Origin: Syntrophales bacterium
GTDB lineage: Bacteria; Desulfobacterota; Syntrophia; Syntrophales; PHBD01
Direction: 5' to 3'
Length of the DNA: 64,000 nt
Assembly (NCBI GenBank): GCA_963668175.1
Contig: OY764159.1
Location: 288,001 to 352,000 of the forward strand
Shown here: piece by piece, positions 1-64,000 of the stretch
How positions within the stretch are numbered: the first letter of the stretch is position 1
How the letters are laid out: each line of letters opens with the position of its first letter
Notes under the pieces: generated by a model
Database searches by the model: none
Told to the model about the DNA's origin: nothing
Seen by the model: only the letters and a program-made list of their open reading frames with translations
Position numbers and translations under genes: made by a program

Positions 1-225
1 TTCCCCTTGCACCCGTTCAGGGGATGCCTTCGGTTATTGACAATAATGAGGTCTCCGGGTTCCATGTCATCACGCTCCTCTCTTATTCATCTATTTCAGA
101 TAAAAGACAAAATGTCAAAACAAATCAACTTTTTGAAGCACTTCTTTTTTCCAATTTATCATAGACATCGCCAGATGGATGTGTTAAAAAGCCGCCGATC
201 ATCTATAATTAAAGGAGGATTAATT

Positions 226-1458
226 ATGGCAGAGAACAAGGTTTTTGGGATGTCGGCCGAATCGGGCCGATGGATTTATGTTGTCCTGGGTTTTATCATC
301 AATATCTGCTTGGGAAGCGTTTACGCTTACAGCGTCTTCAGAAAACCGGTCCAGACGCTGCTGAATGCGAGCGCAACCGAAGCCGGTATGCCCTTTACCG
401 TCTTTCTGGCCCTGTTTGCGACGATGGTTTTCTTTGGTGGGCAGATCATCGCTAAACTGGGCCCCAGAAACCTGGGCATCCTGGGTGGTATCGTGGTGGG
501 GGCCGGCTGGATTGCGGCCAGCCAGTCTACGAGCATCAACATGCTGACCATTACTTACGGACTGATCGGTGGTGCAGGTGTCGGATTGGCCTACGGAGTA
601 CCCCTGGCTTGTGTCGGGCGCTGGTTCCCCGATAAGCGCGGCCTCGCGCTGGGACTGACCTTGGCCGGATTTGGAGGCTCTCCATTCGTGTCCGCCAATG
701 TGGCCTCAGCCCTTATCAAAGCCTGCGGACCGATGGCGACTTTTCTATACATGGGGATCGCATTCCTGGCCATCGTTGTCATCCTTTTCATACCCTTCCG
801 CTATCCGGCAGACGGATGGAAACCCGCCGGCTGGACGCCCCCGGCGACATCGGCAAGCGCATCCGCCGATTTCAACATGAAGGAAATGGCCAAAACATCC
901 ACCTTTTACGGCCTCTTCCTTTGCTACATCATTGGTTGTCTTGCAGGGCTTATGGCTATCGGTATCTCCAGCCCCGTTGCCCAGGAAATCATCAAAATCC
1001 CGGCGGCGACGGCAGCCACTCTGGTCGGCGTATTCGCCATTTTCAACGGTGTCGGCAGACCCCTCTTTGGTGTCCTGACCGACAAGTTAACCCCCAGAGT
1101 CGCGGCGATTATATCCTTTATCATGATCATCGCCTGCTCGTTGGGTATGCTGGCGGCGGGCGAGGGTAGTCTCATGCTGTACGTGATCTGCTTCATCGGC
1201 TTCTGGCTTGTGCTCGGCGGCTGGCTGGCGATCGCCCCCACAGCGACGACGACTTTCTTCGGCGTTACGAATTATGCGAGAAACTATGGTCTCGTTTACT
1301 TTGCTTACGGCATCGGGGCGATTCTGGGCGGCATTATCTCGGGTGCGGCCAAGGATACCTTCGGTTCCTATGCCATCGCTTTTTACCCGACGGCGGGCTT
1401 GGCGGTCGTCGGTCTGATCATTGCTTTCGTGCTTTTAAAACCGCCGAAGAAGGCATAA
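226..1458 (+). CDS. MFS transporter, OFA (oxalate/formate antiporter / monocarboxylate) family
   Basis: About 12 hydrophobic segments; family-typical motifs GSVYAYSVF, RWFPDKRGLA and FNGVGR. Start moved to ATG 226, which follows an AAGGAGG RBS at 212-218. Confidence 0.88.
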   Translation: MAENKVFGMSAESGRWIYVVLGFIINICLGSVYAYSVFRKPVQTLLNASATEAGMPFTVFLALFATMVFFGGQIIAKLGPRNLGILGGIVVGAGWIAASQSTSINMLTITYGLIGGAGVGLAYGVPLACVGRWFPDKRGLALGLTLAGFGGSPFVSANVASALIKACGPMATFLYMGIAFLAIVVILFIPFRYPADGWKPAGWTPPATSASASADFNMKEMAKTSTFYGLFLCYIIGCLAGLMAIGISSPVAQEIIKIPAATAATLVGVFAIFNGVGRPLFGVLTDKLTPRVAAIISFIMIIACSLGMLAAGEGSLMLYVICFIGFWLVLGGWLAIAPTATTTFFGVTNYARNYGLVYFAYGIGAILGGIISGAAKDTFGSYAIAFYPTAGLAVVGLIIAFVLLKPPKKA

Positions 1459-1473
1459 CCTATCGATATTTAT

Positions 1474-1516
1474 AAAAAGAATCTCGCCGGTGTTTCCTGC
1501 CGGCGTTTTTCTTTTT
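1474..1516 (+). terminator. Intrinsic terminator after the MFS gene
   Basis: CGCCGG/CCGGCG stem flanked by an A-tract and a TTTTTCTTTTT tail. Confidence 0.7.
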
Positions 1517-1572
1517 GAACAGATGTGGCTGAACGCAACCCATGGACCCTAGGATACCGAAAAGAACTTTTA

Positions 1573-1619
1573 ATACAACATATTGTGTCTTCGATTTCCA
1601 TGCATACCGTTTGTTGTAT
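1573..1619. promoter_or_regulatory. Tandem NrdR-box-like sites upstream of smc
   Basis: ATACAACATATTGTGT (1573-1588) matches the consensus acaCwAtATaTwGtgt at 14/16. A weaker copy, ATACCGTTTGTTGTAT (1604-1619), starts 31 bp later. Confidence 0.65.
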
Positions 1620-1626
1620 TTAGCCC

Positions 1627-1655
1627 TTTACAAGTGATTATTCTTTTGTTAAATT
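1627..1655 (+). promoter_or_regulatory. Sigma70-type promoter of smc
   Basis: TTTACA, 17-nt spacer, then TAAATT with an extended -10 TG. Confidence 0.6.
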
Positions 1656-1688
1656 TCTCGCGCTTTCTGACAGAGGGCATTTACCCGT

Positions 1689-4600
1689 ATGAGACTAAAA
1701 CGCCTCGAAATAGCCGGTTTTAAATCCTTCCGCGACAGGGTCGTCCTCGACTTCCGGGGCGGCATCAGCGCCGTGGTCGGCCCCAACGGCTGCGGGAAGA
1801 GTAATATTGTCGACGCCATACGATGGGTCATGGGCGAGCAGCGCGTCAAGATGCTTCGCGGCAAGAAGATGGACGACGTCATCTTCAACGGCAGTGAAGG
1901 CGCATCGCCTGTCGGCTTGTCCGAGGTATGCATGACAATGTCGAGCGATGACGGACTGGGATTCACCGGCACTTATGTCGACTGCACCGAAGTCTCGATT
2001 ACGAGACGCCTCTTCCGGGATGGAGAAAGCGAATATGCCATCAACAACGTGCCCTGCCGGCTTCTCGATGTCCGGGAATTCTTCATGGGAACGGGCGTCG
2101 GCTCCAAAACGTACTCCCTGGTGGAACAAAACAGCGTCGCCTCCCTCGTCGAAGCGAAACCGGAAGAGAGAAGACAGTTCATCGAAGAGGCGGCAGGCAT
2201 TTCCAAGTATAAAAGCCGCAAGGAATCCGCCATAAGGAAGATGGAGGCCACCCAGCAGAATCTGGTCCGGGTGAACGACATCATCAGGGAAGTGAAAAAC
2301 CAATTGAACGCCCTGTCCCGACAGGCCAAAAGGGCGGAACAATACAGAACGCTGAGAAAGGGCATCAAGGAAACGGAGCTTACGATCCTGCTCCAGACAT
2401 CCGCCGACCTGGCCGAAAAGCGCGAAGGCCTGGAGATCGCCCTGACCTCCGTTCAGAACAGGGAATTGGAATCGAAAACCCGAGCCGAATCTCTGGAGGC
2501 GGAACTGGAACAGGCCAAGCTCGTCCTGTTGGATCACGAGAGCAAGGTTTCGGAAACACAGGAAAAGATTTACTCGATCAAAAACGAAATCGGCATCAAG
2601 GAACAGGCCATCAGCTTTCTTAAGCAAAAAAGCGAGGACCTCAGGGGCAGAAAGTCGAAAATCGAAACGGACCTGGAACGCCTGAGAAACCAACTGGAGG
2701 AAGCCGCCAAGGAGATGGAAGCCGTCCGGTCGGCCCACATTGCCTCCGATGAAGATATCGAGACCGCCGCCAAGGAAATAGATCAAATTCAATCTGCGCT
2801 GGAAACGCTGAAGGCCAATGACAAGGAAACACACAGAACCATTGAGGAAAAAAAGATTTCTTTCATCGACGTCGTGACCCGCAAGGCCAGCCTCAGGAAC
2901 TCCCTGACAAGCCTCATTAAAGGTGTTGAAGACTTGCAGAAACGGGGCGAGAAGAACACCCTGGAGAGAGAGGAGCAGGACAAGAGGCTGCAGAGCGCCC
3001 GAAGAACCCTGGAAGAAACCCAGGAAGGGCAGGCCGCGGATGAGGCGGCACTTGACGATCTGATCATCAGGAAAGGGGACGCTGCCGACGAACTGGAAAG
3101 GGTCAAGTCCGAACGCCAGGAACTGGAAGAAAAAATAACGGAAACCAAGGAAGAAATCAGCAAGATATCCGCCCGGCTGCAATCACTCCGTGAATTTCAG
3201 GAAGGATACGCCTGGTGCAGCGAATCGACCAAGACCCTCATGTCCGCAAGACAGTTTGAAGACCTGGAAGGGTTGAGGCGCGAAGATTTTCTGGGGCTGG
3301 TGGCCGATCATATCGATGTCCCCAAGGAGTATGAAACCGCCGTAGAGGCCGTCCTGGGAGAAAAGCTTCAATACATCCTCGTAAAGACCCAAAGGGAGGG
3401 CGTCAGGGCCATCGATTACCTCAAGAGTTATTCCCTTGGCCGGTGCAGTTTTGTTCCCCTTGAAGCCAGATATCATGTCTCGGGAACGGAATCGTGGGAA
3501 CACCTGAAAGACACGGTCAAACTGATCGATGTCGTGAAAACCTCGGATGACATCAGGGGCATCGCACCCACGCTATTGGGTGATGTTGTCTTGATTCCCG
3601 ACTTGTCGAAAGGGGTCCATCTCTGGAGGCAGAATGGTTTTATGGGCACCTTTGTCACGCCGGAAGGGGACATCATCACCCCTCAGGGCGTGCTGACGGG
3701 CGGAAGCAGGGCCAACGGCGAAAGGAGCCTTTTACAAAACAAGCGAGAGATCGCCGAACTGGATCATGAATTGAAGAGGTCGCTGGCCTCTCTTGAAGCC
3801 GACACCGAAACCAGGCGTCAGAAGAATGCCCAGATCGTCCAGTGGGAGGAAGAACTGGTCCAGTTGCGGTCCCGGATTCATCAGTGCGAAATCCAGATCA
3901 ACGGCAAGCGCAAAGACCTTGAACGCTTCGAGGACGAATGCCGCCGCTTGCAGCAGCGCCTCCACGTCCTTTCCCTTGATCAGGACAATCTGCTTTCCGA
4001 AATCGAGGAGGCGGCCGGCAAGAAAGAAGAGATCACCCGCGAGTTGTCGGCAACGGAAAAGGAAGAAGGCGATATCAACAGCGTGATCGCCGTCCTGCAG
4101 CAGCAATGGACGGACCTGCGCAGCGACGTGGAAAAGACGGAAGGCCGTCTGACCGAGAAGAAGGTCCACCTCGCATCCTTAAATCAAAAAAGGGAAGCGA
4201 ACAAGCAAACCATCGAGCGCCTGGAGGCAACCAGGACCCAGACATCCCTTGAGATCGAAGCAAGAACGGAGGAGGCGCGAACGGCGGAAGCCGAAGCGGA
4301 AGATGCCGCGGCACTTATCGCGGCCGATGAACAGGAGCTGGAGCGGCTATACGTTGGCCTTACGTCCGTAGAAGAATCGTTTTCCCACATGAAGGGATTG
4401 CAGCAGGAGAAGGAAGGTCTCGTGAAGGCTATTGAATCCCGAATCCGTGAGGCCGGGAATGCCCTTGAACGCATCAGAGAGGAATCGAAGGACCTGGAAG
4501 TCCAATATCGTGAAATCGCCTATCAATTGGACGGCATCAAGCAGACCATCCAGGAGAAGGACTTTGGCGATATTTCCCAGATTGTTGCCGACTTCGTGCG

Positions 4601-5261
4601 CCTGCCCGAGGAGGAGATCACGCGTTTAAGAGAACGGATCGCGAAGGACAGGCAGACTGTCGAGGGATTCGGAGAGGTCAACCTGCTTGCCATAGAGGAG
4701 TATGAACAGCTCAAGGAACGTCACGAGTTCCTTTCGACCCAGGCAGGGGACCTTAACACGTCCCTCAACGATCTCCAAAAGACCATTACGCAGATCAACC
4801 AGGTTTCCCGCAAACGTTTCGCCGAAACCTTCGAAGCGGTCAATGCCAGCTTCAAAGACGTCTTTGCCAGGTTGTTTCCCGGCGGCCGGGGAGAACTTAA
4901 GCTTACCGACGAGACGGACATGCTCGAAACGGGCGTCGATATCGACATCCAGGTTCCCGGAAAGCGGGCCCAGAACATCACGCTATTATCCGGAGGAGAG
5001 AAATCGCTCGCGGCCATCGCCCTGATCTTCGCGATCATTCTTCATCGTCCCTCGCCCTTCCTGTTGCTCGACGAGGTGGACGCCGCCCTGGACGATGCCA
5101 ATATTTCCCTGTTCAACAATCTGCTCAAGGATATTGCCGCCCACTCCCAGATCATGATGGTCACCCATAACAAGCGCTCCATGGAAGTCGCCAGCCATTT
5201 GTATGGAATAACGATGCAACAGCAGGGCGTATCGACCGTTGTGTCCGTCAACCTCCAATAG
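1689..5261 (+). CDS. smc: Chromosome segregation protein SMC
   Basis: GFKSF, Walker A GPNGCGKSN, long coiled coils, central hinge, LSGGE signature, Walker B LLDEVDAALD. Confidence 0.97.
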   Translation: MRLKRLEIAGFKSFRDRVVLDFRGGISAVVGPNGCGKSNIVDAIRWVMGEQRVKMLRGKKMDDVIFNGSEGASPVGLSEVCMTMSSDDGLGFTGTYVDCTEVSITRRLFRDGESEYAINNVPCRLLDVREFFMGTGVGSKTYSLVEQNSVASLVEAKPEERRQFIEEAAGISKYKSRKESAIRKMEATQQNLVRVNDIIREVKNQLNALSRQAKRAEQYRTLRKGIKETELTILLQTSADLAEKREGLEIALTSVQNRELESKTRAESLEAELEQAKLVLLDHESKVSETQEKIYSIKNEIGIKEQAISFLKQKSEDLRGRKSKIETDLERLRNQLEEAAKEMEAVRSAHIASDEDIETAAKEIDQIQSALETLKANDKETHRTIEEKKISFIDVVTRKASLRNSLTSLIKGVEDLQKRGEKNTLEREEQDKRLQSARRTLEETQEGQAADEAALDDLIIRKGDAADELERVKSERQELEEKITETKEEISKISARLQSLREFQEGYAWCSESTKTLMSARQFEDLEGLRREDFLGLVADHIDVPKEYETAVEAVLGEKLQYILVKTQREGVRAIDYLKSYSLGRCSFVPLEARYHVSGTESWEHLKDTVKLIDVVKTSDDIRGIAPTLLGDVVLIPDLSKGVHLWRQNGFMGTFVTPEGDIITPQGVLTGGSRANGERSLLQNKREIAELDHELKRSLASLEADTETRRQKNAQIVQWEEELVQLRSRIHQCEIQINGKRKDLERFEDECRRLQQRLHVLSLDQDNLLSEIEEAAGKKEEITRELSATEKEEGDINSVIAVLQQQWTDLRSDVEKTEGRLTEKKVHLASLNQKREANKQTIERLEATRTQTSLEIEARTEEARTAEAEAEDAAALIAADEQELERLYVGLTSVEESFSHMKGLQQEKEGLVKAIESRIREAGNALERIREESKDLEVQYREIAYQLDGIKQTIQEKDFGDISQIVADFVRLPEEEITRLRERIAKDRQTVEGFGEVNLLAIEEYEQLKERHEFLSTQAGDLNTSLNDLQKTITQINQVSRKRFAETFEAVNASFKDVFARLFPGGRGELKLTDETDMLETGVDIDIQVPGKRAQNITLLSGGEKSLAAIALIFAIILHRPSPFLLLDEVDAALDDANISLFNNLLKDIAAHSQIMMVTHNKRSMEVASHLYGITMQQQGVSTVVSVNLQ

Positions 5262-5448
5262 CCGTCCCGCCTGTTTTCGGAGGAAACCCCTTCATTCAAA
5301 AACCGAAAGAGAGGGCCGTCCTGATGCATGTCGGACTGGCGCCTCCAGCATTCGGAATCACGGTCATTGTTTTCGCGACGGCGGATTCCATCTTTACAAC
5401 ACCGGTCAAACATGGTTATAAGATTTTTTCATTTCATCAGGGTGCAAC

Positions 5449-6378
5449 ATGGGAATAGACAGAGACAGCAAAGGGTTCTTCGGGAGGCTCAAACAGGGCC
5501 TCGCCAAAACGAAACAGTTCCTTCTCACCGATGTCGAGGATCTTCTGCAAAAGAAGGAGATCGGCCAGGAGCTCTTCGACGAGTTGGAAGCCGTGTTGAT
5601 TGCCGCCGATATCGGACCTGCCTTCACTTATGACCTGATCGAGAAGATGAAGGATAAGGTCAAGCGCAAGGAGCTCGATAAACCGGAGTTGCTAAAGAAG
5701 GTCCTCCGGGATGCCATGACGGAGATATTAAAGGCCTCATCCTCACCGCTGACCATTCCCCGCGACGGCATCTTCACGATCATGGTCGTCGGCGTCAACG
5801 GCACCGGAAAAACGACGACCATCGGAAAGCTCGCCCATCAGTTGAAGAATGAAGGACGATCGGTCATGCTGGCCGCAGCCGATACCTTCCGGGCGGCGGC
5901 AATAGAACAGCTGGAGGTATGGAGCAAGCGCGTCAACGTCCCCCTGGTCAAACAGCAAACCGGGTCCGATCCTTCCGCCGTCGTGTATGATGCCCTGTCG
6001 GCAGCCAAGGCCTCCAAGAGCGAGATCGTCATCATCGATACGGCAGGCAGACTGCACACGAAGATCAACCTGATGGAAGAGCTGAAGAAGATGAAAAGAA
6101 TCATGGGGCGCGAGCTTCCCGGCGCACCGCATGAAACCCTCCTGGTCCTGGATGCCACGACGGGCCAGAACGCGATCTCCCAGGCCAAAATGTTCAACAG
6201 CGAAATCGGCCTTTCCGGCATTGTCCTGACCAAGCTTGACGGCACCTCGAAAGGCGGAATGGTCATCCGTATCGCCCGGGAACTTCAAATCCCCATCCTC
6301 TACATCGGCATCGGCGAAGGGCTGGAAGACCTGCGTCCATTCAACGCCGAGGAGTTCGTCAACGCCATATTCGAGTAG
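5449..6378 (+). CDS. ftsY: SRP receptor FtsY (NG domain only, no acidic N-terminal domain)
   Basis: GVNGTGKTT, DTFRAAA, DTAGR and TKLDG motifs. Confidence 0.97.
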   Translation: MGIDRDSKGFFGRLKQGLAKTKQFLLTDVEDLLQKKEIGQELFDELEAVLIAADIGPAFTYDLIEKMKDKVKRKELDKPELLKKVLRDAMTEILKASSSPLTIPRDGIFTIMVVGVNGTGKTTTIGKLAHQLKNEGRSVMLAAADTFRAAAIEQLEVWSKRVNVPLVKQQTGSDPSAVVYDALSAAKASKSEIVIIDTAGRLHTKINLMEELKKMKRIMGRELPGAPHETLLVLDATTGQNAISQAKMFNSEIGLSGIVLTKLDGTSKGGMVIRIARELQIPILYIGIGEGLEDLRPFNAEEFVNAIFE

Positions 6379-6419
6379 CCGTCTGATTTGGCGATACAGT
6401 CGCAACGGGAAAGAACGTC

Positions 6420-7061
6420 ATGAAAAAACTTTTCGCCATAGGCGATATTCATGGTTGCGCCTCCAAACTCATGGATATCCTGCATAAGGTCTCCATTAAC
6501 GCCGACCGCGACACCCTGGTCTTTATCGGCGATTATATCGACCGGGGACCCCATTCCAAGGAAGTCGTCGACATCATCCTGGGTATCAAAAAACGCGTGA
6601 GAGACGTCATCTGTCTGATAGGCAACCATGAGCATATGCTGATCAATTACCATCTTCACGGGACCGGGGAAGAGATGTTTTTCCAGAACGGGGGCGACGT
6701 CACCGCCCACGCCTATGGACTCAAGCGAACGGCACAACGAACAAAGATGAATATCCCCGAGGAACATCTCGCCTTCTATCAGTCTCTTCTTCCATATTAT
6801 GAAACGGAGCATTTCATTTTCGTCCACGCCGGACTGAGACCGGGTATCCCTTTGAGCGGCCAGCACATGGAAGATGTCATCTGGATAAGAAACGACTTTA
6901 TCAAATCGACGTACGATTTCGGCAAGAGAGTAGTCTTCGGCCACACTCCTATATCTAAGCCCCTGATTGAAAAGAATAAGATCGGCATCGACACCGGTGC
7001 CGTTTACGGCGGCAAACTCACCTGCATCGAGTTGACCGAGATGAAAATCGAACAAGTATGA
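6420..7061 (+). CDS. PPP-family metallophosphoesterase (lambda-phosphatase / PrpA-like Ser/Thr phosphatase)
   Basis: GDIHG, GDYIDRG, GNHE, VHAG, GHTP and IDTG motifs. Confidence 0.9.
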   Translation: MKKLFAIGDIHGCASKLMDILHKVSINADRDTLVFIGDYIDRGPHSKEVVDIILGIKKRVRDVICLIGNHEHMLINYHLHGTGEEMFFQNGGDVTAHAYGLKRTAQRTKMNIPEEHLAFYQSLLPYYETEHFIFVHAGLRPGIPLSGQHMEDVIWIRNDFIKSTYDFGKRVVFGHTPISKPLIEKNKIGIDTGAVYGGKLTCIELTEMKIEQV

Positions 7062-7972
7062 ACCCCATGAAAATCATTGAATGTGTGCCGAATTTCAGTG
7101 AGGGGAGGCATCGGGATAAGGTCGAGGAGATGGTGGCGGCACTCCTGTCCGTCCCCGGTATTTCGCTGCTCAATGCCTGCCTGGACGCTGACCATAACCG
7201 CTCTGTTGTGACCTTCATCGGCGCTCCGGATGCCGTCCTCGCCGGTGCGCTGGTCATCTGCAGCAAAGCATGCGAAATCATTGACATGCGTCTCCACAAG
7301 GGGGAACACCCGCGGATCGGCGCCATCGATGTCGTCCCGTTCGTTCCCCTTGCCGGCGCCGCCATGGCCGATGCCGTCGATATCGCCCATCGTTTCGGCC
7401 GGACCTTCGCCGCCAGGAATCATGTACCGGTCTATTTCTATGGCGAGGCGGCCCTGGAAGCCCACCGGAAAAACCTGGCCGACATTCGCCGTGGAGGTTA
7501 CGAACGGCTCCATGAGAAGATATATGAGGCGGCCTGGCGACCGGATGCAGGAGGTACGGCGTTTAACGAGCGGTCGGGAGTGACGGCCGTCGGGGCCAGG
7601 ATGCCGCTTATCGCCTACAACGTCAACCTGAAGACCTCCGACAAGGATATCGCCAGGGCTATCGCCGGGGCTATCAGGGAATCGGGCGGGGGGCTGCCCC
7701 ATGTGAAAGCCCTCGGCATTTACCTTGAGAGCAGGAACCTGGCTCAGGTCTCTATGAACCTGACGGACTTCCGGATCACGTCTCCCCGGAAAGTCTTCGA
7801 TCTCATCCGGGAAAAGGCACGGGCTCTGAATACGGATGTCCTCGAATCGGAGCTCATCGGACTCATCCCGCAGGAAGCCCTCAAAGATACATCACCGGAA
7901 TATTTGATGATAACCGGTTTTACCGAGGATAGAATTCTCGAAAACCACATGCCGGACGATTTTGGTTCTTAA
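7058..7972 (+). CDS. ftcd: Glutamate formimidoyltransferase (FTCD N-terminal-type)
   Basis: ECVPNFSEGR, DADHNRSV, GEHPRIGAIDVVPF and AQVSMNL motifs; ATGA overlap with the upstream gene. Confidence 0.92.
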   Translation: MNPMKIIECVPNFSEGRHRDKVEEMVAALLSVPGISLLNACLDADHNRSVVTFIGAPDAVLAGALVICSKACEIIDMRLHKGEHPRIGAIDVVPFVPLAGAAMADAVDIAHRFGRTFAARNHVPVYFYGEAALEAHRKNLADIRRGGYERLHEKIYEAAWRPDAGGTAFNERSGVTAVGARMPLIAYNVNLKTSDKDIARAIAGAIRESGGGLPHVKALGIYLESRNLAQVSMNLTDFRITSPRKVFDLIREKARALNTDVLESELIGLIPQEALKDTSPEYLMITGFTEDRILENHMPDDFGS

Positions 7973-8067
7973 GGAGCACATGTCCCTTATCTTTATGCCC
8001 AGCCTGAAGGCCGGATCGCGGCTTGCTTTTTTTCACAGGGCATCATAAAAGATCCATGGAGCTTGCG

Positions 8068-8526
8068 ATGTTGACGGACAAGGAAAAAAAGGTGGCCGCC
8101 TATATACAGAAAGACATCCCCCTCGTGGAAAGCCCTTTCGCGCAGGCAGCTTCCGAGCTGGGCATCCCCGAGAAGGAGATCATCGCGATCACGGAAGATC
8201 TCATGAAAAGGGGTATTATCAGGAAATTCGGCGCCATTCTCCGGCATCAAAAAGCGGGCTATACAAGAAACATCATGGTGGTCTGGGCCGTTCCGGAGGA
8301 CCGTTGCGACAAGACCGGCACCCTTCTGTCCGCCTTTCCTCAGGTAACGCACTGCTATCGGCGGACACCGCCTTTCGAGGGGAAATACAACATCTTCACC
8401 ATGGTCCATCTGCAGAGCGAAAGCGACACGATTATCGATACGCTTTCCCTGGCGGCGGGGATCGACGACTACAAGGCCCTTGCAAGCGAAGAAGAGTATA
8501 AAAAAAGCAGCATGGAGTACTTCTAA
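8068..8526 (+). CDS. ahbB: Siroheme decarboxylase subunit (AhbB/NirH-like, Lrp/AsnC fold)
   Basis: HTH-like N-terminus, [28 protein letters not shown] and YKKSSMEYF; adjacent to hemL. Confidence 0.82.
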
Positions 8527-8527
8527 T

Positions 8528-9811
8528 ATGGGATCGACATCGAAGGCGCTTTTTGAGAGAGCACAACAGGTCATACCGGGGGGCGTCAACAGCCCCGTCC
8601 GGGCGTTCAAATCCGTGAACGCCTCGCCGATATTCATTGAAAAAGCAGCCGGTTCACGCATTTACGACGTGGATGGTAAAGAGTATGTGGACTTTGTCCT
8701 GTCCTGGGGGCCCATGATCCTCGGCCATGCGAATCCGTTCGTCACGGCGGCGATCGGGGAGGCCCTCAAGGGAGGAACGAGCTACGGAGCCCCGACCGAA
8801 CGGGAAGTTGAACTGGCGCAGCTGATCACCGAGGCCTTCCCTTCCATCGACATGGTCCGTATGGTGAACTCCGGGACGGAAGCGGTCATGAGCGCCATCC
8901 GCCTGGCGAGAGGCTTTACCGGCCGGGACAAGATCCTGAAATTCGAAGGCTGCTACCACGGACACGCCGATTCCCTGCTGGTCAAGGCCGGTTCCGGCGT
9001 CGCAACGTTTGGAATCCCGGGCAGCCCCGGCGTACCCAAGGCATTGGCCGAACTGACCATCACGGTCCCCTTCAACGATGCCGACGCCTTCCGGCAGGCC
9101 GTCGCACAACACGGCTCCGACCTGGCGGCCGTCATCATCGAACCTGTCGCCGGGAATATGGGCGTCGTTCCTCCTAAACCGGGTTATCTCAAATCCATCC
9201 GGGAGCTGACATCGCAAAACGGCATCGTCCTGATCCTGGACGAAGTGATTACGGGTTTCCGTTTCCATTACGGCGGCTATCAGACCATAGCCGATATTCA
9301 ACCCGACCTGACCTGCCTCGGCAAGATTATCGGCGGCGGCCTGCCGGTAGGAGCCTTTGGCGGCAGGCAAGACATTATGGAGCAATTGGCCCCGGCCGGC
9401 AATGTCTACCAGGCGGGGACCCTGTCCGGAAATCCCCTGGCCATGGCTGCAGGCATCGCCACCCTGACAGCCCTCAGGGAGAGCGCCGACTACTACGAAC
9501 TTCTCAATAGAAAGGCCTTCAGTCTCTGCGACGACATGCGATCCGCCTTCGAGCGGAAGGGCCTTCCCGTACAGATCAACTTTGCCGGTTCCATATTTAC
9601 CCTGTTCTTTACGGACCGGGAGGTCGTCGATTATGCCACGGCCGCCATGAGCGACACGAAACTCTTTGCCCGGTATTTCGCCGGCATGCTGGAAAACGGC
9701 ATCAACATCGCGCCATCCCAGTTTGAGGCATCTTTCCTCTCGTTTGCCCATACGGACGAGGATTTCGAGAAGACCCTCGAAGCCTGCGACAGGACGCTGA
9801 AAAGCCTGTAA
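8528..9811 (+). CDS. hemL: Glutamate-1-semialdehyde 2,1-aminomutase
   Basis: [37 protein letters not shown] and [10 protein letters not shown] motifs. Confidence 0.97.
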
Positions 9812-9843
9812 TGACGGCCCGAGGAAGAAATATACGCTGCCCC

Positions 9844-10755
9844 TTAAGACTCCGTTTCTGAAACGATTTCCCCGTCCCCCAGCTTTGGTCCCAGGAACGG
9901 CTCAAAGTGGTACCATTCCTCCGGACGGCGGCGGGCTTCATTCTCCAGCATATTGGCGTAGGCCTGCGCCGAGTCCTCAATAGCCTTTTTTCTGTCCTGC
10001 CGTGCCGCAGCACGTACATACTGAGGCTCGGAGACCCTCACATGATAGGCGCGATCTCCGGTACGGCTGACAAAAAACATGAAGAGCGGAGCGCCGGACA
10101 GAAGGGCAAAAATATGCGGCGCTTCGGGAAGATCGACCCGGTGCCCGAGAAATTTTACTGCAACGGATCTCTGCCCCTCGCTCCAAAGCCGGTCCCCCGT
10201 CAGGGAAACGAAGCCGCCCTCCCGGAGAAACTGGACCCCTTCGACAATATCGAAAGGAGACCCTCCTTCCGGACTGACGGCAATAATCCTGACCCCCAGG
10301 TCTTCCAGGCTCTTCTTCTGCGTTTTTTCGATCTGCTCCCGGTGTTTCTCTCCCAGATAAAGCAACAGACGGAAACCTTTCAATTTCAGGAGGTGAGCGG
10401 CGATTTCCCAACTTCCCATATGGGACATGAGCAGGATGCCGCCTGTGCCTCTATCCAAGGCTGCATGGAGATGCTCCCACCCTTCCCTCGTCACGGAGAT
10501 ATCGCCGGTATATTGCAGGAGGAAGCGATCCATGTAGACCGTCGTGAAGTTATGGTACTGGCGCCAGGCGCACCGCAGGTGATACCAGGGACTGCGGCCG
10601 GGGAAGAGCGCCCGATAAAACCTCATGCTCAAAGCGACCCTCACGGGAAGGAAGAAGAAATAACCCGTGGAAATCCACCACGAAAATATCTTAAAGACCC
10701 AGATTCCCAGACCTTTCGATAAAGAGACGATGAATCGATATAAGAGACCGATCAT
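9844..10755 (-). CDS. LpxL-like lysophospholipid/lipid acyltransferase
   Basis: HxxxxE motif SHMGSWE, LTGDR and C-terminal PEEWYHF. Confidence 0.85.
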   Translation of the reverse strand: MIGLLYRFIVSLSKGLGIWVFKIFSWWISTGYFFFLPVRVALSMRFYRALFPGRSPWYHLRCAWRQYHNFTTVYMDRFLLQYTGDISVTREGWEHLHAALDRGTGGILLMSHMGSWEIAAHLLKLKGFRLLLYLGEKHREQIEKTQKKSLEDLGVRIIAVSPEGGSPFDIVEGVQFLREGGFVSLTGDRLWSEGQRSVAVKFLGHRVDLPEAPHIFALLSGAPLFMFFVSRTGDRAYHVRVSEPQYVRAAARQDRKKAIEDSAQAYANMLENEARRRPEEWYHFEPFLGPKLGDGEIVSETES

Positions 10756-10827
10756 AGGACCTTCCGTTTAACATGACTTTGACAAATTAACTTCCAAGCC
10801 CCCCTGAGACATTTTCGCGATATCCGC

Positions 10828-13800
10828 TTATACCTTGAAAGCGGTCAGGATAAGGAACCTTGCCGGGGTTTCGGATTCGGGCTCTGCAACGTCGAAGCCC
10901 TCAGCGGTTAATATCGCCATAACCTCTTCGTGTGAACGGACCACGGGTTTTATTCCCAAGAGCCTGTTTCGCAAGGCACTCAGCGTATCCCGCCTTGATA
11001 AATCCGTCGAAGACGTAGCGCGCTCCCGGATCAATAACATCCCTCCCGGTGCCAGGGATTCCCGAATTTTCCGCAGCGTCAGGCTAAATTCCTCATCGGA
11101 AAGAAGGTGGATGACGTCAAGAAGCAGCGCCGTATCCGCACCGCTTGGAAGATTGTCCAACGCCGGTGCTTTTCCCTGCACGGCGACACCCTGCTTTCCT
11201 ATTACCCGCGACGCGAAGAGTACCCGCTTCTTTTCGGGATCGACGGCATGAACCCGGGCGGCCGGATAAAGTTCAAGGAGCCAGGCGCAGGCCAATCCGT
11301 AGCCACATCCTATATCAAGGATAAGCCGGGGCGCTTTCACGTATTCGGACAAACAGCCGTAAAGGGGATCGAAGCGCATCCTGAGCCAGGCATGAAGTCT
11401 CGGGGAGGCCTCCATATGCCGGTAGCGTACCATGACGCGCTTGCGGTGCCGTTTCGATGCGGGGACAAGGTCCTGCTCCGGCGGGCAATCGAGCGGCCGG
11501 TATATCCTTTTCATGAGGGGGGGAACGATGGCGATTGCTCCGAGGAAAGAATAGCCTATACCCAGCGCCAGGCCGATACCCACGCTGCGGAGGAGAACAT
11601 GTCCCGATATGGCCAGTACCCCGAATCCCAAAAATGTCGTGGCAAAGGACATAAAGACGGACAGCCTGATGAGGCCCAGCGAAGGATGGTACTCGTCCAG
11701 GTACCGTTGATAGGAGCGGACCAGATAGAGGGCATAGTCCGTACCCATGCCGATGATGACGACCGATACCATGATCATCGGAATGCCCAGGGGTTCATTC
11801 AGGAGATTCAATGTCCCGACGGTGCAGACGAGGGCGAAAACCGTCGGGGCAACGGCGATAAGGGTCAACGGCAAATCCAGGAGATAAAGAAACGCAACGG
11901 CCAGTGTCATGATGCCCACAATCAGGGCCACTTTCAGAAATCCCGAAAAGATAAACGCTCCCAACCTTTCGCCGAAGAATGTCGGATCGAAGACCTTCAC
12001 GTCGGATAGCGCTCTTAAACGCGTGAAGAAGGATACGGGACGATACTCCGGGCCGGGCGTCAGGGTTGTAAAGAATGAAAGACCCTGTCCGTCGTGTTTG
12101 CGGGCAATGCCCAGAAGACTGAAATACTGTTCGGGAACGCCGACTGCGCGGTATTCCCGTTCGGCCAGCATGCTCAGAAAGGGATTAAAGGCCCCGGGTC
12201 TGAAGCCCGACTCCCGGGCAGCCCGTTCTATGTCGGCGGTCAACGCCGATACGCGCTCGGAAGACCAGAATTCCCGCCAGTCCCGGAAATTTTGTCGCGC
12301 CCTCTCTTCGCCCGGGAACAAAAGTGACGGCACGAACGACGCGGACAGGACTCCGTTCGCCTCTTCCCGGTCTAGTTGGAACGCCAGCCGGTCCGCCCGC
12401 CGCTGCAGGTCGGCCACGTCGCCCCCTTCCTGAATAAGGAAAACACGATTCGCGATACCGCCCCAGACATCTTTGACCAGCTTCTCGGCAGCCACCGTCT
12501 GGGCGCTGATGCTGTTCATGGCGTTCAAATCGATGCGTATATCGGGCCTGGCAAAAAAGAGCATCACAAAGGCAAAAAAGAGTGCCGCCCATAATTTCCA
12601 GGGGTGTTCCGACGATGAAACGGCATTGACCATACGCTGCAGGGGAATGAAACCGTCCCGCCGCGCGGGCGGAACGGAGGGAAAAACGAAGGGATAAATC
12701 AAATGGACAAAAACGAACGTGAAAAACACTCCCAAAGCGGCGAACCAGCCGAGCTGGGAAAGGGCGGCAAAGCCGCCGAGGAACAGAAAGGCGAAGCTGA
12801 CGGCCGTCGTCAGCATGGCCAGGAGCCCCAGGGACCAGACTTCCTTCGTGGCTTCCAATCCATGCGTTTCATAAGGGCGGTCCAGAAAAAGCAGGTAGGC
12901 GATGCCGTAATCGACGGTGAACGATATGATGGCGCCTCCGAAACCGACGGCCAGCATGGAAATCGTCCGGTTAAAGAGGGAATAGACGAACAGGGCGGCG
13001 ATCGTCCCCGCAAACGCCGGAAGAAGTGCAAGCAATCCGATCAGCGGCCGGGGAAAACCGAGAATCAGGAGGATGGCAATGGCCAGGGTGGAAAAGATGA
13101 CGGCCTGGCGGGTGTCTCTCTTGGCGCTCGTTTCATTGTCCAGCGCGGCCCGATAAGCGCCGACAGGCGTCAAGATAAAGGCATCGCTTTGTCCGTAAGC
13201 GTGCGCCAATTCGCTTGTAATGCCGTCCATGACGGCAGTTACTTTGCGGGCATAGGCGGTATCCGCTGCCGGCACGGCAGGTTCGGCGACGATCAGGAGG
13301 TGTTTCTTGTCGGGGGAGATGATCTGGCCCCTGTACATGTCTATCTGCCGGGAAGGGGCCAGAGGAGCGAGACGGGCCATGACGATGTTCTTTAATCCCA
13401 GGGGGTCTTGAGCCGTGAACCGGGACTGGCCGATACCCTCCAGGCTTGAAAGCTGCGCGAAATTGGTTCGAACGGCGTCGCGGATGTGTCGGGAGTCAAG
13501 AAGCGGCAAAACGCGTTCTCGAAGGTCTTTGGCCGTAAAGAGAACGGTAAGGTGATTCACGACATACGCCATCAGTTCGGGAACGAGGGCATACTGATCC
13601 TCCAGGCCCACGCGCTTGAACAGACCGCTATCCCGGAGCCGCTTCTCGACCAACGCCCCCCCGTCGACCAGCCTGTCGATATCGTCGCCCCGATGGGCGA
13701 CGTCGATCACGATGCGGTCCTGGATGGGATGATTCCGGACGATGTAGCGGGCATCGGCAAGGACCGGATCGCTTTGCGGCAGGGAAGCGGTAAGGTCGAA

Positions 13801-13902
13801 ATCCAGCGACAGGCGTCCGACGCTGAGAGAAAACAGCGACGCGACGACGATGATGACCGCGACAACCAAAGGCCAGCGGATCGAATACCGACTCAAAAAC
13901 AT
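10828..13902 (-). CDS. MMPL/RND-family exporter fused to a C-terminal class I SAM methyltransferase
   Basis: Two TM bundles with VDY and TDY motifs and large periplasmic loops; C-terminal LDIGCGYG and LLDVIH motifs. Confidence 0.85.
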   Translation of the reverse strand: MFLSRYSIRWPLVVAVIIVVASLFSLSVGRLSLDFDLTASLPQSDPVLADARYIVRNHPIQDRIVIDVAHRGDDIDRLVDGGALVEKRLRDSGLFKRVGLEDQYALVPELMAYVVNHLTVLFTAKDLRERVLPLLDSRHIRDAVRTNFAQLSSLEGIGQSRFTAQDPLGLKNIVMARLAPLAPSRQIDMYRGQIISPDKKHLLIVAEPAVPAADTAYARKVTAVMDGITSELAHAYGQSDAFILTPVGAYRAALDNETSAKRDTRQAVIFSTLAIAILLILGFPRPLIGLLALLPAFAGTIAALFVYSLFNRTISMLAVGFGGAIISFTVDYGIAYLLFLDRPYETHGLEATKEVWSLGLLAMLTTAVSFAFLFLGGFAALSQLGWFAALGVFFTFVFVHLIYPFVFPSVPPARRDGFIPLQRMVNAVSSSEHPWKLWAALFFAFVMLFFARPDIRIDLNAMNSISAQTVAAEKLVKDVWGGIANRVFLIQEGGDVADLQRRADRLAFQLDREEANGVLSASFVPSLLFPGEERARQNFRDWREFWSSERVSALTADIERAARESGFRPGAFNPFLSMLAEREYRAVGVPEQYFSLLGIARKHDGQGLSFFTTLTPGPEYRPVSFFTRLRALSDVKVFDPTFFGERLGAFIFSGFLKVALIVGIMTLAVAFLYLLDLPLTLIAVAPTVFALVCTVGTLNLLNEPLGIPMIMVSVVIIGMGTDYALYLVRSYQRYLDEYHPSLGLIRLSVFMSFATTFLGFGVLAISGHVLLRSVGIGLALGIGYSFLGAIAIVPPLMKRIYRPLDCPPEQDLVPASKRHRKRVMVRYRHMEASPRLHAWLRMRFDPLYGCLSEYVKAPRLILDIGCGYGLACAWLLELYPAARVHAVDPEKKRVLFASRVIGKQGVAVQGKAPALDNLPSGADTALLLDVIHLLSDEEFSLTLRKIRESLAPGGMLLIRERATSSTDLSRRDTLSALRNRLLGIKPVVRSHEEVMAILTAEGFDVAEPESETPARFLILTAFKV

Positions 13903-14164
13903 ACCGGAATCACCTATTTACTGATTGCCTGACGAGGCATGGATACCTTCAAAACGCCCGAAATGTCAAGAATGCATTGGCACGACCCGTCAGGATGGCG
14001 AGAACAACGTCTCTTGCCCAATTCCGTGCCGGGGTCAGACATCGCAGCAATGCGACCAAGACCATGCTTTCACAAAAGATTTCGTCAGCCAAATCACTTG
14101 AAGATCACCGAATAACATGATAGGTAAGAAAAACTTATCATGACGACAGGCTGCGCGGGGGTCT

Positions 14165-14953
14165 ATGGGAATCTTCAAAATCGCCACCTATAATGTCAAT
14201 TCCATACGTTCCCGGCTTCACATCATTCTTCCCTGGCTCCAATCCCATCGTCCCGACGCCTTTTGCATGCAGGAAACGAAGGTGAAAGACGATCAATTCC
14301 CTGTCCAACCTTTTGAAGATATGGGCTACCACGTCTCCTTCAGGGGAGAAAAGTCGTACAACGGCATCGCCATGGCGTCGCTTAAGAAGCCGGAGTACCT
14401 TGCTTTCGGGTTCACGGACGACGGTCCCCGCGACGAATCCCGTTTGCTGAGGGCCGTTGTCGGGGGCATTTCTATACTGAATACCTATGTCCCCCAGGGG
14501 CGCGAACGGCCGAGCACTTTTTTCACCTACAAACTTGAGTGGTTTAAGCGTCTCCGCAGACTCATGGAAGAAAATTATTCTCCGGCGGCGCCGCTGATAT
14601 GGTGCGGCGATTTGAATGTCGCCCCTGAAGCCATAGACGTTCATCACCCCAAGCGCCTCCTGGGTCACGTCTGTTTCAATCCCGAAGTATGGGACGCTCT
14701 GAAAGCCGTTTCATCATGGGGTTTCACAGATATCTTCAGAAAGCATCACCCCGGCGAGGCCGGACAATATACATTTTTTGACTACCGCGTTCCGAAATCG
14801 ACGGAGCGGGGCCTCGGCTGGCGGGTCGATCATATATTCGCGACGGATACCCTGGCGGGAAAATCGCGTAGTTGTACCATAGATATGGGCCCACGTCTCA
14901 GCCAGAAGCCATCCGATCATACCATCCTTACGGCAGATTTCGGAATCGCTTGA
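14165..14953 (+). CDS. xth: Exodeoxyribonuclease III
   Basis: ATYNVNS, QETK, GDLNVAP, GWRVDH and SDH motifs. Confidence 0.95.
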   Translation: MGIFKIATYNVNSIRSRLHIILPWLQSHRPDAFCMQETKVKDDQFPVQPFEDMGYHVSFRGEKSYNGIAMASLKKPEYLAFGFTDDGPRDESRLLRAVVGGISILNTYVPQGRERPSTFFTYKLEWFKRLRRLMEENYSPAAPLIWCGDLNVAPEAIDVHHPKRLLGHVCFNPEVWDALKAVSSWGFTDIFRKHHPGEAGQYTFFDYRVPKSTERGLGWRVDHIFATDTLAGKSRSCTIDMGPRLSQKPSDHTILTADFGIA

Positions 14954-14985
14954 CCAGATCACAGATACGCAGAAAGGGATGTGCC

Positions 14986-15555
14986 ATGCACGACGATACG
15001 AAAACGATCAAACTCAACGAGGAGATTAAACGGAAATACGAGAATATCGAACAGCGGTTCCCTCAATACGCCGATGCCAGAACGTTGTTCGAAGGGCTCC
15101 TCTCCCAGATGGCCGAAGAATTCGCCATCCCTTATATTTGGCTGACCTTCAGCGACAGGGAAGACATGGCCGGCCTTGTCGATCTCCTTTCCGCATCGCC
15201 ACAGATTAAAGATCGCCTGAAGATCCTCGCCGAATCTTCCTTTGCGGAACTCTTTGAGAACAAGGACACATCGATCCTCGCCAATGAAGATTTAAGGCCG
15301 TTCTATCGCCTGTTGCCGCCCAACGTGAAATATTTTATCCGTTCCTTAGCCATCGCCCCCATAAGAATCGACGGTCGGTTGTCGGGAAGTCTCAACTGCG
15401 GCGACGCTTCGAGTCTTCGCTATCAGCCGGGCATGGATACGTCTCTCCTGGATCGGTTGGCCGCGCAAGTCTCAGATCGTCTGGCGGCTCTGATGGACTC
15501 CGAAAGGATGGCTACGCCGAATCCGGAAGACGCCCAGGAAACGCATAAGGGATGA
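14986..15555 (+). CDS. Stand-alone GAF-like (DUF484-like) sensor-domain protein
   Basis: SLAIAPI..GSLNCGD...RYQPGMDT pattern; aligns by eye with the N-terminus of the GGDEF at 25477-26490. Start set at ATG 14986. Confidence 0.75.
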   Translation: MHDDTKTIKLNEEIKRKYENIEQRFPQYADARTLFEGLLSQMAEEFAIPYIWLTFSDREDMAGLVDLLSASPQIKDRLKILAESSFAELFENKDTSILANEDLRPFYRLLPPNVKYFIRSLAIAPIRIDGRLSGSLNCGDASSLRYQPGMDTSLLDRLAAQVSDRLAALMDSERMATPNPEDAQETHKG

Positions 15556-15830
15556 CGATCCCATGAGGGGCGGCATCTGGTCGGGAGATATCACGGAGAA
15601 GCCGAGGAAACCGTCGGGCGCGCTTCATACCTCTGGCCGTAACACCGGCCGGCGGGCGCACAGGCACGGTGTTCCACAAAGCTCCTCGCATGAGAGCAGT
15701 GGAAGTCTCCGGCTATAATTCTCGTATCATCTCCGTCATGAGAGGCATTCTCTCACTTGGCCTTCCCGGCCCGGCAACGGGACGGGCGTCGAAACAAGAT
15801 TGATTTAACGCGTTTAAATCGGGACGTTGT

Positions 15831-16277
15831 ATGAAATTTCTCGATCGGCTGTTGGCAAAAAAACGGGATAAAGAAGAGCCGGCGGATGTCCTGACGCTGG
15901 CCAATCAGATCAGCACCCTCATTGACAAGACCTCCTGGGACATCTTTTCAACATATCGCCTGGAACTCCTTGGAGAATCCATAGCTTATATTGTCCCGGC
16001 CATCTGGGGAGCCAGAAAGGAAGGAGACCTCACTCCGCTGCAAAGAACGATCAATGATCATGTTGAGCCCATTATCAAAGAGATTTTCTCTTCCCTGGCG
16101 ATTCGAGGGATGGAAGCCCAACAGGAATTTGCCTTGAGTTTTCTCATTCGCGGCCTTATCATCTCGAAAATCACTTACATGATCGAGGCGTTTCGCAACA
16201 GGCTCAACGAGCAGGCCTTCGACGAGCAGAAGTTGAAAGACGCCCTATCCAACATCAAACCTCTCGGTACGGCATGA
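15831..16277 (+). CDS. Hypothetical helical protein
   Basis: 148-aa ORF with plausible composition filling the gap; no motif recognised. Confidence 0.7.
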   Translation: MKFLDRLLAKKRDKEEPADVLTLANQISTLIDKTSWDIFSTYRLELLGESIAYIVPAIWGARKEGDLTPLQRTINDHVEPIIKEIFSSLAIRGMEAQQEFALSFLIRGLIISKITYMIEAFRNRLNEQAFDEQKLKDALSNIKPLGTA

Positions 16278-16354
16278 CGGCAGGCCTTAATACCCCGTAC
16301 CGAAATTCCTTCATAACCCATTGCCTCCAACCAGCCATCGAGAATATCTATCGC

Positions 16355-16867
16355 CTATATTTCTTCGCAGCAATGCCCTCCCTTGGAACGGCAGCCATTC
16401 TCCTTGGCCTTCTCAGCCAGTCTCGTTTCTCTTCTGGCACGCGCTTCTTCGTTGCGGCGCCGTTCGTTATCCGTCTCCAGGATCAGGGGCGGTAACTCCC
16501 GGGGCCGGCCGTCCTTGTCGATGGCCACATAGGTCAGATAAGCCGACGCCGTATGGCACCGCTTGCCCGTGATGAGATTTTCCGACTCGACGCGGACGCC
16601 GACCTCCATGGATGTCCTGCCGACGTAATTTAAGCTGGCTCTCATGGTCACATAATCTCCGACATAGACAGGATAGTGAAAATCCAGTCGGTCTATGGAA
16701 GCGGTAACGGCATTCGATCTTGCATGGCGGATCGCAACGACGCCCGCAATCGTATCGATGAGTTTCATGATCACACCGCCATGGACATTGCCCGCAGGAT
16801 TGGCATCAAGGGGATTCATCTGCTGGGCCATGACGACACTGCTTTCCTGTACTGTCTTACTTTCCAT
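16355..16867 (-). CDS. Acyl-CoA thioesterase (HotDog, YciA-like)
   Basis: DANPAGNVHGG, AVTASID and GRTSMEVGV motifs. Confidence 0.92.
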   Translation of the reverse strand: MESKTVQESSVVMAQQMNPLDANPAGNVHGGVIMKLIDTIAGVVAIRHARSNAVTASIDRLDFHYPVYVGDYVTMRASLNYVGRTSMEVGVRVESENLITGKRCHTASAYLTYVAIDKDGRPRELPPLILETDNERRRNEEARARRETRLAEKAKENGCRSKGGHCCEEI

Positions 16868-16961
16868 CTAATAACTCCTTTGTAAAAAATGATTCATGGT
16901 AAATCATACAGGCAGATACGGCCATAGGCAACGAAAAATTATGGCCCTTCATCCTTGCGGC

Positions 16962-17000
16962 AAAAGGAAAGGGCCCCGTTGAAGGAACAGGGCCCTTTTC
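16962..17000 (-). terminator. Intrinsic terminator after the PanE-Kce fusion
   Basis: AAAGGGCCC...GGGCCCTTT inverted repeat followed by a T-rich tail on the minus strand. Confidence 0.65.
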
Positions 17001-17019
17001 ATTCCGAGATGACGTCTGC

Positions 17020-19020
17020 TTACTTTTTCAAGCCCAGGATTTCCCGGGTCTCATCGGGACTTGCCGGCTCAAAATCGAATTCGCGCATGATCCTGACCAT
17101 TTTTTCCACGAGTTCGCCGTTGTTTTTGGCGAAGACGCCCTTCTTTACAAACAGGTTGTCCTCCATGCCGACGCGGACATGGCTGCCCAGGAAAAGCCCC
17201 TGGGTACAGACGGGAAATTCATTTCGGCCGGCGCCGATGACGGACCATTGATAATTGCCCCTGCCGAAGATACGGTCGGCCGTCGTATTCAGACTGATCA
17301 GATCATAGGGGGTTGACTGGATCCCTCCCAGAATGCCCGTCACGAACTGCAAATAGACCGGCGGTTTCAGATAACCCGCCTGCAGAAGGTAGCCGCAGTT
17401 GTAGAGATGGCCGATGTCATAGACCTCCAACTCGGGCTTCGTTCCGTTTTCCGCCATGATGGAGGTCATTTTAAAAAGATCCGCAAACGTATTCTGGAAG
17501 ACATATCCTTTGGCCAGCTCCATCATGGCCCCTTCCCAGGGATATTTCAGTTCCGTGTATTTCTCGATCATGGAAAAGACGCCCCAGTTCATCGATCCCA
17601 GGTTGCACGATGCCAGCTCCGGTTTGAACCGGGGAATGACCGACGCCCGCTGTTCCACCGTCATGCCGGCACCGCCGCCCGTCGTGATGCAGATGATCAG
17701 GTCCTTGTTCTTCGCTCTTATCTTGTCGATGATCTGTTCAAAGACATTGAGATCCGCCACGGGCATACCGTCCTGGGGATTGCGGGCATGGATATGCACG
17801 ACGGCCGCACCGGCAGCGGCCGCATCCAAGGCGTTCTGGGCGATCTGATCGGGTGTTATGGGCAGATAATCGGACATGGATGGCGTGTGAATGGAACCCG
17901 TAATGGCGCAGGTCACAATCCGCTTATGGTACGGTATCTTGCTCTTGGCCGGCCGGGATGCAGGCGCCGCTGCGGCAGGTTTGGCGGCCGTTTCCGCCGG
18001 ACCATCGGGAATATCAGGCAGGACGAACATCTCCAGGTTGGCCATGGCCGGCTTCAATTTGCCGTCCTGGCAGGCGGTGACGATCTCCACGACTTTGTCG
18101 TTGACCGGCGTCTTCACCTTGGCCTTTCGTCCCATCTCCGCCACTTTCCCGTTGATCGTGTTGATTTCGCATGGCAGCCCTTTTTCCAGGTCCTGAAGCA
18201 TGCTCGCCTTAAGTGCCCGATGCGGACCGAAAGCCATCTGGTAAATCATGAACGTCTTCTGCAACTGCTGCTTGTTCTGGAAAGAAAGGATGCCTACGTC
18301 AACGCCCTGAATCGGCTCCGGTTTGATGCCGAGGGCGGATGTCACCTGGAGGCATTCATTGGCGATGTGGGCCACGCAGGCCAGGGCTTTCGGGTTATCG
18401 AGAATATCCCCATAGGTGCAGCCCAATGCTGCAGACATGCCGCTGAACGTAGAATTGACAAGGAGCTTGGTCCAACGGATGCCTATCAATTTATCGGTCG
18501 TGATGGGCACGCCGGCCGACTCCAGCACTTCCTTGACCTTCTGCAGCCGCTCCGTCATTTTGCCGTCCAGTTCCCCGATATCATAGGTCATTTTGTCCGC
18601 CGGGGACGTCAACTGCGACACGCCGGGGGCCATCCAGGTGGCTCCCCAGCCAACGGCGGCTCCGAGGGTTCTCTGCGCGCCGACGTATTCGGCTACCGCA
18701 TCTTCAGGCAACCCGTTCTGAAGGGTGAGAACGATGCTGTCCTTGTGCAGATGAGGAACGAGCGCCGTCAGGGCCGCATCATTGTAATTCGTCTTTACCA
18801 GGTACAAGACCAGGTCGAATGTCCCTTCCATTTGGGCGGGTAAAATCGCCTTGACGGGGACGGTCATTTCCAGAAATCCGGTAATTTGGGCGCCTTTTTC
18901 GTTCAGAGCTTTCACATGAACTTCATTGGCATCGACCAGCACCACATCACGACCGCCCTTTGTCAGCATGGCCCCAATAATCGTCCCCAATGATCCTGCA
19001 CCAACTACTGCAATCTTCAT
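17020..19020 (-). CDS. Fusion of a ketopantoate reductase-like domain (PanE/ApbA) and a 3-keto-5-aminohexanoate cleavage enzyme (Kce/BKACE, DUF849)
   Basis: N-half: GAGSLG, LQNG, WTKLLVN, SMLQDL...E..TING. Ala/Pro linker. C-half: TCAITG, HIHAR, ITTGG, RVGMED. Start ATG 19020 follows an AGGAG RBS. Confidence 0.9.
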   Translation of the reverse strand: MKIAVVGAGSLGTIIGAMLTKGGRDVVLVDANEVHVKALNEKGAQITGFLEMTVPVKAILPAQMEGTFDLVLYLVKTNYNDAALTALVPHLHKDSIVLTLQNGLPEDAVAEYVGAQRTLGAAVGWGATWMAPGVSQLTSPADKMTYDIGELDGKMTERLQKVKEVLESAGVPITTDKLIGIRWTKLLVNSTFSGMSAALGCTYGDILDNPKALACVAHIANECLQVTSALGIKPEPIQGVDVGILSFQNKQQLQKTFMIYQMAFGPHRALKASMLQDLEKGLPCEINTINGKVAEMGRKAKVKTPVNDKVVEIVTACQDGKLKPAMANLEMFVLPDIPDGPAETAAKPAAAAPASRPAKSKIPYHKRIVTCAITGSIHTPSMSDYLPITPDQIAQNALDAAAAGAAVVHIHARNPQDGMPVADLNVFEQIIDKIRAKNKDLIICITTGGGAGMTVEQRASVIPRFKPELASCNLGSMNWGVFSMIEKYTELKYPWEGAMMELAKGYVFQNTFADLFKMTSIMAENGTKPELEVYDIGHLYNCGYLLQAGYLKPPVYLQFVTGILGGIQSTPYDLISLNTTADRIFGRGNYQWSVIGAGRNEFPVCTQGLFLGSHVRVGMEDNLFVKKGVFAKNNGELVEKMVRIMREFDFEPASPDETREILGLKK

Positions 19021-19459
19021 ATCTCCTACCTCCCCCATGATCAATTTGCTAAACCTACAGGCCCCACGCTCACTCCGTGACGCCAGGGTTCTCCCGATCC
19101 CACATCACCCATCTTGCAGACTGCAAGAGGGGTCACCAAAATTATGAAACGGCCAGACTTTAAAACAGAAGAAGTACGGATACGGCCTTAAGTGGCAGTC
19201 GCCGTTCTGCAATGTAAAATAAATGTTGAAGGACGATCGATAGTGATCTTTGCTTCTGATCGCCTGAATCATAGGCTAATATATATCCTGTTAAAAAGCA
19301 ATTGTTGATGGATGGGCATTTTCTCATGCGCCGCATGCCCTGGCTGCATTACCGGTGACCGCGCAAATCTTCAGCCGGATCAGATGTTTGGTATTGTATT
19401 TTCCATAAATAGTGTGATAATTTACAGACTTTCTGGCACTGAACCCTGAGGAAAACGCC

Positions 19460-20626
19460 TTGCCCTTGAAATCGATGACGCAGATGCACCCTGAAAAACT
19501 TACTTGGACGGTCTCGGCCGAGGGACAACAGGGCGAGGCATGTACCGTTTTCCTCTCCGGCGATGTCGCTTTGAAAAGTATCCTGCAGATTCACTCCCGT
19601 CTATTGAGAATAACGGAAGATATAAAGCCGCAAAGCATTACCGTGGACCTCTCCGGGGTCCGCTATCTGGACAGCAACGGCGCCTTGATCCTGCTCAAGT
19701 ACCGGGACTCTCTGGAAAAAAGAGCGATACCCACACAATTCGTGCATATGACCGACGACGCCGCCAGGATATTCGGTCTTCTCGATTTCCGACACCTGAA
19801 GGCCGCTGCCGCACCCTATCCCGCAGATCATCCCGGTTTTTTCATCCGCGTCGGCGTTATAGGCAGACGCGCATATGCGGGCTTCGTTCTTTTAATGATA
19901 TTTGTCGGGGAAGTCATCAGCAGTTTGATATACTCCGCCCGGCATCCCCGCTCCATAAGATGGGACGCCGTCTTTTTGTACATGAAAAGGGCAGGCGTCG
20001 ACGGGCTCCCGATCGTCGGATTGATCAGTTTTTTGATCGGGCTGATCATGGCGTTCATGTCTTCACTTCAGTTGAGACAATTCGGAGCCAATATCTACGT
20101 TGCGTCACTCGTGGCGCTCGCCATTGTGAAGGAACTGGGCCCCATCATGACGGCCATCCTTGTCGCCGGCCGGTCCGGTTCTGCCTTCGCAGCAGAAATA
20201 GGCACCATGATGGTCAATGAAGAAGTGGACGCCTTAACGACCATGGGATTTGATTCAACCAGGTTTCTCGTTATCCCCAAGGTGCTGGCCTCTGTCGTTG
20301 TCGTGCCGATGTTGACCGTCTATGCCGATGTCATCGGTGTCCTGGGGGGACTTGTCGTCGGCGTCACGGGCTTGGATTTGACCTTTTCTTCGTATGTCAA
20401 ACAGACGATGTCCAGCATCAAGGTCTTCGATATCGGTTCAAGCCTTGTCAAGTCGGTATGCTTCGCACTACTTATTTCGGGAATCGTATGCCATCGCGGT
20501 TTTCAAGTGAGGGGCGGCGCCGAAGCGGTCGGGGAAGCGGCAACGAGCGCCGTCGTCTCTGCCATTTTCCTGATCATTGTGTGTGATTCCGCTTTTGCGA
20601 TTATGCTCCACTACATAAGGGCTTGA
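19460..20626 (+). CDS. MlaE-family ABC permease with N-terminal STAS domain
   Basis: STAS-like VDLSGVRYLDSNG; ELGPIMTAIL, AGRSGSAFAAEIG and EAVGEAAT motifs. Start uncertain. Confidence 0.9.
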   Translation: MPLKSMTQMHPEKLTWTVSAEGQQGEACTVFLSGDVALKSILQIHSRLLRITEDIKPQSITVDLSGVRYLDSNGALILLKYRDSLEKRAIPTQFVHMTDDAARIFGLLDFRHLKAAAAPYPADHPGFFIRVGVIGRRAYAGFVLLMIFVGEVISSLIYSARHPRSIRWDAVFLYMKRAGVDGLPIVGLISFLIGLIMAFMSSLQLRQFGANIYVASLVALAIVKELGPIMTAILVAGRSGSAFAAEIGTMMVNEEVDALTTMGFDSTRFLVIPKVLASVVVVPMLTVYADVIGVLGGLVVGVTGLDLTFSSYVKQTMSSIKVFDIGSSLVKSVCFALLISGIVCHRGFQVRGGAEAVGEAATSAVVSAIFLIIVCDSAFAIMLHYIRA

Positions 20627-20649
20627 ACAGAATCCAATGGGGTGATTGC

Positions 20650-21423
20650 TTGATCGATTCTCAGCATAAGGCCGTTATCACCGTCGACGGCTTATCCGCT
20701 TCATACGGCGACAAGAAGGTTCTCGACAACGTCAGCTTCAGCGTTTTTCAAGGCGAAATATTCGTCGTCGTTGGCGCCAGCGGCTGCGGGAAATCGACCC
20801 TTTTGAAGTATTTGATCGGCCTTTACCGGCCGAAGACAGGAAAGGTCATCGTCCAGGATTTCGATCTCGGCACAGCCGACGACGAACAGCTCCAGAGGTT
20901 CAAAGCAGGCATCGGCGTTCTTTTCCAGTCCAGCGCACTCATCGGCTCCATGACGCTGGGGGAGAACATCGCTCTGCCCCTGCGTCACCACACGGACCTC
21001 CCTCCGGACATGATCGACATGATCGTCAAGATGAAACTGGAACTGGTCAATCTTTCAGGGTACGAAGATTATCTTCCCTCGGAACTGTCCGGAGGTATGC
21101 GCAAAAGGGCGGGGCTGGCCAGGGCCATGGCCATGGACCCGACGATTCTTTTTTTCGATGAGATGTCGGCGGGACTTGACCCAGTCACCGCCGTGGAATT
21201 GGATATCATGGTGAAGGATATCAACAAGGGCATGGGAACGACCATGGTCGTCGTCACCCATGAACTGGAATCGATTTTTACCATCGCCCATCGGGTGATC
21301 ATGCTTGATACGGAAACACGGGGAATCATCGCCGACGGCGACCCCAAAGAGCTGAAGAAGAATGCGACGGACCTGCGGGTCGTCAACTTTTTTAACCGCC
21401 GGGCTGCCGGTTCGTCGGATTAG
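20650..21423 (+). CDS. MlaF-family ABC ATPase
   Basis: GASGCGKS, LSGGMRKR, FFDEMSAGLDP and VTHE motifs. Start uncertain (20623 or 20650). Confidence 0.92.
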   Translation: MIDSQHKAVITVDGLSASYGDKKVLDNVSFSVFQGEIFVVVGASGCGKSTLLKYLIGLYRPKTGKVIVQDFDLGTADDEQLQRFKAGIGVLFQSSALIGSMTLGENIALPLRHHTDLPPDMIDMIVKMKLELVNLSGYEDYLPSELSGGMRKRAGLARAMAMDPTILFFDEMSAGLDPVTAVELDIMVKDINKGMGTTMVVVTHELESIFTIAHRVIMLDTETRGIIADGDPKELKKNATDLRVVNFFNRRAAGSSD

Positions 21424-21453
21424 CGTTCCATCGTTGGTTACAGGAGGTTGAAA

Positions 21454-22386
21454 GTGGCCAGAGAAAAGACCTCAAAATTCGTCATCGGAATTTTCATAAC
21501 AGGGGCCATCATCATTACCGTGATCGCCGTCATCTGGCTTGGCGCCTCTCACTTTTTCGAAAAGGGCACCCGTTATGTCACCTATTTCGACGAATCCGTG
21601 CAGGGCTTGAATCCCGATTCAACTGTTAAGTATCGCGGCGTCGACATCGGCAGGGTCGAGAAAATCTCGGTGGCTCCGGACAAGAAGCTTGTGGAAGTTG
21701 TCATGAAAATCGATCTCAGTCCGGACAACGCCCGTCAAACTTACGCCCAGCTGAAAACCGCAGGACTGACGGGTATCGTGTTCATCGACCTCGACCGCCA
21801 GGACAGGAAGAACATGATCACCCAGCCTCCCTTGACTTTTGATGCGCCCTATCAGGTGATCTACTCCCGTCCTTCCACGACAACGCAGATTCTGGCCGGC
21901 ATAGACGTCATCCTCTCCAAGACCAAGGACCTCGACCTAAAGGGCATTTCCGACGAGGTCAAGACGGTTCAAAAGGCCCTGGCCGAATTCCTGTCGGGCC
22001 CGAGGACGAAAAGCATCATCGCCAATGTCGACGCCACTGCTCAGCATTTGAACAACACGTCCAGAAATATCGACCGGATCGTCGCCGAAAGCGGGATCGA
22101 TTCGATCCTAGCCGATACCAGGAAGACCGTTGCGGAGATGCGCTTGTTGATGACCACCATAAGGAAAGACGTCGAGGCGTTGCACATTGCCGAGACAGCG
22201 GCCAAGGCCGGGCGCATGGTCGATGGGCTGGATAAAAAAACGAAGGAGATTACGGCCGATATCAAGATAACCGCTGAAAATCTAAAGCAGGCATCGGCCA
22301 ATCTCGACCTTCTGGTTGAGGAGCTTCAGGCCAATCCCTCGGAGATTCTCTTCAGCAAACCGCCGCCACCTAGATCGAAGAGGTGA
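21454..22386 (+). CDS. MCE/MlaD-family protein with helical C-terminal extension
   Basis: N-terminal TM, then ESVQGL...VKYRGVDIGRV and GLTG. GTG start follows an AGGAGG RBS. Confidence 0.9.
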   Translation: MAREKTSKFVIGIFITGAIIITVIAVIWLGASHFFEKGTRYVTYFDESVQGLNPDSTVKYRGVDIGRVEKISVAPDKKLVEVVMKIDLSPDNARQTYAQLKTAGLTGIVFIDLDRQDRKNMITQPPLTFDAPYQVIYSRPSTTTQILAGIDVILSKTKDLDLKGISDEVKTVQKALAEFLSGPRTKSIIANVDATAQHLNNTSRNIDRIVAESGIDSILADTRKTVAEMRLLMTTIRKDVEALHIAETAAKAGRMVDGLDKKTKEITADIKITAENLKQASANLDLLVEELQANPSEILFSKPPPPRSKR

Positions 22387-22389
22387 AAC

Positions 22390-23079
22390 ATGGAATACGG
22401 AAAACGATTTTCAGCCGAACCTACCAAACATATATCGCTCCCTTTCCGAAAACGGAAGAGGGCGGCCCTCATTTGGACGGCGGTCATTCTCCTTCTCCTT
22501 ACGGGTTGCGTCGCCGGCGGAAAAGCTCCCATCGTGATCGACCAGTATATTCTAGAGTATCCGCCCCCCGCGCTTAAGGAAAGCGAACCGGTAGACCAGG
22601 TCGTGTCGGTGGGACGATTTGCCGTCGCCCAGGCCTTCAATACGCCCATGATGGTTTACCGCACGGGACCTTACGAATACTACACGGACTATTACAACCG
22701 CTGGCGGGTCAACCCGGGAGATATGGTGACGGACTATCTTCTGCGCGATCTGAAACGATCAGGCCTGTTTAAGGCCGTTTTCTCTTACAGGGATACAGAA
22801 GATGCGCGTTTTCTCATCCAGGGCAACATTGAAGATTTTCTCGGGAGCAGAGAGGGCGGCAGAAACGAAGCTATCCTGACCGTCTATATCACGATGCTCG
22901 ACACATCGCAAAAAGAGGCCACCAAGAGGGTCGTCTTCCAGAAACGGTATCGGCATGTCCGGATTCTCGATAACGATTCGGCCGTCGGTCTCGCCAAAGG
23001 CATGAGCGAGGCCATGGAAGCCATTTCGAAAGAAGCCTTGAAGGATATTGTCACCTTTGCACGTCAAGTCAAGCCGTAA
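22390..23079 (+). CDS. ABC-type transport auxiliary lipoprotein (PqiC-like)
   Basis: Lipobox LLTGC; YNRWRVNP motif; position after the MCE gene. Confidence 0.82.
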   Translation: MEYGKRFSAEPTKHISLPFRKRKRAALIWTAVILLLLTGCVAGGKAPIVIDQYILEYPPPALKESEPVDQVVSVGRFAVAQAFNTPMMVYRTGPYEYYTDYYNRWRVNPGDMVTDYLLRDLKRSGLFKAVFSYRDTEDARFLIQGNIEDFLGSREGGRNEAILTVYITMLDTSQKEATKRVVFQKRYRHVRILDNDSAVGLAKGMSEAMEAISKEALKDIVTFARQVKP

Positions 23080-23187
23080 AGACATTTCCCGAATCCCGAT
23101 CGTGATCATCGGGCACATCCCCAGGCTGCGACGGCAAAGGAAAAGAACGCACACCGATGGATTTACGGCACAGGTAATTTCTGCATC

Positions 23188-24327
23188 ATGACTTTTTTTC
23201 TCCTGGTATTTATTCTTCTATACGGCAGCCTCCATTATTACTTCTACGCCAAACTGACCCGGGCGATTTCCTTGACTCTGCCGAAGCGTCTCGGCCTCGC
23301 TCTAGTGCTTCTGGTCCTTCTATTTACGCCGATTATCGAACGATCGTTCGTCCGATTGGGCATCGAAACCCCGGCCCGGATTCTGTCATTTATCGGTTAT
23401 GTCTGGATGGGCGTTCTTTTCCTGTTCTTTGTCGCCGCCGTCATTTTCGACATCTATACGATCGCTGCACGCGTCGTCAGTTGCCTGTCCCGAAAAGATA
23501 TCGCCCGTATCGTACCCTCCCCGCGGCTTTCTTTTTTCGCACCCATGCTGCTGGCTGTTGTGATTGCCGGTTACGGGTACACCGAAGCGCAGGATATCAG
23601 AACCGAGTTTCTCACGATCAAAAGCAGCAAGATACCTGTTCACGCAGGCCGGATAAGGATCGTGCAAATTTCCGACGTCCACCTCGGGACCATCGTCAGA
23701 GAGGATCGTTTGCGTAGCATTCTCCATGCCGTGGCTGCAGCCAAACCCGATATCATCGTTTCGACGGGCGATTTGGTGGACGGACAGACCGACGGCCTGT
23801 CCCGATGCCGAATCCTTCTCAAAGACGTCGAAGCCAAATATGGTAAATACGCCATTACGGGCAATCACGAGTTCTACGCCGGCCTGGACTCATTCAACAG
23901 GCTTATGCAGGATACGGGGTTCAAGATCCTGAGAGGAGAAGGTACCGTCGCCGACGGAATGATCAATATCATAGGCATAGACGATCCGGCGGGCGAGCGC
24001 CAGGGGCTTTCCCGCCTGGTTCCGGAGAAGGAACTCCTTTCGCAATTTCCGTCCGGCCATTTTGCATTGCTCCTCAAGCACAAGCCTTTGGTGGACAAAG
24101 ACGCCGACGGGCGTTTCGATTTACAGCTTTCCGGCCACACGCACGGCGGGCAGATTTTTCCGTTCAGAGTTATTACAAGGATGGTCTTCCCCCTCAACCG
24201 GGGTTTATACCGCCTTGGCAGCGGCTCGCGTCTCTATGTCAGCAGGGGCACCGGAACCTGGGGCCCGCCGATCCGATTTCTAGCTCCGCCGGAGATTACC
24301 GTGATCGACCTGGTTCCGGATCACTAG
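23188..24327 (+). CDS. Membrane-anchored metallophosphoesterase (YkuE/YaeI-like)
   Basis: N-terminal TMs; SDVH, TGDLVD, GNHE, SGHTHGGQ and GTWGPPIR motifs. Confidence 0.9.
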   Translation: MTFFLLVFILLYGSLHYYFYAKLTRAISLTLPKRLGLALVLLVLLFTPIIERSFVRLGIETPARILSFIGYVWMGVLFLFFVAAVIFDIYTIAARVVSCLSRKDIARIVPSPRLSFFAPMLLAVVIAGYGYTEAQDIRTEFLTIKSSKIPVHAGRIRIVQISDVHLGTIVREDRLRSILHAVAAAKPDIIVSTGDLVDGQTDGLSRCRILLKDVEAKYGKYAITGNHEFYAGLDSFNRLMQDTGFKILRGEGTVADGMINIIGIDDPAGERQGLSRLVPEKELLSQFPSGHFALLLKHKPLVDKDADGRFDLQLSGHTHGGQIFPFRVITRMVFPLNRGLYRLGSGSRLYVSRGTGTWGPPIRFLAPPEITVIDLVPDH

Positions 24328-24387
24328 ATAAGAAGGCCGGGGAATGTGTGGGAATGACTCTTGGAGCCATCTTTCAGGGGAGGCTGC

Positions 24388-25395
24388 ATGAAGAAAACCA
24401 GACGGTTTTGCCAACATTGCGGAAGTATGATCGTAAGGAAAAGCGAGGAAGGAATCAGCCGCGACTTCTGCCAATCCTGCCGGGTCTACTTCTATGAAAA
24501 CCCTCTCCCGGTTGTTGCTGCGATTCTCGTCGAGGAACGCAATGTTCTCCTCGTCAAGCGGGGCAGGAAACCTTATCGTGGCAAATGGTGTCTTCCTTGC
24601 GGCTTCGCCGAAACAGGCGAGAACATTCACGACGCGACCCTGCGCGAGCTTGAGGAAGAAACGGGCATCCAGGGACGGATCAAGGGCCTGGTAGACGTGC
24701 AATCTCAACGGAACTATTTCTACGGCGATCTCCTCTTCCTAACGTTCGAAGTGGAACAGACCGGCGGCACACTTAAAGCCGGGAGCGATACCGTCGCTGC
24801 AAGTTATCGTTCTCTCGAGCATATACCTCGTCTAGCCTTTCCTGCCAATGAGCAGGCCATACAGACTTATATCCGCAGCAAGCAAGACTATTGGGCCATC
24901 GTCGACTCCTTCAATCTTACGATCGCCGACGGCGAAAGCCGCAACAGTAAGAAAGACTTTCTTTCGGACCAACTGGTGGCCGTCATCGCCGGAAACGCAG
25001 GCGATATTGCCCGCCTTTGGATCCAGGAAGCGACTACGCACCGGTCGACGACGGGTTATCACGATTTCGATCACTCCCGGCTGTACCGGGGTGTTCAGAA
25101 TATCCTTTCCCGATTCAACCAGTGGCTCGGGGGATATTTCGAAGATTCGGATATCGAAGATTTCTTCTCCAGGCTGGGAAAAGGCAGCAGGAAAGAAGGG
25201 TTTGCCTTGAGCGAGGTTTTAAGCGCCTTGAGTCTCGTCAAGAAACATCTCTGGGAGTTTGCCCTCTCGCGGGGGATGTGGCGGAATACGATCGATATTT
25301 ACAAAGCCCTGGAACTGGACCGGAGAATAGTCATCTTCTTCGACAAGGCCGCTTTCCATACGGCCAGGGGCTACGAGAAACATGATGTCCGGTGA
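24388..25395 (+). CDS. Zn-ribbon Nudix hydrolase fused to a C-terminal helical (RsbRD_N-like) domain
   Basis: CQHC and CQSC ribbon; complete Nudix box GFAETGENIHDATLRELEEETG; extra helical C-terminal domain ending FFDKAAFHTARGYE. Confidence 0.85.
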   Translation: MKKTRRFCQHCGSMIVRKSEEGISRDFCQSCRVYFYENPLPVVAAILVEERNVLLVKRGRKPYRGKWCLPCGFAETGENIHDATLRELEEETGIQGRIKGLVDVQSQRNYFYGDLLFLTFEVEQTGGTLKAGSDTVAASYRSLEHIPRLAFPANEQAIQTYIRSKQDYWAIVDSFNLTIADGESRNSKKDFLSDQLVAVIAGNAGDIARLWIQEATTHRSTTGYHDFDHSRLYRGVQNILSRFNQWLGGYFEDSDIEDFFSRLGKGSRKEGFALSEVLSALSLVKKHLWEFALSRGMWRNTIDIYKALELDRRIVIFFDKAAFHTARGYEKHDVR

Positions 25396-25476
25396 CCAAC
25401 ATGTGTCCGTTGTTCTCGTAAAACCGTCATAAGAAAAGGAGACGCCGGCGTCGGGCAGCCAAGGCCGGAAACAGTC

Positions 25477-26490
25477 TCAGACGACTTTTCGCTTTTTCGC
25501 CAGATAGAGTTCGGCGTCGGCTTTCTTGAGGAATTCCGGTGTATCGTCGATCTCGTCGCATGACGCCACTCCGTAGCTGAAGCGAACGGGAACATACGTA
25601 TCTTCGATCTGCAGGGGGTGGGTCTTGAAGTAATGCTTCAGCCTCTCCATGAAGACCCTGGCCTCTGTCGAGGATACGCCCGGAAGGATCAGGACGAATT
25701 CATCGCCGGCGAAACGGGCGATGATATCGCTTTCGCGGCTCAGATCCGTAAACGTCGAAGCCACGTAGACGAGAAGTTCGTCTCCCCGGTCATGGCCGAA
25801 CCGGTCATTGATCGGCTTGAAATCGTCCAGATCCACGAAAACAAGGGCCAGATCGCTCCCGTAACGTTTCGCCCGGGCCAGTTCCCATTTAAGAATCCGC
25901 TCCATCGCGCGCCTGTTGAGAAGGCCCGTGAGAGGATCTTTGAAAGCCAGCGTCTGCAATTCTTCGTGGGCGACAACATTGGAAAGGCAGATCGAGACGA
26001 CCACACCCAGTTGCGCAAGAAAGCTCGGATCGACGCCGGGATTGAACCGTTTCGATGAAGGATCGGCCTGATTGAAACTGCCGATGAGTTCGCCGTCCAG
26101 CGTAATCGGCGTAATGGCGATGGAATTGAAATCGAAAAACCTCTCCCCCGGCAACATGCAATAGACGCGCTCCAGGTTCTTGTTCAGGAGTACCGGTTTC
26201 GTACCGACGCCGACGATCTGGACCAATTCCTCCCGCGAAAGGCGGTTGATCGACTCCTTGCACGCCAGGCGGTGAACCAGGGTTGTGACGCGGCTGGGAT
26301 AAACCAGAGACAGCCAGACATAAGGCACGCCGAATTTCTCTTTGATCGTATTGAGAAGCTTGGTGAAGAAATCGTCAAAATTGAGTGTAGCCAGGACGCT
26401 CGTCTGGATTTCGAAAAACTTTTTGGCGAGTTCGTCGTTCTCTTTCAATCTGGTAACGAGTGTTTTATAATCTTTCAATTCATCGCGCAT
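25477..26490 (-). CDS. GAF/DUF484-like sensor plus diguanylate cyclase (AGDEF variant)
   Basis: DPLTGLLNRR, DLDDFK, I-site RESD, RFAGDEF. Confidence 0.9.
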   Translation of the reverse strand: MRDELKDYKTLVTRLKENDELAKKFFEIQTSVLATLNFDDFFTKLLNTIKEKFGVPYVWLSLVYPSRVTTLVHRLACKESINRLSREELVQIVGVGTKPVLLNKNLERVYCMLPGERFFDFNSIAITPITLDGELIGSFNQADPSSKRFNPGVDPSFLAQLGVVVSICLSNVVAHEELQTLAFKDPLTGLLNRRAMERILKWELARAKRYGSDLALVFVDLDDFKPINDRFGHDRGDELLVYVASTFTDLSRESDIIARFAGDEFVLILPGVSSTEARVFMERLKHYFKTHPLQIEDTYVPVRFSYGVASCDEIDDTPEFLKKADAELYLAKKRKVV

Positions 26491-26531
26491 GTCGATCGCT
26501 TACAACCCAATATTTCATCCTGTATCAATGG

Positions 26532-26560
26532 TTTATAAAGAGATGGGGGCCTCTTGTCAA
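26532..26560 (-). promoter_or_regulatory. Sigma70-type promoter of the GGDEF gene
   Basis: TTGACA, 17 nt, TATAAA on the minus strand. Confidence 0.6.
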
Positions 26561-26628
26561 GCGAGAGCCTTGTGAAAGAGACAGACCATACGTTTTCGCA
26601 ACACGCTTTTCGCACCGCCAGGTGTCTT

Positions 26629-28197
26629 TCAGTCCTCTTTCGGGGGAGGCAACAGAAGCTGACTGTCCTTATCCCTGCTTTCTCCCACCCGTACGACCGC
26701 TACGGCCGGGCTGCCGATCACGGGACATTTGGTTTCACAAATACCGCAGCCGACGCACAAGTCGAGATCGATATGGGGCTGCTTGACGACGACGCGCTTC
26801 CCCTCCCTCGTGGACACCGTAACCGTCTCGAACCAGATGGCCTTCTTCCCCGTGGGACAGACCTCCTCGCAGACGATGCAGGGCGTGCCATGGGCATAGG
26901 GAAGGCAGCGGTTTTTGTCGATCATGGCCAGACCGATCTTGATCTTTTCCTTTTCGGGAATGGTCAGTCGCTTGATGGCTCCCGTAGGGCAAACCTGACC
27001 GCAGAGGGTGCAATGGTATTCGCAATAGCCGATTCTGGGGATCAGGATCGGCGTCCAGAGGCCTTCCAGGCCGGCCTCCAGGAATGCCGGCTGCAGGCCG
27101 TTGGTGATGCAGACCTTCATACATTCCCCGCATTTGACACACCTCCGGAGAAACTCCTTCTCCTGCTGTGCTCCCGGAGGCCTTATCAGGTGCGGTCCGG
27201 CAACGCCCGTTTTGGCCAGGGGCGTAATGTGCAGGAGCGGGACCGCCGCCACGCCAGAGGCCACCGATCCGATGAGGCGCCGTTTACCCAAGTCGACGGA
27301 AGCCGGGGACACCTTTTTCGCAAGCGAAAAGACGACGGCTTTCTTTGGGCATAAATCATCGCAATCCATGCATACCAGACATTCCGCCTTCTTCCACCGG
27401 GTCGGATCTCCGGGGAGCGCACCGCCCTGACAGGCCGCTTCGCAAAGGCCGCAATCGTTGCAGCCTTCGCTCACCGTTCTGTTCACGACGGCATAGCGCG
27501 AACATATGCCCAAGAGCGCCCCCAACGGGCACAAGTACTTGCACCAGAAGCGCCTTTCCCAAAAATTCAAGGCGAGGAGCGCGAAAAAGATGAGACCGGT
27601 GAAAACGCCCTGCAGGTAAAAAGGCTGCTCGAAGGGAAGGAATGCCCTTTTCATGAAACCGTAAAGCCAATCGGAGGCCCCGGATAACACGGGTATATTC
27701 CACCCGTAAAGGACATCAAATGTGTCCTTGATGCCGTAGCTTATAAGCGGATAGACGGACAACGACAGAGAGCGGATCAAGAGAGACAGAGGATCGACGA
27801 CTCCTGTCATGTGGAGAGTGAACAGGGAAGATACAACAAGAAAGATCAAGATAAGATATTTTAACCAATACCAGTTCCTGGGTGCGGCGTCTTTCCTGAT
27901 CCGCATTTTTTTCAATGAACCGACAATGTTGTGGAGTGTGCCGAAGGGGCACACCCACCCGCAGAAAAAGCGGCCGAAAATAACCGTTGCCAGCAGGACA
28001 AGGGCTGCCAGGAACGACAGGTTCTCGAAAGAACGCGTCCCCAAAATGGTTGTTATCGCAATCAGAGGGTCGGCGTCGAGGAAGATCTTGACAGGGTAGC
28101 CAAGTTCGTTTGCTCCCTTGGATTCGGTCTGGAGGAAAAGCCATAGGAAAACGAGGAGAAAAAGCGCCTGCGAGGCTATACGCGTTTTTCTTAACAT
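26629..28197 (-). CDS. Membrane polyferredoxin (NapH/MauN-like fused to NapG/MauM-like)
   Basis: TMs with FCGWVCP and WCKYLCP; several 4Fe-4S Cys motifs; RPPGA..E.EF..RC motif. Confidence 0.88.
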   Translation of the reverse strand: MLRKTRIASQALFLLVFLWLFLQTESKGANELGYPVKIFLDADPLIAITTILGTRSFENLSFLAALVLLATVIFGRFFCGWVCPFGTLHNIVGSLKKMRIRKDAAPRNWYWLKYLILIFLVVSSLFTLHMTGVVDPLSLLIRSLSLSVYPLISYGIKDTFDVLYGWNIPVLSGASDWLYGFMKRAFLPFEQPFYLQGVFTGLIFFALLALNFWERRFWCKYLCPLGALLGICSRYAVVNRTVSEGCNDCGLCEAACQGGALPGDPTRWKKAECLVCMDCDDLCPKKAVVFSLAKKVSPASVDLGKRRLIGSVASGVAAVPLLHITPLAKTGVAGPHLIRPPGAQQEKEFLRRCVKCGECMKVCITNGLQPAFLEAGLEGLWTPILIPRIGYCEYHCTLCGQVCPTGAIKRLTIPEKEKIKIGLAMIDKNRCLPYAHGTPCIVCEEVCPTGKKAIWFETVTVSTREGKRVVVKQPHIDLDLCVGCGICETKCPVIGSPAVAVVRVGESRDKDSQLLLPPPKED

Positions 28198-28204
28198 GAG
28201 CCGC

Positions 28205-29113
28205 TTAGAGGTTGATTCGCTTGATTTTCATTTTGGATACGTTCATGTTGCCTAATCGCCTCTGCTGGCCGACCCTGACGCAACCGAGGGTCCCCTCCTT
28301 CATTCCGAAGAGGGTCGTTCCATAGGCGTCCACGGCTACCTGATCGCGGCCGGCGACTATCGTATCGAGACGTTTGACATCGGGAAGCCACCCGCCCTGG
28401 GGTCCGTTTGCCGTCAGAATCCGGACGGCATCCAGCACGACCAGTGCCGGCTTAAAAAAAACAGCCAGATCGACGAGGCATTCGTCGATATTCTGGTGGA
28501 GCCGGCCCCGTGAACCTCCGATAACGCCCATCCAGTTCTTCATGCCGAGCGTCAGCGTGGAAAGGCTGTGGTGCTTCGCAATAGGGACGTTGATCACCTT
28601 ATCGGCCTCAACGACTTCCGTATAAACGGGCCATGTTTTGAGAATCTGGCCGTTGACCTTCATCTCACGGTATTTGCGGTCATCCATGTAACCGACCTCG
28701 GCGCCGGCCTTGGCCGCCGCATCGGCAATGCCGCTTTGTTTATAGGTCCGGCGGGCATCATTGACGCTGTGATCGAATACTTTTACCTTCTTGGCCCCCG
28801 CTTCCAGGCACAGTCCGATCAGGGCGGCCACCACTTCAGGATTGGTCGTGGCCGCATACTCCGGAGTCCTGTCCCAGCCGATATTCGGTTTGATGACCAC
28901 GACATCGCCCCGGGAGATGAACTTACCGATTCCACCCAGGCCATCGATAGCGGCCCGGACAGTCCGGGTTGGGGCGGGCCCGCGAGCCACGGCAAGGTCC
29001 GAAGGATCGGCGGCATGCAGGATGCCGGCAAGAGGCGAAAGCCCGTCGGGAATCGATAAGGCCGCACCGGTTATCATAGCCGTTTTTAAAAATTCTCTGC
29101 GCTTCATCGTCAT
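28205..29113 (-). CDS. DUF362-family protein with a Tat signal
   Basis: KRREFLK twin-arginine motif; IKPN, TNPEVV, KHH, MKNWMG and GPQGG motifs. Confidence 0.87.
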   Translation of the reverse strand: MTMKRREFLKTAMITGAALSIPDGLSPLAGILHAADPSDLAVARGPAPTRTVRAAIDGLGGIGKFISRGDVVVIKPNIGWDRTPEYAATTNPEVVAALIGLCLEAGAKKVKVFDHSVNDARRTYKQSGIADAAAKAGAEVGYMDDRKYREMKVNGQILKTWPVYTEVVEADKVINVPIAKHHSLSTLTLGMKNWMGVIGGSRGRLHQNIDECLVDLAVFFKPALVVLDAVRILTANGPQGGWLPDVKRLDTIVAGRDQVAVDAYGTTLFGMKEGTLGCVRVGQQRRLGNMNVSKMKIKRINL

Positions 29114-29133
29114 GATCCATCCTTACTTTTGTC

Positions 29134-29161
29134 ATTATAGCGGCCTTCTCTCCAATGTCAA
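29134..29161 (-). promoter_or_regulatory. Consensus sigma70 promoter of the DUF362 operon
   Basis: TTGACA, 16 nt, TATAAT on the minus strand. Confidence 0.7.
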
Positions 29162-29455
29162 CGATATGTTCCGTCTACCCATACCCAAATGCTCCGATCC
29201 TGTCGGTCGTTCTATCGTGACATGGCATCGTTCGGTATAATTTTTCCAAGACGAAAACCGTCGTTTCACGAATTCGCCCTTTGCTCATATCTTTGCTAGA
29301 CATCCTTCATGGGCATAAAATATCCGCAACGTATCCGCAGCAGTCTGCACCGGAACACGTCGCCCGGAAGGAACGCTGTTGACAGCCCCCGGTTCCTGTA
29401 TTATATGCAGGTAGCGTCACCATATCAATGAGTTGCTTCGGGAAGGGGTTTACCC

Positions 29456-31144
29456 ATGACGATGATCCGGGGTTCGTTTCATCTGGGTGCCTATGAAGAT
29501 CCGGTCAACGAGGCGTTTGCGAAGCTTGCTGCCGAAAGGGTTGTAGACAGGATCTTCGGCCGGGATTATTCCGTCTGGAAACCTGATCGCTGCGAAATAG
29601 CCTATCGTCTCGGCTGGCTTCGCTGTCCGCAGACGACCCTGGATCAGAAAGACCGTATACAGGCTTTTGCCGACGACATTCGCCGGGAAGGTTTTACCCG
29701 AATCCTGCTTCTGGGCATGGGGGGCTCCAGCCTGGCACCGGAAGTGTTCCAAACCGTCTTCGGCAGACGTGACGGCTATCCGCTCCTTTCCATCCTTGAC
29801 AACACCGATCCTCAGGTCATCCATGACCATGAAGTAGCCGCCGGCAAGGAAAAGACGCTGTTTATCGTTTCGACCAAATCGGGGACTACAATAGAAACCT
29901 TGTCTCTGTTCAAACACTTTTACAGCCTTTCGGCAAAGTGTCCCGGACATAGCGGGGCGGGATCGCCATTTGTAGCCATTACCGATCCGGGAAGCGCCCT
30001 TGTGGAAATGGCCAGGCAATACGGATTCAGGGAGACCTTTCTCAACGATCCGGATATCGGCGGACGATACTCAGCACTTTCGCTCGTAGGGATGGTTCCG
30101 GCGGCCCTTGTGGGTATCGATATTCAGCCTCTCCTTGAACAGGCCGGAAAGGCAATAGAAGCGGAAAAATCGGCCGGAAAAGGATTCAGCGCTTCCCGGA
30201 TGGGCGTTGCCCTTTCAGTGCTTGCCAAGGGTGGCAGGGATAAGGCGACCTTCGTTTTTTCTCCGGGACTGTCCTGCTTCGGCGATTGGCTTGAGCAACT
30301 GATTGCCGAAAGCACTGGTAAAGAAGAGAAGGGGATTCTTCCGGTTACGGGTGAACCGCTTTCCGCTCCCGATAGTTATGGCCATGACCGCCTCTTCATC
30401 GCCATCCGTTGGCACGGCGACGAAACCTGCGAAAAGGAACTTTTAGCTCTTGAAGCGGCCGCTCATCCCGTTATCCGCATTACAGTCGACGAACCCTACG
30501 ACCTGGGCAGCCATTGTTTTTTCTGGGAACTGGCGACGGCCGTTGCGGGGCAGGGCCTGGACATCAACCCCTTCGATCAGCCCGACGTCGAAGCAGCCAA
30601 GGTCCAGACGAAGAGAATCCTAGCCGAATATGAGAAACGGGGATTGTGGCCTGACGAGAAATCATTCCTGACTGGCAGCTATGCTTCATTCTACGGGAAC
30701 ACGACCGCTAATGGCCCGGAAGAGACCCTCACAGCGTTTCTGGAACAAGGCGGTGCCGGCGATTACGTCGCACTGCTGGCCTTCCTGTCCCCGTCCGGCG
30801 CCGCAGATACAGCCTTGGAAGAGATGCGGAAACGGATACGGGACCGTTTTCATCTCGCCACGACTTGCGGGTACGGCCCCCGATATCTTCATTCAACAGG
30901 GCAACTTCATAAGGGAGATTCAGGCCGTGGACTCTTTATCCTGTTTACCGCCGACAGCGCCTCCGACATCCCCATTCCGGACACGGCGGATTCGCCCACG
31001 TCGTCCATCAGCTTTGACGTCCTGAAAAAGGCCCAGGCCCTGGGCGACCTGCAGGCGCTGAGGCAGGCGGGACGGCGTGTTCTTCGTATTCATCTCCACG
31101 GCGATGCGGCCCCGTCCCTTGCGTCGATTGTCCGCTCGCTTTAA
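29456..31144 (+). CDS. pgi: Glucose-6-phosphate isomerase-like protein (type found in Tal/Pgi bifunctional enzymes, here stand-alone)
   Basis: GMGGSSL, KSGTT, IGGRYS, EQLIAESTGK, FDQPDVEAAK and GPRYLHSTGQLHKG motifs. Confidence 0.85.
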   Translation: MTMIRGSFHLGAYEDPVNEAFAKLAAERVVDRIFGRDYSVWKPDRCEIAYRLGWLRCPQTTLDQKDRIQAFADDIRREGFTRILLLGMGGSSLAPEVFQTVFGRRDGYPLLSILDNTDPQVIHDHEVAAGKEKTLFIVSTKSGTTIETLSLFKHFYSLSAKCPGHSGAGSPFVAITDPGSALVEMARQYGFRETFLNDPDIGGRYSALSLVGMVPAALVGIDIQPLLEQAGKAIEAEKSAGKGFSASRMGVALSVLAKGGRDKATFVFSPGLSCFGDWLEQLIAESTGKEEKGILPVTGEPLSAPDSYGHDRLFIAIRWHGDETCEKELLALEAAAHPVIRITVDEPYDLGSHCFFWELATAVAGQGLDINPFDQPDVEAAKVQTKRILAEYEKRGLWPDEKSFLTGSYASFYGNTTANGPEETLTAFLEQGGAGDYVALLAFLSPSGAADTALEEMRKRIRDRFHLATTCGYGPRYLHSTGQLHKGDSGRGLFILFTADSASDIPIPDTADSPTSSISFDVLKKAQALGDLQALRQAGRRVLRIHLHGDAAPSLASIVRSL

Positions 31145-32018
31145 AAGGATTTTGCCCTCCATTCGTCAGGAACACCCCTCCGACCACCAGCACCGCCCCG
31201 ACCAGGATGGACCAATCCAGCGTTTCATTGAGGATAAGCCATCCCAGGAAGACGCCGCTTACGGGAACAAAATTGATGAAGACGGCCGCCCGGGAAGGTC
31301 CGACGGATTTGATGCCTTCATAGTACCAGATGAAGCCTAAAAATGTTCCGAAGAAACCCAGGAAGAACAGTCCTGCCCAGACCCGAATGGGAAGATGGAG
31401 GACTGCCGGCCAGAACCCCTCAAAACAGGCAGGAACGAAAAGTCCTATCGCGCCGACCACGCAAGCATACGTGACGGCGATAAGCGGCGACAATTCCGCT
31501 ATCACCGTCTTGCCTATCAGCGAATAGATGACCCAGCTTGCGACGCATCCCAGGATGTAAAGCTCGCCGATGCCCAGCCTTCCGGCAAATAAATCGGACG
31601 GACGGCCGTGGGAGATGACGACCAATGCACCGAGAAGACAGAGCATTATGCCCGTCGATCTGACCATTCCCAACTTCTCCTTAAACAGGAAAGCCGAGAA
31701 CAGGGCGATGAAGACCGGATTCATGGCAATAATCAGCGATGCCCGGCTGGCAGTAATCGTCTTCAGCCCCAAGAAGAAGAATATGTTATAAGCCATAACG
31801 CCGGTCAATCCTAGAAGAATGATGGGAATCGCGTAACGACTCCCTAAAGCGGGAATGCGGCCCTCTCTTTTTACGACCAGACCAACAAGAAAAAAGGATG
31901 CAACGAGGAATCTCAGGAAGGAGGCCGAGAGAGGCGGTACATGCTCGGTCACTATGCGGGCCGCGACGAAAGTGCCCCCCCAGAAGACAGCTGTTACGAA
32001 CAACTTGAAATAGATCAT
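31008..32018 (-). CDS. DMT/EamA-family transporter
   Basis: FWGGTF, 10-TM repeat pattern, GPSRAAVFINFVPV. The 3' end overlaps pgi. Confidence 0.88.
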   Translation of the reverse strand: MIYFKLFVTAVFWGGTFVAARIVTEHVPPLSASFLRFLVASFFLVGLVVKREGRIPALGSRYAIPIILLGLTGVMAYNIFFFLGLKTITASRASLIIAMNPVFIALFSAFLFKEKLGMVRSTGIMLCLLGALVVISHGRPSDLFAGRLGIGELYILGCVASWVIYSLIGKTVIAELSPLIAVTYACVVGAIGLFVPACFEGFWPAVLHLPIRVWAGLFFLGFFGTFLGFIWYYEGIKSVGPSRAAVFINFVPVSGVFLGWLILNETLDWSILVGAVLVVGGVFLTNGGQNPFKASGQSTQGTGPHRRGDEYEEHAVPPASAPAGRPGPGPFSGRQS

Positions 32019-32163
32019 GAATTCGGCGCCTTTGGTGCAGATCGTTCATTATCGCAGTATGCAGGACCGCCGCACTCTTCGCGGCAGACGATCACTTTTA
32101 CCCGCAGGTTCCGGGGGGACGGCGTCCGGTACTCGCTTTTCGCCTCGGCAAAGAATGATATCG

Positions 32164-32925
32164 TCAAGACTTCCAACGGGAAACCAGCCGCACGATCCGG
32201 CTGAAATTGGCATTTACCACAGACTGGGGGGATTTAAGAAATGCAATTTCCTGCTTCATGATGGATTTGGGGACAAGCTCGTCCTGGGAGATCCATCCGA
32301 GATAATCCAGTGAAAACCCTAAAAATCTTTTGCAGATGGAATCGAGATGGCCGTATATTTTATCGGCTTCCTTTTCATTGGCCGTGGAGTTGACGACGAC
32401 GCTGAATGTATCCCGCCCGAAGACCTGAAACATAACCTTCACCATGGCATAGGCGTCCGTCAGGCAGGTGAGTTCTCGATTGATGATCAGGATGTTCTTT
32501 GCCGCCAGTAGGTTAAACTGCAGGACCATTTCGGATATGCCGGCGCCGGTATCCAGAAGGATTACGTCGTAGTCCTGGAAGGAGAGGATCAATTCCTTGA
32601 TGGTCTCGATCTTTTCGAACATCAGCTGGGCCATTTCCCGAACGCCGGAGCTTGCCGGTATCAGGTCGAAGCCGCCCTTGGTGCCAACGATGACCTTGCT
32701 CAGTTCGACATCGCCGAAGATGATATCTTTCATGGTATGGACGGGATTGATTCCCAGCATGACATCCATGTTGGCAAGCCCCAGATCGCAATCTACAACG
32801 AGGACCTTCTTGCCCGCCTGGACCAGTCCCGCGGCGAGGTTGACCGTCACGAATGTCTTGCCGACGCCGCCTTTCCCGCTGGTGATCGATGCTATTAGAG
32901 GTTTTTTCATCTTCTCCTCGCTCAT
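32164..32925 (-). CDS. MinD/FlhG-family ATPase
   Basis: SGKGGVGKT deviant Walker A, DCDLGLAN, DTGAGIS and TDAYA motifs. Start 32925 or 32910. Confidence 0.88.
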   Translation of the reverse strand: MSEEKMKKPLIASITSGKGGVGKTFVTVNLAAGLVQAGKKVLVVDCDLGLANMDVMLGINPVHTMKDIIFGDVELSKVIVGTKGGFDLIPASSGVREMAQLMFEKIETIKELILSFQDYDVILLDTGAGISEMVLQFNLLAAKNILIINRELTCLTDAYAMVKVMFQVFGRDTFSVVVNSTANEKEADKIYGHLDSICKRFLGFSLDYLGWISQDELVPKSIMKQEIAFLKSPQSVVNANFSRIVRLVSRWKS

Positions 32926-32964
32926 CCGTCCTTTACCGGGCATGTATGCAGTACCCGGGGCCAT

Positions 32965-33792
32965 TTACAGTTTGGTAATCGCCGACCGCTCCTCCGGGCT
33001 CAGGGCCGTTTCATCCGGGAATCTTTTCTTCACTTCTTCCGCGTAGGCGATCCTGTTCTTCCCCTCCCGTTTGGCCCGATACAGCTCTTCGTCGGCCTTC
33101 TTGAAGAACTCTTCCGGAGTCTGCCGGGACTGCGGTTCATAATCGGCCATGCCGACACTGATCGAGATTTGTTTCTTGACCTTCAATCTCATCCTGGCGA
33201 TTTCCCGGTTGACGGCAGCCTGGATACGGACGGCAATACGGACTCCTTCCGCCAGCCCCGCCGAAGGCATGATGGCCGCGAATTCGTCGCCGCCAAAGCG
33301 GCAGGCATAATCGGTGGGGCGCAGATTGTCCTGCAGGACCTTACCCATCCGGACCAGGAAACGATCTCCGGCATCGTGGCCGGCTGTATCGTTGATCAAT
33401 TTAAAATTATCGAAATCTATCATGATGAGACAACACGCATGCCCTGTGCGCCTCGTTCTTGCCATCTCCATCTTGAGCTGCATCGTGAAGAAACGCCTGT
33501 TGAAAAGGCCGGTCAGATCGTCCGTCAGGAGGAGGGAACGCAAATGGCGGTTTTCCTTTTCCATGTTCATCAATTGGCGGAGGTCGGATTTTTTAGCACC
33601 GATGACGAGAGGGACGCGTCTGTTCAGAATTTTGCGGTCTTCCTCGCTGAGATCTTCCACCAGGGCGATGAACAGTTCGGGATTCCTGTCTTTTCTGGAA
33701 CTGAGCCAGGCGGCGAAAGCGTCCGTCCGACGCAGGAGATCGTAAAAGGAGGGTCCGGAAGTTTTATTATTGTTGATTCTCTTGGCTGTCAA
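32965..33792 (-). CDS. Diguanylate cyclase (coiled-coil plus GGDEF)
   Basis: TDDLTGLFNRR, DFDNFK, I-site RPTD, RFGGDEF; TTG start. Confidence 0.9.
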   Translation of the reverse strand: MTAKRINNNKTSGPSFYDLLRRTDAFAAWLSSRKDRNPELFIALVEDLSEEDRKILNRRVPLVIGAKKSDLRQLMNMEKENRHLRSLLLTDDLTGLFNRRFFTMQLKMEMARTRRTGHACCLIMIDFDNFKLINDTAGHDAGDRFLVRMGKVLQDNLRPTDYACRFGGDEFAAIMPSAGLAEGVRIAVRIQAAVNREIARMRLKVKKQISISVGMADYEPQSRQTPEEFFKKADEELYRAKREGKNRIAYAEEVKKRFPDETALSPEERSAITKL

Positions 33793-33924
33793 TGCGACCT
33801 TCGTCGTCTCTTTTCATGGCCTGTCATGATCTGTATGCGCATCCCATCTGTCTGTTGTTATGTAACATACCCGCCCTGACGTGTGCAAGGGCGAATATCC
33901 GCGACGGCCGCTGTACCGGCAACG

Positions 33925-35625
33925 CTAGTCGCAATCGGCACCGATGGCCTTTTCGTATTCTCTGCGGAGAAGCGATTTGGCCGTACCGTAATCGATAAAA
34001 TCCCAGGGGAATATTTCGTCAGCAGGCTTCGGACGATAGACAAAGAAGTCCGGATTCATGTCGGTTTCCTTAAGTGCCCGCGTCCAATCTCCCCCGCATG
34101 CATGGACGGCCAGCAGGATTTTGGCGACCCGCCGGTCCCCCAGGGAGAGAAGGGCCTGGATATAGTTCCATTTGGGGAGATCGTGAATGACGGAGATGCT
34201 GCGGTCTTTCTTCAAGGCCTCCTTGATCTTCCGGATTCTTGTCTTGACGACCGTCGTATCTTCCAGGGGATGCCACTGAAAAGGGGTCGCCGGTTTGGGT
34301 ATGAACTGATTGATGCTGACCGTGATTTTTCGGAAACGCTTCTTTCCCGATGAAGCTTTAACAGCCTGATGCTGAACCTTCTTCACCAGCTGAACGATCA
34401 TATCGATATCGTCGTCCGTCTCCATGGGAAGCCCAACCATAAAATAGAAGCGGATCGAGAGAATGCCGGCATGGACGATGAGTTCGGCGGCATTCAGGAT
34501 ATGCGCCTCCGTGATGCCTTTGCCGAGGGAATCCCTCAATCTCTGGCTTCCTGCCTCGGGCGCCAGCGAGACGGTATCGACGCCCGATTCCTGCAGCAGG
34601 CCGACTGTCTCTTTCGTGATGCGGTCCAGGCGGAGAGAGCCGATGGACACCCGGCCGCCTTCATCCATGACGGTCCGGCACAGTCGGCCAAGCTGAGGAT
34701 GGTCTGAAACGGCCGTACCGAGCAGTCCGATTCTCTTGCCGTAACCTATCCCCTGCCGGAAAGACTCTTCCAGGGTTGCCGGTTTTCTGAATCTTGGCGG
34801 TCTGTAGATAAAACCGGCAGCACAGAAGCGGCACCCGCGACGGCACCCGCGGCTGACTTCCGTGAGGTACATGTCGCCGAATTCCGAATCGGCCGGAATA
34901 ATTTTCTGGCTGGTGGCAAAGGCATCGATGTCTTTGATCCAGCGCCGGGCGACCACCCAGGGAATCGCCGAATCGACGGGCTCGAAGCCGGCAATGGCCG
35001 CCTCTTTTCCATATGATACGGCATAGAGTCCGGGCACATAGATCCCTTCGATCGTCCGTTGAACGCGCAGGAGAGCCTCCGCCTTCGACAGGCCTTGCCG
35101 TCTGGCTTCGCCCCAGGCCTGCATGAATTCCGGCAGGACCTCTTCAGCTTCTCCGATGATGAAGAGATCGAAGAAATCGGCCAGCGGTTCCGGATTCATG
35201 GTCACGGATATGCCACCGCCGACGATGAGTGGATGGCCCTCTCCACGTTCGGAAGACTCCAGGGGAATTCTGGCCAGATCCAGTATTTTTAATATATTGG
35301 GGTAGTCGTTTTCAAAAGAAAGGGAAAAGGCGACGATGTCGAATTCATTTAAAGGACTTTGTGTCTCGATGCTGAGCAGGGGGCTCCGGACACGAAGGAG
35401 TTCTTCTTCGATGTGAACTTCCGGCAGAAAGGCCCTTTCGCACAAACCGGCCGGCTGCCTGTTGATGATGTCGTATACGGTTTGAAAGCCGAGATTGGCC
35501 ATCCCCACGCGATAAACATTCGGATAGACCAAACATACGGAAAGACCTTCTCCCCGCGCTTTCTGCTCGTAACCTTTCTCCCGGGCCAGCAATTCCCGGT
35601 GGCTTTTTTTTATGGTCCAGGACAT
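33925..35625 (-). CDS. Radical SAM protein (TIGR03960-like)
   Basis: YPN.Y..GM.NLG, CERAF, NPEPLADFFD, CRRGCRFC, APEAGSQRLR and FPWD motifs. Confidence 0.88.
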   Translation of the reverse strand: MSWTIKKSHRELLAREKGYEQKARGEGLSVCLVYPNVYRVGMANLGFQTVYDIINRQPAGLCERAFLPEVHIEEELLRVRSPLLSIETQSPLNEFDIVAFSLSFENDYPNILKILDLARIPLESSERGEGHPLIVGGGISVTMNPEPLADFFDLFIIGEAEEVLPEFMQAWGEARRQGLSKAEALLRVQRTIEGIYVPGLYAVSYGKEAAIAGFEPVDSAIPWVVARRWIKDIDAFATSQKIIPADSEFGDMYLTEVSRGCRRGCRFCAAGFIYRPPRFRKPATLEESFRQGIGYGKRIGLLGTAVSDHPQLGRLCRTVMDEGGRVSIGSLRLDRITKETVGLLQESGVDTVSLAPEAGSQRLRDSLGKGITEAHILNAAELIVHAGILSIRFYFMVGLPMETDDDIDMIVQLVKKVQHQAVKASSGKKRFRKITVSINQFIPKPATPFQWHPLEDTTVVKTRIRKIKEALKKDRSISVIHDLPKWNYIQALLSLGDRRVAKILLAVHACGGDWTRALKETDMNPDFFVYRPKPADEIFPWDFIDYGTAKSLLRREYEKAIGADCD

Positions 35626-35707
35626 AGCATCAACCGTCCGCTGCTGTCTGCATCCCTGTTTGGCGGGAACAGGCACGCATCGCGCCGACCATGTCCTGTT
35701 CCGCCGA

Positions 35708-36862
35708 TCAGTCTGCCTGTTTTCTCAAGAATGTCGGAATCTCTATATCGGCCGTATGGTCATCGATCATACCCATCTTAACGACCGTCATATTCTCCAT
35801 CTTCTCTATCGCCCTCTCTTTTCTCAAATAGGCGGGGACAGAGAGATCTTCCTTCTTGAACGACCCCATGTGGGCCACGTTTTGCGGTTTATCTTTTTTC
35901 AGCCGCTGTTCGTCGAATCCCGTGGCGATCAGGGTGATGCGGATATCGTCGCCCATCGTGTCGTCGATCACCGTTCCGAAGATAATGTTCGCGTCCTCAT
36001 GGGCTTCCGCGTGGATCAGCGAAGAAGCCTCGTTGACTTCATAAAGGGTCATATCGGGACCGCCGGTGATGTTGAGAAGAATGCCCTGAGCCCCCTGTAT
36101 CGTATTGTCTTCGAGAAGAGGCGACGAGATGGCCTTTTGCGCGGCTTCGACGGCCCGGTTCTCTCCTCTGGCTATACCGGTGCCCATGAGCGCCATGCCC
36201 ATCTGGGACATGATATTTTTCACATCGGCAAAGTCAAGGTTAATGTATCCGGGGATGATAATCAAGTCGGAGATTCCCTTGACGGCGTGATACAGGATGT
36301 CGTCCGCCTTCTTGAAGGCATCCAGGAGGGACAGGCTCCGTCCGCCGATGCTCATCAGTCTTTGATTGGGAATGACGATCAGCGTGTCGACGATTTTTTT
36401 CATTTCGATCACGCCGTCTTCCGCCTGCTGATTTCTCCGCTTCCCTTCAAACTGGAAAGGCTTGGTCACGACGCCGACCGTCAGCGCCCCGACCTCTTTG
36501 GCGATTTCCGCAACGATAGGAGCGCCCCCCGTGCCTGTCCCGCCTCCCAGGCCGGCGGTGATGAAGACCATATCGGCGCCTTCCAGATGGGACAGCAGGA
36601 TATCCCGGGTTTCGATGGTTGCTTTCTTCCCGATTTCGGGGTTGGCGCCAGCGCCGAGCCCTTTGGTCGTCTCGAGACCAAGCTGGAGCTTGACGGGTGC
36701 CGAGGAGGCCCCCAGCGCCTGGGCGTCCGTGTTGGCGGCAATGAAATCAACGCCCACCAGATTATAGGAAATCATGGTGTTCAAGGCATTGCCCCCGCCG
36801 CCTCCTATGCCGATTACCTTGATTTTTGCCGTTGTGTTGCCGATGTCTGATAATTCGAACAT
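35708..36862 (-). CDS. ftsZ: Cell division protein FtsZ
   Basis: GGGGGNA, GGGTGTG, NLDFAD and C-terminal IPTFLRKQAD. Confidence 0.98.
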   Translation of the reverse strand: MFELSDIGNTTAKIKVIGIGGGGGNALNTMISYNLVGVDFIAANTDAQALGASSAPVKLQLGLETTKGLGAGANPEIGKKATIETRDILLSHLEGADMVFITAGLGGGTGTGGAPIVAEIAKEVGALTVGVVTKPFQFEGKRRNQQAEDGVIEMKKIVDTLIVIPNQRLMSIGGRSLSLLDAFKKADDILYHAVKGISDLIIIPGYINLDFADVKNIMSQMGMALMGTGIARGENRAVEAAQKAISSPLLEDNTIQGAQGILLNITGGPDMTLYEVNEASSLIHAEAHEDANIIFGTVIDDTMGDDIRITLIATGFDEQRLKKDKPQNVAHMGSFKKEDLSVPAYLRKERAIEKMENMTVVKMGMIDDHTADIEIPTFLRKQAD

Positions 36863-36877
36863 AATTAGACCTCCCCT

Positions 36878-38107
36878 TTAGAAAAATTCTAAGAACCATT
36901 GCTTAACTTTTTTTGTCAGCCGATTGGACACGGAACGTTCCGCCTTGCTGCTGCGGTCCGACGTGTTCTTCCTGTTTCCGTATACAACCAGACCCACGGC
37001 GGCAGCATACATAGGACTGTTGACGATATCGGTCAGGCCTCCCACGCCGGTGGGACTTCCTCTCCTGACCGGCATATGAAAGATCCTTTCCGTTAATTCC
37101 ACAATACCTTCGATGATGGCCGTTCCTCCGGTCAGCACAATGCCGGCCGCCAGGAGATCGTCGAATCCTGAACGGACAATCTCCTTGTGGGCCATCGAAA
37201 TGATCTCCTCCATACGGGCCTCGATGATCCGGCAAAGGATCTGGCGGGAGACTTCCCGGGGGTCCCGTCCTCCCACGCTCGATACCTCGATAGTCTCATC
37301 CCGGGCGATCAGCGGGCCGTAAGCGCAGCCATATTTGATCTTCAATTTCTCCGCTTCGGCAACGGGCGTTCTTAAACCCGTGGCGATGTCGTTCGTCAGG
37401 TAATTGCCTCCGACGGGAATCACTGCCGTATGTTGAATGCTGCCGTTGGCAAAAACGGCGATATCCGTCGTTCCGCCGCCGATGTCTATGAGGGCCACGC
37501 CCAGGTCTTTCTCGTCGTCGCTCAGTACGGCGTCGCTCGTGGCAAGCTGCTGGAGAATGACGTCGTTGATGTCGAGACCGACCCGGTTGACGGACTTGAT
37601 GATATTCTGAATCGAGGTGACGGAACCGGTAACGATGTGGACCTTGGCTTCAAGACGGACGCCGGACATCCCCACGGGAACCTTGATGCCGTCCTGATCG
37701 TCGACGATGAAGTTCTGCGGCAGGACATGGAGTATCTCCCGGTCAAGCGGGATGGCAATGGCTTTGGCTGCGTCAACGGCCCTCTGCACATCCTCTTCAT
37801 CGACTTCGCGGCCTTTAACGGCTACGATCCCCAAGCTGTTCTGTCCCTGGATGTGCCCGCCGGCAACTCCCGCGTAAACGGAGCTGATCTCGCACCCCGA
37901 CATATGTTCGGCTTCTTCAACGGCCCTTTTAATGGCGTTGACCGTACTTTCGATATTGACAACAACACCCTTTCTTAAGCCCTGTGAGGGATGGGAACCG
38001 ATACCTATGATATCGACGCCGGCGTCCGTTATCTCTCCCACGACGACGCATGTCTTGGTCGTTCCAACATCGAGACCTACAATCAGTCTGCTTTTTTTCT
38101 TTGCCAT
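36878..38107 (-). CDS. ftsA: Cell division protein FtsA
   Basis: GLDVGTTK, DIGGGTTD and VLTGG motifs; position in dcw. Confidence 0.97.
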   Translation of the reverse strand: MAKKKSRLIVGLDVGTTKTCVVVGEITDAGVDIIGIGSHPSQGLRKGVVVNIESTVNAIKRAVEEAEHMSGCEISSVYAGVAGGHIQGQNSLGIVAVKGREVDEEDVQRAVDAAKAIAIPLDREILHVLPQNFIVDDQDGIKVPVGMSGVRLEAKVHIVTGSVTSIQNIIKSVNRVGLDINDVILQQLATSDAVLSDDEKDLGVALIDIGGGTTDIAVFANGSIQHTAVIPVGGNYLTNDIATGLRTPVAEAEKLKIKYGCAYGPLIARDETIEVSSVGGRDPREVSRQILCRIIEARMEEIISMAHKEIVRSGFDDLLAAGIVLTGGTAIIEGIVELTERIFHMPVRRGSPTGVGGLTDIVNSPMYAAAVGLVVYGNRKNTSDRSSKAERSVSNRLTKKVKQWFLEFF

Positions 38108-38175
38108 CGACTTACCCCCGTATCCGCCGCCGGATATCCATCCAACCGCAACCGGCCGACAGTTTTTCCGGCCCC

Positions 38176-39030
38176 CTAAATCCTATGTCCTTTCTTCGAT
38201 TCCGCAGATTCTGCGGCTATAGATACATTTTTCCATTTCACCGTTACCTTTTCAGGGTCGCTGAGATCTATATTGGAGTATGCCAGTTTGAAATTCTTGG
38301 CCTCCAGATCCGCGATCACGGCATTCAATCGGGACAGCTTGTTTTCAAATCCGTCAAAACCAAGATGGAGACAAATGCCTTTATCCGTAAAAACCGAAAC
38401 GCCCAGGGTATCGCTGTTATGTACCTCCGATATGTTGCTGGCCTGCGGAAATGTTTTCGAGGCAGCCGCATACTTCAAAAGATCCATGGTCTTCTTAAGG
38501 ATTTGCGTGTTATCTTTGTTTTCGCTCTGATAACCCGTTAACACTGGCAGGTCCGCCTCATCGGCCGTCTCGACCTTTTTGATGGGGTTACCTTCCGTAT
38601 CCATGAGAAAGAACCCCTCTTCCTTCTTGATGACCGCCAGCGCTTTTTTCTCGCGAATTTCGATAATCAGCCGGCTCGGAAGCTCACGGCTGACCGTTAC
38701 ATCTTTGATCCACGGGTTCTCTCTGATCTTATTGGAAGTAACACGTACATTCACCGCAAGAAGACTTTGCGGCGATCTGAGCGAAGCAAGCGAGAGTACG
38801 TCCTTCTCCGTAACTTCCTTGCAGCCGCGGACGACCGTCTCCTTGATCCAGAAATAGGGCGAACTGATCAGGATGTTCGCTCCGTAAATCAGGACGGCCC
38901 CGACCAGGGATATGGCGGCAACCAGCATGGTTGCCCTGAATACATCCCGGGAAATATTTCCGGCCCTCCTTCTGAGGCGGCTTTTTACAGTCAGGAACCG
39001 CGCCCGCATCGATCTCTTCATAAAGCTCAC
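38176..39030 (-). CDS. ftsQ: Cell division protein FtsQ
   Basis: Basic N-terminus, single TM, POTRA-like NPWIKDVTVSRELP; position in dcw. Confidence 0.88.
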   Translation of the reverse strand: MSFMKRSMRARFLTVKSRLRRRAGNISRDVFRATMLVAAISLVGAVLIYGANILISSPYFWIKETVVRGCKEVTEKDVLSLASLRSPQSLLAVNVRVTSNKIRENPWIKDVTVSRELPSRLIIEIREKKALAVIKKEEGFFLMDTEGNPIKKVETADEADLPVLTGYQSENKDNTQILKKTMDLLKYAAASKTFPQASNISEVHNSDTLGVSVFTDKGICLHLGFDGFENKLSRLNAVIADLEAKNFKLAYSNIDLSDPEKVTVKWKNVSIAAESAESKKGHRI

Positions 39031-39956
39031 TCGCCTACGACTTTTACTTCCAGTTCCAGCCCTATCCCCCGCTCTTTGGAAACCCGCTCCTGTACGAGTT
39101 CGATCAGGGCAAGGATATCGGCCGCTTTCGCTCCGCCCGTATTGACGATGAAGTTGCCGTGTTTCTCCGATATCTTGGCTCCGCCTATCGCCGTACCCTT
39201 CAGGCCGATTTCTTCGATTATCCGGCCCGCGGGGACATCTTTGGGATTCTTGAATATGGAACCTGCGTTGCGTTCTCCAAGGGGATGCCTCGCTTTCCGC
39301 CGATCCATAATATCACCGATTTGACGGCGTACATCCCTTTCGGCACCTTTCTCCAGCACGAACGTGGCGGCGGCCACAACGGCCCCTTCCGGTAATTCCA
39401 GGTTCCGATAGGAAAAATGCATTTCGTCCCGGTGCATATCGACCATGGCCCCGCCGCCGGTCAGGATGGATATTTTCGCGACAATGTCCTTCATCTCTCG
39501 CCCGAAGGCTCCGGCATTCATCCTCACGGCACCGCCGACACTCCCGGGAATTCCCGCGCAAAATTCCATCCCCGCAAGGGAAGACCGGGCCGCAAAGTCG
39601 ACAAACTCGGCCAGGGCTATGCCGGCCTCTGCGTAAATGGCTGAAACGTCTCCTTCCTTATCCTCCACGCGGATATTCCTGAGGCCTTTAAGGGATATGA
39701 CAACGCCCCTGATACCTCCGTCCCTGACGATAATATTGGTCCAGTTGCCCACCGGCAGGTATCCGATACCGCGCTCTGAAAGCCGGGATACAATGCGCCG
39801 CAACGCATCGATCGTCCTAGGCATGACCATGACGTCCGCCTTGCCCCCGACACCCATCGACGTATGCTTATGAAGCGGCTCATCCCGTAGGACATCTCCT
39901 AGGTCCAGGTTTTCCATCTCATCCAAAAAGTTTCCAGTAAACCCATTCGCCGGCAT
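39027..39956 (-). CDS. murB: UDP-N-acetylenolpyruvoylglucosamine reductase
   Basis: GIPGSVGGAVRMNAGA, AGSIFKNP, KHGNF and LELEV motifs. Confidence 0.95.
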   Translation of the reverse strand: MPANGFTGNFLDEMENLDLGDVLRDEPLHKHTSMGVGGKADVMVMPRTIDALRRIVSRLSERGIGYLPVGNWTNIIVRDGGIRGVVISLKGLRNIRVEDKEGDVSAIYAEAGIALAEFVDFAARSSLAGMEFCAGIPGSVGGAVRMNAGAFGREMKDIVAKISILTGGGAMVDMHRDEMHFSYRNLELPEGAVVAAATFVLEKGAERDVRRQIGDIMDRRKARHPLGERNAGSIFKNPKDVPAGRIIEEIGLKGTAIGGAKISEKHGNFIVNTGGAKAADILALIELVQERVSKERGIGLELEVKVVGE

Positions 39957-39958
39957 CG

Positions 39959-41383
39959 TCAGCGCTCTCCCCCATCCGGCCCTGTTTCCGCCCTCTTCTG
40001 CAGGAATGCCTCGCCGATCTTCCAGACGCTGCCGGCACCCTGAGTAATAATCGTGTCCGTCGGCCTCGCCACCTCTTTCAGATAGTCGACGATGGCTTCC
40101 ATCTTCGGCATATAGACGACATGCGGATGCCCCGCCTCCCGGATACCATCGCAGAGGCTCTGCGAGGTGATGCCCGGAATGGGCTCTTCGCTTGCGGCAT
40201 AGATATCCATGACGATCAGGATATCGGCATCTTTAAAGCAGGCAAGGAACTCCTTAAACAGTCCCTTGGTCCGTGTGTAACGGTGGGGCTGAAAGACCAC
40301 GACAAGCCGTCCGTCAGGCCACACTTGCTTTGCCGCCGCTAGCGTCGCCAGGATTTCCGTCGGATGATGTCCGTAATCGTCAACGACCCGGATGCCGCAG
40401 GCGGTCCCTTTCAATTCCAGCCGGCGCTGCACGCCGACAAATGTCTTGATCCCTTCGCAAATGTCGGGAAAAGGCATACCGATCTCAGAGGCAACGGCGA
40501 TCGTTGCCATTGCGTTGTATACGTTGAACATGCCCGGCACTTTCAATTGAACGGCGCCCAGAAGCTGATCCCGGAAATAGAGATCGAACCCGGTTCCGGC
40601 ACCCGTAAACGATACTCGTTCGGCCCGATATTCAGCCGTTTCGGTCAAGCCGTACGTAATGGTTCGTCGCTTGATCATGGGAAAGATTTCCCGGGCATGG
40701 GGGCTGTCGATGCAGAGTACCGTCGAGCCGTAAAAGGGGACGATGTTGGCGAACTGCAGAAAGGCCTCCTTGATGTCCTCGATGTCCCGGTAATGGTCCA
40801 GATGCTCGAGATCAATATTCGTGATGACGGCCAGCGTCGGACCAAGTTTCAGGAAGGAGCGGTCGCTTTCGTCGGCCTCCGCCACAATGATCTCGCCGTC
40901 GCCTATCTTCGCATTGCTGCCGATGCTGGACAGCTTGCCGCCGATGACCATCGTCGGATCGAACTTTCCGTAAGCCAGCACCGTCGAGATCATCGAAGTC
41001 GTCGTCGTTTTGCCGTGGCTTCCCGAAACGGCGATGGAAAACTTCATCTTGAGGAGTTCCGCAAGCATCTCCGCCCGAGGTATCACCGGAATACCTTTTC
41101 TGTGGGCCTCCAAAACCTCCGGATTGTCCTGTCTGACCGCTGTCGACGTGACGACCACGTCGGCCTGCCCGACATTCTCCGCACGATGCCCATTGTGGAC
41201 GACGGCGCCCAGGGATACGAGGCGATAGGTAATGTCCGTCGGATTGAGATCGGAGCCGCTTACATCATACCCCAAATTTAAGAGGACCTCCGCGATACCG
41301 CTCATACCGATGCCGCCGATTCCGACGAAATGAATCCGTCGTACCTTGCGGCGCATCGCATCGATCCGTTGTATCTCTTTCAT
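39959..41383 (-). CDS. murC: UDP-N-acetylmuramate-L-alanine ligase
   Basis: GIGGIGMS, GSHGKTTT, EADESD, DDYGHHP and QPHRY motifs. Confidence 0.97.
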   Translation of the reverse strand: MKEIQRIDAMRRKVRRIHFVGIGGIGMSGIAEVLLNLGYDVSGSDLNPTDITYRLVSLGAVVHNGHRAENVGQADVVVTSTAVRQDNPEVLEAHRKGIPVIPRAEMLAELLKMKFSIAVSGSHGKTTTTSMISTVLAYGKFDPTMVIGGKLSSIGSNAKIGDGEIIVAEADESDRSFLKLGPTLAVITNIDLEHLDHYRDIEDIKEAFLQFANIVPFYGSTVLCIDSPHAREIFPMIKRRTITYGLTETAEYRAERVSFTGAGTGFDLYFRDQLLGAVQLKVPGMFNVYNAMATIAVASEIGMPFPDICEGIKTFVGVQRRLELKGTACGIRVVDDYGHHPTEILATLAAAKQVWPDGRLVVVFQPHRYTRTKGLFKEFLACFKDADILIVMDIYAASEEPIPGITSQSLCDGIREAGHPHVVYMPKMEAIVDYLKEVARPTDTIITQGAGSVWKIGEAFLQKRAETGPDGGER

Positions 41384-41396
41384 AGTTAACTCATCC

Positions 41397-42494
41397 TTAA
41401 TGAACCAGCGCCATGCAGGCGTCGACGACATCCGCGGCAGCCCTGGCGTTGCCAAGCTGTGCCGATGCCTGCTCCATTTCCCTTAATGCTTCCGGATGGC
41501 TGTACATATGCTCAATGACCTCAGCCAGACGCCTGCCATTCAGTTCCTGCTGGGGAATCATCCTGGCCGCCCCGCCGCGGACCAGGACCTGGGCGTTCTT
41601 GGTCTGGTGGTCGTTGATGGCATATGGGAAAGGAACCAATATGGAAGCCTTGCCCATGGCCGTGATTTCGGCGATGGAAGTGGCGCCTGCCCTGCAGATC
41701 AGGAGATCGGCCGACCTGTAGGCCGCCGCCATGTCCATAATAAAGGGTTCCACCGACGCCTCGACGCCGTAGCCCTTGTAACCTTTGACGACGCCGTCCC
41801 TGTCGTCCGTACCCGTCTGATGGGTAAACCTGATCCTGTCTTTCAAATGCTGCAGATATTCCAGGGAACCGATAACCGCCTCGTTTACGGCGTGAGCCCC
41901 CTGGCTGCCTCCGAAGACGAGAATCCGGAACAAATCGTCTTTCTTCTCCTCCGCTTTTCCGGAGACGGTGAAATTCGCCCGGATGGGATTGCCGGTAACG
42001 ACGGTTTTCCGTTTGGCAAACCACTTTTCCGTTTCGGCAAAACTTACGAAAATACGTGCGGCAATCCGACCGAGAATTCGATTGGTCAAACCCGGGATGG
42101 CGTTCTGTTCGGCGATCGCGGTTTTTATCCCTCGCAGGAACGCCGCCAGAACAGCCGGCCCGGATGCGTAACCTCCCACACCGATGACGATGGCGGGGTT
42201 GAATTCGCCGATGATCTTAGCCGCCTGCATCAAGCTGCCGGGAATCTTCATAAGAGCCCTTAACGTCTTCGCCAGTCCTCTACCCTTCACGCCTTCGACA
42301 TCGATCGTACGCAAAGTGAAGCCCAAGCCGCCGAGGACTCTTTTTTCCAGTCCGCGGTCCGTACCGACAAAGAGGATCCGATGCCGTTTGTCGCGGCGCA
42401 GAAATTCTTCCGCTATGGCAACACCGGGAAAGAGATGTCCCCCGGTTCCTCCTCCGGCAATTAAAATGTTCATAAACATCCCGGTTCCAGTCAT
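41397..42494 (-). CDS. murG: MurG N-acetylglucosaminyltransferase
   Basis: GGGTGGH, GGYAS, EQN, GNP, GGSQGA and RAGA motifs. True start may be slightly downstream. Confidence 0.97.
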   Translation of the reverse strand: MTGTGMFMNILIAGGGTGGHLFPGVAIAEEFLRRDKRHRILFVGTDRGLEKRVLGGLGFTLRTIDVEGVKGRGLAKTLRALMKIPGSLMQAAKIIGEFNPAIVIGVGGYASGPAVLAAFLRGIKTAIAEQNAIPGLTNRILGRIAARIFVSFAETEKWFAKRKTVVTGNPIRANFTVSGKAEEKKDDLFRILVFGGSQGAHAVNEAVIGSLEYLQHLKDRIRFTHQTGTDDRDGVVKGYKGYGVEASVEPFIMDMAAAYRSADLLICRAGATSIAEITAMGKASILVPFPYAINDHQTKNAQVLVRGGAARMIPQQELNGRRLAEVIEHMYSHPEALREMEQASAQLGNARAAADVVDACMALVH

Positions 42495-42514
42495 TTAAAC
42501 CAGTTACAATTTCT

Positions 42515-43648
42515 TTACGTCGCTTCCGCCGGCCGTTTTGCCTGGGCGGATATGTTTAAAAGGACGCCTATCGCGACCAAACTCATGATCAACGAAGTCC
42601 CTCCGTAACTCAAAAACGGCAGGGCCAGACCCTTGAGGGGAACCAGACCCATGACGCCGGCAATATTGATGAAAGCTTCCAGAGCAAGAACCATGGTCAG
42701 ACCGGCGGCAAGGAACATGCCGAAACGGTCCGCCGCCTTGAAGGATATCCAGAAGCCTCTCAGAATGAGGAGCGTAAACAGGACAATCACGAGAGCCACG
42801 CCGAAGAAACCGCTTTCCTCCGCAATAATCGCCAATATAAAATCCGTATGAGGCTCAGGCAGGTAGAAAAGCTTCTGCATGCCGTCGCCGATACCGACGC
42901 CGAAAGACCCTCCGGACCCGAAGGACAGGAGGGACTGGATGATTTGGAAGCCCGACTTTCCCGGATCCCGCCAGGGATCGAGGAAGGTCATCATCCGCTC
43001 CATGCGGTAGCTCTTGTGCATGATGAGCCACAGACCGATAGGCAGAAAGAGCGACGCAAGGCCGGCCAGGTGAATGATCCGGCTGCCGGCCAAATAGAGC
43101 ATGAACATCATGGTTACCATGATGATCATCGCCGTCCCGAAATCGGGCTCCAGGAGAATCAGGCAAACCAGGAAAACGACGGTACCCAAAGGGACCATGA
43201 TCCCCCGTTTGAACTCTTTCAACTGGCCGGCTTTTCTTGTCAGGTACTGGGCCAGAAAGAGAACGACAACGATCTTGACCATTTCGGTGACCTGAAAAGA
43301 GAAGAAACCCATCTTCAGCCAGCGGGTCGCCCCCCCGGCCCGGATACCCACATGGGGAATCAGCACCAGCGTGAGCATAACGGCGCTCACAGCAACCGCC
43401 GGATACGCTACGAGCTTAAGCTTGCTGTAATGAATCCGGGATAGAATCAGCATAGACGCCACACCGATGCACACGAAGAAGGCCTGTTTCTTCAGAAAGT
43501 ATTGACCGTCTTTATAACGTTCCATGGCCAGGATGGAACTCGAGCTGTAAATCATGACCGTTCCGGCAGTGACCAGAATGAGCGTGATAATGAGCAATAC
43601 GAAATCGGGGCTCTTGTCGGCCGTTTGAGGCTGAGGAAGCTCGCTCAT
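42515..43648 (-). CDS. ftsW: Peptidoglycan glycosyltransferase FtsW
   Basis: EPDFG, YLPEPHTDF and PFLSYGG motifs. Confidence 0.96.
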   Translation of the reverse strand: MSELPQPQTADKSPDFVLLIITLILVTAGTVMIYSSSSILAMERYKDGQYFLKKQAFFVCIGVASMLILSRIHYSKLKLVAYPAVAVSAVMLTLVLIPHVGIRAGGATRWLKMGFFSFQVTEMVKIVVVLFLAQYLTRKAGQLKEFKRGIMVPLGTVVFLVCLILLEPDFGTAMIIMVTMMFMLYLAGSRIIHLAGLASLFLPIGLWLIMHKSYRMERMMTFLDPWRDPGKSGFQIIQSLLSFGSGGSFGVGIGDGMQKLFYLPEPHTDFILAIIAEESGFFGVALVIVLFTLLILRGFWISFKAADRFGMFLAAGLTMVLALEAFINIAGVMGLVPLKGLALPFLSYGGTSLIMSLVAIGVLLNISAQAKRPAEAT

Positions 43649-44994
43649 GATACCATCTTCTCCACGGTTTGCCTGAAAAACCGTCCTCTGTCCTTATAAT
43701 CCGTAAATTCATCGAAGCTTGCACACCCCGGGGACAGAAGGACAATCTGCCCGGGAGCCGCATGGCGGGCAGCCAATTCCGTCGCTTCCTTGAGCGTCGC
43801 TGCCATTGAGGTCCCAACCACATCGCCGATGACGGCCTTGATTCTCTCCCGGGCTTCTCCGAACAGGATAAGCTCCGCAACCCTCTCCTTGATGGTGTTT
43901 CGCAGGATATTGAAATCGCTATCCTTATCCCGCCCTCCCATCAGGAGAACCACGGGGTCGGAGAAGGTTTCAAGGGCCCGTTTCACGGCATCGACATTCG
44001 TACCTTTCGAATCGTCGAAATATTTGACTCCGCCCTTTTCAGCAACAAACTCAATCCGGTGCGCTATGCTCCGAAAACCGCTAATGGTCCGTGTCACATC
44101 CGCTGCGGGGCAGCCGCAGAATCTTGTTGCCATGATTGCCGCCATGACGTTTTCGATATTGTGCCTGCCCGGCAATTGAATCATGGACAGTGGATACGTC
44201 TCCCTCTCCCCGGACGGCATACCGTAAACCAGGCTTTCGCCTTCAACGAACATCCCTGCGGCCACATGCCGGGACGAGCTGAAGAACCGTACGTCGGCGG
44301 CCAGCCTTCCGGCAAGCTCGACCGTTTCACTGTCGTCATCATTGAGAATGGCCAGATCGCCCGGGATCTGGTTTTCGAAAATGCGCTCCTTCGCCGCCCG
44401 ATAGGCGGCAAACGATCCGTGATAATCGACATGGTCGCAAGTCGTATTCAAAAGTACGGCGACCTTCGGATGAAACCGTTCGATCCACTGCAGTTGGAAG
44501 CTGCTCACCTCGACGACGACATAATCGGCCTCTTGCGGACCCGTCACATAACCGATAAGCGGACTGCCGATGTTTCCTCCTACGAAGACCTTTTTGCCCC
44601 AGGCCTTCAATATATCCCCGACGAGTGTCGTGGTCGTCGTCTTGCCGTTTGTGCCGGTGATGGCGACCATCGGCGTCTTGAGAAACCGGGATGCCAATTC
44701 CAACTCGCTCAGAATCGGAATGCCCCGCTTGCCGCTCTCGACGAGCAGCGGATTCGAGGGCGACACGCCGGGAGAAGGGATCACCAGGTCTGCCTCATCG
44801 AGGAGCGCCGTGCCGTATGGACCGAACACGACGGACAGTCCGCGGATATCGTCCAAAGCCTGGGTCAATTGCTCCGCCGGTTTTGCATCGGTCACGCAAA
44901 CCTTTGCACAGCGACCGGACAGAAACCGTGCCGTGGCAACCCCGGTTTTGCCTAATCCGATTACCAATACCTTCTTGGCGGAAAGATCAATCAT
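43645..44994 (-). CDS. murD: UDP-MurNAc-L-Ala-D-Glu ligase
   Basis: GTNGKTTT, GGNIG, EVSSFQL, DSKGTN and LSPGCASFD motifs. Confidence 0.97.
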   Translation of the reverse strand: MIDLSAKKVLVIGLGKTGVATARFLSGRCAKVCVTDAKPAEQLTQALDDIRGLSVVFGPYGTALLDEADLVIPSPGVSPSNPLLVESGKRGIPILSELELASRFLKTPMVAITGTNGKTTTTTLVGDILKAWGKKVFVGGNIGSPLIGYVTGPQEADYVVVEVSSFQLQWIERFHPKVAVLLNTTCDHVDYHGSFAAYRAAKERIFENQIPGDLAILNDDDSETVELAGRLAADVRFFSSSRHVAAGMFVEGESLVYGMPSGERETYPLSMIQLPGRHNIENVMAAIMATRFCGCPAADVTRTISGFRSIAHRIEFVAEKGGVKYFDDSKGTNVDAVKRALETFSDPVVLLMGGRDKDSDFNILRNTIKERVAELILFGEARERIKAVIGDVVGTSMAATLKEATELAARHAAPGQIVLLSPGCASFDEFTDYKDRGRFFRQTVEKMVS

Positions 44995-45000
44995 GAAAAA

Positions 45001-46080
45001 CTACCTCAACTTCAGTGTGCTGATCGCCACAAGCGCCAGCAGAATCGATATGATCCAGAAACGGACGATGACCTTCGGCTCCGGCCACCCTTTGAGTTCG
45101 AAATGGTGGTGTATCGGCGCCATCCGGAAAATGCGCTCGCCCTTCGACAATTTAAACCAACCGACCTGCAGGATGACGGACAGGGTCTCCATGACGAACA
45201 CTCCCCCGACGATGGCAAGGAGAATTTCCTGCTTCGTGAGAATGGCCAGCGTCCCCAGAGAACCACCCAGCGAGAGCGCGCCAACGTCTCCCATGAAGAC
45301 CTGGGCGGGGTAGGTATTGTACCAGAGAAACCCAATGCCCGCCCCTGCCATCGCCCCGCAGAAAACGGACAATTCGCCGGTTCCGGAGACATACGGAATC
45401 TGAAGATATCCGGCGATCCTGATATTGCCCGCAAGATAGGCAAAAATCAGGTATGTCAGGAAACAGGTAATGACCGGCCCGATGGCGAGTCCGTCCAGCC
45501 CGTCCGTTAAATTGACGGCATTGGCGGAACCGACAATGACAAAGGTCGTCAGGACGAAGTATCCCCAGCCCAGATCGGGCAGAACCGTCTTGAAGAAGGG
45601 GATGGTAATCGCCGTCGTGAATCCCGTCTTGAAATAGAGATAAATGCTGATAAAAAGGGCGATCGCGATTTCACCGGTGAGCCTCACTTTTCCCGAGAGC
45701 CCTTTGCTGTTCTTCTTGATAAGTTTCTGATAATCATCGAGATATCCTATGAATCCGTATCCCGCTGTCACGAGAAGGACAAGCCAGACATAGTCGACCG
45801 TCAGATTGGCCCACAGCAATGTCGACAGCACTACGGCAAAAATGATCAGGAGCCCACCCATCGTCGGCGTGCCCTGTTTGGCAAGATGGGAATTCGGACC
45901 ATCGTTGCGTACCTGCTGACCTATCTGCAGGGCCTGCAGTTTCCTGATCATCCACGGTCCCACGACAAAACAGATGATCAGCGCCGTAATGGCGGCGTAA
46001 ATCGTCCGGAAAGTGATATAGCGGAAGACGTTAAACGACGAAAACGTCGTATGCAGTGGATATAATAAATGATATATCAC
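45001..46080 (-). CDS. mraY: Phospho-MurNAc-pentapeptide transferase
   Basis: [24 protein letters not shown] and APIHHHFE motifs. Confidence 0.98.
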
Positions 46081-46117
46081 GTCATTCCCTTTCCGTCATC
46101 TTTGCCCATGTCGATTC

Positions 46118-47539
46118 TCAGTTACGGTCCTGTTTTAACCCGATCATGCTTACGATACGTTGTACGATCTGCTCCATCTTCATGCGTCTCGACCCTTTAA
46201 CGAGGGCCCAGTCACCGTCATGAAGATACGGTTTAGCGAATTCGGCAGCGTCTCCATCTTCCTGAAAGCAGATGACGGCATCAGCCGGCATCCCCATCCT
46301 TAAGGCGCCCGCCGCAGTCGCAGACGCAAATTCCCCTTTCAGAAGAAGGCGGTCGACACCGGTTTGCGCAGCGACTTCGCCGATGGATTCGTGCAGGGAA
46401 CGGGACTGCTCTCCCAATTCGAGCATATCTCCCAGAACGGCGATTGCGCGTCCTTGGCCGCGAAGATTCCGCAATGCCTTCAAGGCCTCGGTGACCGACG
46501 CGGGATTGGCGTTATAGGTATCGTCGATAATAAAGGACCCGTTCGCCAGACTTCGAATCGCCATCCTGCCGGCAACAGGCTGAAAGGAGGCGAGGCCCTT
46601 GCCGATAAAAGCCCCGTCCATCCCGAGAGCCCGGGCCACGGCGGCGGCGGCTAGGGCATTATAGACATGATGCCGCCCGGCTATTTTCATGAAGACATCG
46701 CTCTTTTCCGCGCCGGACACGAGGCGGAAAGAGATCCCGGCCGCATCCATTGTTTCCATATTCTCTGCGGTTACATCCGCCGGCCCATCTATGCTGAAGG
46801 TAACGCGTTTTCCGCTCCAGGAACGGCTCACTTCACGGATGTTCCCGTCGTCCAGGTTGACGACGGCCGTTCCCTGGTTCCCCATATAGCGGAAGAGATC
46901 GCCCTTTTCCTCCCTGATCGTGTCGAGGGAGTGCAATCCCTGGAGGTGCGCGGGGCCGATATTCGTGACCAAACCTATATTGGGCCCGGCAATGTCGGTC
47001 AAACGGGCGATTTCACCCCGCTGATTGGTCCCCAGTTCCAGGATGGCCGCTTCATGTTCATCCGTCAACCGCAACAGGGTCATAGGCATACCGATCAGAT
47101 TGTTCAAATTGCCCTCCGTTTTGAGGACATTTTTCGATTGACCGACAATTCCCGCCAGCATCTCCTTCGTCGTCGTTTTTCCCGAGCTTCCCGTTATCGC
47201 TATCACAGGAATGGAAAACCTGTTCCTCCAGCAGCGCGCCAAGTCGCCCAGGGCCTTCAGGGTGTCGTCAACGAGAATAAGCGTTGTATCACCCGATATC
47301 TTTTTCTTCGGTTCCTCCTGGACCAGGACCGCCGATGCGCCGACATTGACAGCCGCATCGAGAAAATCATGGCCGTCGAATGTTTCCCCCTTCAGGGCTA
47401 TAAAGAGGTTCCCCGTTCTTACCGTCCGGGAATCCGTGGAAACGCCGCAGCATGTTACATTGCCGTCGCCATTGACGAGACGTCCGTTTACGGCCTCTAA
47501 AATCTCATGCCCGCTCAAGACGGGCGTCGTCTCAGCCAC
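46118..47539 (-). CDS. murF: UDP-MurNAc-tripeptide D-Ala-D-Ala ligase
   Basis: FDGHDF, GSSGKTTTKE, DTYNANP, GDMLELG and KGSR motifs. Confidence 0.96.
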   Translation of the reverse strand: MAETTPVLSGHEILEAVNGRLVNGDGNVTCCGVSTDSRTVRTGNLFIALKGETFDGHDFLDAAVNVGASAVLVQEEPKKKISGDTTLILVDDTLKALGDLARCWRNRFSIPVIAITGSSGKTTTKEMLAGIVGQSKNVLKTEGNLNNLIGMPMTLLRLTDEHEAAILELGTNQRGEIARLTDIAGPNIGLVTNIGPAHLQGLHSLDTIREEKGDLFRYMGNQGTAVVNLDDGNIREVSRSWSGKRVTFSIDGPADVTAENMETMDAAGISFRLVSGAEKSDVFMKIAGRHHVYNALAAAAVARALGMDGAFIGKGLASFQPVAGRMAIRSLANGSFIIDDTYNANPASVTEALKALRNLRGQGRAIAVLGDMLELGEQSRSLHESIGEVAAQTGVDRLLLKGEFASATAAGALRMGMPADAVICFQEDGDAAEFAKPYLHDGDWALVKGSRRMKMEQIVQRIVSMIGLKQDRN

Positions 47540-49070
47540 GAGGCCCCCCGCCGGAAGCCGATCTTAATGCTTCCGCCGCCACCAGGCGGTCGTCGAAGAA
47601 TATCTTCCGGTCGCCCAGGATCTGATAATCTTCATGTCCCTTCCCGGCGATCAGGACGATATCGCCCGGTTGGGCAAAGGCAATGGCCCTTGTGATGGCT
47701 GTCTTACGATCCGGAACGACGGCATAGGATCTTCGCCCGGAGACCATCGCCCACGCATCGCCCTCCAGTTTGCTTGCAGAACCGTTTTGTATTCCCGCTT
47801 CAATCTCCCGGATGATGGATAACGGATCCTCCGTCCGCGGATTATCCGACGTGATAATCGCCAGGTCACTGAAATGCGTTGCCGCTTCTCCCATGAGCGG
47901 CCTTTTTCCCCTGTCACGGTCGCCGCCGCAGCCGAAAACGGAAATCAGCCGTTTCTGTTTAAAGCCCGACAGATTCTCAAGAACGCGTCTCAAGGCATCT
48001 TCCGTATGGGCATAATCGACAAATACCCGGATGTCCCGGGACCCCTCGACCCGCTCCAGACGCCCCGGCACATTCTTCAATGCCTCGATCCCGTTTCGGA
48101 TATGGCTGGAAGCAATATCCAGGGATACGGCCGCACCGACTGCGGCCAGGATGTTCGACAGGTTAAATTTTCCAATTAATGGGGATGTGACATCGAGACG
48201 CTCTCCCCGGAGATCGAGTCGGGCTTCGATACCGTCAACGAGAAGTCGGTATTCCTCTGCATGAATGTCGCAGGCGCTTTCGATGCCGTAGGTAAGCGCC
48301 GCTATGTTCGCCTCGCGGGTGAGCCTCTGTCCCCATGAATCATCGTTGTTTACGATCATCCGGTATTTTCTCTTTTTTCCGCTTTGCGGCAGAACTTCCG
48401 TAAAGAATCGTTTTTTGGCCTGGAAATAATTCTCCATGGTCAGGTGGTAATCGAGATGATCCTGTGTGAGATTCGTAAAAACGCCGATATCGAAATCACA
48501 GTCGTCGACCCTTCTCAAATCCAGCGAATGGGACGAGACCTCGGAGACGACATGGGTCACTCCGTCCTCCTCCATTTCCCACAGAATCTTCTGCATCTCG
48601 AGCGACTCCGGGGTTGTATTGGGTGCGGGTTTTACGACGTCGTGAAAACGATAATTGACCGTCCCCAAAACACCCGTTCTGTAACCTGCGGCCCTAAGTA
48701 TGGATTCAAGCAAATAAGTGATTGTGGTTTTGCCGTTGGTTCCGATAATACCTATCAGGCAGAGACGGGAAGAGGGATGCTGGTAGAAGTTCTTTCCGAG
48801 GATGCCGAGAGCCCTGCGGCCGTCCTTCACCCGAATCGCCGTAACGCCCTCGGGCGGGACATAATCGCTCTCGCAGACGATAAATCGGGCTCCCCGGGCG
48901 ACAGCTTCCGGGATATAGTCATGGCCGTCGGACTTCAGACCCCGAACGGCCACAAATAGGCTTCCTTCCGAACAAGCTTTCGAATTATAGCAAATATGCG
49001 CCACGTCACCTGAAAAGGTTCGTTTTTGATCGACGACATCAATGCCCTGGATCAGGTGATTTAACTTCAA
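47532..49070 (-). CDS. murE: UDP-MurNAc-dipeptide meso-DAP ligase
   Basis: GTNGKTT, DHLDYH, VDYAHT, DNPR (mDAP-type) and GKGHE motifs. Confidence 0.97.
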   Translation of the reverse strand: MKLNHLIQGIDVVDQKRTFSGDVAHICYNSKACSEGSLFVAVRGLKSDGHDYIPEAVARGARFIVCESDYVPPEGVTAIRVKDGRRALGILGKNFYQHPSSRLCLIGIIGTNGKTTITYLLESILRAAGYRTGVLGTVNYRFHDVVKPAPNTTPESLEMQKILWEMEEDGVTHVVSEVSSHSLDLRRVDDCDFDIGVFTNLTQDHLDYHLTMENYFQAKKRFFTEVLPQSGKKRKYRMIVNNDDSWGQRLTREANIAALTYGIESACDIHAEEYRLLVDGIEARLDLRGERLDVTSPLIGKFNLSNILAAVGAAVSLDIASSHIRNGIEALKNVPGRLERVEGSRDIRVFVDYAHTEDALRRVLENLSGFKQKRLISVFGCGGDRDRGKRPLMGEAATHFSDLAIITSDNPRTEDPLSIIREIEAGIQNGSASKLEGDAWAMVSGRRSYAVVPDRKTAITRAIAFAQPGDIVLIAGKGHEDYQILGDRKIFFDDRLVAAEALRSASGGGPRG

Positions 49071-49079
49071 ATAAACCTC

Positions 49080-51095
49080 TCACTCGCCGGTGCTGAAAGA
49101 TACGACACACGATCTGTTTTCTCCAATGGGAGTCCCGGGCGCCGGTCTCTGACTTACGGCCCAGCCACTTCCGTTGACGGTTAATGCAATGCCCTGTGCG
49201 GTGGCTTTTTTCAAAGCTGCCCGAACAGTCTGACCGCGGAAATTGGGCATCAGCGTCTCGTCATCCTCCGCGTTGCCTGGGCCCGCATCGTTCTCAATGA
49301 CGCTCTCCTGAGTCGATACCAGTCTCACCTTCACACCGCTGTTGATTTTTTCGTCTTCGCGCAGAGGAAGAGGTTTGGTCCTGATATTCGTCTTGAAGCA
49401 GGTAAGAATCTGTTCCCCGATGTTCTTAAAGACCGGGGCCGCCGCTAATCCGCCCCATTTATCGACCTGCGGTTCGTCGAGGATGACCAGCATAGCCACC
49501 TGGGGCTCTTCGGCGGGGAAAAAGCCCATAAAGGAGGTACGCACTCTTTCGTTCGAATAGACGTGTTTACGGAAATCGAATTTCTGCGACGTTCCCGTTT
49601 TCCCGGCCACGGCAACGTTCACAATCTTCGCATTCTTTCCGGTTCCGTCGGGGTCGCCGACAACGCCGGTCATGATGGAAGTCAGCTTCCGGGCTGTCTC
49701 GGGCGATATCACCTTCCTTACGGCAGTGGGCGACGTCGTTTGAACCATGGTACCTTTGTTGTCCATAAGCCCCTTTACGATATAAGGCTTCATCAAAACG
49801 CCGTGATTAGCGATTGCCGACAGCGCCGTCACCAGTTGTACGGCCGTTACGGAGATGCCTTGCCCGAAAGCGATGGTTGCCGTATCGACCTTGGACCATT
49901 TCTTGACCGGGCGGAGAAGACCGGACGATTCTCCCGGAAGTTCTATTCCCGTTTTTAGACCGAAACCGAATCTTGCAATATAATCGTAGAATTTATCTTT
50001 CCCCAACCTTTCGGAAATTTTCACACAACCGATGTTGCTGGAATATTTGACAATGTCCTTAACGGCGAGCGTCCCGTGCCTTTGTCTGTTCGCTTCGTGT
50101 ATGACCCGGTCGGCGACCTTGTATTGACCGTTTTCGCAATTGAAACGGCTATTCACATTAACAATCGACTCTTCCAGGGCGGCCGCAACGAGAAAGGGCT
50201 TAAAGGTCGATCCCGGATCAAAACAATCGGCGATGGCCTTGTTCTTGCCCTTGTCAGGACTGTCTTTCGACTTATTCGGATTGTAGCTGGGCTCGTTGGC
50301 AAGGGCCAGGATTTCACCGGTCTTAGGATCCATTACGATGGCAAAGCCGCCTTTGGCGCTTTTGGCCCGGACGGCTTCCTTGAGCTTCGATTCGACAAGG
50401 TACTGAATGCGGCTGTCGATCGTGAGAACCAGGCTATGGCTTTCATCCTTCTTGACATTCGTTTTATCGGCACGTGGATACAGTTTATTGCCCTTGGCAT
50501 CCCTTGCCCAGACCAGATTTTCGGAAGTACCTTTCAAATCGTTATCGTAGCGCAATTCGAGTCCGTCGAGACCTTTTGAATCAAGGCCGACGAAACCGAG
50601 CAACGATCCCGCCAGTTCGCCGTTGGGATAAAATCGCTTCGGTTCCTTGACCAGGAAAATACCGTCCAGATTGAGATTTTCAATCGCGTTCGCCTGATCA
50701 GGCGTGACTTTCCGGGCAATCCAGCTGAAGCGCTTTCCGTCGGAGAGTTTTTTGGCAACGGTGGCCCGATCGATCATGAGAATGGAGGACAGCTTGGAAA
50801 CCGCGGCGTTGCGGTCTTCTATCTTCGATGGGTCCGCACAGACGGAATCGGCCATGATGCTGACGGCCAGTTTTTCTCCGTTGCGATCGAAAATAACGCC
50901 GCGTTCCGGCTGAAGTTGGATGGAGCGCGTATGCTGTTTATTGGCCAGGGTTTTCAGGGCATCGCCGGACAGCACCTGGAGCTGCATGGCCCGGGAAATC
51001 AAGGCGACGAAGAGAACGACAAAGAACAGCAAAAGGCTTCCCAGCCTTATCTTCAACCATTTTTCCGGATCTCTGTTCTTCGCGGTTTTTTTCAT
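49080..51095 (-). CDS. ftsI: Penicillin-binding protein FtsI with C-terminal PASTA domain
   Basis: STFK, SSN and KTGT transpeptidase motifs; C-terminal MPNFRG...SQRPAPG PASTA-like segment. Confidence 0.95.
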   Translation of the reverse strand: MKKTAKNRDPEKWLKIRLGSLLLFFVVLFVALISRAMQLQVLSGDALKTLANKQHTRSIQLQPERGVIFDRNGEKLAVSIMADSVCADPSKIEDRNAAVSKLSSILMIDRATVAKKLSDGKRFSWIARKVTPDQANAIENLNLDGIFLVKEPKRFYPNGELAGSLLGFVGLDSKGLDGLELRYDNDLKGTSENLVWARDAKGNKLYPRADKTNVKKDESHSLVLTIDSRIQYLVESKLKEAVRAKSAKGGFAIVMDPKTGEILALANEPSYNPNKSKDSPDKGKNKAIADCFDPGSTFKPFLVAAALEESIVNVNSRFNCENGQYKVADRVIHEANRQRHGTLAVKDIVKYSSNIGCVKISERLGKDKFYDYIARFGFGLKTGIELPGESSGLLRPVKKWSKVDTATIAFGQGISVTAVQLVTALSAIANHGVLMKPYIVKGLMDNKGTMVQTTSPTAVRKVISPETARKLTSIMTGVVGDPDGTGKNAKIVNVAVAGKTGTSQKFDFRKHVYSNERVRTSFMGFFPAEEPQVAMLVILDEPQVDKWGGLAAAPVFKNIGEQILTCFKTNIRTKPLPLREDEKINSGVKVRLVSTQESVIENDAGPGNAEDDETLMPNFRGQTVRAALKKATAQGIALTVNGSGWAVSQRPAPGTPIGENRSCVVSFSTGE

Positions 51096-51415
51096 TTCTT
51101 TATCGCTATAACCTGTTCCCTGTCGGGATACGTCATCTGCAGATTATTTCTTGCTATGCTCTCGATGCGCCGGGGAGATTTGAGGGTGGCATGCTCAAGT
51201 TTCAGTTTTCTCTGTTCTTCCAGCAATGCCTCTTTCTTGCTGATTTCCGCGGCAATTCTGTATTCCATCTGGGTCATGTGAATATGGGACCAGACATAGG
51301 CCAGGGCAAGAATCATCAGGACGAACGCGACGACGATGAGCGTTGAGAGCTTCAAACCGCTCAAGGCCCGCCTGCCGTCGAAAATCCCTTCTCTGATCGT
51401 CTCCACCAGGGCCAT
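51092..51415 (-). CDS. ftsL: Cell division protein FtsL
   Basis: TM plus coiled coil, SPRRIESIA; lies between rsmH and ftsI. Confidence 0.88.
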   Translation of the reverse strand: MALVETIREGIFDGRRALSGLKLSTLIVVAFVLMILALAYVWSHIHMTQMEYRIAAEISKKEALLEEQRKLKLEHATLKSPRRIESIARNNLQMTYPDREQVIAIKK

Positions 51416-51418
51416 CGT

Positions 51419-52354
51419 TTATACTCTCTCCGCCGTTCTTAAACGGGCACTTCTCGACCGCGGATTCAATCGCGCCTCCTCCTCGCCGGGCTTTGCTGCT
51501 CGTTTCGCCACCAGCCTGAGGGACGGTTTCTTATGACAGACACATACGGGAAGATTCGGCGGACAGTGACACCCTGCCGCCTCATCGCGAAACATGTTCT
51601 TAACAATCCTGTCCTCCAGAGAATGGAAGGAAATTACGGAAATCCTGCCACCCGTACGGAGGGTCCCGATCGCATCCGGAAGGACCTTCTGCAAATTCGC
51701 AAGTTCGTCGTTCACGGCGATACGCAAGGCCTGAAAAGTTCTTGTCGCCGGATGGATGCTCTTTTTTCCTCCACGGCCGGATACGGCGGCGGCAACAACC
51801 GATGCCAGTTCCGCCGTCGTCTCGATGGAAGCGATACCTCGTCTTTTCACTATGGCCCTCGCAATCCTGGCCGCCATCGCTTCCTCGCCGTACGTTCTGA
51901 TGATATTCGCCAATTCCCTTTCAGGCAGAGTGTTGACAAGATCATGTGCGTCAAGTCCGCCTTTGCGATCCATTCTCATGTCCAGGCGGCCGCTTCGGGC
52001 TATTCCGAATCCTCTCTCAGGGTCATCCAACTGATGCGAAGAAACGCCTAAATCGAGCAGGAACCCGTCAATCTCGTCAATCCCCAAGTCTCCCAAAATG
52101 GAGACGATATCGGCAAAATTCCCCCTGACGAGGATCTTTCTTGCGCCGAATTCCTGCAGTCGTTCCGAGGCCGCCTGCACGGCTTCTTCATCCTTGTCGA
52201 TGCCGACGAGAAGACCTTCCGGATATACTCTTTTCAGTATCTCGTATGCGTGACCGCCACCTCCCACTGTACCGTCAACATAGATGCCTCCCTTTTTACA
52301 GGCGAGAGAGGCTATCGTTTCCTCCAGCATGACCGGTTGATGATATCCGTCCAT
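51419..52354 (-). CDS. rsmH: 16S rRNA m4C1402 methyltransferase
   Basis: HQPVM, DGTVGGGGH, DLGVSS, FQALRIAVN and SFHSLEDR motifs. Confidence 0.97.
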   Translation of the reverse strand: MDGYHQPVMLEETIASLACKKGGIYVDGTVGGGGHAYEILKRVYPEGLLVGIDKDEEAVQAASERLQEFGARKILVRGNFADIVSILGDLGIDEIDGFLLDLGVSSHQLDDPERGFGIARSGRLDMRMDRKGGLDAHDLVNTLPERELANIIRTYGEEAMAARIARAIVKRRGIASIETTAELASVVAAAVSGRGGKKSIHPATRTFQALRIAVNDELANLQKVLPDAIGTLRTGGRISVISFHSLEDRIVKNMFRDEAAGCHCPPNLPVCVCHKKPSLRLVAKRAAKPGEEEARLNPRSRSARLRTAERV

Positions 52355-52358
52355 TCCA

Positions 52359-52805
52359 TCATATTCCCAGATCGGCCATGTATTCGCTGAAATTGGGCAG
52401 GTCTTCTTCCGTCTTCTTCATAGCTTCGGCAAACCGCTCCTTGTTCCATATCTCGATGACCCTGATCATACCTGCCAGAACGACTTCCTTATCTATCTGA
52501 GCATATTCCCGCAGATTGGGAGGAACCAGAATCCTCCCCTGGCTGTCCAGGGTACAATCGACGGCACCGGACATGAAGAAACGCTGAAAGGCCCGGACTT
52601 CCTTTTTCAAAATCGATTGATGAGACACCTTCGCTTCGATAATCTGCCATTCGTCATAGGGAAAGACCATGAGATAACCGTCCCAGGTCGTAATGACCAT
52701 GCGATTATCCTTCTTTTCGGCAAATACATCCCGCAGCCGGGAAGGCAGTGTAATCCTTCCCTTATCATCAAGACTGTGGTAATATTGACCTCTGAAAACA
52801 GACAA
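52359..52805 (-). CDS. mraZ: Division/cell wall cluster repressor MraZ
   Basis: FRG.Y.HSLDDKGR, DSQGR and IEIW motifs; TTG start after a GGAGG RBS. Confidence 0.95.
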   Translation of the reverse strand: MSVFRGQYYHSLDDKGRITLPSRLRDVFAEKKDNRMVITTWDGYLMVFPYDEWQIIEAKVSHQSILKKEVRAFQRFFMSGAVDCTLDSQGRILVPPNLREYAQIDKEVVLAGMIRVIEIWNKERFAEAMKKTEEDLPNFSEYMADLGI

Positions 52806-52814
52806 TTCTATCCC

Positions 52815-52876
52815 TCCACAATGACCCACTTTGACCCACGTTGTCCGACTATAAAGGCGGCCTTTGGGTTTGTCAA
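52815..52876 (-). promoter_or_regulatory. dcw promoter with MraZ-binding direct repeats
   Basis: TTGACA, 17 nt, TATAGT, followed by GTCGG/GTGGG/GTGGG/GTGGA repeats at 10-bp period. Confidence 0.85.
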
Positions 52877-53010
52877 GCAAAAATTGTGGTGTTTTCCTTG
52901 CAATTTGACGTCTTAGGAATACTTTTCCCACCGGACAGCTTTCCCGTCGAATCCGCTATTACGAAATCCCGATGTCATACCCGGGGCAGGAATTCTAACC
53001 GGCGGCGATA

Positions 53011-54018
53011 TCACCTGGCATGTTGATAATAATGGATGGCATTCTGGTGGGAACGGAAGGACGACGAGAAGAGATGAGAACCGTTTCTATTGGAGACGAA
53101 GTAAAGATAGTCGACCGAGGCAGGAAACAGGGCGGCGCGGATGGAATCGATCCCCGGATTCGCGATCGGACCGGGAGGAAGCCCATCAATAATATAAGTA
53201 TTGTATGGGGATTGTCTTTTCAGGTGCCCTTTCTTGACGGCGCCGTTGAAGTCGCTCAGGTCATAAACCGCCGTGGGGTCGCTCTGCAACTTCATGCCTT
53301 GTCTCAGGCGGTTATGAAACACGGCGGCAATCAGATTCTTTTCATCCTTGAAACCGGATTCCTTGCCGATCAGCGAGGCCAGGGTAACCACTTTTTCCGT
53401 CGTCCATCCCAGTTCTTCGGTTCTTTTTCGCAAGTCGGGCGTATAAGACTTCCAGAATTGGTTGACCATCACCTTGATGATCTCCCTTGCCCCCATCGAA
53501 CGGGTGAAATTATACGTATTCGGGAACATAAATCCCTCAACGGAAGCGGACCGGACATTTAAGGATTGGAGGAATGCCTTGTCCCGCGTCAGCGCGTAAA
53601 ATTCCTTTTCGTCGATGAGCTTGTTGGCGGACAGGCGGGCGGCAATTTCCCGGATCGTTAAGTCCTCCGGGATGGTCACTTTATATGCCTTCACAAGGCC
53701 CTTCACGAGTTTATCGATAATCTCCGCCGGTGTCATGGCCGTCGTGAATTCATACTCGCCGGCATGGATATGTTTATGGGCCTTTTTGAAAACGGCTAAT
53801 CCGGAGAAGAACACCTTGTTCTTAATAAGGCCCGCGTTATCGAGAATCTGGACAATCTGCCGGAATCCGGAACCGATGGGAATTTCTACCGTTACGGTCG
53901 TCTGCTGATCGTCCACGGGACTTGTCGCATACACGATAAACAGAAATCCGGCGATCAGGATGCCCGCCAGGATACAAAAACTGAGGATTTTCAGTTTCTT
54001 GACCAACCGCTTCTTCAT
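53011..54018 (-). CDS. mltG: Endolytic transglycosylase MltG
   Basis: N-terminal TM; EGFMFPNTY, LASLIGKE, LQSDPT, SPYNTY and GLPPGPIANPG motifs. Confidence 0.95.
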   Translation of the reverse strand: MKKRLVKKLKILSFCILAGILIAGFLFIVYATSPVDDQQTTVTVEIPIGSGFRQIVQILDNAGLIKNKVFFSGLAVFKKAHKHIHAGEYEFTTAMTPAEIIDKLVKGLVKAYKVTIPEDLTIREIAARLSANKLIDEKEFYALTRDKAFLQSLNVRSASVEGFMFPNTYNFTRSMGAREIIKVMVNQFWKSYTPDLRKRTEELGWTTEKVVTLASLIGKESGFKDEKNLIAAVFHNRLRQGMKLQSDPTAVYDLSDFNGAVKKGHLKRQSPYNTYIIDGLPPGPIANPGIDSIRAALFPASVDYLYFVSNRNGSHLFSSSFRSHQNAIHYYQHAR

Positions 54019-54470
54019 GCGTCACCCGCATCCGTTGGCGTGCTCGATGTCTCTTCCCGATTCCGCAGTGAATCCAGGTAAGCCTGGAGGATGATGCCGG
54101 CGGCCAGCTTATCGACCAGGAGTTTCCGCTTTTCCCTCCGCACGTTTGCCTGGATGAGAATGGACTCCGCCTCCTTGGTCGTCAGGGTTTCATCCTGAAA
54201 TACTACGGGAATGGACAAAGCCGCCTTCAACCGTCCGGCAAAACGTTTAACTTTTTCACACTGGATGCCCTCTTCACCGTTCAGGCGGATGGGGTAGCCG
54301 ATGACGATCTTCTCCGCACCGGTTTCGCGGGCGATTTTTCCGATGCGCTCCACGTCATGGGCTGCATTTTTACGCTGAACGGTCTCCAGCCCCTGAGCGG
54401 TCAGTCCCAGCTCATCGCTTACGGCAACCCCGATCCTTTTTTCCCCGTAATCCAATCCGAGTATTCTCAT
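54015..54470 (-). CDS. ruvX: YqgF/RuvX pre-16S rRNA nuclease
   Basis: LGLDYGEKRIGVAVSD, DETLTT and DKLAA..ILQ.YLD motifs. Confidence 0.93.
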   Translation of the reverse strand: MRILGLDYGEKRIGVAVSDELGLTAQGLETVQRKNAAHDVERIGKIARETGAEKIVIGYPIRLNGEEGIQCEKVKRFAGRLKAALSIPVVFQDETLTTKEAESILIQANVRREKRKLLVDKLAAGIILQAYLDSLRNREETSSTPTDAGDA

Positions 54471-54606
54471 AACATCACCGATATCAAGGACCTGTTCCTT
54501 AACAGCCCGCCCCGCCATTTTCAATAGATATTTCGGGATGACCTTTCTGCCGCCGCTCGAACGTTCTTCTTTGCAACCGTATCAATGCGTGATGACGCGA
54601 CCGGAG

Positions 54607-54641
54607 AAAAAAAGGCCATGACCGGGAAGGTCATGGCCTTT
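54607..54641 (-). terminator. Intrinsic terminator of the beta-oxidation operon
   Basis: AAAGGCCATGACC / GGTCATGGCCTTT perfect inverted repeat with a poly-T tail on the minus strand. Confidence 0.85.
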
Positions 54642-54662
54642 CTATCGACAACGATTAAAATG

Positions 54663-55850
54663 TTACAGCATTTCGAAGATGCCCGCAGCGCCCATTCCGC
54701 CGGCGATGCACATCGACACCATGCCGCGTTTGGCCTTGCGGCGTTTCATTTCATAGAGAAGCTGGGCAGTGAGTTTGCCGCCGCTGGCTCCCAGGGGATG
54801 CCCCAGGGCGATGGCGCCGCCGTTGGGATTAATATCGGCCATCCTGTCCTCGATCCCGATTTTGCGGATCGAATAGAGGGCCTGGGAAGCAAAGGCTTCA
54901 TTGATTTCAAAAACATCGATGTCCTTGGACGTTAAACCCGCCATTTTGAGAACCTTGGGGATCGCATAGGCCGGCCCGATTCCCATCTCTTCGGGCTTGC
55001 AGCCGGCGACGGCATAATGGGTAAGCCTGGCCAGGGGTTTCACTCCGATCTCTTTGGCCTTCTCCGCACTCATCACAAGCGCAAAGGCGGCGCCGTCGGT
55101 CATCTGTGAAGAATTTCCGGCCGTTACGGTTCCACCGGCCTTGAAGGGCGATTTCAATTTGGCAAGGTCCTCCATCGTCGTCGGCCACCGCACACCGTCA
55201 TCCTCGGCAAACACGAATGTCTCGCGGACCCGCTTGCCGTTTTTCAATTTTTTATACTTGTAGGCGGTGATGGGAATGATCTCTTCCTTGAATTTGCCCG
55301 CCTTGATGGCCTCGAAGGCCCTGCGGTTACTTTCCACCGCGAATTTATCCATATCTTCGCGGGAAACGTTATAGTTTGCCGCCACGTTTTCCGCCGTATT
55401 ACCCATGGATATGTAAACATTCGGCATCGAGTCGAATTTCCAGCCGGGATTGGGGCGAAAGATTCCGCCGCCCATGGGAATATGGGACATCGTTTCACAG
55501 CCGCCGGCGATGATGACCTCCGACCAGCCTGCCCTTATTTTTGCCGTGGCATCGGCGATGGCCTGGAGCCCCGACGAACAGAAACGATTGATGACCATGC
55601 CGCAGACCTGCTCCGTTATTCCGGCGCCGACTGCGATGACTTTTCCCAAATTCATTCCCTGCTCGGCCTCCGGAAACGCGCAGCCGGCGATGACATCGTC
55701 GACATCTTCCGGCTTCAGGGCAGGAACCCTTGCCAGGAGACCCTTAACAACCTGAATCCCAATGTCATCCCCCCGGGTTGCCCCCAGACCGCCTCTCTTA
55801 TAACGTCCACCGGGACTTCTCACGGATTCAACGATTACAGCATCACTCAT
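54663..55850 (-). CDS. fadA: Acetyl-CoA C-acyltransferase (3-ketoacyl-CoA thiolase)
   Basis: NRFCSSG, NEAF, GHPLG and MCIAGGMG motifs. Confidence 0.93.
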   Translation of the reverse strand: MSDAVIVESVRSPGGRYKRGGLGATRGDDIGIQVVKGLLARVPALKPEDVDDVIAGCAFPEAEQGMNLGKVIAVGAGITEQVCGMVINRFCSSGLQAIADATAKIRAGWSEVIIAGGCETMSHIPMGGGIFRPNPGWKFDSMPNVYISMGNTAENVAANYNVSREDMDKFAVESNRRAFEAIKAGKFKEEIIPITAYKYKKLKNGKRVRETFVFAEDDGVRWPTTMEDLAKLKSPFKAGGTVTAGNSSQMTDGAAFALVMSAEKAKEIGVKPLARLTHYAVAGCKPEEMGIGPAYAIPKVLKMAGLTSKDIDVFEINEAFASQALYSIRKIGIEDRMADINPNGGAIALGHPLGASGGKLTAQLLYEMKRRKAKRGMVSMCIAGGMGAAGIFEML

Positions 55851-55941
55851 GGTTTTCCTCCTTCTTATGGATACAGTCAGTACGTTTCGGCCCGGTCTTA
55901 AATCTTCCCAAGGAAACGGGCCGTCCACTGAAAGAATAGGG

Positions 55942-58362
55942 TTAATTGCGTAAAGGCTTACCTGTATTCAGCATATGCATGATCCTGTCCTGGGTCTTCG
56001 TCTCACCGCAGAGGCTGAGGAACGCCTCTCTCTCCAGATCCAGAAGTTCCTGTTCCGCAACCAGCGTTCCTTCCGGGCATTCGCCGCCGGAAAGGATGTA
56101 AGCAACTTTGCGACCGATAAAACAATCATATTCGGAAGCGAATTTCCCATGCTTCATGTTGTAAAGAATCGCTTCGGCCATACCCATGAAGTTTTCACCC
56201 ATGACGGGGATCAGGACCTTTTTCGGGGGTTTATAGGACAGGGCCAGTCCAAGAACAAGCTGCTTGGCATCCCAGAGTTGCTGATCCCGGTTTAGGCTTA
56301 TCCTTTCCGTCTTGCGGATGTATCCCAGTTCCATGGCCTCGGCGGCGCTGGTGGCGACTTTCGCCGTGGCGATATTCTCGAAGGCCTTGGCGTAGAACGT
56401 CTGCAGATTCAATCCCGCTGCAATGAGTCCGTCGGGAATGCCTTCCGTCATGCGCACCGCCATCTCCTTGCACCCTCCACCGGCGGGAATGACGCCGACG
56501 CCGACCTCGACAAGGCCGATATAGGTCTCGCCGCATGGCTGGCAGCGGGCTCCGTGCATGGCCATTTCGCAGCCTCCCCCCAACGCCAGGCCGGCCGGAG
56601 CGGTAACGACCGGTTTCGAGAGGTATTTCATCCTCATATTGGCGTTCTGGAATCCCTGGGTCAGCTGTTCGAGGACATCCCAGTCTCCCTTCTGGCAGGC
56701 CATCAGGACTTTAAAGATATTGGCGCCGGCCGAGAAATTCGACGCATGATTGCCGACAACCATGCCGACGAAGTCCTTTTCGACGATGTCGCAGCTGTCG
56801 AACAGCATCTGGACCATGCCGTCATCGACCGCATTCATCTTCGTATGGAATTCGAGGCAGGCGACACCGTCGCCGATATCGATGAGGCTGGCGCTCTGGT
56901 TCTTCTTGACAACCTTGTTTCTCTCCTTCAGTGAAGGCAGGAGGATGATCCGGGGATTCTCACCCAGTTTCACATAACCCTTGGTCTCGAAATCGTAATA
57001 ATACAGTCCGTCTTCCTTCTTCGCATAGAAGGAGTCGAAACCTTTCTTCAGCATTTCCTCGACCTTCTTCGGCACCTTCTTCTTCAGCTTTTTCATGACA
57101 TCGACGACCGCCTTGACGCCGATGGCATCCCAGGTCTCGAACGGGCCAAGCTGATGGTTGTAGCCCCATTTCATGGCATTGTCGATGCCGACGATATTGT
57201 CGCAGATCTCGGGTACACGGTTGGCCGCGTAGATGAAATTGTTGCAGAGATATTCCCGGACATAATCCGAAGCGGCATCCGTGCCGAAAAAGAGGGTTTT
57301 CGCCATGGCGGCGACGCCGTCGTCGCTCTTTTTCTTGGCCAGGGAGACCGATTCAAATTTAGGTTTCGTCGTCGGAGCATATTCCAGGGTGTTATAATCG
57401 ATGGCCGTCTTGACGCTCTTGCCTTTAGCGTCTTTCGTCTTCTTATAGAAACCCTGTTTCGTCTTGTTGCCCAGCCACTTCTTCTCAATCATCTTGTTCA
57501 TGAAGTCGAGCGGGATGAACGTGTCGCGGGACTCGTCGTCGGGAACTGCATCGTACAGATTTTTCATAACGTGATGCCCGGTATCGAGCCCTACAAGATC
57601 GAGGGTGCCGAAGATGGCCGTCCCCGGCCTGCCGACCGCCTTGCCGATAATGGCATCCACGGCCTCGACGGACAGGTTCTTCTCCACCATGAGCCGGATG
57701 GCGTTGGCGATATCGAAAACGCCAATACGATTGCCGATAAAGTTGGGAACGTCCTTGCAGATAACCACGCCCTTACCGAGAACGCGTTCACAAAAGTCCA
57801 CCATGAAATCGACGACGTCCTTCTTGGTCTCTTTACCGGGAATGATTTCAAGGAGTTTCATATAACGGGGCGGATTGAAAAAATGCGTCCCCAGGAAACG
57901 GTCTTTCAGTTTCTTGCCGAAATTCGCCGAAATGTCCGATATGGGAATACCGGATGTATTGGTAGAGACGATACAGGTCGGCTTCACGATCTTTTCGACC
58001 TTGGCGAAAAGCTCCTGTTTGATCTTCAGATTCTCGATGACGACCTCGCATATCCAGTCGACATCCGCGAGCCAGTTCAAGTTGTCCTCGAAGTTGCCGA
58101 TCGTGATCATCGAGGCGTTTTTCTTCGTATAGAAACTCGCCGGCTTGGATTTTGTCACCCCGGCCAACCCATTGGCGGCAAAACGGTTCCGCCACGCCGG
58201 GCTCTTCTCCGTCAAACCCTTCTTTTTGTCATCCTCAGTAAGCTCGAAGGGAATGATATCAAGCAGATAGCACTCGATTCCCGCATTGGTCAAATGTGCG
58301 GCAATCGTGGCACCCATGACGCCCGCGCCTAAAACAGCTGCTTTTTTTATCTCATACGACAT
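55942..58362 (-). CDS. fadN: 3-hydroxyacyl-CoA dehydrogenase / enoyl-CoA hydratase (FadN-type architecture)
   Basis: N-terminal GAGVMG, STNTSG, HFFNPPRY; C-terminal FSAGAN, GGGCE, GLVEVGVG. Confidence 0.9.
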   Translation of the reverse strand: MSYEIKKAAVLGAGVMGATIAAHLTNAGIECYLLDIIPFELTEDDKKKGLTEKSPAWRNRFAANGLAGVTKSKPASFYTKKNASMITIGNFEDNLNWLADVDWICEVVIENLKIKQELFAKVEKIVKPTCIVSTNTSGIPISDISANFGKKLKDRFLGTHFFNPPRYMKLLEIIPGKETKKDVVDFMVDFCERVLGKGVVICKDVPNFIGNRIGVFDIANAIRLMVEKNLSVEAVDAIIGKAVGRPGTAIFGTLDLVGLDTGHHVMKNLYDAVPDDESRDTFIPLDFMNKMIEKKWLGNKTKQGFYKKTKDAKGKSVKTAIDYNTLEYAPTTKPKFESVSLAKKKSDDGVAAMAKTLFFGTDAASDYVREYLCNNFIYAANRVPEICDNIVGIDNAMKWGYNHQLGPFETWDAIGVKAVVDVMKKLKKKVPKKVEEMLKKGFDSFYAKKEDGLYYYDFETKGYVKLGENPRIILLPSLKERNKVVKKNQSASLIDIGDGVACLEFHTKMNAVDDGMVQMLFDSCDIVEKDFVGMVVGNHASNFSAGANIFKVLMACQKGDWDVLEQLTQGFQNANMRMKYLSKPVVTAPAGLALGGGCEMAMHGARCQPCGETYIGLVEVGVGVIPAGGGCKEMAVRMTEGIPDGLIAAGLNLQTFYAKAFENIATAKVATSAAEAMELGYIRKTERISLNRDQQLWDAKQLVLGLALSYKPPKKVLIPVMGENFMGMAEAILYNMKHGKFASEYDCFIGRKVAYILSGGECPEGTLVAEQELLDLEREAFLSLCGETKTQDRIMHMLNTGKPLRN

Positions 58363-58447
58363 AGTTCTCCTCCTCTTCATTTCTTGTCCGACAGGCACCG
58401 GTCACGCAACTGACGGCGGTATCTGCCGGTCATAGGGTGACAATGCA

Positions 58448-60313
58448 TTAAGATGTAAAGGACTCATCAGCGATTTCGATGGGTGTCCTGTCGCCGAACT
58501 TGATCGATTCACACCGCGATTTTACGGTCGCCAGGGATTCCGAGGCAAAGAACTTCGCCGAGGCGATTTTACCCGCGTAGAAAGCAACCTCGGAATTGGT
58601 GTGAATCAGAGAACGCTGTTTGCCAATGGAATCTTCAGCGCCATTTTCCTTATAGATGGCTTGCAGCTTTTCTTCCGCAATGACGGCAGCCTGCATAAGC
58701 AGCCAACCGCCGACCACGTCGCCGAAGACGTCCATGAAGGGCGATGCATTCAAAATAGGCATCAGGAAGCCCGAGCTCTTGCCGAGCTGACCGAACGTCA
58801 TGGTGAGATCGACCAGGGCATTGCCTGCTTCTTCCAGGAACGCCGCAGACTTCTTCAACGGCTCCATAGCCTTTGCCTTGGCGATCGTATTCAGAATTTC
58901 ACCGGCCAGGTTCATCACGTTGGCACCCTTGTTAGAACCCAGTTTCCGTCCGACCAGATCGAGACACTGAATGCCGTTGGTTCCTTCGTAAATGGTCGTG
59001 ATCTTGCAGTCCCGCAGATACTGTTCGACCGGGTATTCGGAACAGTAGCCATAGCCGCCATAAACATCCATGGCCTTTGAACAGACTGTCATAGCGTTAT
59101 CCGATATCCAGGCCTTGGTGACCGGAATGAGCAATTCGGCCAATCCGAGCCATTTTTTCTTTTCTTCTTTTGTCTTGGCACTCTCCGCCATGTCCAGGTA
59201 TAGGGAAGTCAACAATCCAATAGCCCTCATGGCTTCAACCCGCGCTTTCATCCAGAGCAGATCGCGCCTCACATCGAGGTGCTGTATAATCGGAACGGCT
59301 TTGGCGTCGGGATTCTTCATCTCCCAGACGGGAATGCTCTGAATCCTCTCTTTTGCATAGGCGACGGCATGTTCATACGCCGCCGTGGCGGTTCCCAGGG
59401 CCTGAAAGCCGACTTCCAGCCGCGCTTCATTCATCAACTGGAACATCACGCGCAGGCCTTCGCGTTCCTTGCCCAGGAGTTCGCCGATGCAGTTGCCGTC
59501 TTCGCCGAAATTCAGAACGCACGTCGCGTTCCCTTTAATACCCATCTTGTGCTCGATATTCCCCGTCTTGACATCGTTGAACTCGCCGAGACTGCCGTCA
59601 TCCTTCACCCGATATTTGGGAACGATGAAGATGGAGATGCCGCCCGTTCCGGCAGGATCTCCCTCAATGCGGGCCAAGACCGGATGGACGATATTGTTGG
59701 TGAGATTATGATCGCCGCTGGAAATGAAGCACTTGGTTCCCGTGATGCTGAAAGTACCGTCCGGAAGACGTTTGGCCGTCGTCTTGAGGGATCCGACGTC
59801 GCTGCCTGCCCCCGGCTCGGTCAGGCACATGGTGCCTCCCCATTCACCGGCATACATCCGGCTCATATACTTGGTTTTTTGTTCTTCCGTACCGAAATTC
59901 TCGATCAACGCTGCGGCCCCATTGGTCAAGCCCGGATACATAATGAAAGGGTAATTGGCAGCCTGAAAAAATTCCATGCAGGCATTGGACATCACGGCGG
60001 GCATGCCCTGTCCGCCGACTTCCGGCGAACGCATGCAGCAAAGCCACCCTGCTTCGACAAACAGCTTAAAGGCGTTATGGAAGCTCTCGGGTACGGATAC
60101 CTTGCCATCCTTGAAAGTACATCCCTGGTGGTCTCCTTCAGCATTGATCGGAGCCAGCACGTTTACGGACAATTTCTCGGCCTCATTGAGCATCATCAGC
60201 ACGTCGTCTTTCGAAAACGCCGAGTACTTATCGGTTTCAAACAGTTTTTCGATACCCAACTGTTCGAAAAGCACAAAGTGTTGATCTCTCAGGTTAACCA
60301 ACAAATTACTCAT
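58448..60313 (-). CDS. Acyl-CoA dehydrogenase (long form)
   Basis: MCLTEPGAGSD, GTKCFIS, EHKMG, GGYGY and IYEGTN motifs. Confidence 0.95.
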   Translation of the reverse strand: MSNLLVNLRDQHFVLFEQLGIEKLFETDKYSAFSKDDVLMMLNEAEKLSVNVLAPINAEGDHQGCTFKDGKVSVPESFHNAFKLFVEAGWLCCMRSPEVGGQGMPAVMSNACMEFFQAANYPFIMYPGLTNGAAALIENFGTEEQKTKYMSRMYAGEWGGTMCLTEPGAGSDVGSLKTTAKRLPDGTFSITGTKCFISSGDHNLTNNIVHPVLARIEGDPAGTGGISIFIVPKYRVKDDGSLGEFNDVKTGNIEHKMGIKGNATCVLNFGEDGNCIGELLGKEREGLRVMFQLMNEARLEVGFQALGTATAAYEHAVAYAKERIQSIPVWEMKNPDAKAVPIIQHLDVRRDLLWMKARVEAMRAIGLLTSLYLDMAESAKTKEEKKKWLGLAELLIPVTKAWISDNAMTVCSKAMDVYGGYGYCSEYPVEQYLRDCKITTIYEGTNGIQCLDLVGRKLGSNKGANVMNLAGEILNTIAKAKAMEPLKKSAAFLEEAGNALVDLTMTFGQLGKSSGFLMPILNASPFMDVFGDVVGGWLLMQAAVIAEEKLQAIYKENGAEDSIGKQRSLIHTNSEVAFYAGKIASAKFFASESLATVKSRCESIKFGDRTPIEIADESFTS

Positions 60314-60409
60314 AACCAACCTCCTTCTCTCTTGAAGTAAAACCGTTGCCTATTCGGGGTACGACGACTGCCCCATCTCCTCAGTTATCGCCGATCGAAC
60401 CGGTCGGCG

Positions 60410-61045
60410 CTATTTTCTGCCTTGAAGTCCCTGAATGAAGATGTTCAAACCCGCATTGACCGTGCTGCGGATTCTCTCCTCCCGCAACGTGGCCGGTCCG
60501 GTAAATAAATAAAGCGAGATGACACCGTTGAGCATTCCCCATAATGCATTCCTGCTTTGCCGCAGGTTGGTTGAACGGGGGAATTCTCCTTTGTCGATAC
60601 CGTCCTGAAAGATCTTCTCGAAGATTGTCACCGTCTTATTGGTCATATTAACGGCACTGTTATGAAGTCCGTCCGGGAGGTTCATCTGATCCGTATTGAG
60701 CATAAAAGCCATGAAGATGCGGAAGAGCTCTTTTTCGTTAAGGAAAAAGTCGATATAGATATTGGCCAGGCGTTTCAGGGTGTCCGACGCCTGCTCCTCG
60801 AATTGCAATAAATCATTTATTTTACGATGAAATTTGTCAATATCATTAAGGAGAATATGGGTATAGATTTCTTCTTTGCTTTTGAAATAGAGGTATACGG
60901 ATCCTTTGCTCAGTTCGGCTTTCTGGGCAATGTTATCAACGGTAACGGCCTTGAAACCTTTTTCGAAGAAAAGCTTTCTGGCAGCCTTTAGGATTGCTTG
61001 TTTTCTGTTCTCTTTTTCACGTCTTCGTCTTTCTTCAAGTCCCAT
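60410..61045 (-). CDS. TetR/AcrR-family regulator
   Basis: HTH segment ILKAARKLFFEKGF...SKGSVYLYFKSKEE. Confidence 0.93.
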   Translation of the reverse strand: MGLEERRRREKENRKQAILKAARKLFFEKGFKAVTVDNIAQKAELSKGSVYLYFKSKEEIYTHILLNDIDKFHRKINDLLQFEEQASDTLKRLANIYIDFFLNEKELFRIFMAFMLNTDQMNLPDGLHNSAVNMTNKTVTIFEKIFQDGIDKGEFPRSTNLRQSRNALWGMLNGVISLYLFTGPATLREERIRSTVNAGLNIFIQGLQGRK

Positions 61046-61153
61046 AGATCGTCCTCGGCATGCTCTGATGGCAAAGGGCTGGCAACTGGACACCTCCTCT
61101 TCGGAAGCTGTAATGTCTTGATAAAGTGAGATAATTTAAGACGTGTCCGAATA

Positions 61154-61178
61154 GCAGTCATTATATGACTGCCGGTCA
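61154..61178. promoter_or_regulatory. Candidate TetR operator upstream of the fad operon
   Basis: GCAGTCAT-tat-ATGACTGC inverted repeat overlapping TGAC-N5-GTCA; lies downstream of a minus-strand TTGACA at 61207-61212. Confidence 0.55.
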
Positions 61179-61338
61179 CTAAATGTGTACATGAATATTT
61201 TCAGCTTGTCAAGGGGAATAAATTTGATGCTGCATTTTTTTATAAAGGCTTTTTCAGGAACGGAGGCCGGGCAGACAAAACGTTGTCATTATTTGATACG
61301 AAGGAACTGCATCGTGTCATGGAACAGGAACAACGACG

Positions 61339-62106
61339 TCACGGGCGTTTGATAGCCTTGATGAGAAGGACTGCGGCCAGCCCCCGGGGCATGATCCTGG
61401 CGTCAAGCCATACGAAAACTCCGTAGATGCGGTTGATCCATTTAGACATAGATATGACGGCCGCGGGAAGACGCTTGCTTCTATTGTCTTTACCATCACC
61501 TTTCGCCAACTGCTGAAGCGCGGCATAGACATAAACGACGAGCAACATGGTCAGTTTTTCCAGGGGCCCCAAGACTTTTCGGATAATCAAAGGATCGAGA
61601 CCGGCCGCCTGTAAATTGCTCACCATCTCGGCCAATTCATATCGACGCAGATGTCGGACAAACCGGTCGTCAGCACCATAGTAGAAACGACGGTGTGGGA
61701 AAGTCACAATGAGGTTTCCCGAGGGTGCCAAAACTCGGGCGATCTCCCGCATCACTGATCGGTCATCGCTTATATGTTCCATGACTTCCGAACAGACAAC
61801 CTGGGCAAAGGACCCGTCCTTGAAGGGAAGCATTGTACCGTCGGCAGCGACAAACCGGTTGCCGATTTGCGTCGTTTTCAGCTCCCGCAGGGCCGACCAT
61901 GATAAATCGGAATAAACGACGGAACGAATGCGGGTGATCATGGGCGAGAGACCGCTGCCCACCTCCAGAATCGGCTTCCCGCTGTTTTTCGCCACGAATT
62001 TATTAATATCTCGTTTTCTCAGGAAATAATTATAGAGGTGATTTTTTAAGGCTACATATCGATGATCATCGAAAAAATCCTGAAAGCGATTTTTATTGTT
62101 TGACAT
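61339..62106 (-). CDS. Class I SAM-dependent methyltransferase
   Basis: LEVGSG, LPFKDGSF, SEVMEH and HLRRY motifs; TAATG coupling to the upstream GT2. Confidence 0.85.
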   Translation of the reverse strand: MSNNKNRFQDFFDDHRYVALKNHLYNYFLRKRDINKFVAKNSGKPILEVGSGLSPMITRIRSVVYSDLSWSALRELKTTQIGNRFVAADGTMLPFKDGSFAQVVCSEVMEHISDDRSVMREIARVLAPSGNLIVTFPHRRFYYGADDRFVRHLRRYELAEMVSNLQAAGLDPLIIRKVLGPLEKLTMLLVVYVYAALQQLAKGDGKDNRSKRLPAAVISMSKWINRIYGVFVWLDARIMPRGLAAVLLIKAIKRP

Positions 62107-62858
62107 TAGCGGATGCCCGGAAACAGGTTTGATGAAGTGAGCTTCATCCGGGACAAACGAAAAAGGAGAGACGTCCACAGGCAGCCCATGCCGTAGATCA
62201 TACTGCGCCGGAGATTGATCGATGAGGCTTCGGCAAAATACTTCGTCGGACAACTCACTTCGGCAATCGTGTAGCCGAACCAGATAATCTGGGCCAGCAT
62301 TTGATTATCAAAGACAAAATCATCGGAATTCTGATCAAGCGGCAATTTTTCCAGAAGCTGCCGGGAGAAGGCCCGATAGCCCGTATGATATTCTGAGAGT
62401 TTAGCACCAAGCATAATATTTTCTGTCAGAGTGAGAAGGCGATTGGAAATGTACTTCCACAGCGGCATGCCCCCTTTGAGGGCATAGCCGCCAAGAATCC
62501 GGGACCCCAGAACGCATTCATAAAGACCGTTTCCAATCAGGGAGGCCATGGCGGGAATTAGCATCGGCGTATATTGATAATCGGGATGTACCATCACGAC
62601 GATATCAGCCCCTTCTTTCAGGGCCAATTCATAGCATGTCTTTTGATTTCTCCCGTAACCGCTGTTACGTTCGTGAACGTGGACCAGCGTATGGTCGAGT
62701 TCCCCGGCAATGGCGGCGGTATTATCAGAACTGGCATCATCGACGAGAATTACCATATCGACAATGCCCTGCGCCATGACTTCAGCATACGTTTTCTTGA
62801 GGGTCTGCGCCGCATTATAGGCCGGCATGACCACAATAACTTTCTTATCCTTATACAT
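62106..62858 (-). CDS. GT2 glycosyltransferase (polyprenyl-phosphate sugar synthase-like)
   Basis: VMPAYNA, VDDASSD, GYGRNQK, HPDYQY, GSR and HTGYRAF motifs. Confidence 0.9.
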
Positions 62859-63180
62859 AATATGATGATTTCCGGGGATTAAAATATGAACCGATCATTC
62901 CCAAAGGAACATGATCCTTTTCTTATTTCTCTAAAAGAGATATCATAGATTCTCTCTAGGGTCGATGACTTATCGACGACTTCTCGCTTGCAACAGATGT
63001 ATTACCATGTTATCTTCTCTGTGTTACATTAAATGAAATCATATATTGTTATTAATCTGACGTTATACTTTTACATCAATAAAATCTCAACCGATTTTGC
63101 TGCGACGGAATAAAAGCGACCAATGGCGGTCCTACTGGGAGAAGTCGCCCGGTACAGGGAATTAAAACACAGATGATAAA

Positions 63181-64000
63181 ATGATGTTTTCCATGCATTT
63201 ACAAAGTTTCCGTTCCGACAATCCGCGCTTCAGAACCTATCTATTGTATGGATTGGTCGCCGCCGGCACAATAGCCCTGATATTGGGACGCATGACAGAA
63301 ACGCTGGCCGATCCCGATTTATGGGGTTATTTGACATTCGGAAGACTTTATTGGAATAATGACGGATTCCCCTACCACGATCCCTACGCCTACACGCCGA
63401 TCAAGGCCTTCTGGATATACCACGAATGGCTCACCGGGGTGTTATTCCATCCATTATACAAATACGTAGGCTCTTTCGGATTACAGGGACTCAAATATAT
63501 CATCGGCTTGATGACCGCTTTCACCATCTTCAAAACCGCCCGGAACCGCCGGGCATCCAGGGAGGCTTCCGCCGCTTCCCTCATCTTAATAAGCCCTCTG
63601 TTCAGTTTTGCCTACTCACCCGTCAGAGCCCAGATTTTCACCAATCTATTTTTTGCCTTGACCCTTTATATCCTGGAACGGGCCGGTCGAGAGAACCGTT
63701 CACGCCATATCTGGTGTTTGATACCCATGTATCTGCTATGGTCAAATCTCCATGGGGGTGTTGTCGCCGGCCTCGGTATTATAGGACTGTATGCTGCAGG
63801 CAAAGCCCTGGCAGGGGAAAAGTCTTTGCCGTATTGGCTTGCCCTGGCGGCCGCAGTCTTCGTGACACTCATTAATCCCTACGGCCTGGAATACTGGCTT
63901 TACCTAAAGGACGCTCTACTCATGCCCCGGCCGGACATCGACGAGTGGCACTCCGTCTTCGCCGCGCTGCGAAACGGTGAGTCGACAGCCAATCATCTTG
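63181..64000 (+). CDS. Polytopic membrane protein, GT-C-like, truncated by the window end
   Basis: Hand translation shows an open frame to 64000 (absent from the ORF track because it has no stop). Motifs DPDLWGYL..G, DPYAYT, HEWL, RAQIF, WSNLHGG and INPYG. Start 63181 or 63193. Confidence 0.75.
   Translation, partial: MMFSMHLQSFRSDNPRFRTYLLYGLVAAGTIALILGRMTETLADPDLWGYLTFGRLYWNNDGFPYHDPYAYTPIKAFWIYHEWLTGVLFHPLYKYVGSFGLQGLKYIIGLMTAFTIFKTARNRRASREASAASLILISPLFSFAYSPVRAQIFTNLFFALTLYILERAGRENRSRHIWCLIPMYLLWSNLHGGVVAGLGIIGLYAAGKALAGEKSLPYWLALAAAVFVTLINPYGLEYWLYLKDALLMPRPDIDEWHSVFAALRNGESTANHL

Follow-up and report, generated by a model that had tools for sequence, protein, structure and literature searches.

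Results

One gene encodes a PanE-like oxidoreductase and a complete BKACE

The window, a 64,000-nucleotide stretch of contig OY764159.1 from a Syntrophales bacterium (assembly GCA_963668175.1), carries on its minus strand a gene in which a domain of the PanE/ApbA (ketopantoate reductase, KPR) family is joined to a cleavage enzyme for beta-keto acids (BKACE, DUF849). The features of the locus are as follows.

17020..19020, minus strand: fused gene, 666 codons plus the stop codon (17020-17022), from the ORF list, translation, Pfam and orthologues
19023..19036, minus strand: purine-rich ribosome-binding region, GGGGGAGGTAGGAG, 5' of the ATG at 19020, from direct reading of the sequence
18010..19020, minus strand: N-domain, residues 1-337, PanE/ApbA-fold oxidoreductase predicted to be NAD-dependent, from Pfam, NCBIfam, KPR alignments and AF2/Foldseek
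17926..18009, minus strand: linker, residues 338-365, rich in Pro, Ala and Lys, from the alignment of fused orthologues
17023..17925, minus strand: C-domain, residues 366-666, BKACE TIM barrel, from Pfam and alignments to 3LOT, 3E49, 3E02 and 8RIO/8RIP
16961..16999, minus strand: hairpin resembling a terminator (GGGCCC...GGGCCC) with a T-rich tail after it, 21 nt past the stop codon, from the sequence, as a consensus match only
16355..16867, minus strand: 4HBT/YciA-like acyl-CoA thioesterase of 170 aa with its own RBS, from Pfam 4HBT, the NCBIfam YciA model scoring below its cutoff

Counted from its first TTG, the reading frame spans 17020..19044 on the minus strand; from the ATG at 19020 it encodes 666 residues with no internal stop. 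This ATG is the likely start codon, because it is preceded by GGGGGAGGTAGGAG and because the orthologue N-termini all read MK(I/T)A(V/I)(V/I)GAG. Pfam placed ApbA at residues 3-141 (100 bits, E 1e-28), ApbA_C at 179-316 (98 bits, 6e-28) and, after a variable Pro/Ala linker, a full BKACE domain at 367-664 (345.8 bits against a cutoff of 24.8, E 2e-103, profile positions 2-274 of 274). The preliminary description, which had reported a single uninterrupted frame with two intact domains, was borne out in all the motifs that it quoted: GAGSLG (residues 7-12), WTKLLVN (183-189) and SMLQDL (273-278) in the N-domain, and HIH (409-411), ITTGG (445-449) and RVGMED (616-621) in the C-domain.

Ten of 49 related loci, drawn from different genome assemblies, carry the same uninterrupted frame, as do six full-length protein clusters, and full-length orthologues were 76-96% identical to the fused protein. 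In the fused-only alignment, indels and substitutions were confined to the linker (residues 338-357 read PDGPAETAAKPAAAAPASRP), which varied among orthologues in both sequence and length. Ka/Ks was 0.05-0.10 for the N-domain, 0.02-0.10 for the C-domain and 0.05-0.43 for the linker, where it exceeded both domains in most pairs; purifying selection on the two domains is strong. A full-length AlphaFold model from the fused-only alignment of seven sequences had a mean pLDDT of 38.7, and predicted docking of one domain on the other (alignments A5 and A4), run without controls, gave a score of 0.00 (mark 0.32), which speaks neither for nor against contact between them.

The downstream hairpin, whose stem was located by pattern scan at 16988-16973, suggests that the fused gene may end its own transcript there. 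A protein 71% identical to the thioesterase beyond it is encoded two genes downstream of the fused gene in locus L002, with no counterpart in the other nine fused loci, and we count this possible accessory enzyme as a member of the system only tentatively. An N-terminal extension of the thioesterase suggested by tblastn contains stop codons and is an ORF-calling artefact. Among the annotated neighbours of the window gene there is no adjoining transporter, regulator, second dehydrogenase or acetoacetate-salvage gene; the gene lies outside the ancestral operon described below, so its local context says little. An Rfam scan of 16000-20000 returned nothing near any gathering score, and a sigma-70 scan gave three promoter-like sites against a mean of 2.1 in shuffled sequence, which is no enrichment.

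The N-domain combines a PanE fold with a predicted NAD site

The AF2 model of the N-domain (pLDDT 96) indicates a genuine PanE fold: its nearest Foldseek neighbours were KPR and D-mandelate dehydrogenase, with TM up to 0.90 (0.8-0.9, target-normalised, for 5HWS, 5AYV, 5X20, 3WFI and 2OFP). The domain has in common with these enzymes the Rossmann GxGxxG, the catalytic Asn, Lys and Glu and the SxxxD motif, at 18-28% identity to the solved KPRs. Its key residues are Asp30, Asn102, Lys185, Asn189, Ser273, Asp277 and Glu285, and apart from Asp30, discussed below, each is at least 90% conserved among 51 family members. Alignment to the solved KPRs places the catalytic Glu at Glu285, within CEINTING, and not directly after SMLQDL as had been proposed. 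With these residues and those of the C-domain intact, both halves look catalytically competent.

The TIGR00745 (apbA_panE) subfamily model was passed (180 against a cutoff of 141), whereas none of the NCBIfam KPR equivalog models was (best 139 against 371; others, for example, 136 against 500 and 124 against 252). The public annotation of the fused protein is 2-dehydropantoate 2-reductase, and the only hits of the N-domain in an ESM Atlas search were ketopantoate-reductase clusters with automatic names. Neither the window nor the related loci have pantothenate genes among their annotated neighbours; KPR is associated with pantothenate genes, whereas the N-domain is fused to, or stands beside, enzymes of beta-keto acids.

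In place of the NADPH-type Arg of KPR, the N-domain has, where strand beta-2 ends, Asp30, a residue present in 46 of the 51 family members and replaced by x-Arg in distant relatives. An acidic Asp at this position indicates NAD by the general Rossmann-fold rule; the prediction that follows, an NAD-dependent domain, is in line with an oxidative role. Compared with KPR, it also contains an extra segment of ~18 residues, at ~236-268 and specific to this PanE-like subfamily, together with a His267-Arg268-x-x-Lys271 (H-R-x-x-K) motif that adjoins the carboxylate-binding Ser.

The C-domain is of the BKACE15 type

The C-domain aligned end to end with 3LOT, 3E49, 3E02 and 8RIO/8RIP. Its alignment to BKACE15 of Paracoccus denitrificans (8RIO/8RIP/9HNF) reached 269 bits; the catalytic and metal residues of the two are identical, and both have Ile-His at the specificity position. 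On 8RIO, the predicted metal site comprises His409, His411 and Glu620, accompanied by the catalytic base Glu532, Arg616 and Asp621; we take the three metal-site residues to be the Zn ligands known from the Kce literature, His-x-His plus the Glu of R-x-G-x-E-D. In the BKACE15 report (Nat Commun 2025, PMC11961710), loss of E171, which aligns with Glu532, abolishes activity, Arg616 corresponds to R254, and the substrates cited as confirmed are C5-C6 beta-keto acids without a charge, 3,5-dioxohexanoate among them. The same text describes BKACE15 as a standalone homotetramer, whereas the window enzyme adds an N-terminal extension of 365 residues made up of dehydrogenase and linker.

Where Kce has the amine-binding Glu14, the C-domain has the uncharged Ile377. 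Its best NCBIfam model was NF053538 (3,5-dioxohexanoate:acetyl-CoA transferase), at 392.9 bits, below the cutoff of 430; BKACEs paired with PanE-like genes scored 386-432 with this model, the one from locus L017 alone passing, and NF052387 failed for the C-domain (237 bits against 382). Placed among the BKACE groups (Bastard et al. 2014, with definitions as given in PMC4922564) by its active-site residues, a step that the preliminary description had recommended, the C-domain is by sequence a BKACE15-type enzyme, predicted to act on uncharged C5-C6 beta-keto acids, and not of the Kce or CsTAL type. A Kce or carnitine-type identity was rejected on the uncharged Ile377 and on models below cutoff, and a CsTAL-type triacetate acetoacetate-lyase on the presence of Ile377 instead of Trp at the Kce Glu14 position. 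A phloroglucinol pathway was likewise rejected as the identity of the window cluster, which has neither PGR nor DPGC: the window annotation contains neither an SDR phloroglucinol reductase gene nor one of the cyclase family, and a phloroglucinol reductase or cyclohydrolase gene was absent from the window and the related loci examined.

The two halves recur as neighbouring genes

The 49 related loci were collected from GTDB by scanning with one N-domain and one C-domain peptide pattern taken from the fused-only alignment, and this single pattern pair biases the sample towards the N-like subfamily seen here. Fused genes accounted for 10 loci, and in 19 an N-like gene and a BKACE gene lay on the same strand (17 of them overlapping or separated by at most 218 nt), so that 29 of the 49 were fused or adjacent; the remainder comprised 11 loci with the N-like gene only and 2.5 kb or more of sequence to either side, 8 with the N-like gene only near a contig edge, and one with BKACE only. 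The repeated occurrence of these two genes side by side across several phyla, the Rosetta-stone pattern, strongly backs a functional coupling of the two halves, as the preliminary description had supposed.

Annotated plasmids of cultured bacteria also have the pair. On plasmid 1 of P. denitrificans PD1222, an SSF symporter gene is followed by the PanE-like gene and then the BKACE gene, with overlapping stops and starts, and an AraC regulator gene is divergent; a Priestia plasmid has the order LacI, BKACE, PanE-like, GntP permease. These minimal modules, like that of Spirochaetaceae locus L040, contain no other dehydrogenase. The gene pair thus occurs in an aerobe, P. denitrificans, and in Priestia, and so is not an adaptation peculiar to energy-limited anaerobes. 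By direct comparison, the partner BKACE in P. denitrificans is a paralogue of the crystallised BKACE15 and not the same protein.

Genes for a regulator and a carboxylate transporter usually adjoin the pair; a transporter and a regulator accompany it in the Syntrophales operon, in Paracoccus and in Priestia, and the regulators found beside pairs include PAS histidine kinase/LuxR, sigma-54 activators with PAS, AraC, LacI and LysR types. Both Defluviitaleaceae loci (L043 and L049) have the split pair flanked by acetoacetate-salvage genes (CoA-transferase A/B and thiolase). In Bacillus mycoides, a homologue of the N-domain (46% identical) begins 18 nt after an acetoacetate decarboxylase gene, so that the subfamily is again paired with an enzyme of beta-keto acids. 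In 13 loci the pair or fusion has a carnitine-dehydrogenase-like 3HCDH gene immediately upstream, and none is nearby in the window, L001, L002, L007 or L009.

In quick LG+G4 searches with SH-aLRT support only, in which the deeper branches of the C-domain tree were unresolved, the fused clade was monophyletic in both trees (support 99 for the N-domain; 86 for the C-domain, or 99 with a Smithella sister). This topology indicates that the fusion arose once, in Syntrophales.

Discussion

A proposed dehydrogenase feeding its own BKACE

We propose, with a probability of about 0.5, that the gene encodes a bifunctional catabolic enzyme in which an NAD+-dependent PanE-fold 3-hydroxy-acid dehydrogenase feeds a BKACE15-type domain. 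The N-domain would oxidise an uncharged short-chain (~C5-C6) 3-hydroxy acid with NAD+ to the beta-keto acid, and the Zn-dependent C-domain would then convert this labile product with acetyl-CoA to an acyl-CoA and acetoacetate, without ATP. Candidate substrates are 3-hydroxy-5-oxohexanoate (giving triacetate), 3-hydroxyhexanoate, 3-hydroxyvalerate and 3,5-dihydroxyhexanoate. The fusion would have formed in Syntrophales by the joining of two adjacent genes of an older operon, and would hold the two activities close and in a 1:1 ratio, possibly shielding the beta-keto acid from spontaneous decarboxylation.

Activity at C3 is what we infer from genomic context only, since the characterised PanE-family enzymes found as structural neighbours all act at C2 (on ketopantoate or D-mandelate). 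The mismatch in chemistry between the two halves to which the preliminary description drew attention is real for characterised PanE enzymes, but it is softened by the repeated pairing of this subfamily with enzymes that consume beta-keto acids, acetoacetate decarboxylase included. Further observations count against the proposal: the upstream 3HCDH-family dehydrogenase of the ancestral Syntrophales operon, of a type known to feed BKACEs, could itself supply the beta-keto acid, which would leave the PanE half for another role, the window gene has no neighbouring transporter, regulator or acetoacetate-salvage gene, and 11 informative loci have an N-like gene but no BKACE.

Our two leading models correspond to the roles that had been suggested for the PanE half, namely production of the 3-keto acid and reduction of acetoacetate. 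In the second, which we consider possible though rather unlikely, another dehydrogenase (in Syntrophales the operon 3HCDH) makes the beta-keto acid, the BKACE cleaves it, and the PanE-like domain reduces acetoacetate to 3-hydroxybutyrate with NADH, so that an inhibitory product is removed and the conversion is redox-neutral. BKACE15 is inhibited by acetoacetate, with an IC50 of 1.45 mM. The 3HCDH gene directly upstream in 13 loci points the same way, as does acetoacetate being common to both partners of the subfamily, as product of BKACE and substrate of acetoacetate decarboxylase, and an NAD-type site with Asp30 would suit NADH equally. However, the Paracoccus, Priestia and L040 modules have no dehydrogenase that could make the beta-keto acid, import of free beta-keto acids is unlikely, acetoacetate in the Defluviitaleaceae is apparently handled by CoA-transferase and thiolase, and the window and four other loci (L001, L002, L007 and L009) have no nearby 3HCDH gene.

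It is doubtful that the N-domain is an ordinary C2-specific enzyme, either a KPR or a D-2-hydroxyacid dehydrogenase, that serves a non-adjacent pathway step or pantothenate synthesis and was fused for co-regulation only. Such a reading would agree with the TIGR00745 match, the conserved KPR catalytic residues, the nearest structures and the public annotation. It is opposed by the failure of every KPR equivalog model, the low identity to solved KPRs, the absence of annotated pantothenate neighbours and the subfamily-specific insertion with its H-R-x-x-K motif beside the carboxylate-binding Ser; the genes that do lie nearby encode transporters, regulators of catabolic type and enzymes of beta-keto acids.

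Operation in the synthetic direction is very unlikely. The C-domain would then condense acyl-CoA and acetoacetate to a longer beta-keto acid and acetyl-CoA, and the N-domain would reduce this to a hydroxy acid, a fermentation product for export. CsTAL was assayed in the reverse direction, and a permease with a regulator is compatible with import or export; the regulator types and co-located acetoacetate-salvage genes are nevertheless typical of inducible catabolism, and no biosynthetic context was seen. Finally, an assembly, frameshift or gene-calling artefact is effectively refuted by recurrence of the frame in ten independently assembled genomes and six protein clusters, by a linker that stays in frame despite its variable length, and by selection on both halves.

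Implications

If the preferred reading, in which the PanE-fold dehydrogenase feeds the BKACE, is true, a large set of proteins now annotated as '2-dehydropantoate 2-reductase' or 'ketopantoate reductase family protein' would gain a function, PanE-fold chemistry would widen from 2-oxo to 3-oxo acids, and syntrophs, gut Firmicutes, spirochaetes and aerobic soil bacteria would share a new catabolic module built on BKACE. P. denitrificans is a tractable organism, and its three-gene operon allows the question to be put to a direct test. The natural fusion would be a single-polypeptide catalyst from hydroxy acid to acyl-CoA without ATP. Since synthetic CO2-fixation designs already make use of BKACEs, such a catalyst would interest pathway engineers.

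A broader speculation, which we think improbable as a whole, is that the PanE-like subfamily, marked by Asp30, the insertion with His267-Arg268-Lys271 and Glu279, consists of unrecognised D-(R)-specific 3-hydroxy-acid dehydrogenases. Together with BKACE15-type enzymes they would form a widespread ATP-free entry for free 3-hydroxyalkanoates, such as C5-C6 polyhydroxyalkanoate monomers and 3-hydroxy-5-oxohexanoate. In Syntrophales, an (S)-specific 3HCDH-type dehydrogenase would work alongside, so that both enantiomers would reach one BKACE, and the fusion would channel the unstable beta-keto acid.

Relation to known dehydrogenase-BKACE modules

The preliminary description regarded an ATP-free route to acyl-CoA of this kind as undescribed, but the literature shows the same logic in Kce, carnitine, deoxyribonate and phloroglucinol catabolism. 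In the anaerobic phloroglucinol pathway of Clostridium scatologenes, as described in mBio 2023 (PMC10470551), the hydroxy-acid dehydrogenase TfD gives 3,5-dioxohexanoate and the BKACE TAL converts it with acetyl-CoA to acetoacetate and an acyl-CoA. The dehydrogenase-then-BKACE logic resembles that proposed for the fusion, and thiolase and CoA-transferase genes lie near TfD and TAL as in L043 and L049. TfD and TAL are nonetheless encoded by separate genes, whereas the window protein is one chain; TfD belongs to the 3-hydroxyacyl-CoA dehydrogenase family and the window N-domain to the PanE family; and CsTAL, which is Kce-like, has Trp16 as its specificity residue, where the window protein has the BKACE15-like Ile377.

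A further module, an SDR deoxyribonate dehydrogenase with a BKACE, appears in Price et al. (10.1101/205583). L-carnitine dehydrogenase, deoxyribonate dehydrogenase and Kdd modules all oxidise a 3-hydroxy or 3-amino acid before ATP-free acyl transfer to CoA, and such modules have the transporter-plus-regulator operon style of the PanE-BKACE pairs. The partner dehydrogenases in these modules are 3HCDH, SDR or Kdd (the last in lysine fermentation, with Kce), whereas here the partner is PanE. Our literature searches found no PanE-family partner of a BKACE and no characterised fusion, in keeping with the preliminary description, although the NetSyn supplementary neighbours of BKACE group G1 'cluster 22' could contain the pair; a search with the Paracoccus gene identifiers found nothing. 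Modules of a dehydrogenase and a BKACE are thus already known, and what is new is the PanE-family partner and the covalent fusion. Other BKACE fusions show that these enzymes are prone to fuse with a pathway-neighbour enzyme, including a dehydrogenase in P0019; their partner domains differ from that of the window protein, and in P0019 the order is reversed, with the BKACE N-terminal.

[quoted passage not shown]

17020..19044, minus strand: fused ORF, a single ORF in the window
residues 3–141: ApbA (Pfam)
residues 179–316: ApbA_C (Pfam)
residues 367–664: BKACE (Pfam; profile positions 2–274 of 274)

Translation from the likely start, the ATG at 19020 with GGGGGAGGTAGGAG before it, yields a stop-free protein of 666 residues, and this start agrees with the orthologues, in all of which the equivalent Met is the start. 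The motifs quoted in the preliminary description are all present in the protein, with one reassignment: in the PanE half the catalytic role falls to Glu285 and not to the Glu straight after SMLQDL.

A word-indexed protein search returned 29 proteins, and found the domains of both halves in six full-length clusters (662–668 aa, 76–96% identical) and three fragments. A second search, run exhaustively against 1.84 billion representatives, gave 16,661 matches at E ≤ 1e-3; the junction was spanned by only two of the best 150, namely P0031, an 81%-identical fragment, and P0106, a distant protein of 687 aa. When seven fused proteins were aligned, variation in sequence and length was confined to the linker, at about residues 338–358. 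A scan in which each GTDB species was represented by one genome gave 49 related loci, and at 10 of them the fused ORF was likewise uninterrupted. Ka/Ks was 0.05–0.10 for the N-domain, 0.02–0.10 for the C-domain and 0.05–0.43 for the linker, with Ks saturated in pairs that include the window and 0.2–1.4 in four closer pairs. Because the fusion recurs in 10 loci and in database proteins as an uninterrupted ORF, with a variable linker and constrained Ka/Ks, an assembly or frameshift artefact is ruled out at the family level, and the proposed single-ORF fusion is borne out.

The stop codon of the fused gene is followed by a G+C-rich hairpin and a T-rich tail. Downstream, the same strand carries a 4HBT/YciA-like thioesterase gene; upstream lies a divergent Mla transporter operon. 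Ordinary chromosomal genes make up the remaining window, among them SMC, FtsY, the dcw cluster and a beta-oxidation operon. This operon (54663–61093, minus strand) encodes a TetR/FadR-like regulator, an unusually long acyl-CoA dehydrogenase (623 aa), an 818-aa FadB-like protein whose dehydrogenase domain is N-terminal to its hydratase domain, and a thiolase, and is consistent with a fatty-acid-oxidising Syntrophales-type organism. Elsewhere, a 1024-aa ORF (10828–13902, minus strand) matches a known family, the class I methyltransferases, solely in its last ~170 residues; the ~850 residues before these have no Pfam match (E ≤ 1e-5). Two adjoining ORFs of 222 and 365 aa (7993–9751, minus strand), also without a Pfam match at E ≤ 1e-5, are flanked by formiminotransferase-like and lipid A acyltransferase-like genes.

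Origin and spread of the fusion

The 49 loci were classed by ORF calling and phmmer. Since they were collected with two patterns, AVGWGATW and PWEGAMM, the sample is centred on the subfamily of N-domain homologues (N-like genes) and is not an unbiased census.

Classes of the 49 loci
Fused single ORF: 10 loci
Separate N-like and BKACE genes, both on one strand (split pair): 19 loci
N-like gene alone, ≥2.5 kb each side: 11 loci
N-like gene alone, close to a contig edge: 8 loci
BKACE gene alone: 1 locus (Smithella, L011)

The genes of a split pair overlap or are separated by ≤218 nt at 17 of 19 loci, and by one intervening gene at two. N-then-C order is found at 15 of the 19 (all 10 Syntrophales loci, together with Flavonifractor, Oscillospiraceae, Lachnospiraceae and Fusobacteriaceae), and C-then-N order at four (Spirochaetaceae, Defluviitaleaceae). 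Quick maximum-likelihood trees (LG+G4, SH-aLRT support only) place the 11 fused sequences in one clade, both for the N-domain (55 rows, support 99) and for the C-domain (48 rows, support 86, rising to 99 when the Smithella BKACE is included as sister). Because the fused clade is monophyletic in both trees and the basal lineages of the N-domain tree are split pairs, we conclude that the fusion occurred once, inside Syntrophales.

Three loci deserve separate mention. The Smithella BKACE (L011:7998–8924, in a MAG) is 78% identical to the C-domain, sister to the entire fused clade, and has genes for a MaoC dehydratase, an acyl-CoA ligase and an acyl-CoA dehydrogenase in front of it; this BKACE may be of the unfused ancestor type or have lost its N-domain secondarily. 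The sole fused gene outside Thermodesulfobacteriota-type MAGs (L009:6116–9989, a Bacillota MAG) has a DDE transposase immediately upstream, which suggests horizontal acquisition from Syntrophales. At L001, the N-domain clusters with the L003 group (Ks 0.24) and the C-domain, whose Ks to L003 is 0.79, with L002 and the window; these different nearest relatives of the two halves suggest recombination close to the linker.

Catalytic residues of the BKACE half

The C-domain can be aligned from end to end to three DUF849 structures (3LOT, 3E49, 3E02) and to the characterised enzyme BKACE15 (8RIO/8RIP), Glu532 corresponding to E171 and Arg616 to R254; the rest of the metal motif is formed by His409, His411, Glu620 and Asp621. 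In BKACE15, replacement of E171 abolished activity (PMC11961710). The top NCBIfam model for the C-domain, 3,5-dioxohexanoate:acetyl-CoA transferase, scores below its cutoff (393 bits vs 430), as does the Kce model (237 vs 382); the BKACE partners of PanE-like genes score 386–432 bits on the former. Glu14 of Kce binds the 5-amino group, and CsTAL has Trp16 at that position (PMC10470551). In the C-domain this position, mapped via a Kce-like paralogue aligned to 2Y7D, is occupied by Ile377, and BKACE15 likewise has Ile. The BKACEs that accompany PanE-like genes are of two kinds, Ile/Val-His (BKACE15-like) and Trp-Pro (Kce/CsTAL-like). Neither is charged, which matches BKACE group G1, described in Table 7 of PMC4922564 as "hydrophobic and non-charged polar".

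Predicted cofactor and substrate positions of the PanE-like half

An AlphaFold model of the N-domain, built from a 51-sequence family alignment (pLDDT 96, pTM 0.91), is nearest by Foldseek to Thermococcus ketopantoate reductase and NAD-dependent D-mandelate dehydrogenases (target-normalised TM ≤0.90, 24–28% identity), E. coli KPR being more distant (TM 0.83, 18–19% identity). The conserved catalytic positions are Asn102, Lys185, Asn189, Ser273, Asp277 and Glu285. In Rossmann folds, the end of strand beta-2 generally indicates NAD or NADP preference, and E. coli KPR has an NADPH-binding Arg. Because Asp30 holds the strand beta-2 end in 46 of 51 members (x-Arg in the five most distant rows), the N-domain is predicted to use NAD.

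Unlike solved KPRs, the N-like subfamily has an insertion of ~18 residues that ends in His267-Arg268-x-x-Lys271, just N-terminal to the carboxylate-binding SMLQD. Lys/Arg271 and Glu279 occur in 33 of 33 BKACE-linked proteins and 3 of 3 homologues from cultured organisms. Of the 11 informative solo genes, six have lost them, all in the Actinomycetota clade, so that the losses count as one evolutionary event and as weak evidence; two of these genes (L026, L029) have TPP-enzyme genes two genes downstream.

Gene neighbourhoods and the putative role of the N-domain

Neighbouring genes around the 49 loci were clustered and then annotated; the greedy longest-ORF rule at times chose antisense ORFs, so neighbour counts are lower bounds. 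The Syntrophales operon runs PAS histidine kinase, LuxR-type response regulator, GntP/CitMHS-like permease, 3-hydroxyacyl-CoA dehydrogenase family (3HCDH) dehydrogenase, then the PanE-like and BKACE parts, as one gene or as two. At least 14 loci have the permease family and at least 13 the 3HCDH family, the latter enzyme being closest to carnitine-dehydrogenase models, below their cutoffs. Operon parts lie directly upstream of the fused gene at six of 10 fused loci (L003, L004, L005, L006, L008, L010) and were not found at L001, L002, L007, L009 or in the window.

In Defluviitaleaceae (L043, L049) the pair is flanked by CoA-transferase A/B and thiolase genes, with SDR and Bcd/EtfAB in addition at L043 and a Liv-type ABC importer and LysR regulator at L049. 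Sigma-54 activators with PAS domains lie near the pair in Flavonifractor, Oscillospiraceae and Spirochaetaceae. A degradative NAD-type HMG-CoA reductase (TIGR00532, 346 vs 260) separates the N-like and BKACE genes at L045:6287–11117 and L046:6285–11143, where an MBL-fold hydrolase and an unknown 212-aa protein precede the PanE-like gene and a sigma-54 activator is nearby. Flavonifractor has a dense cluster of two PanE-like genes and three BKACE paralogues (L041:4254–10824, L044:881–7450), with no phloroglucinol reductase or cyclase-family gene within 8 kb; two of the paralogues are of the Kce-like kind and have Trp in place of Kce Glu14, as CsTAL is reported to have.

Among 72,556 plasmid records, 517 were matched by tblastn, and at least 80% of the query was covered in six (four Paracoccus denitrificans, two Priestia). 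PD1222 plasmid 1 has a tight operon of three genes, for a sodium:solute symporter, a "ketopantoate reductase family protein" and a BKACE, whose stop and start codons overlap and which adjoins a divergent AraC regulator; the Priestia order is LacI, BKACE, PanE-like, GntP permease. Neither module contains a further dehydrogenase. On Bacillus mycoides plasmids, a PanE-like gene with 46% identity to the N-domain comes 18 nt after an acetoacetate decarboxylase (ADC) gene (Pfam ADC, 280 bits); on p232 (L053:6243–8035), with a divergent LysR regulator, these two genes are a possible route from a 3-hydroxy acid to a ketone. Among BKACEs of cultured organisms, the closest, with 60% identity to the C-domain, is on a Peribacillus asahii plasmid (L052:2965–9056), in an aromatic-degradation-like cluster (MhpA-like hydroxylase, FAH-family hydrolase, VOC dioxygenase-like protein, MBL-fold hydrolase) from which a PanE-like gene is absent.

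The N-like subfamily repeatedly adjoins enzymes with a beta-keto acid as substrate or product (two BKACE types, ADC), and is the only dehydrogenase in several modules. On these grounds the simplest reading, to which we assign a probability of about one half, is that the subfamily converts 3-hydroxy acids and 3-keto acids into one another and that the N-domain of the fusion would provide substrate to the BKACE domain. The main rival, which we consider rather unlikely, has the N-domain reducing acetoacetate, the BKACE product; it draws on the 3HCDH dehydrogenase of the ancestral operon and on the inhibition of BKACE15 by acetoacetate, noted in published work. Under either reading, the N-domain would combine a PanE fold with activity at C3, which the literature searched, limited in coverage, did not describe. 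The case for an ordinary ketopantoate reductase is weakened, though this reading keeps some probability, because none of the equivalog models is passed and pantothenate context is absent.

Relation to known modules

The proposed route was called undescribed. Modules of a dehydrogenase and a BKACE are in fact established, as the literature records for the phloroglucinol-pathway TfD/TAL, carnitine, deoxyribonate and Kdd/Kce, and BKACE fusions with pathway neighbours are known (NCBIfam NF052389, by its name; P0019). The novelty lies in a partner from the PanE family, in the covalent fusion that Syntrophales carry and in how widely an unrecognised gene pair occurs. The suggestion that such a route suits an energy-limited anaerobe fails, since aerobes also carry the pair. 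P0019 (519 aa), a BKACE-SDR fusion with the BKACE N-terminal, is an independent case in which a dehydrogenase is joined to a same-clade BKACE. P0106 is a second, very distant ApbA+ApbA_C+BKACE fusion (28–33% identity) that retains HxH and R-x-G-x-E-D; because Val replaces the catalytic Glu532 and the TTGG motif is absent, its BKACE-like half may catalyse different chemistry.
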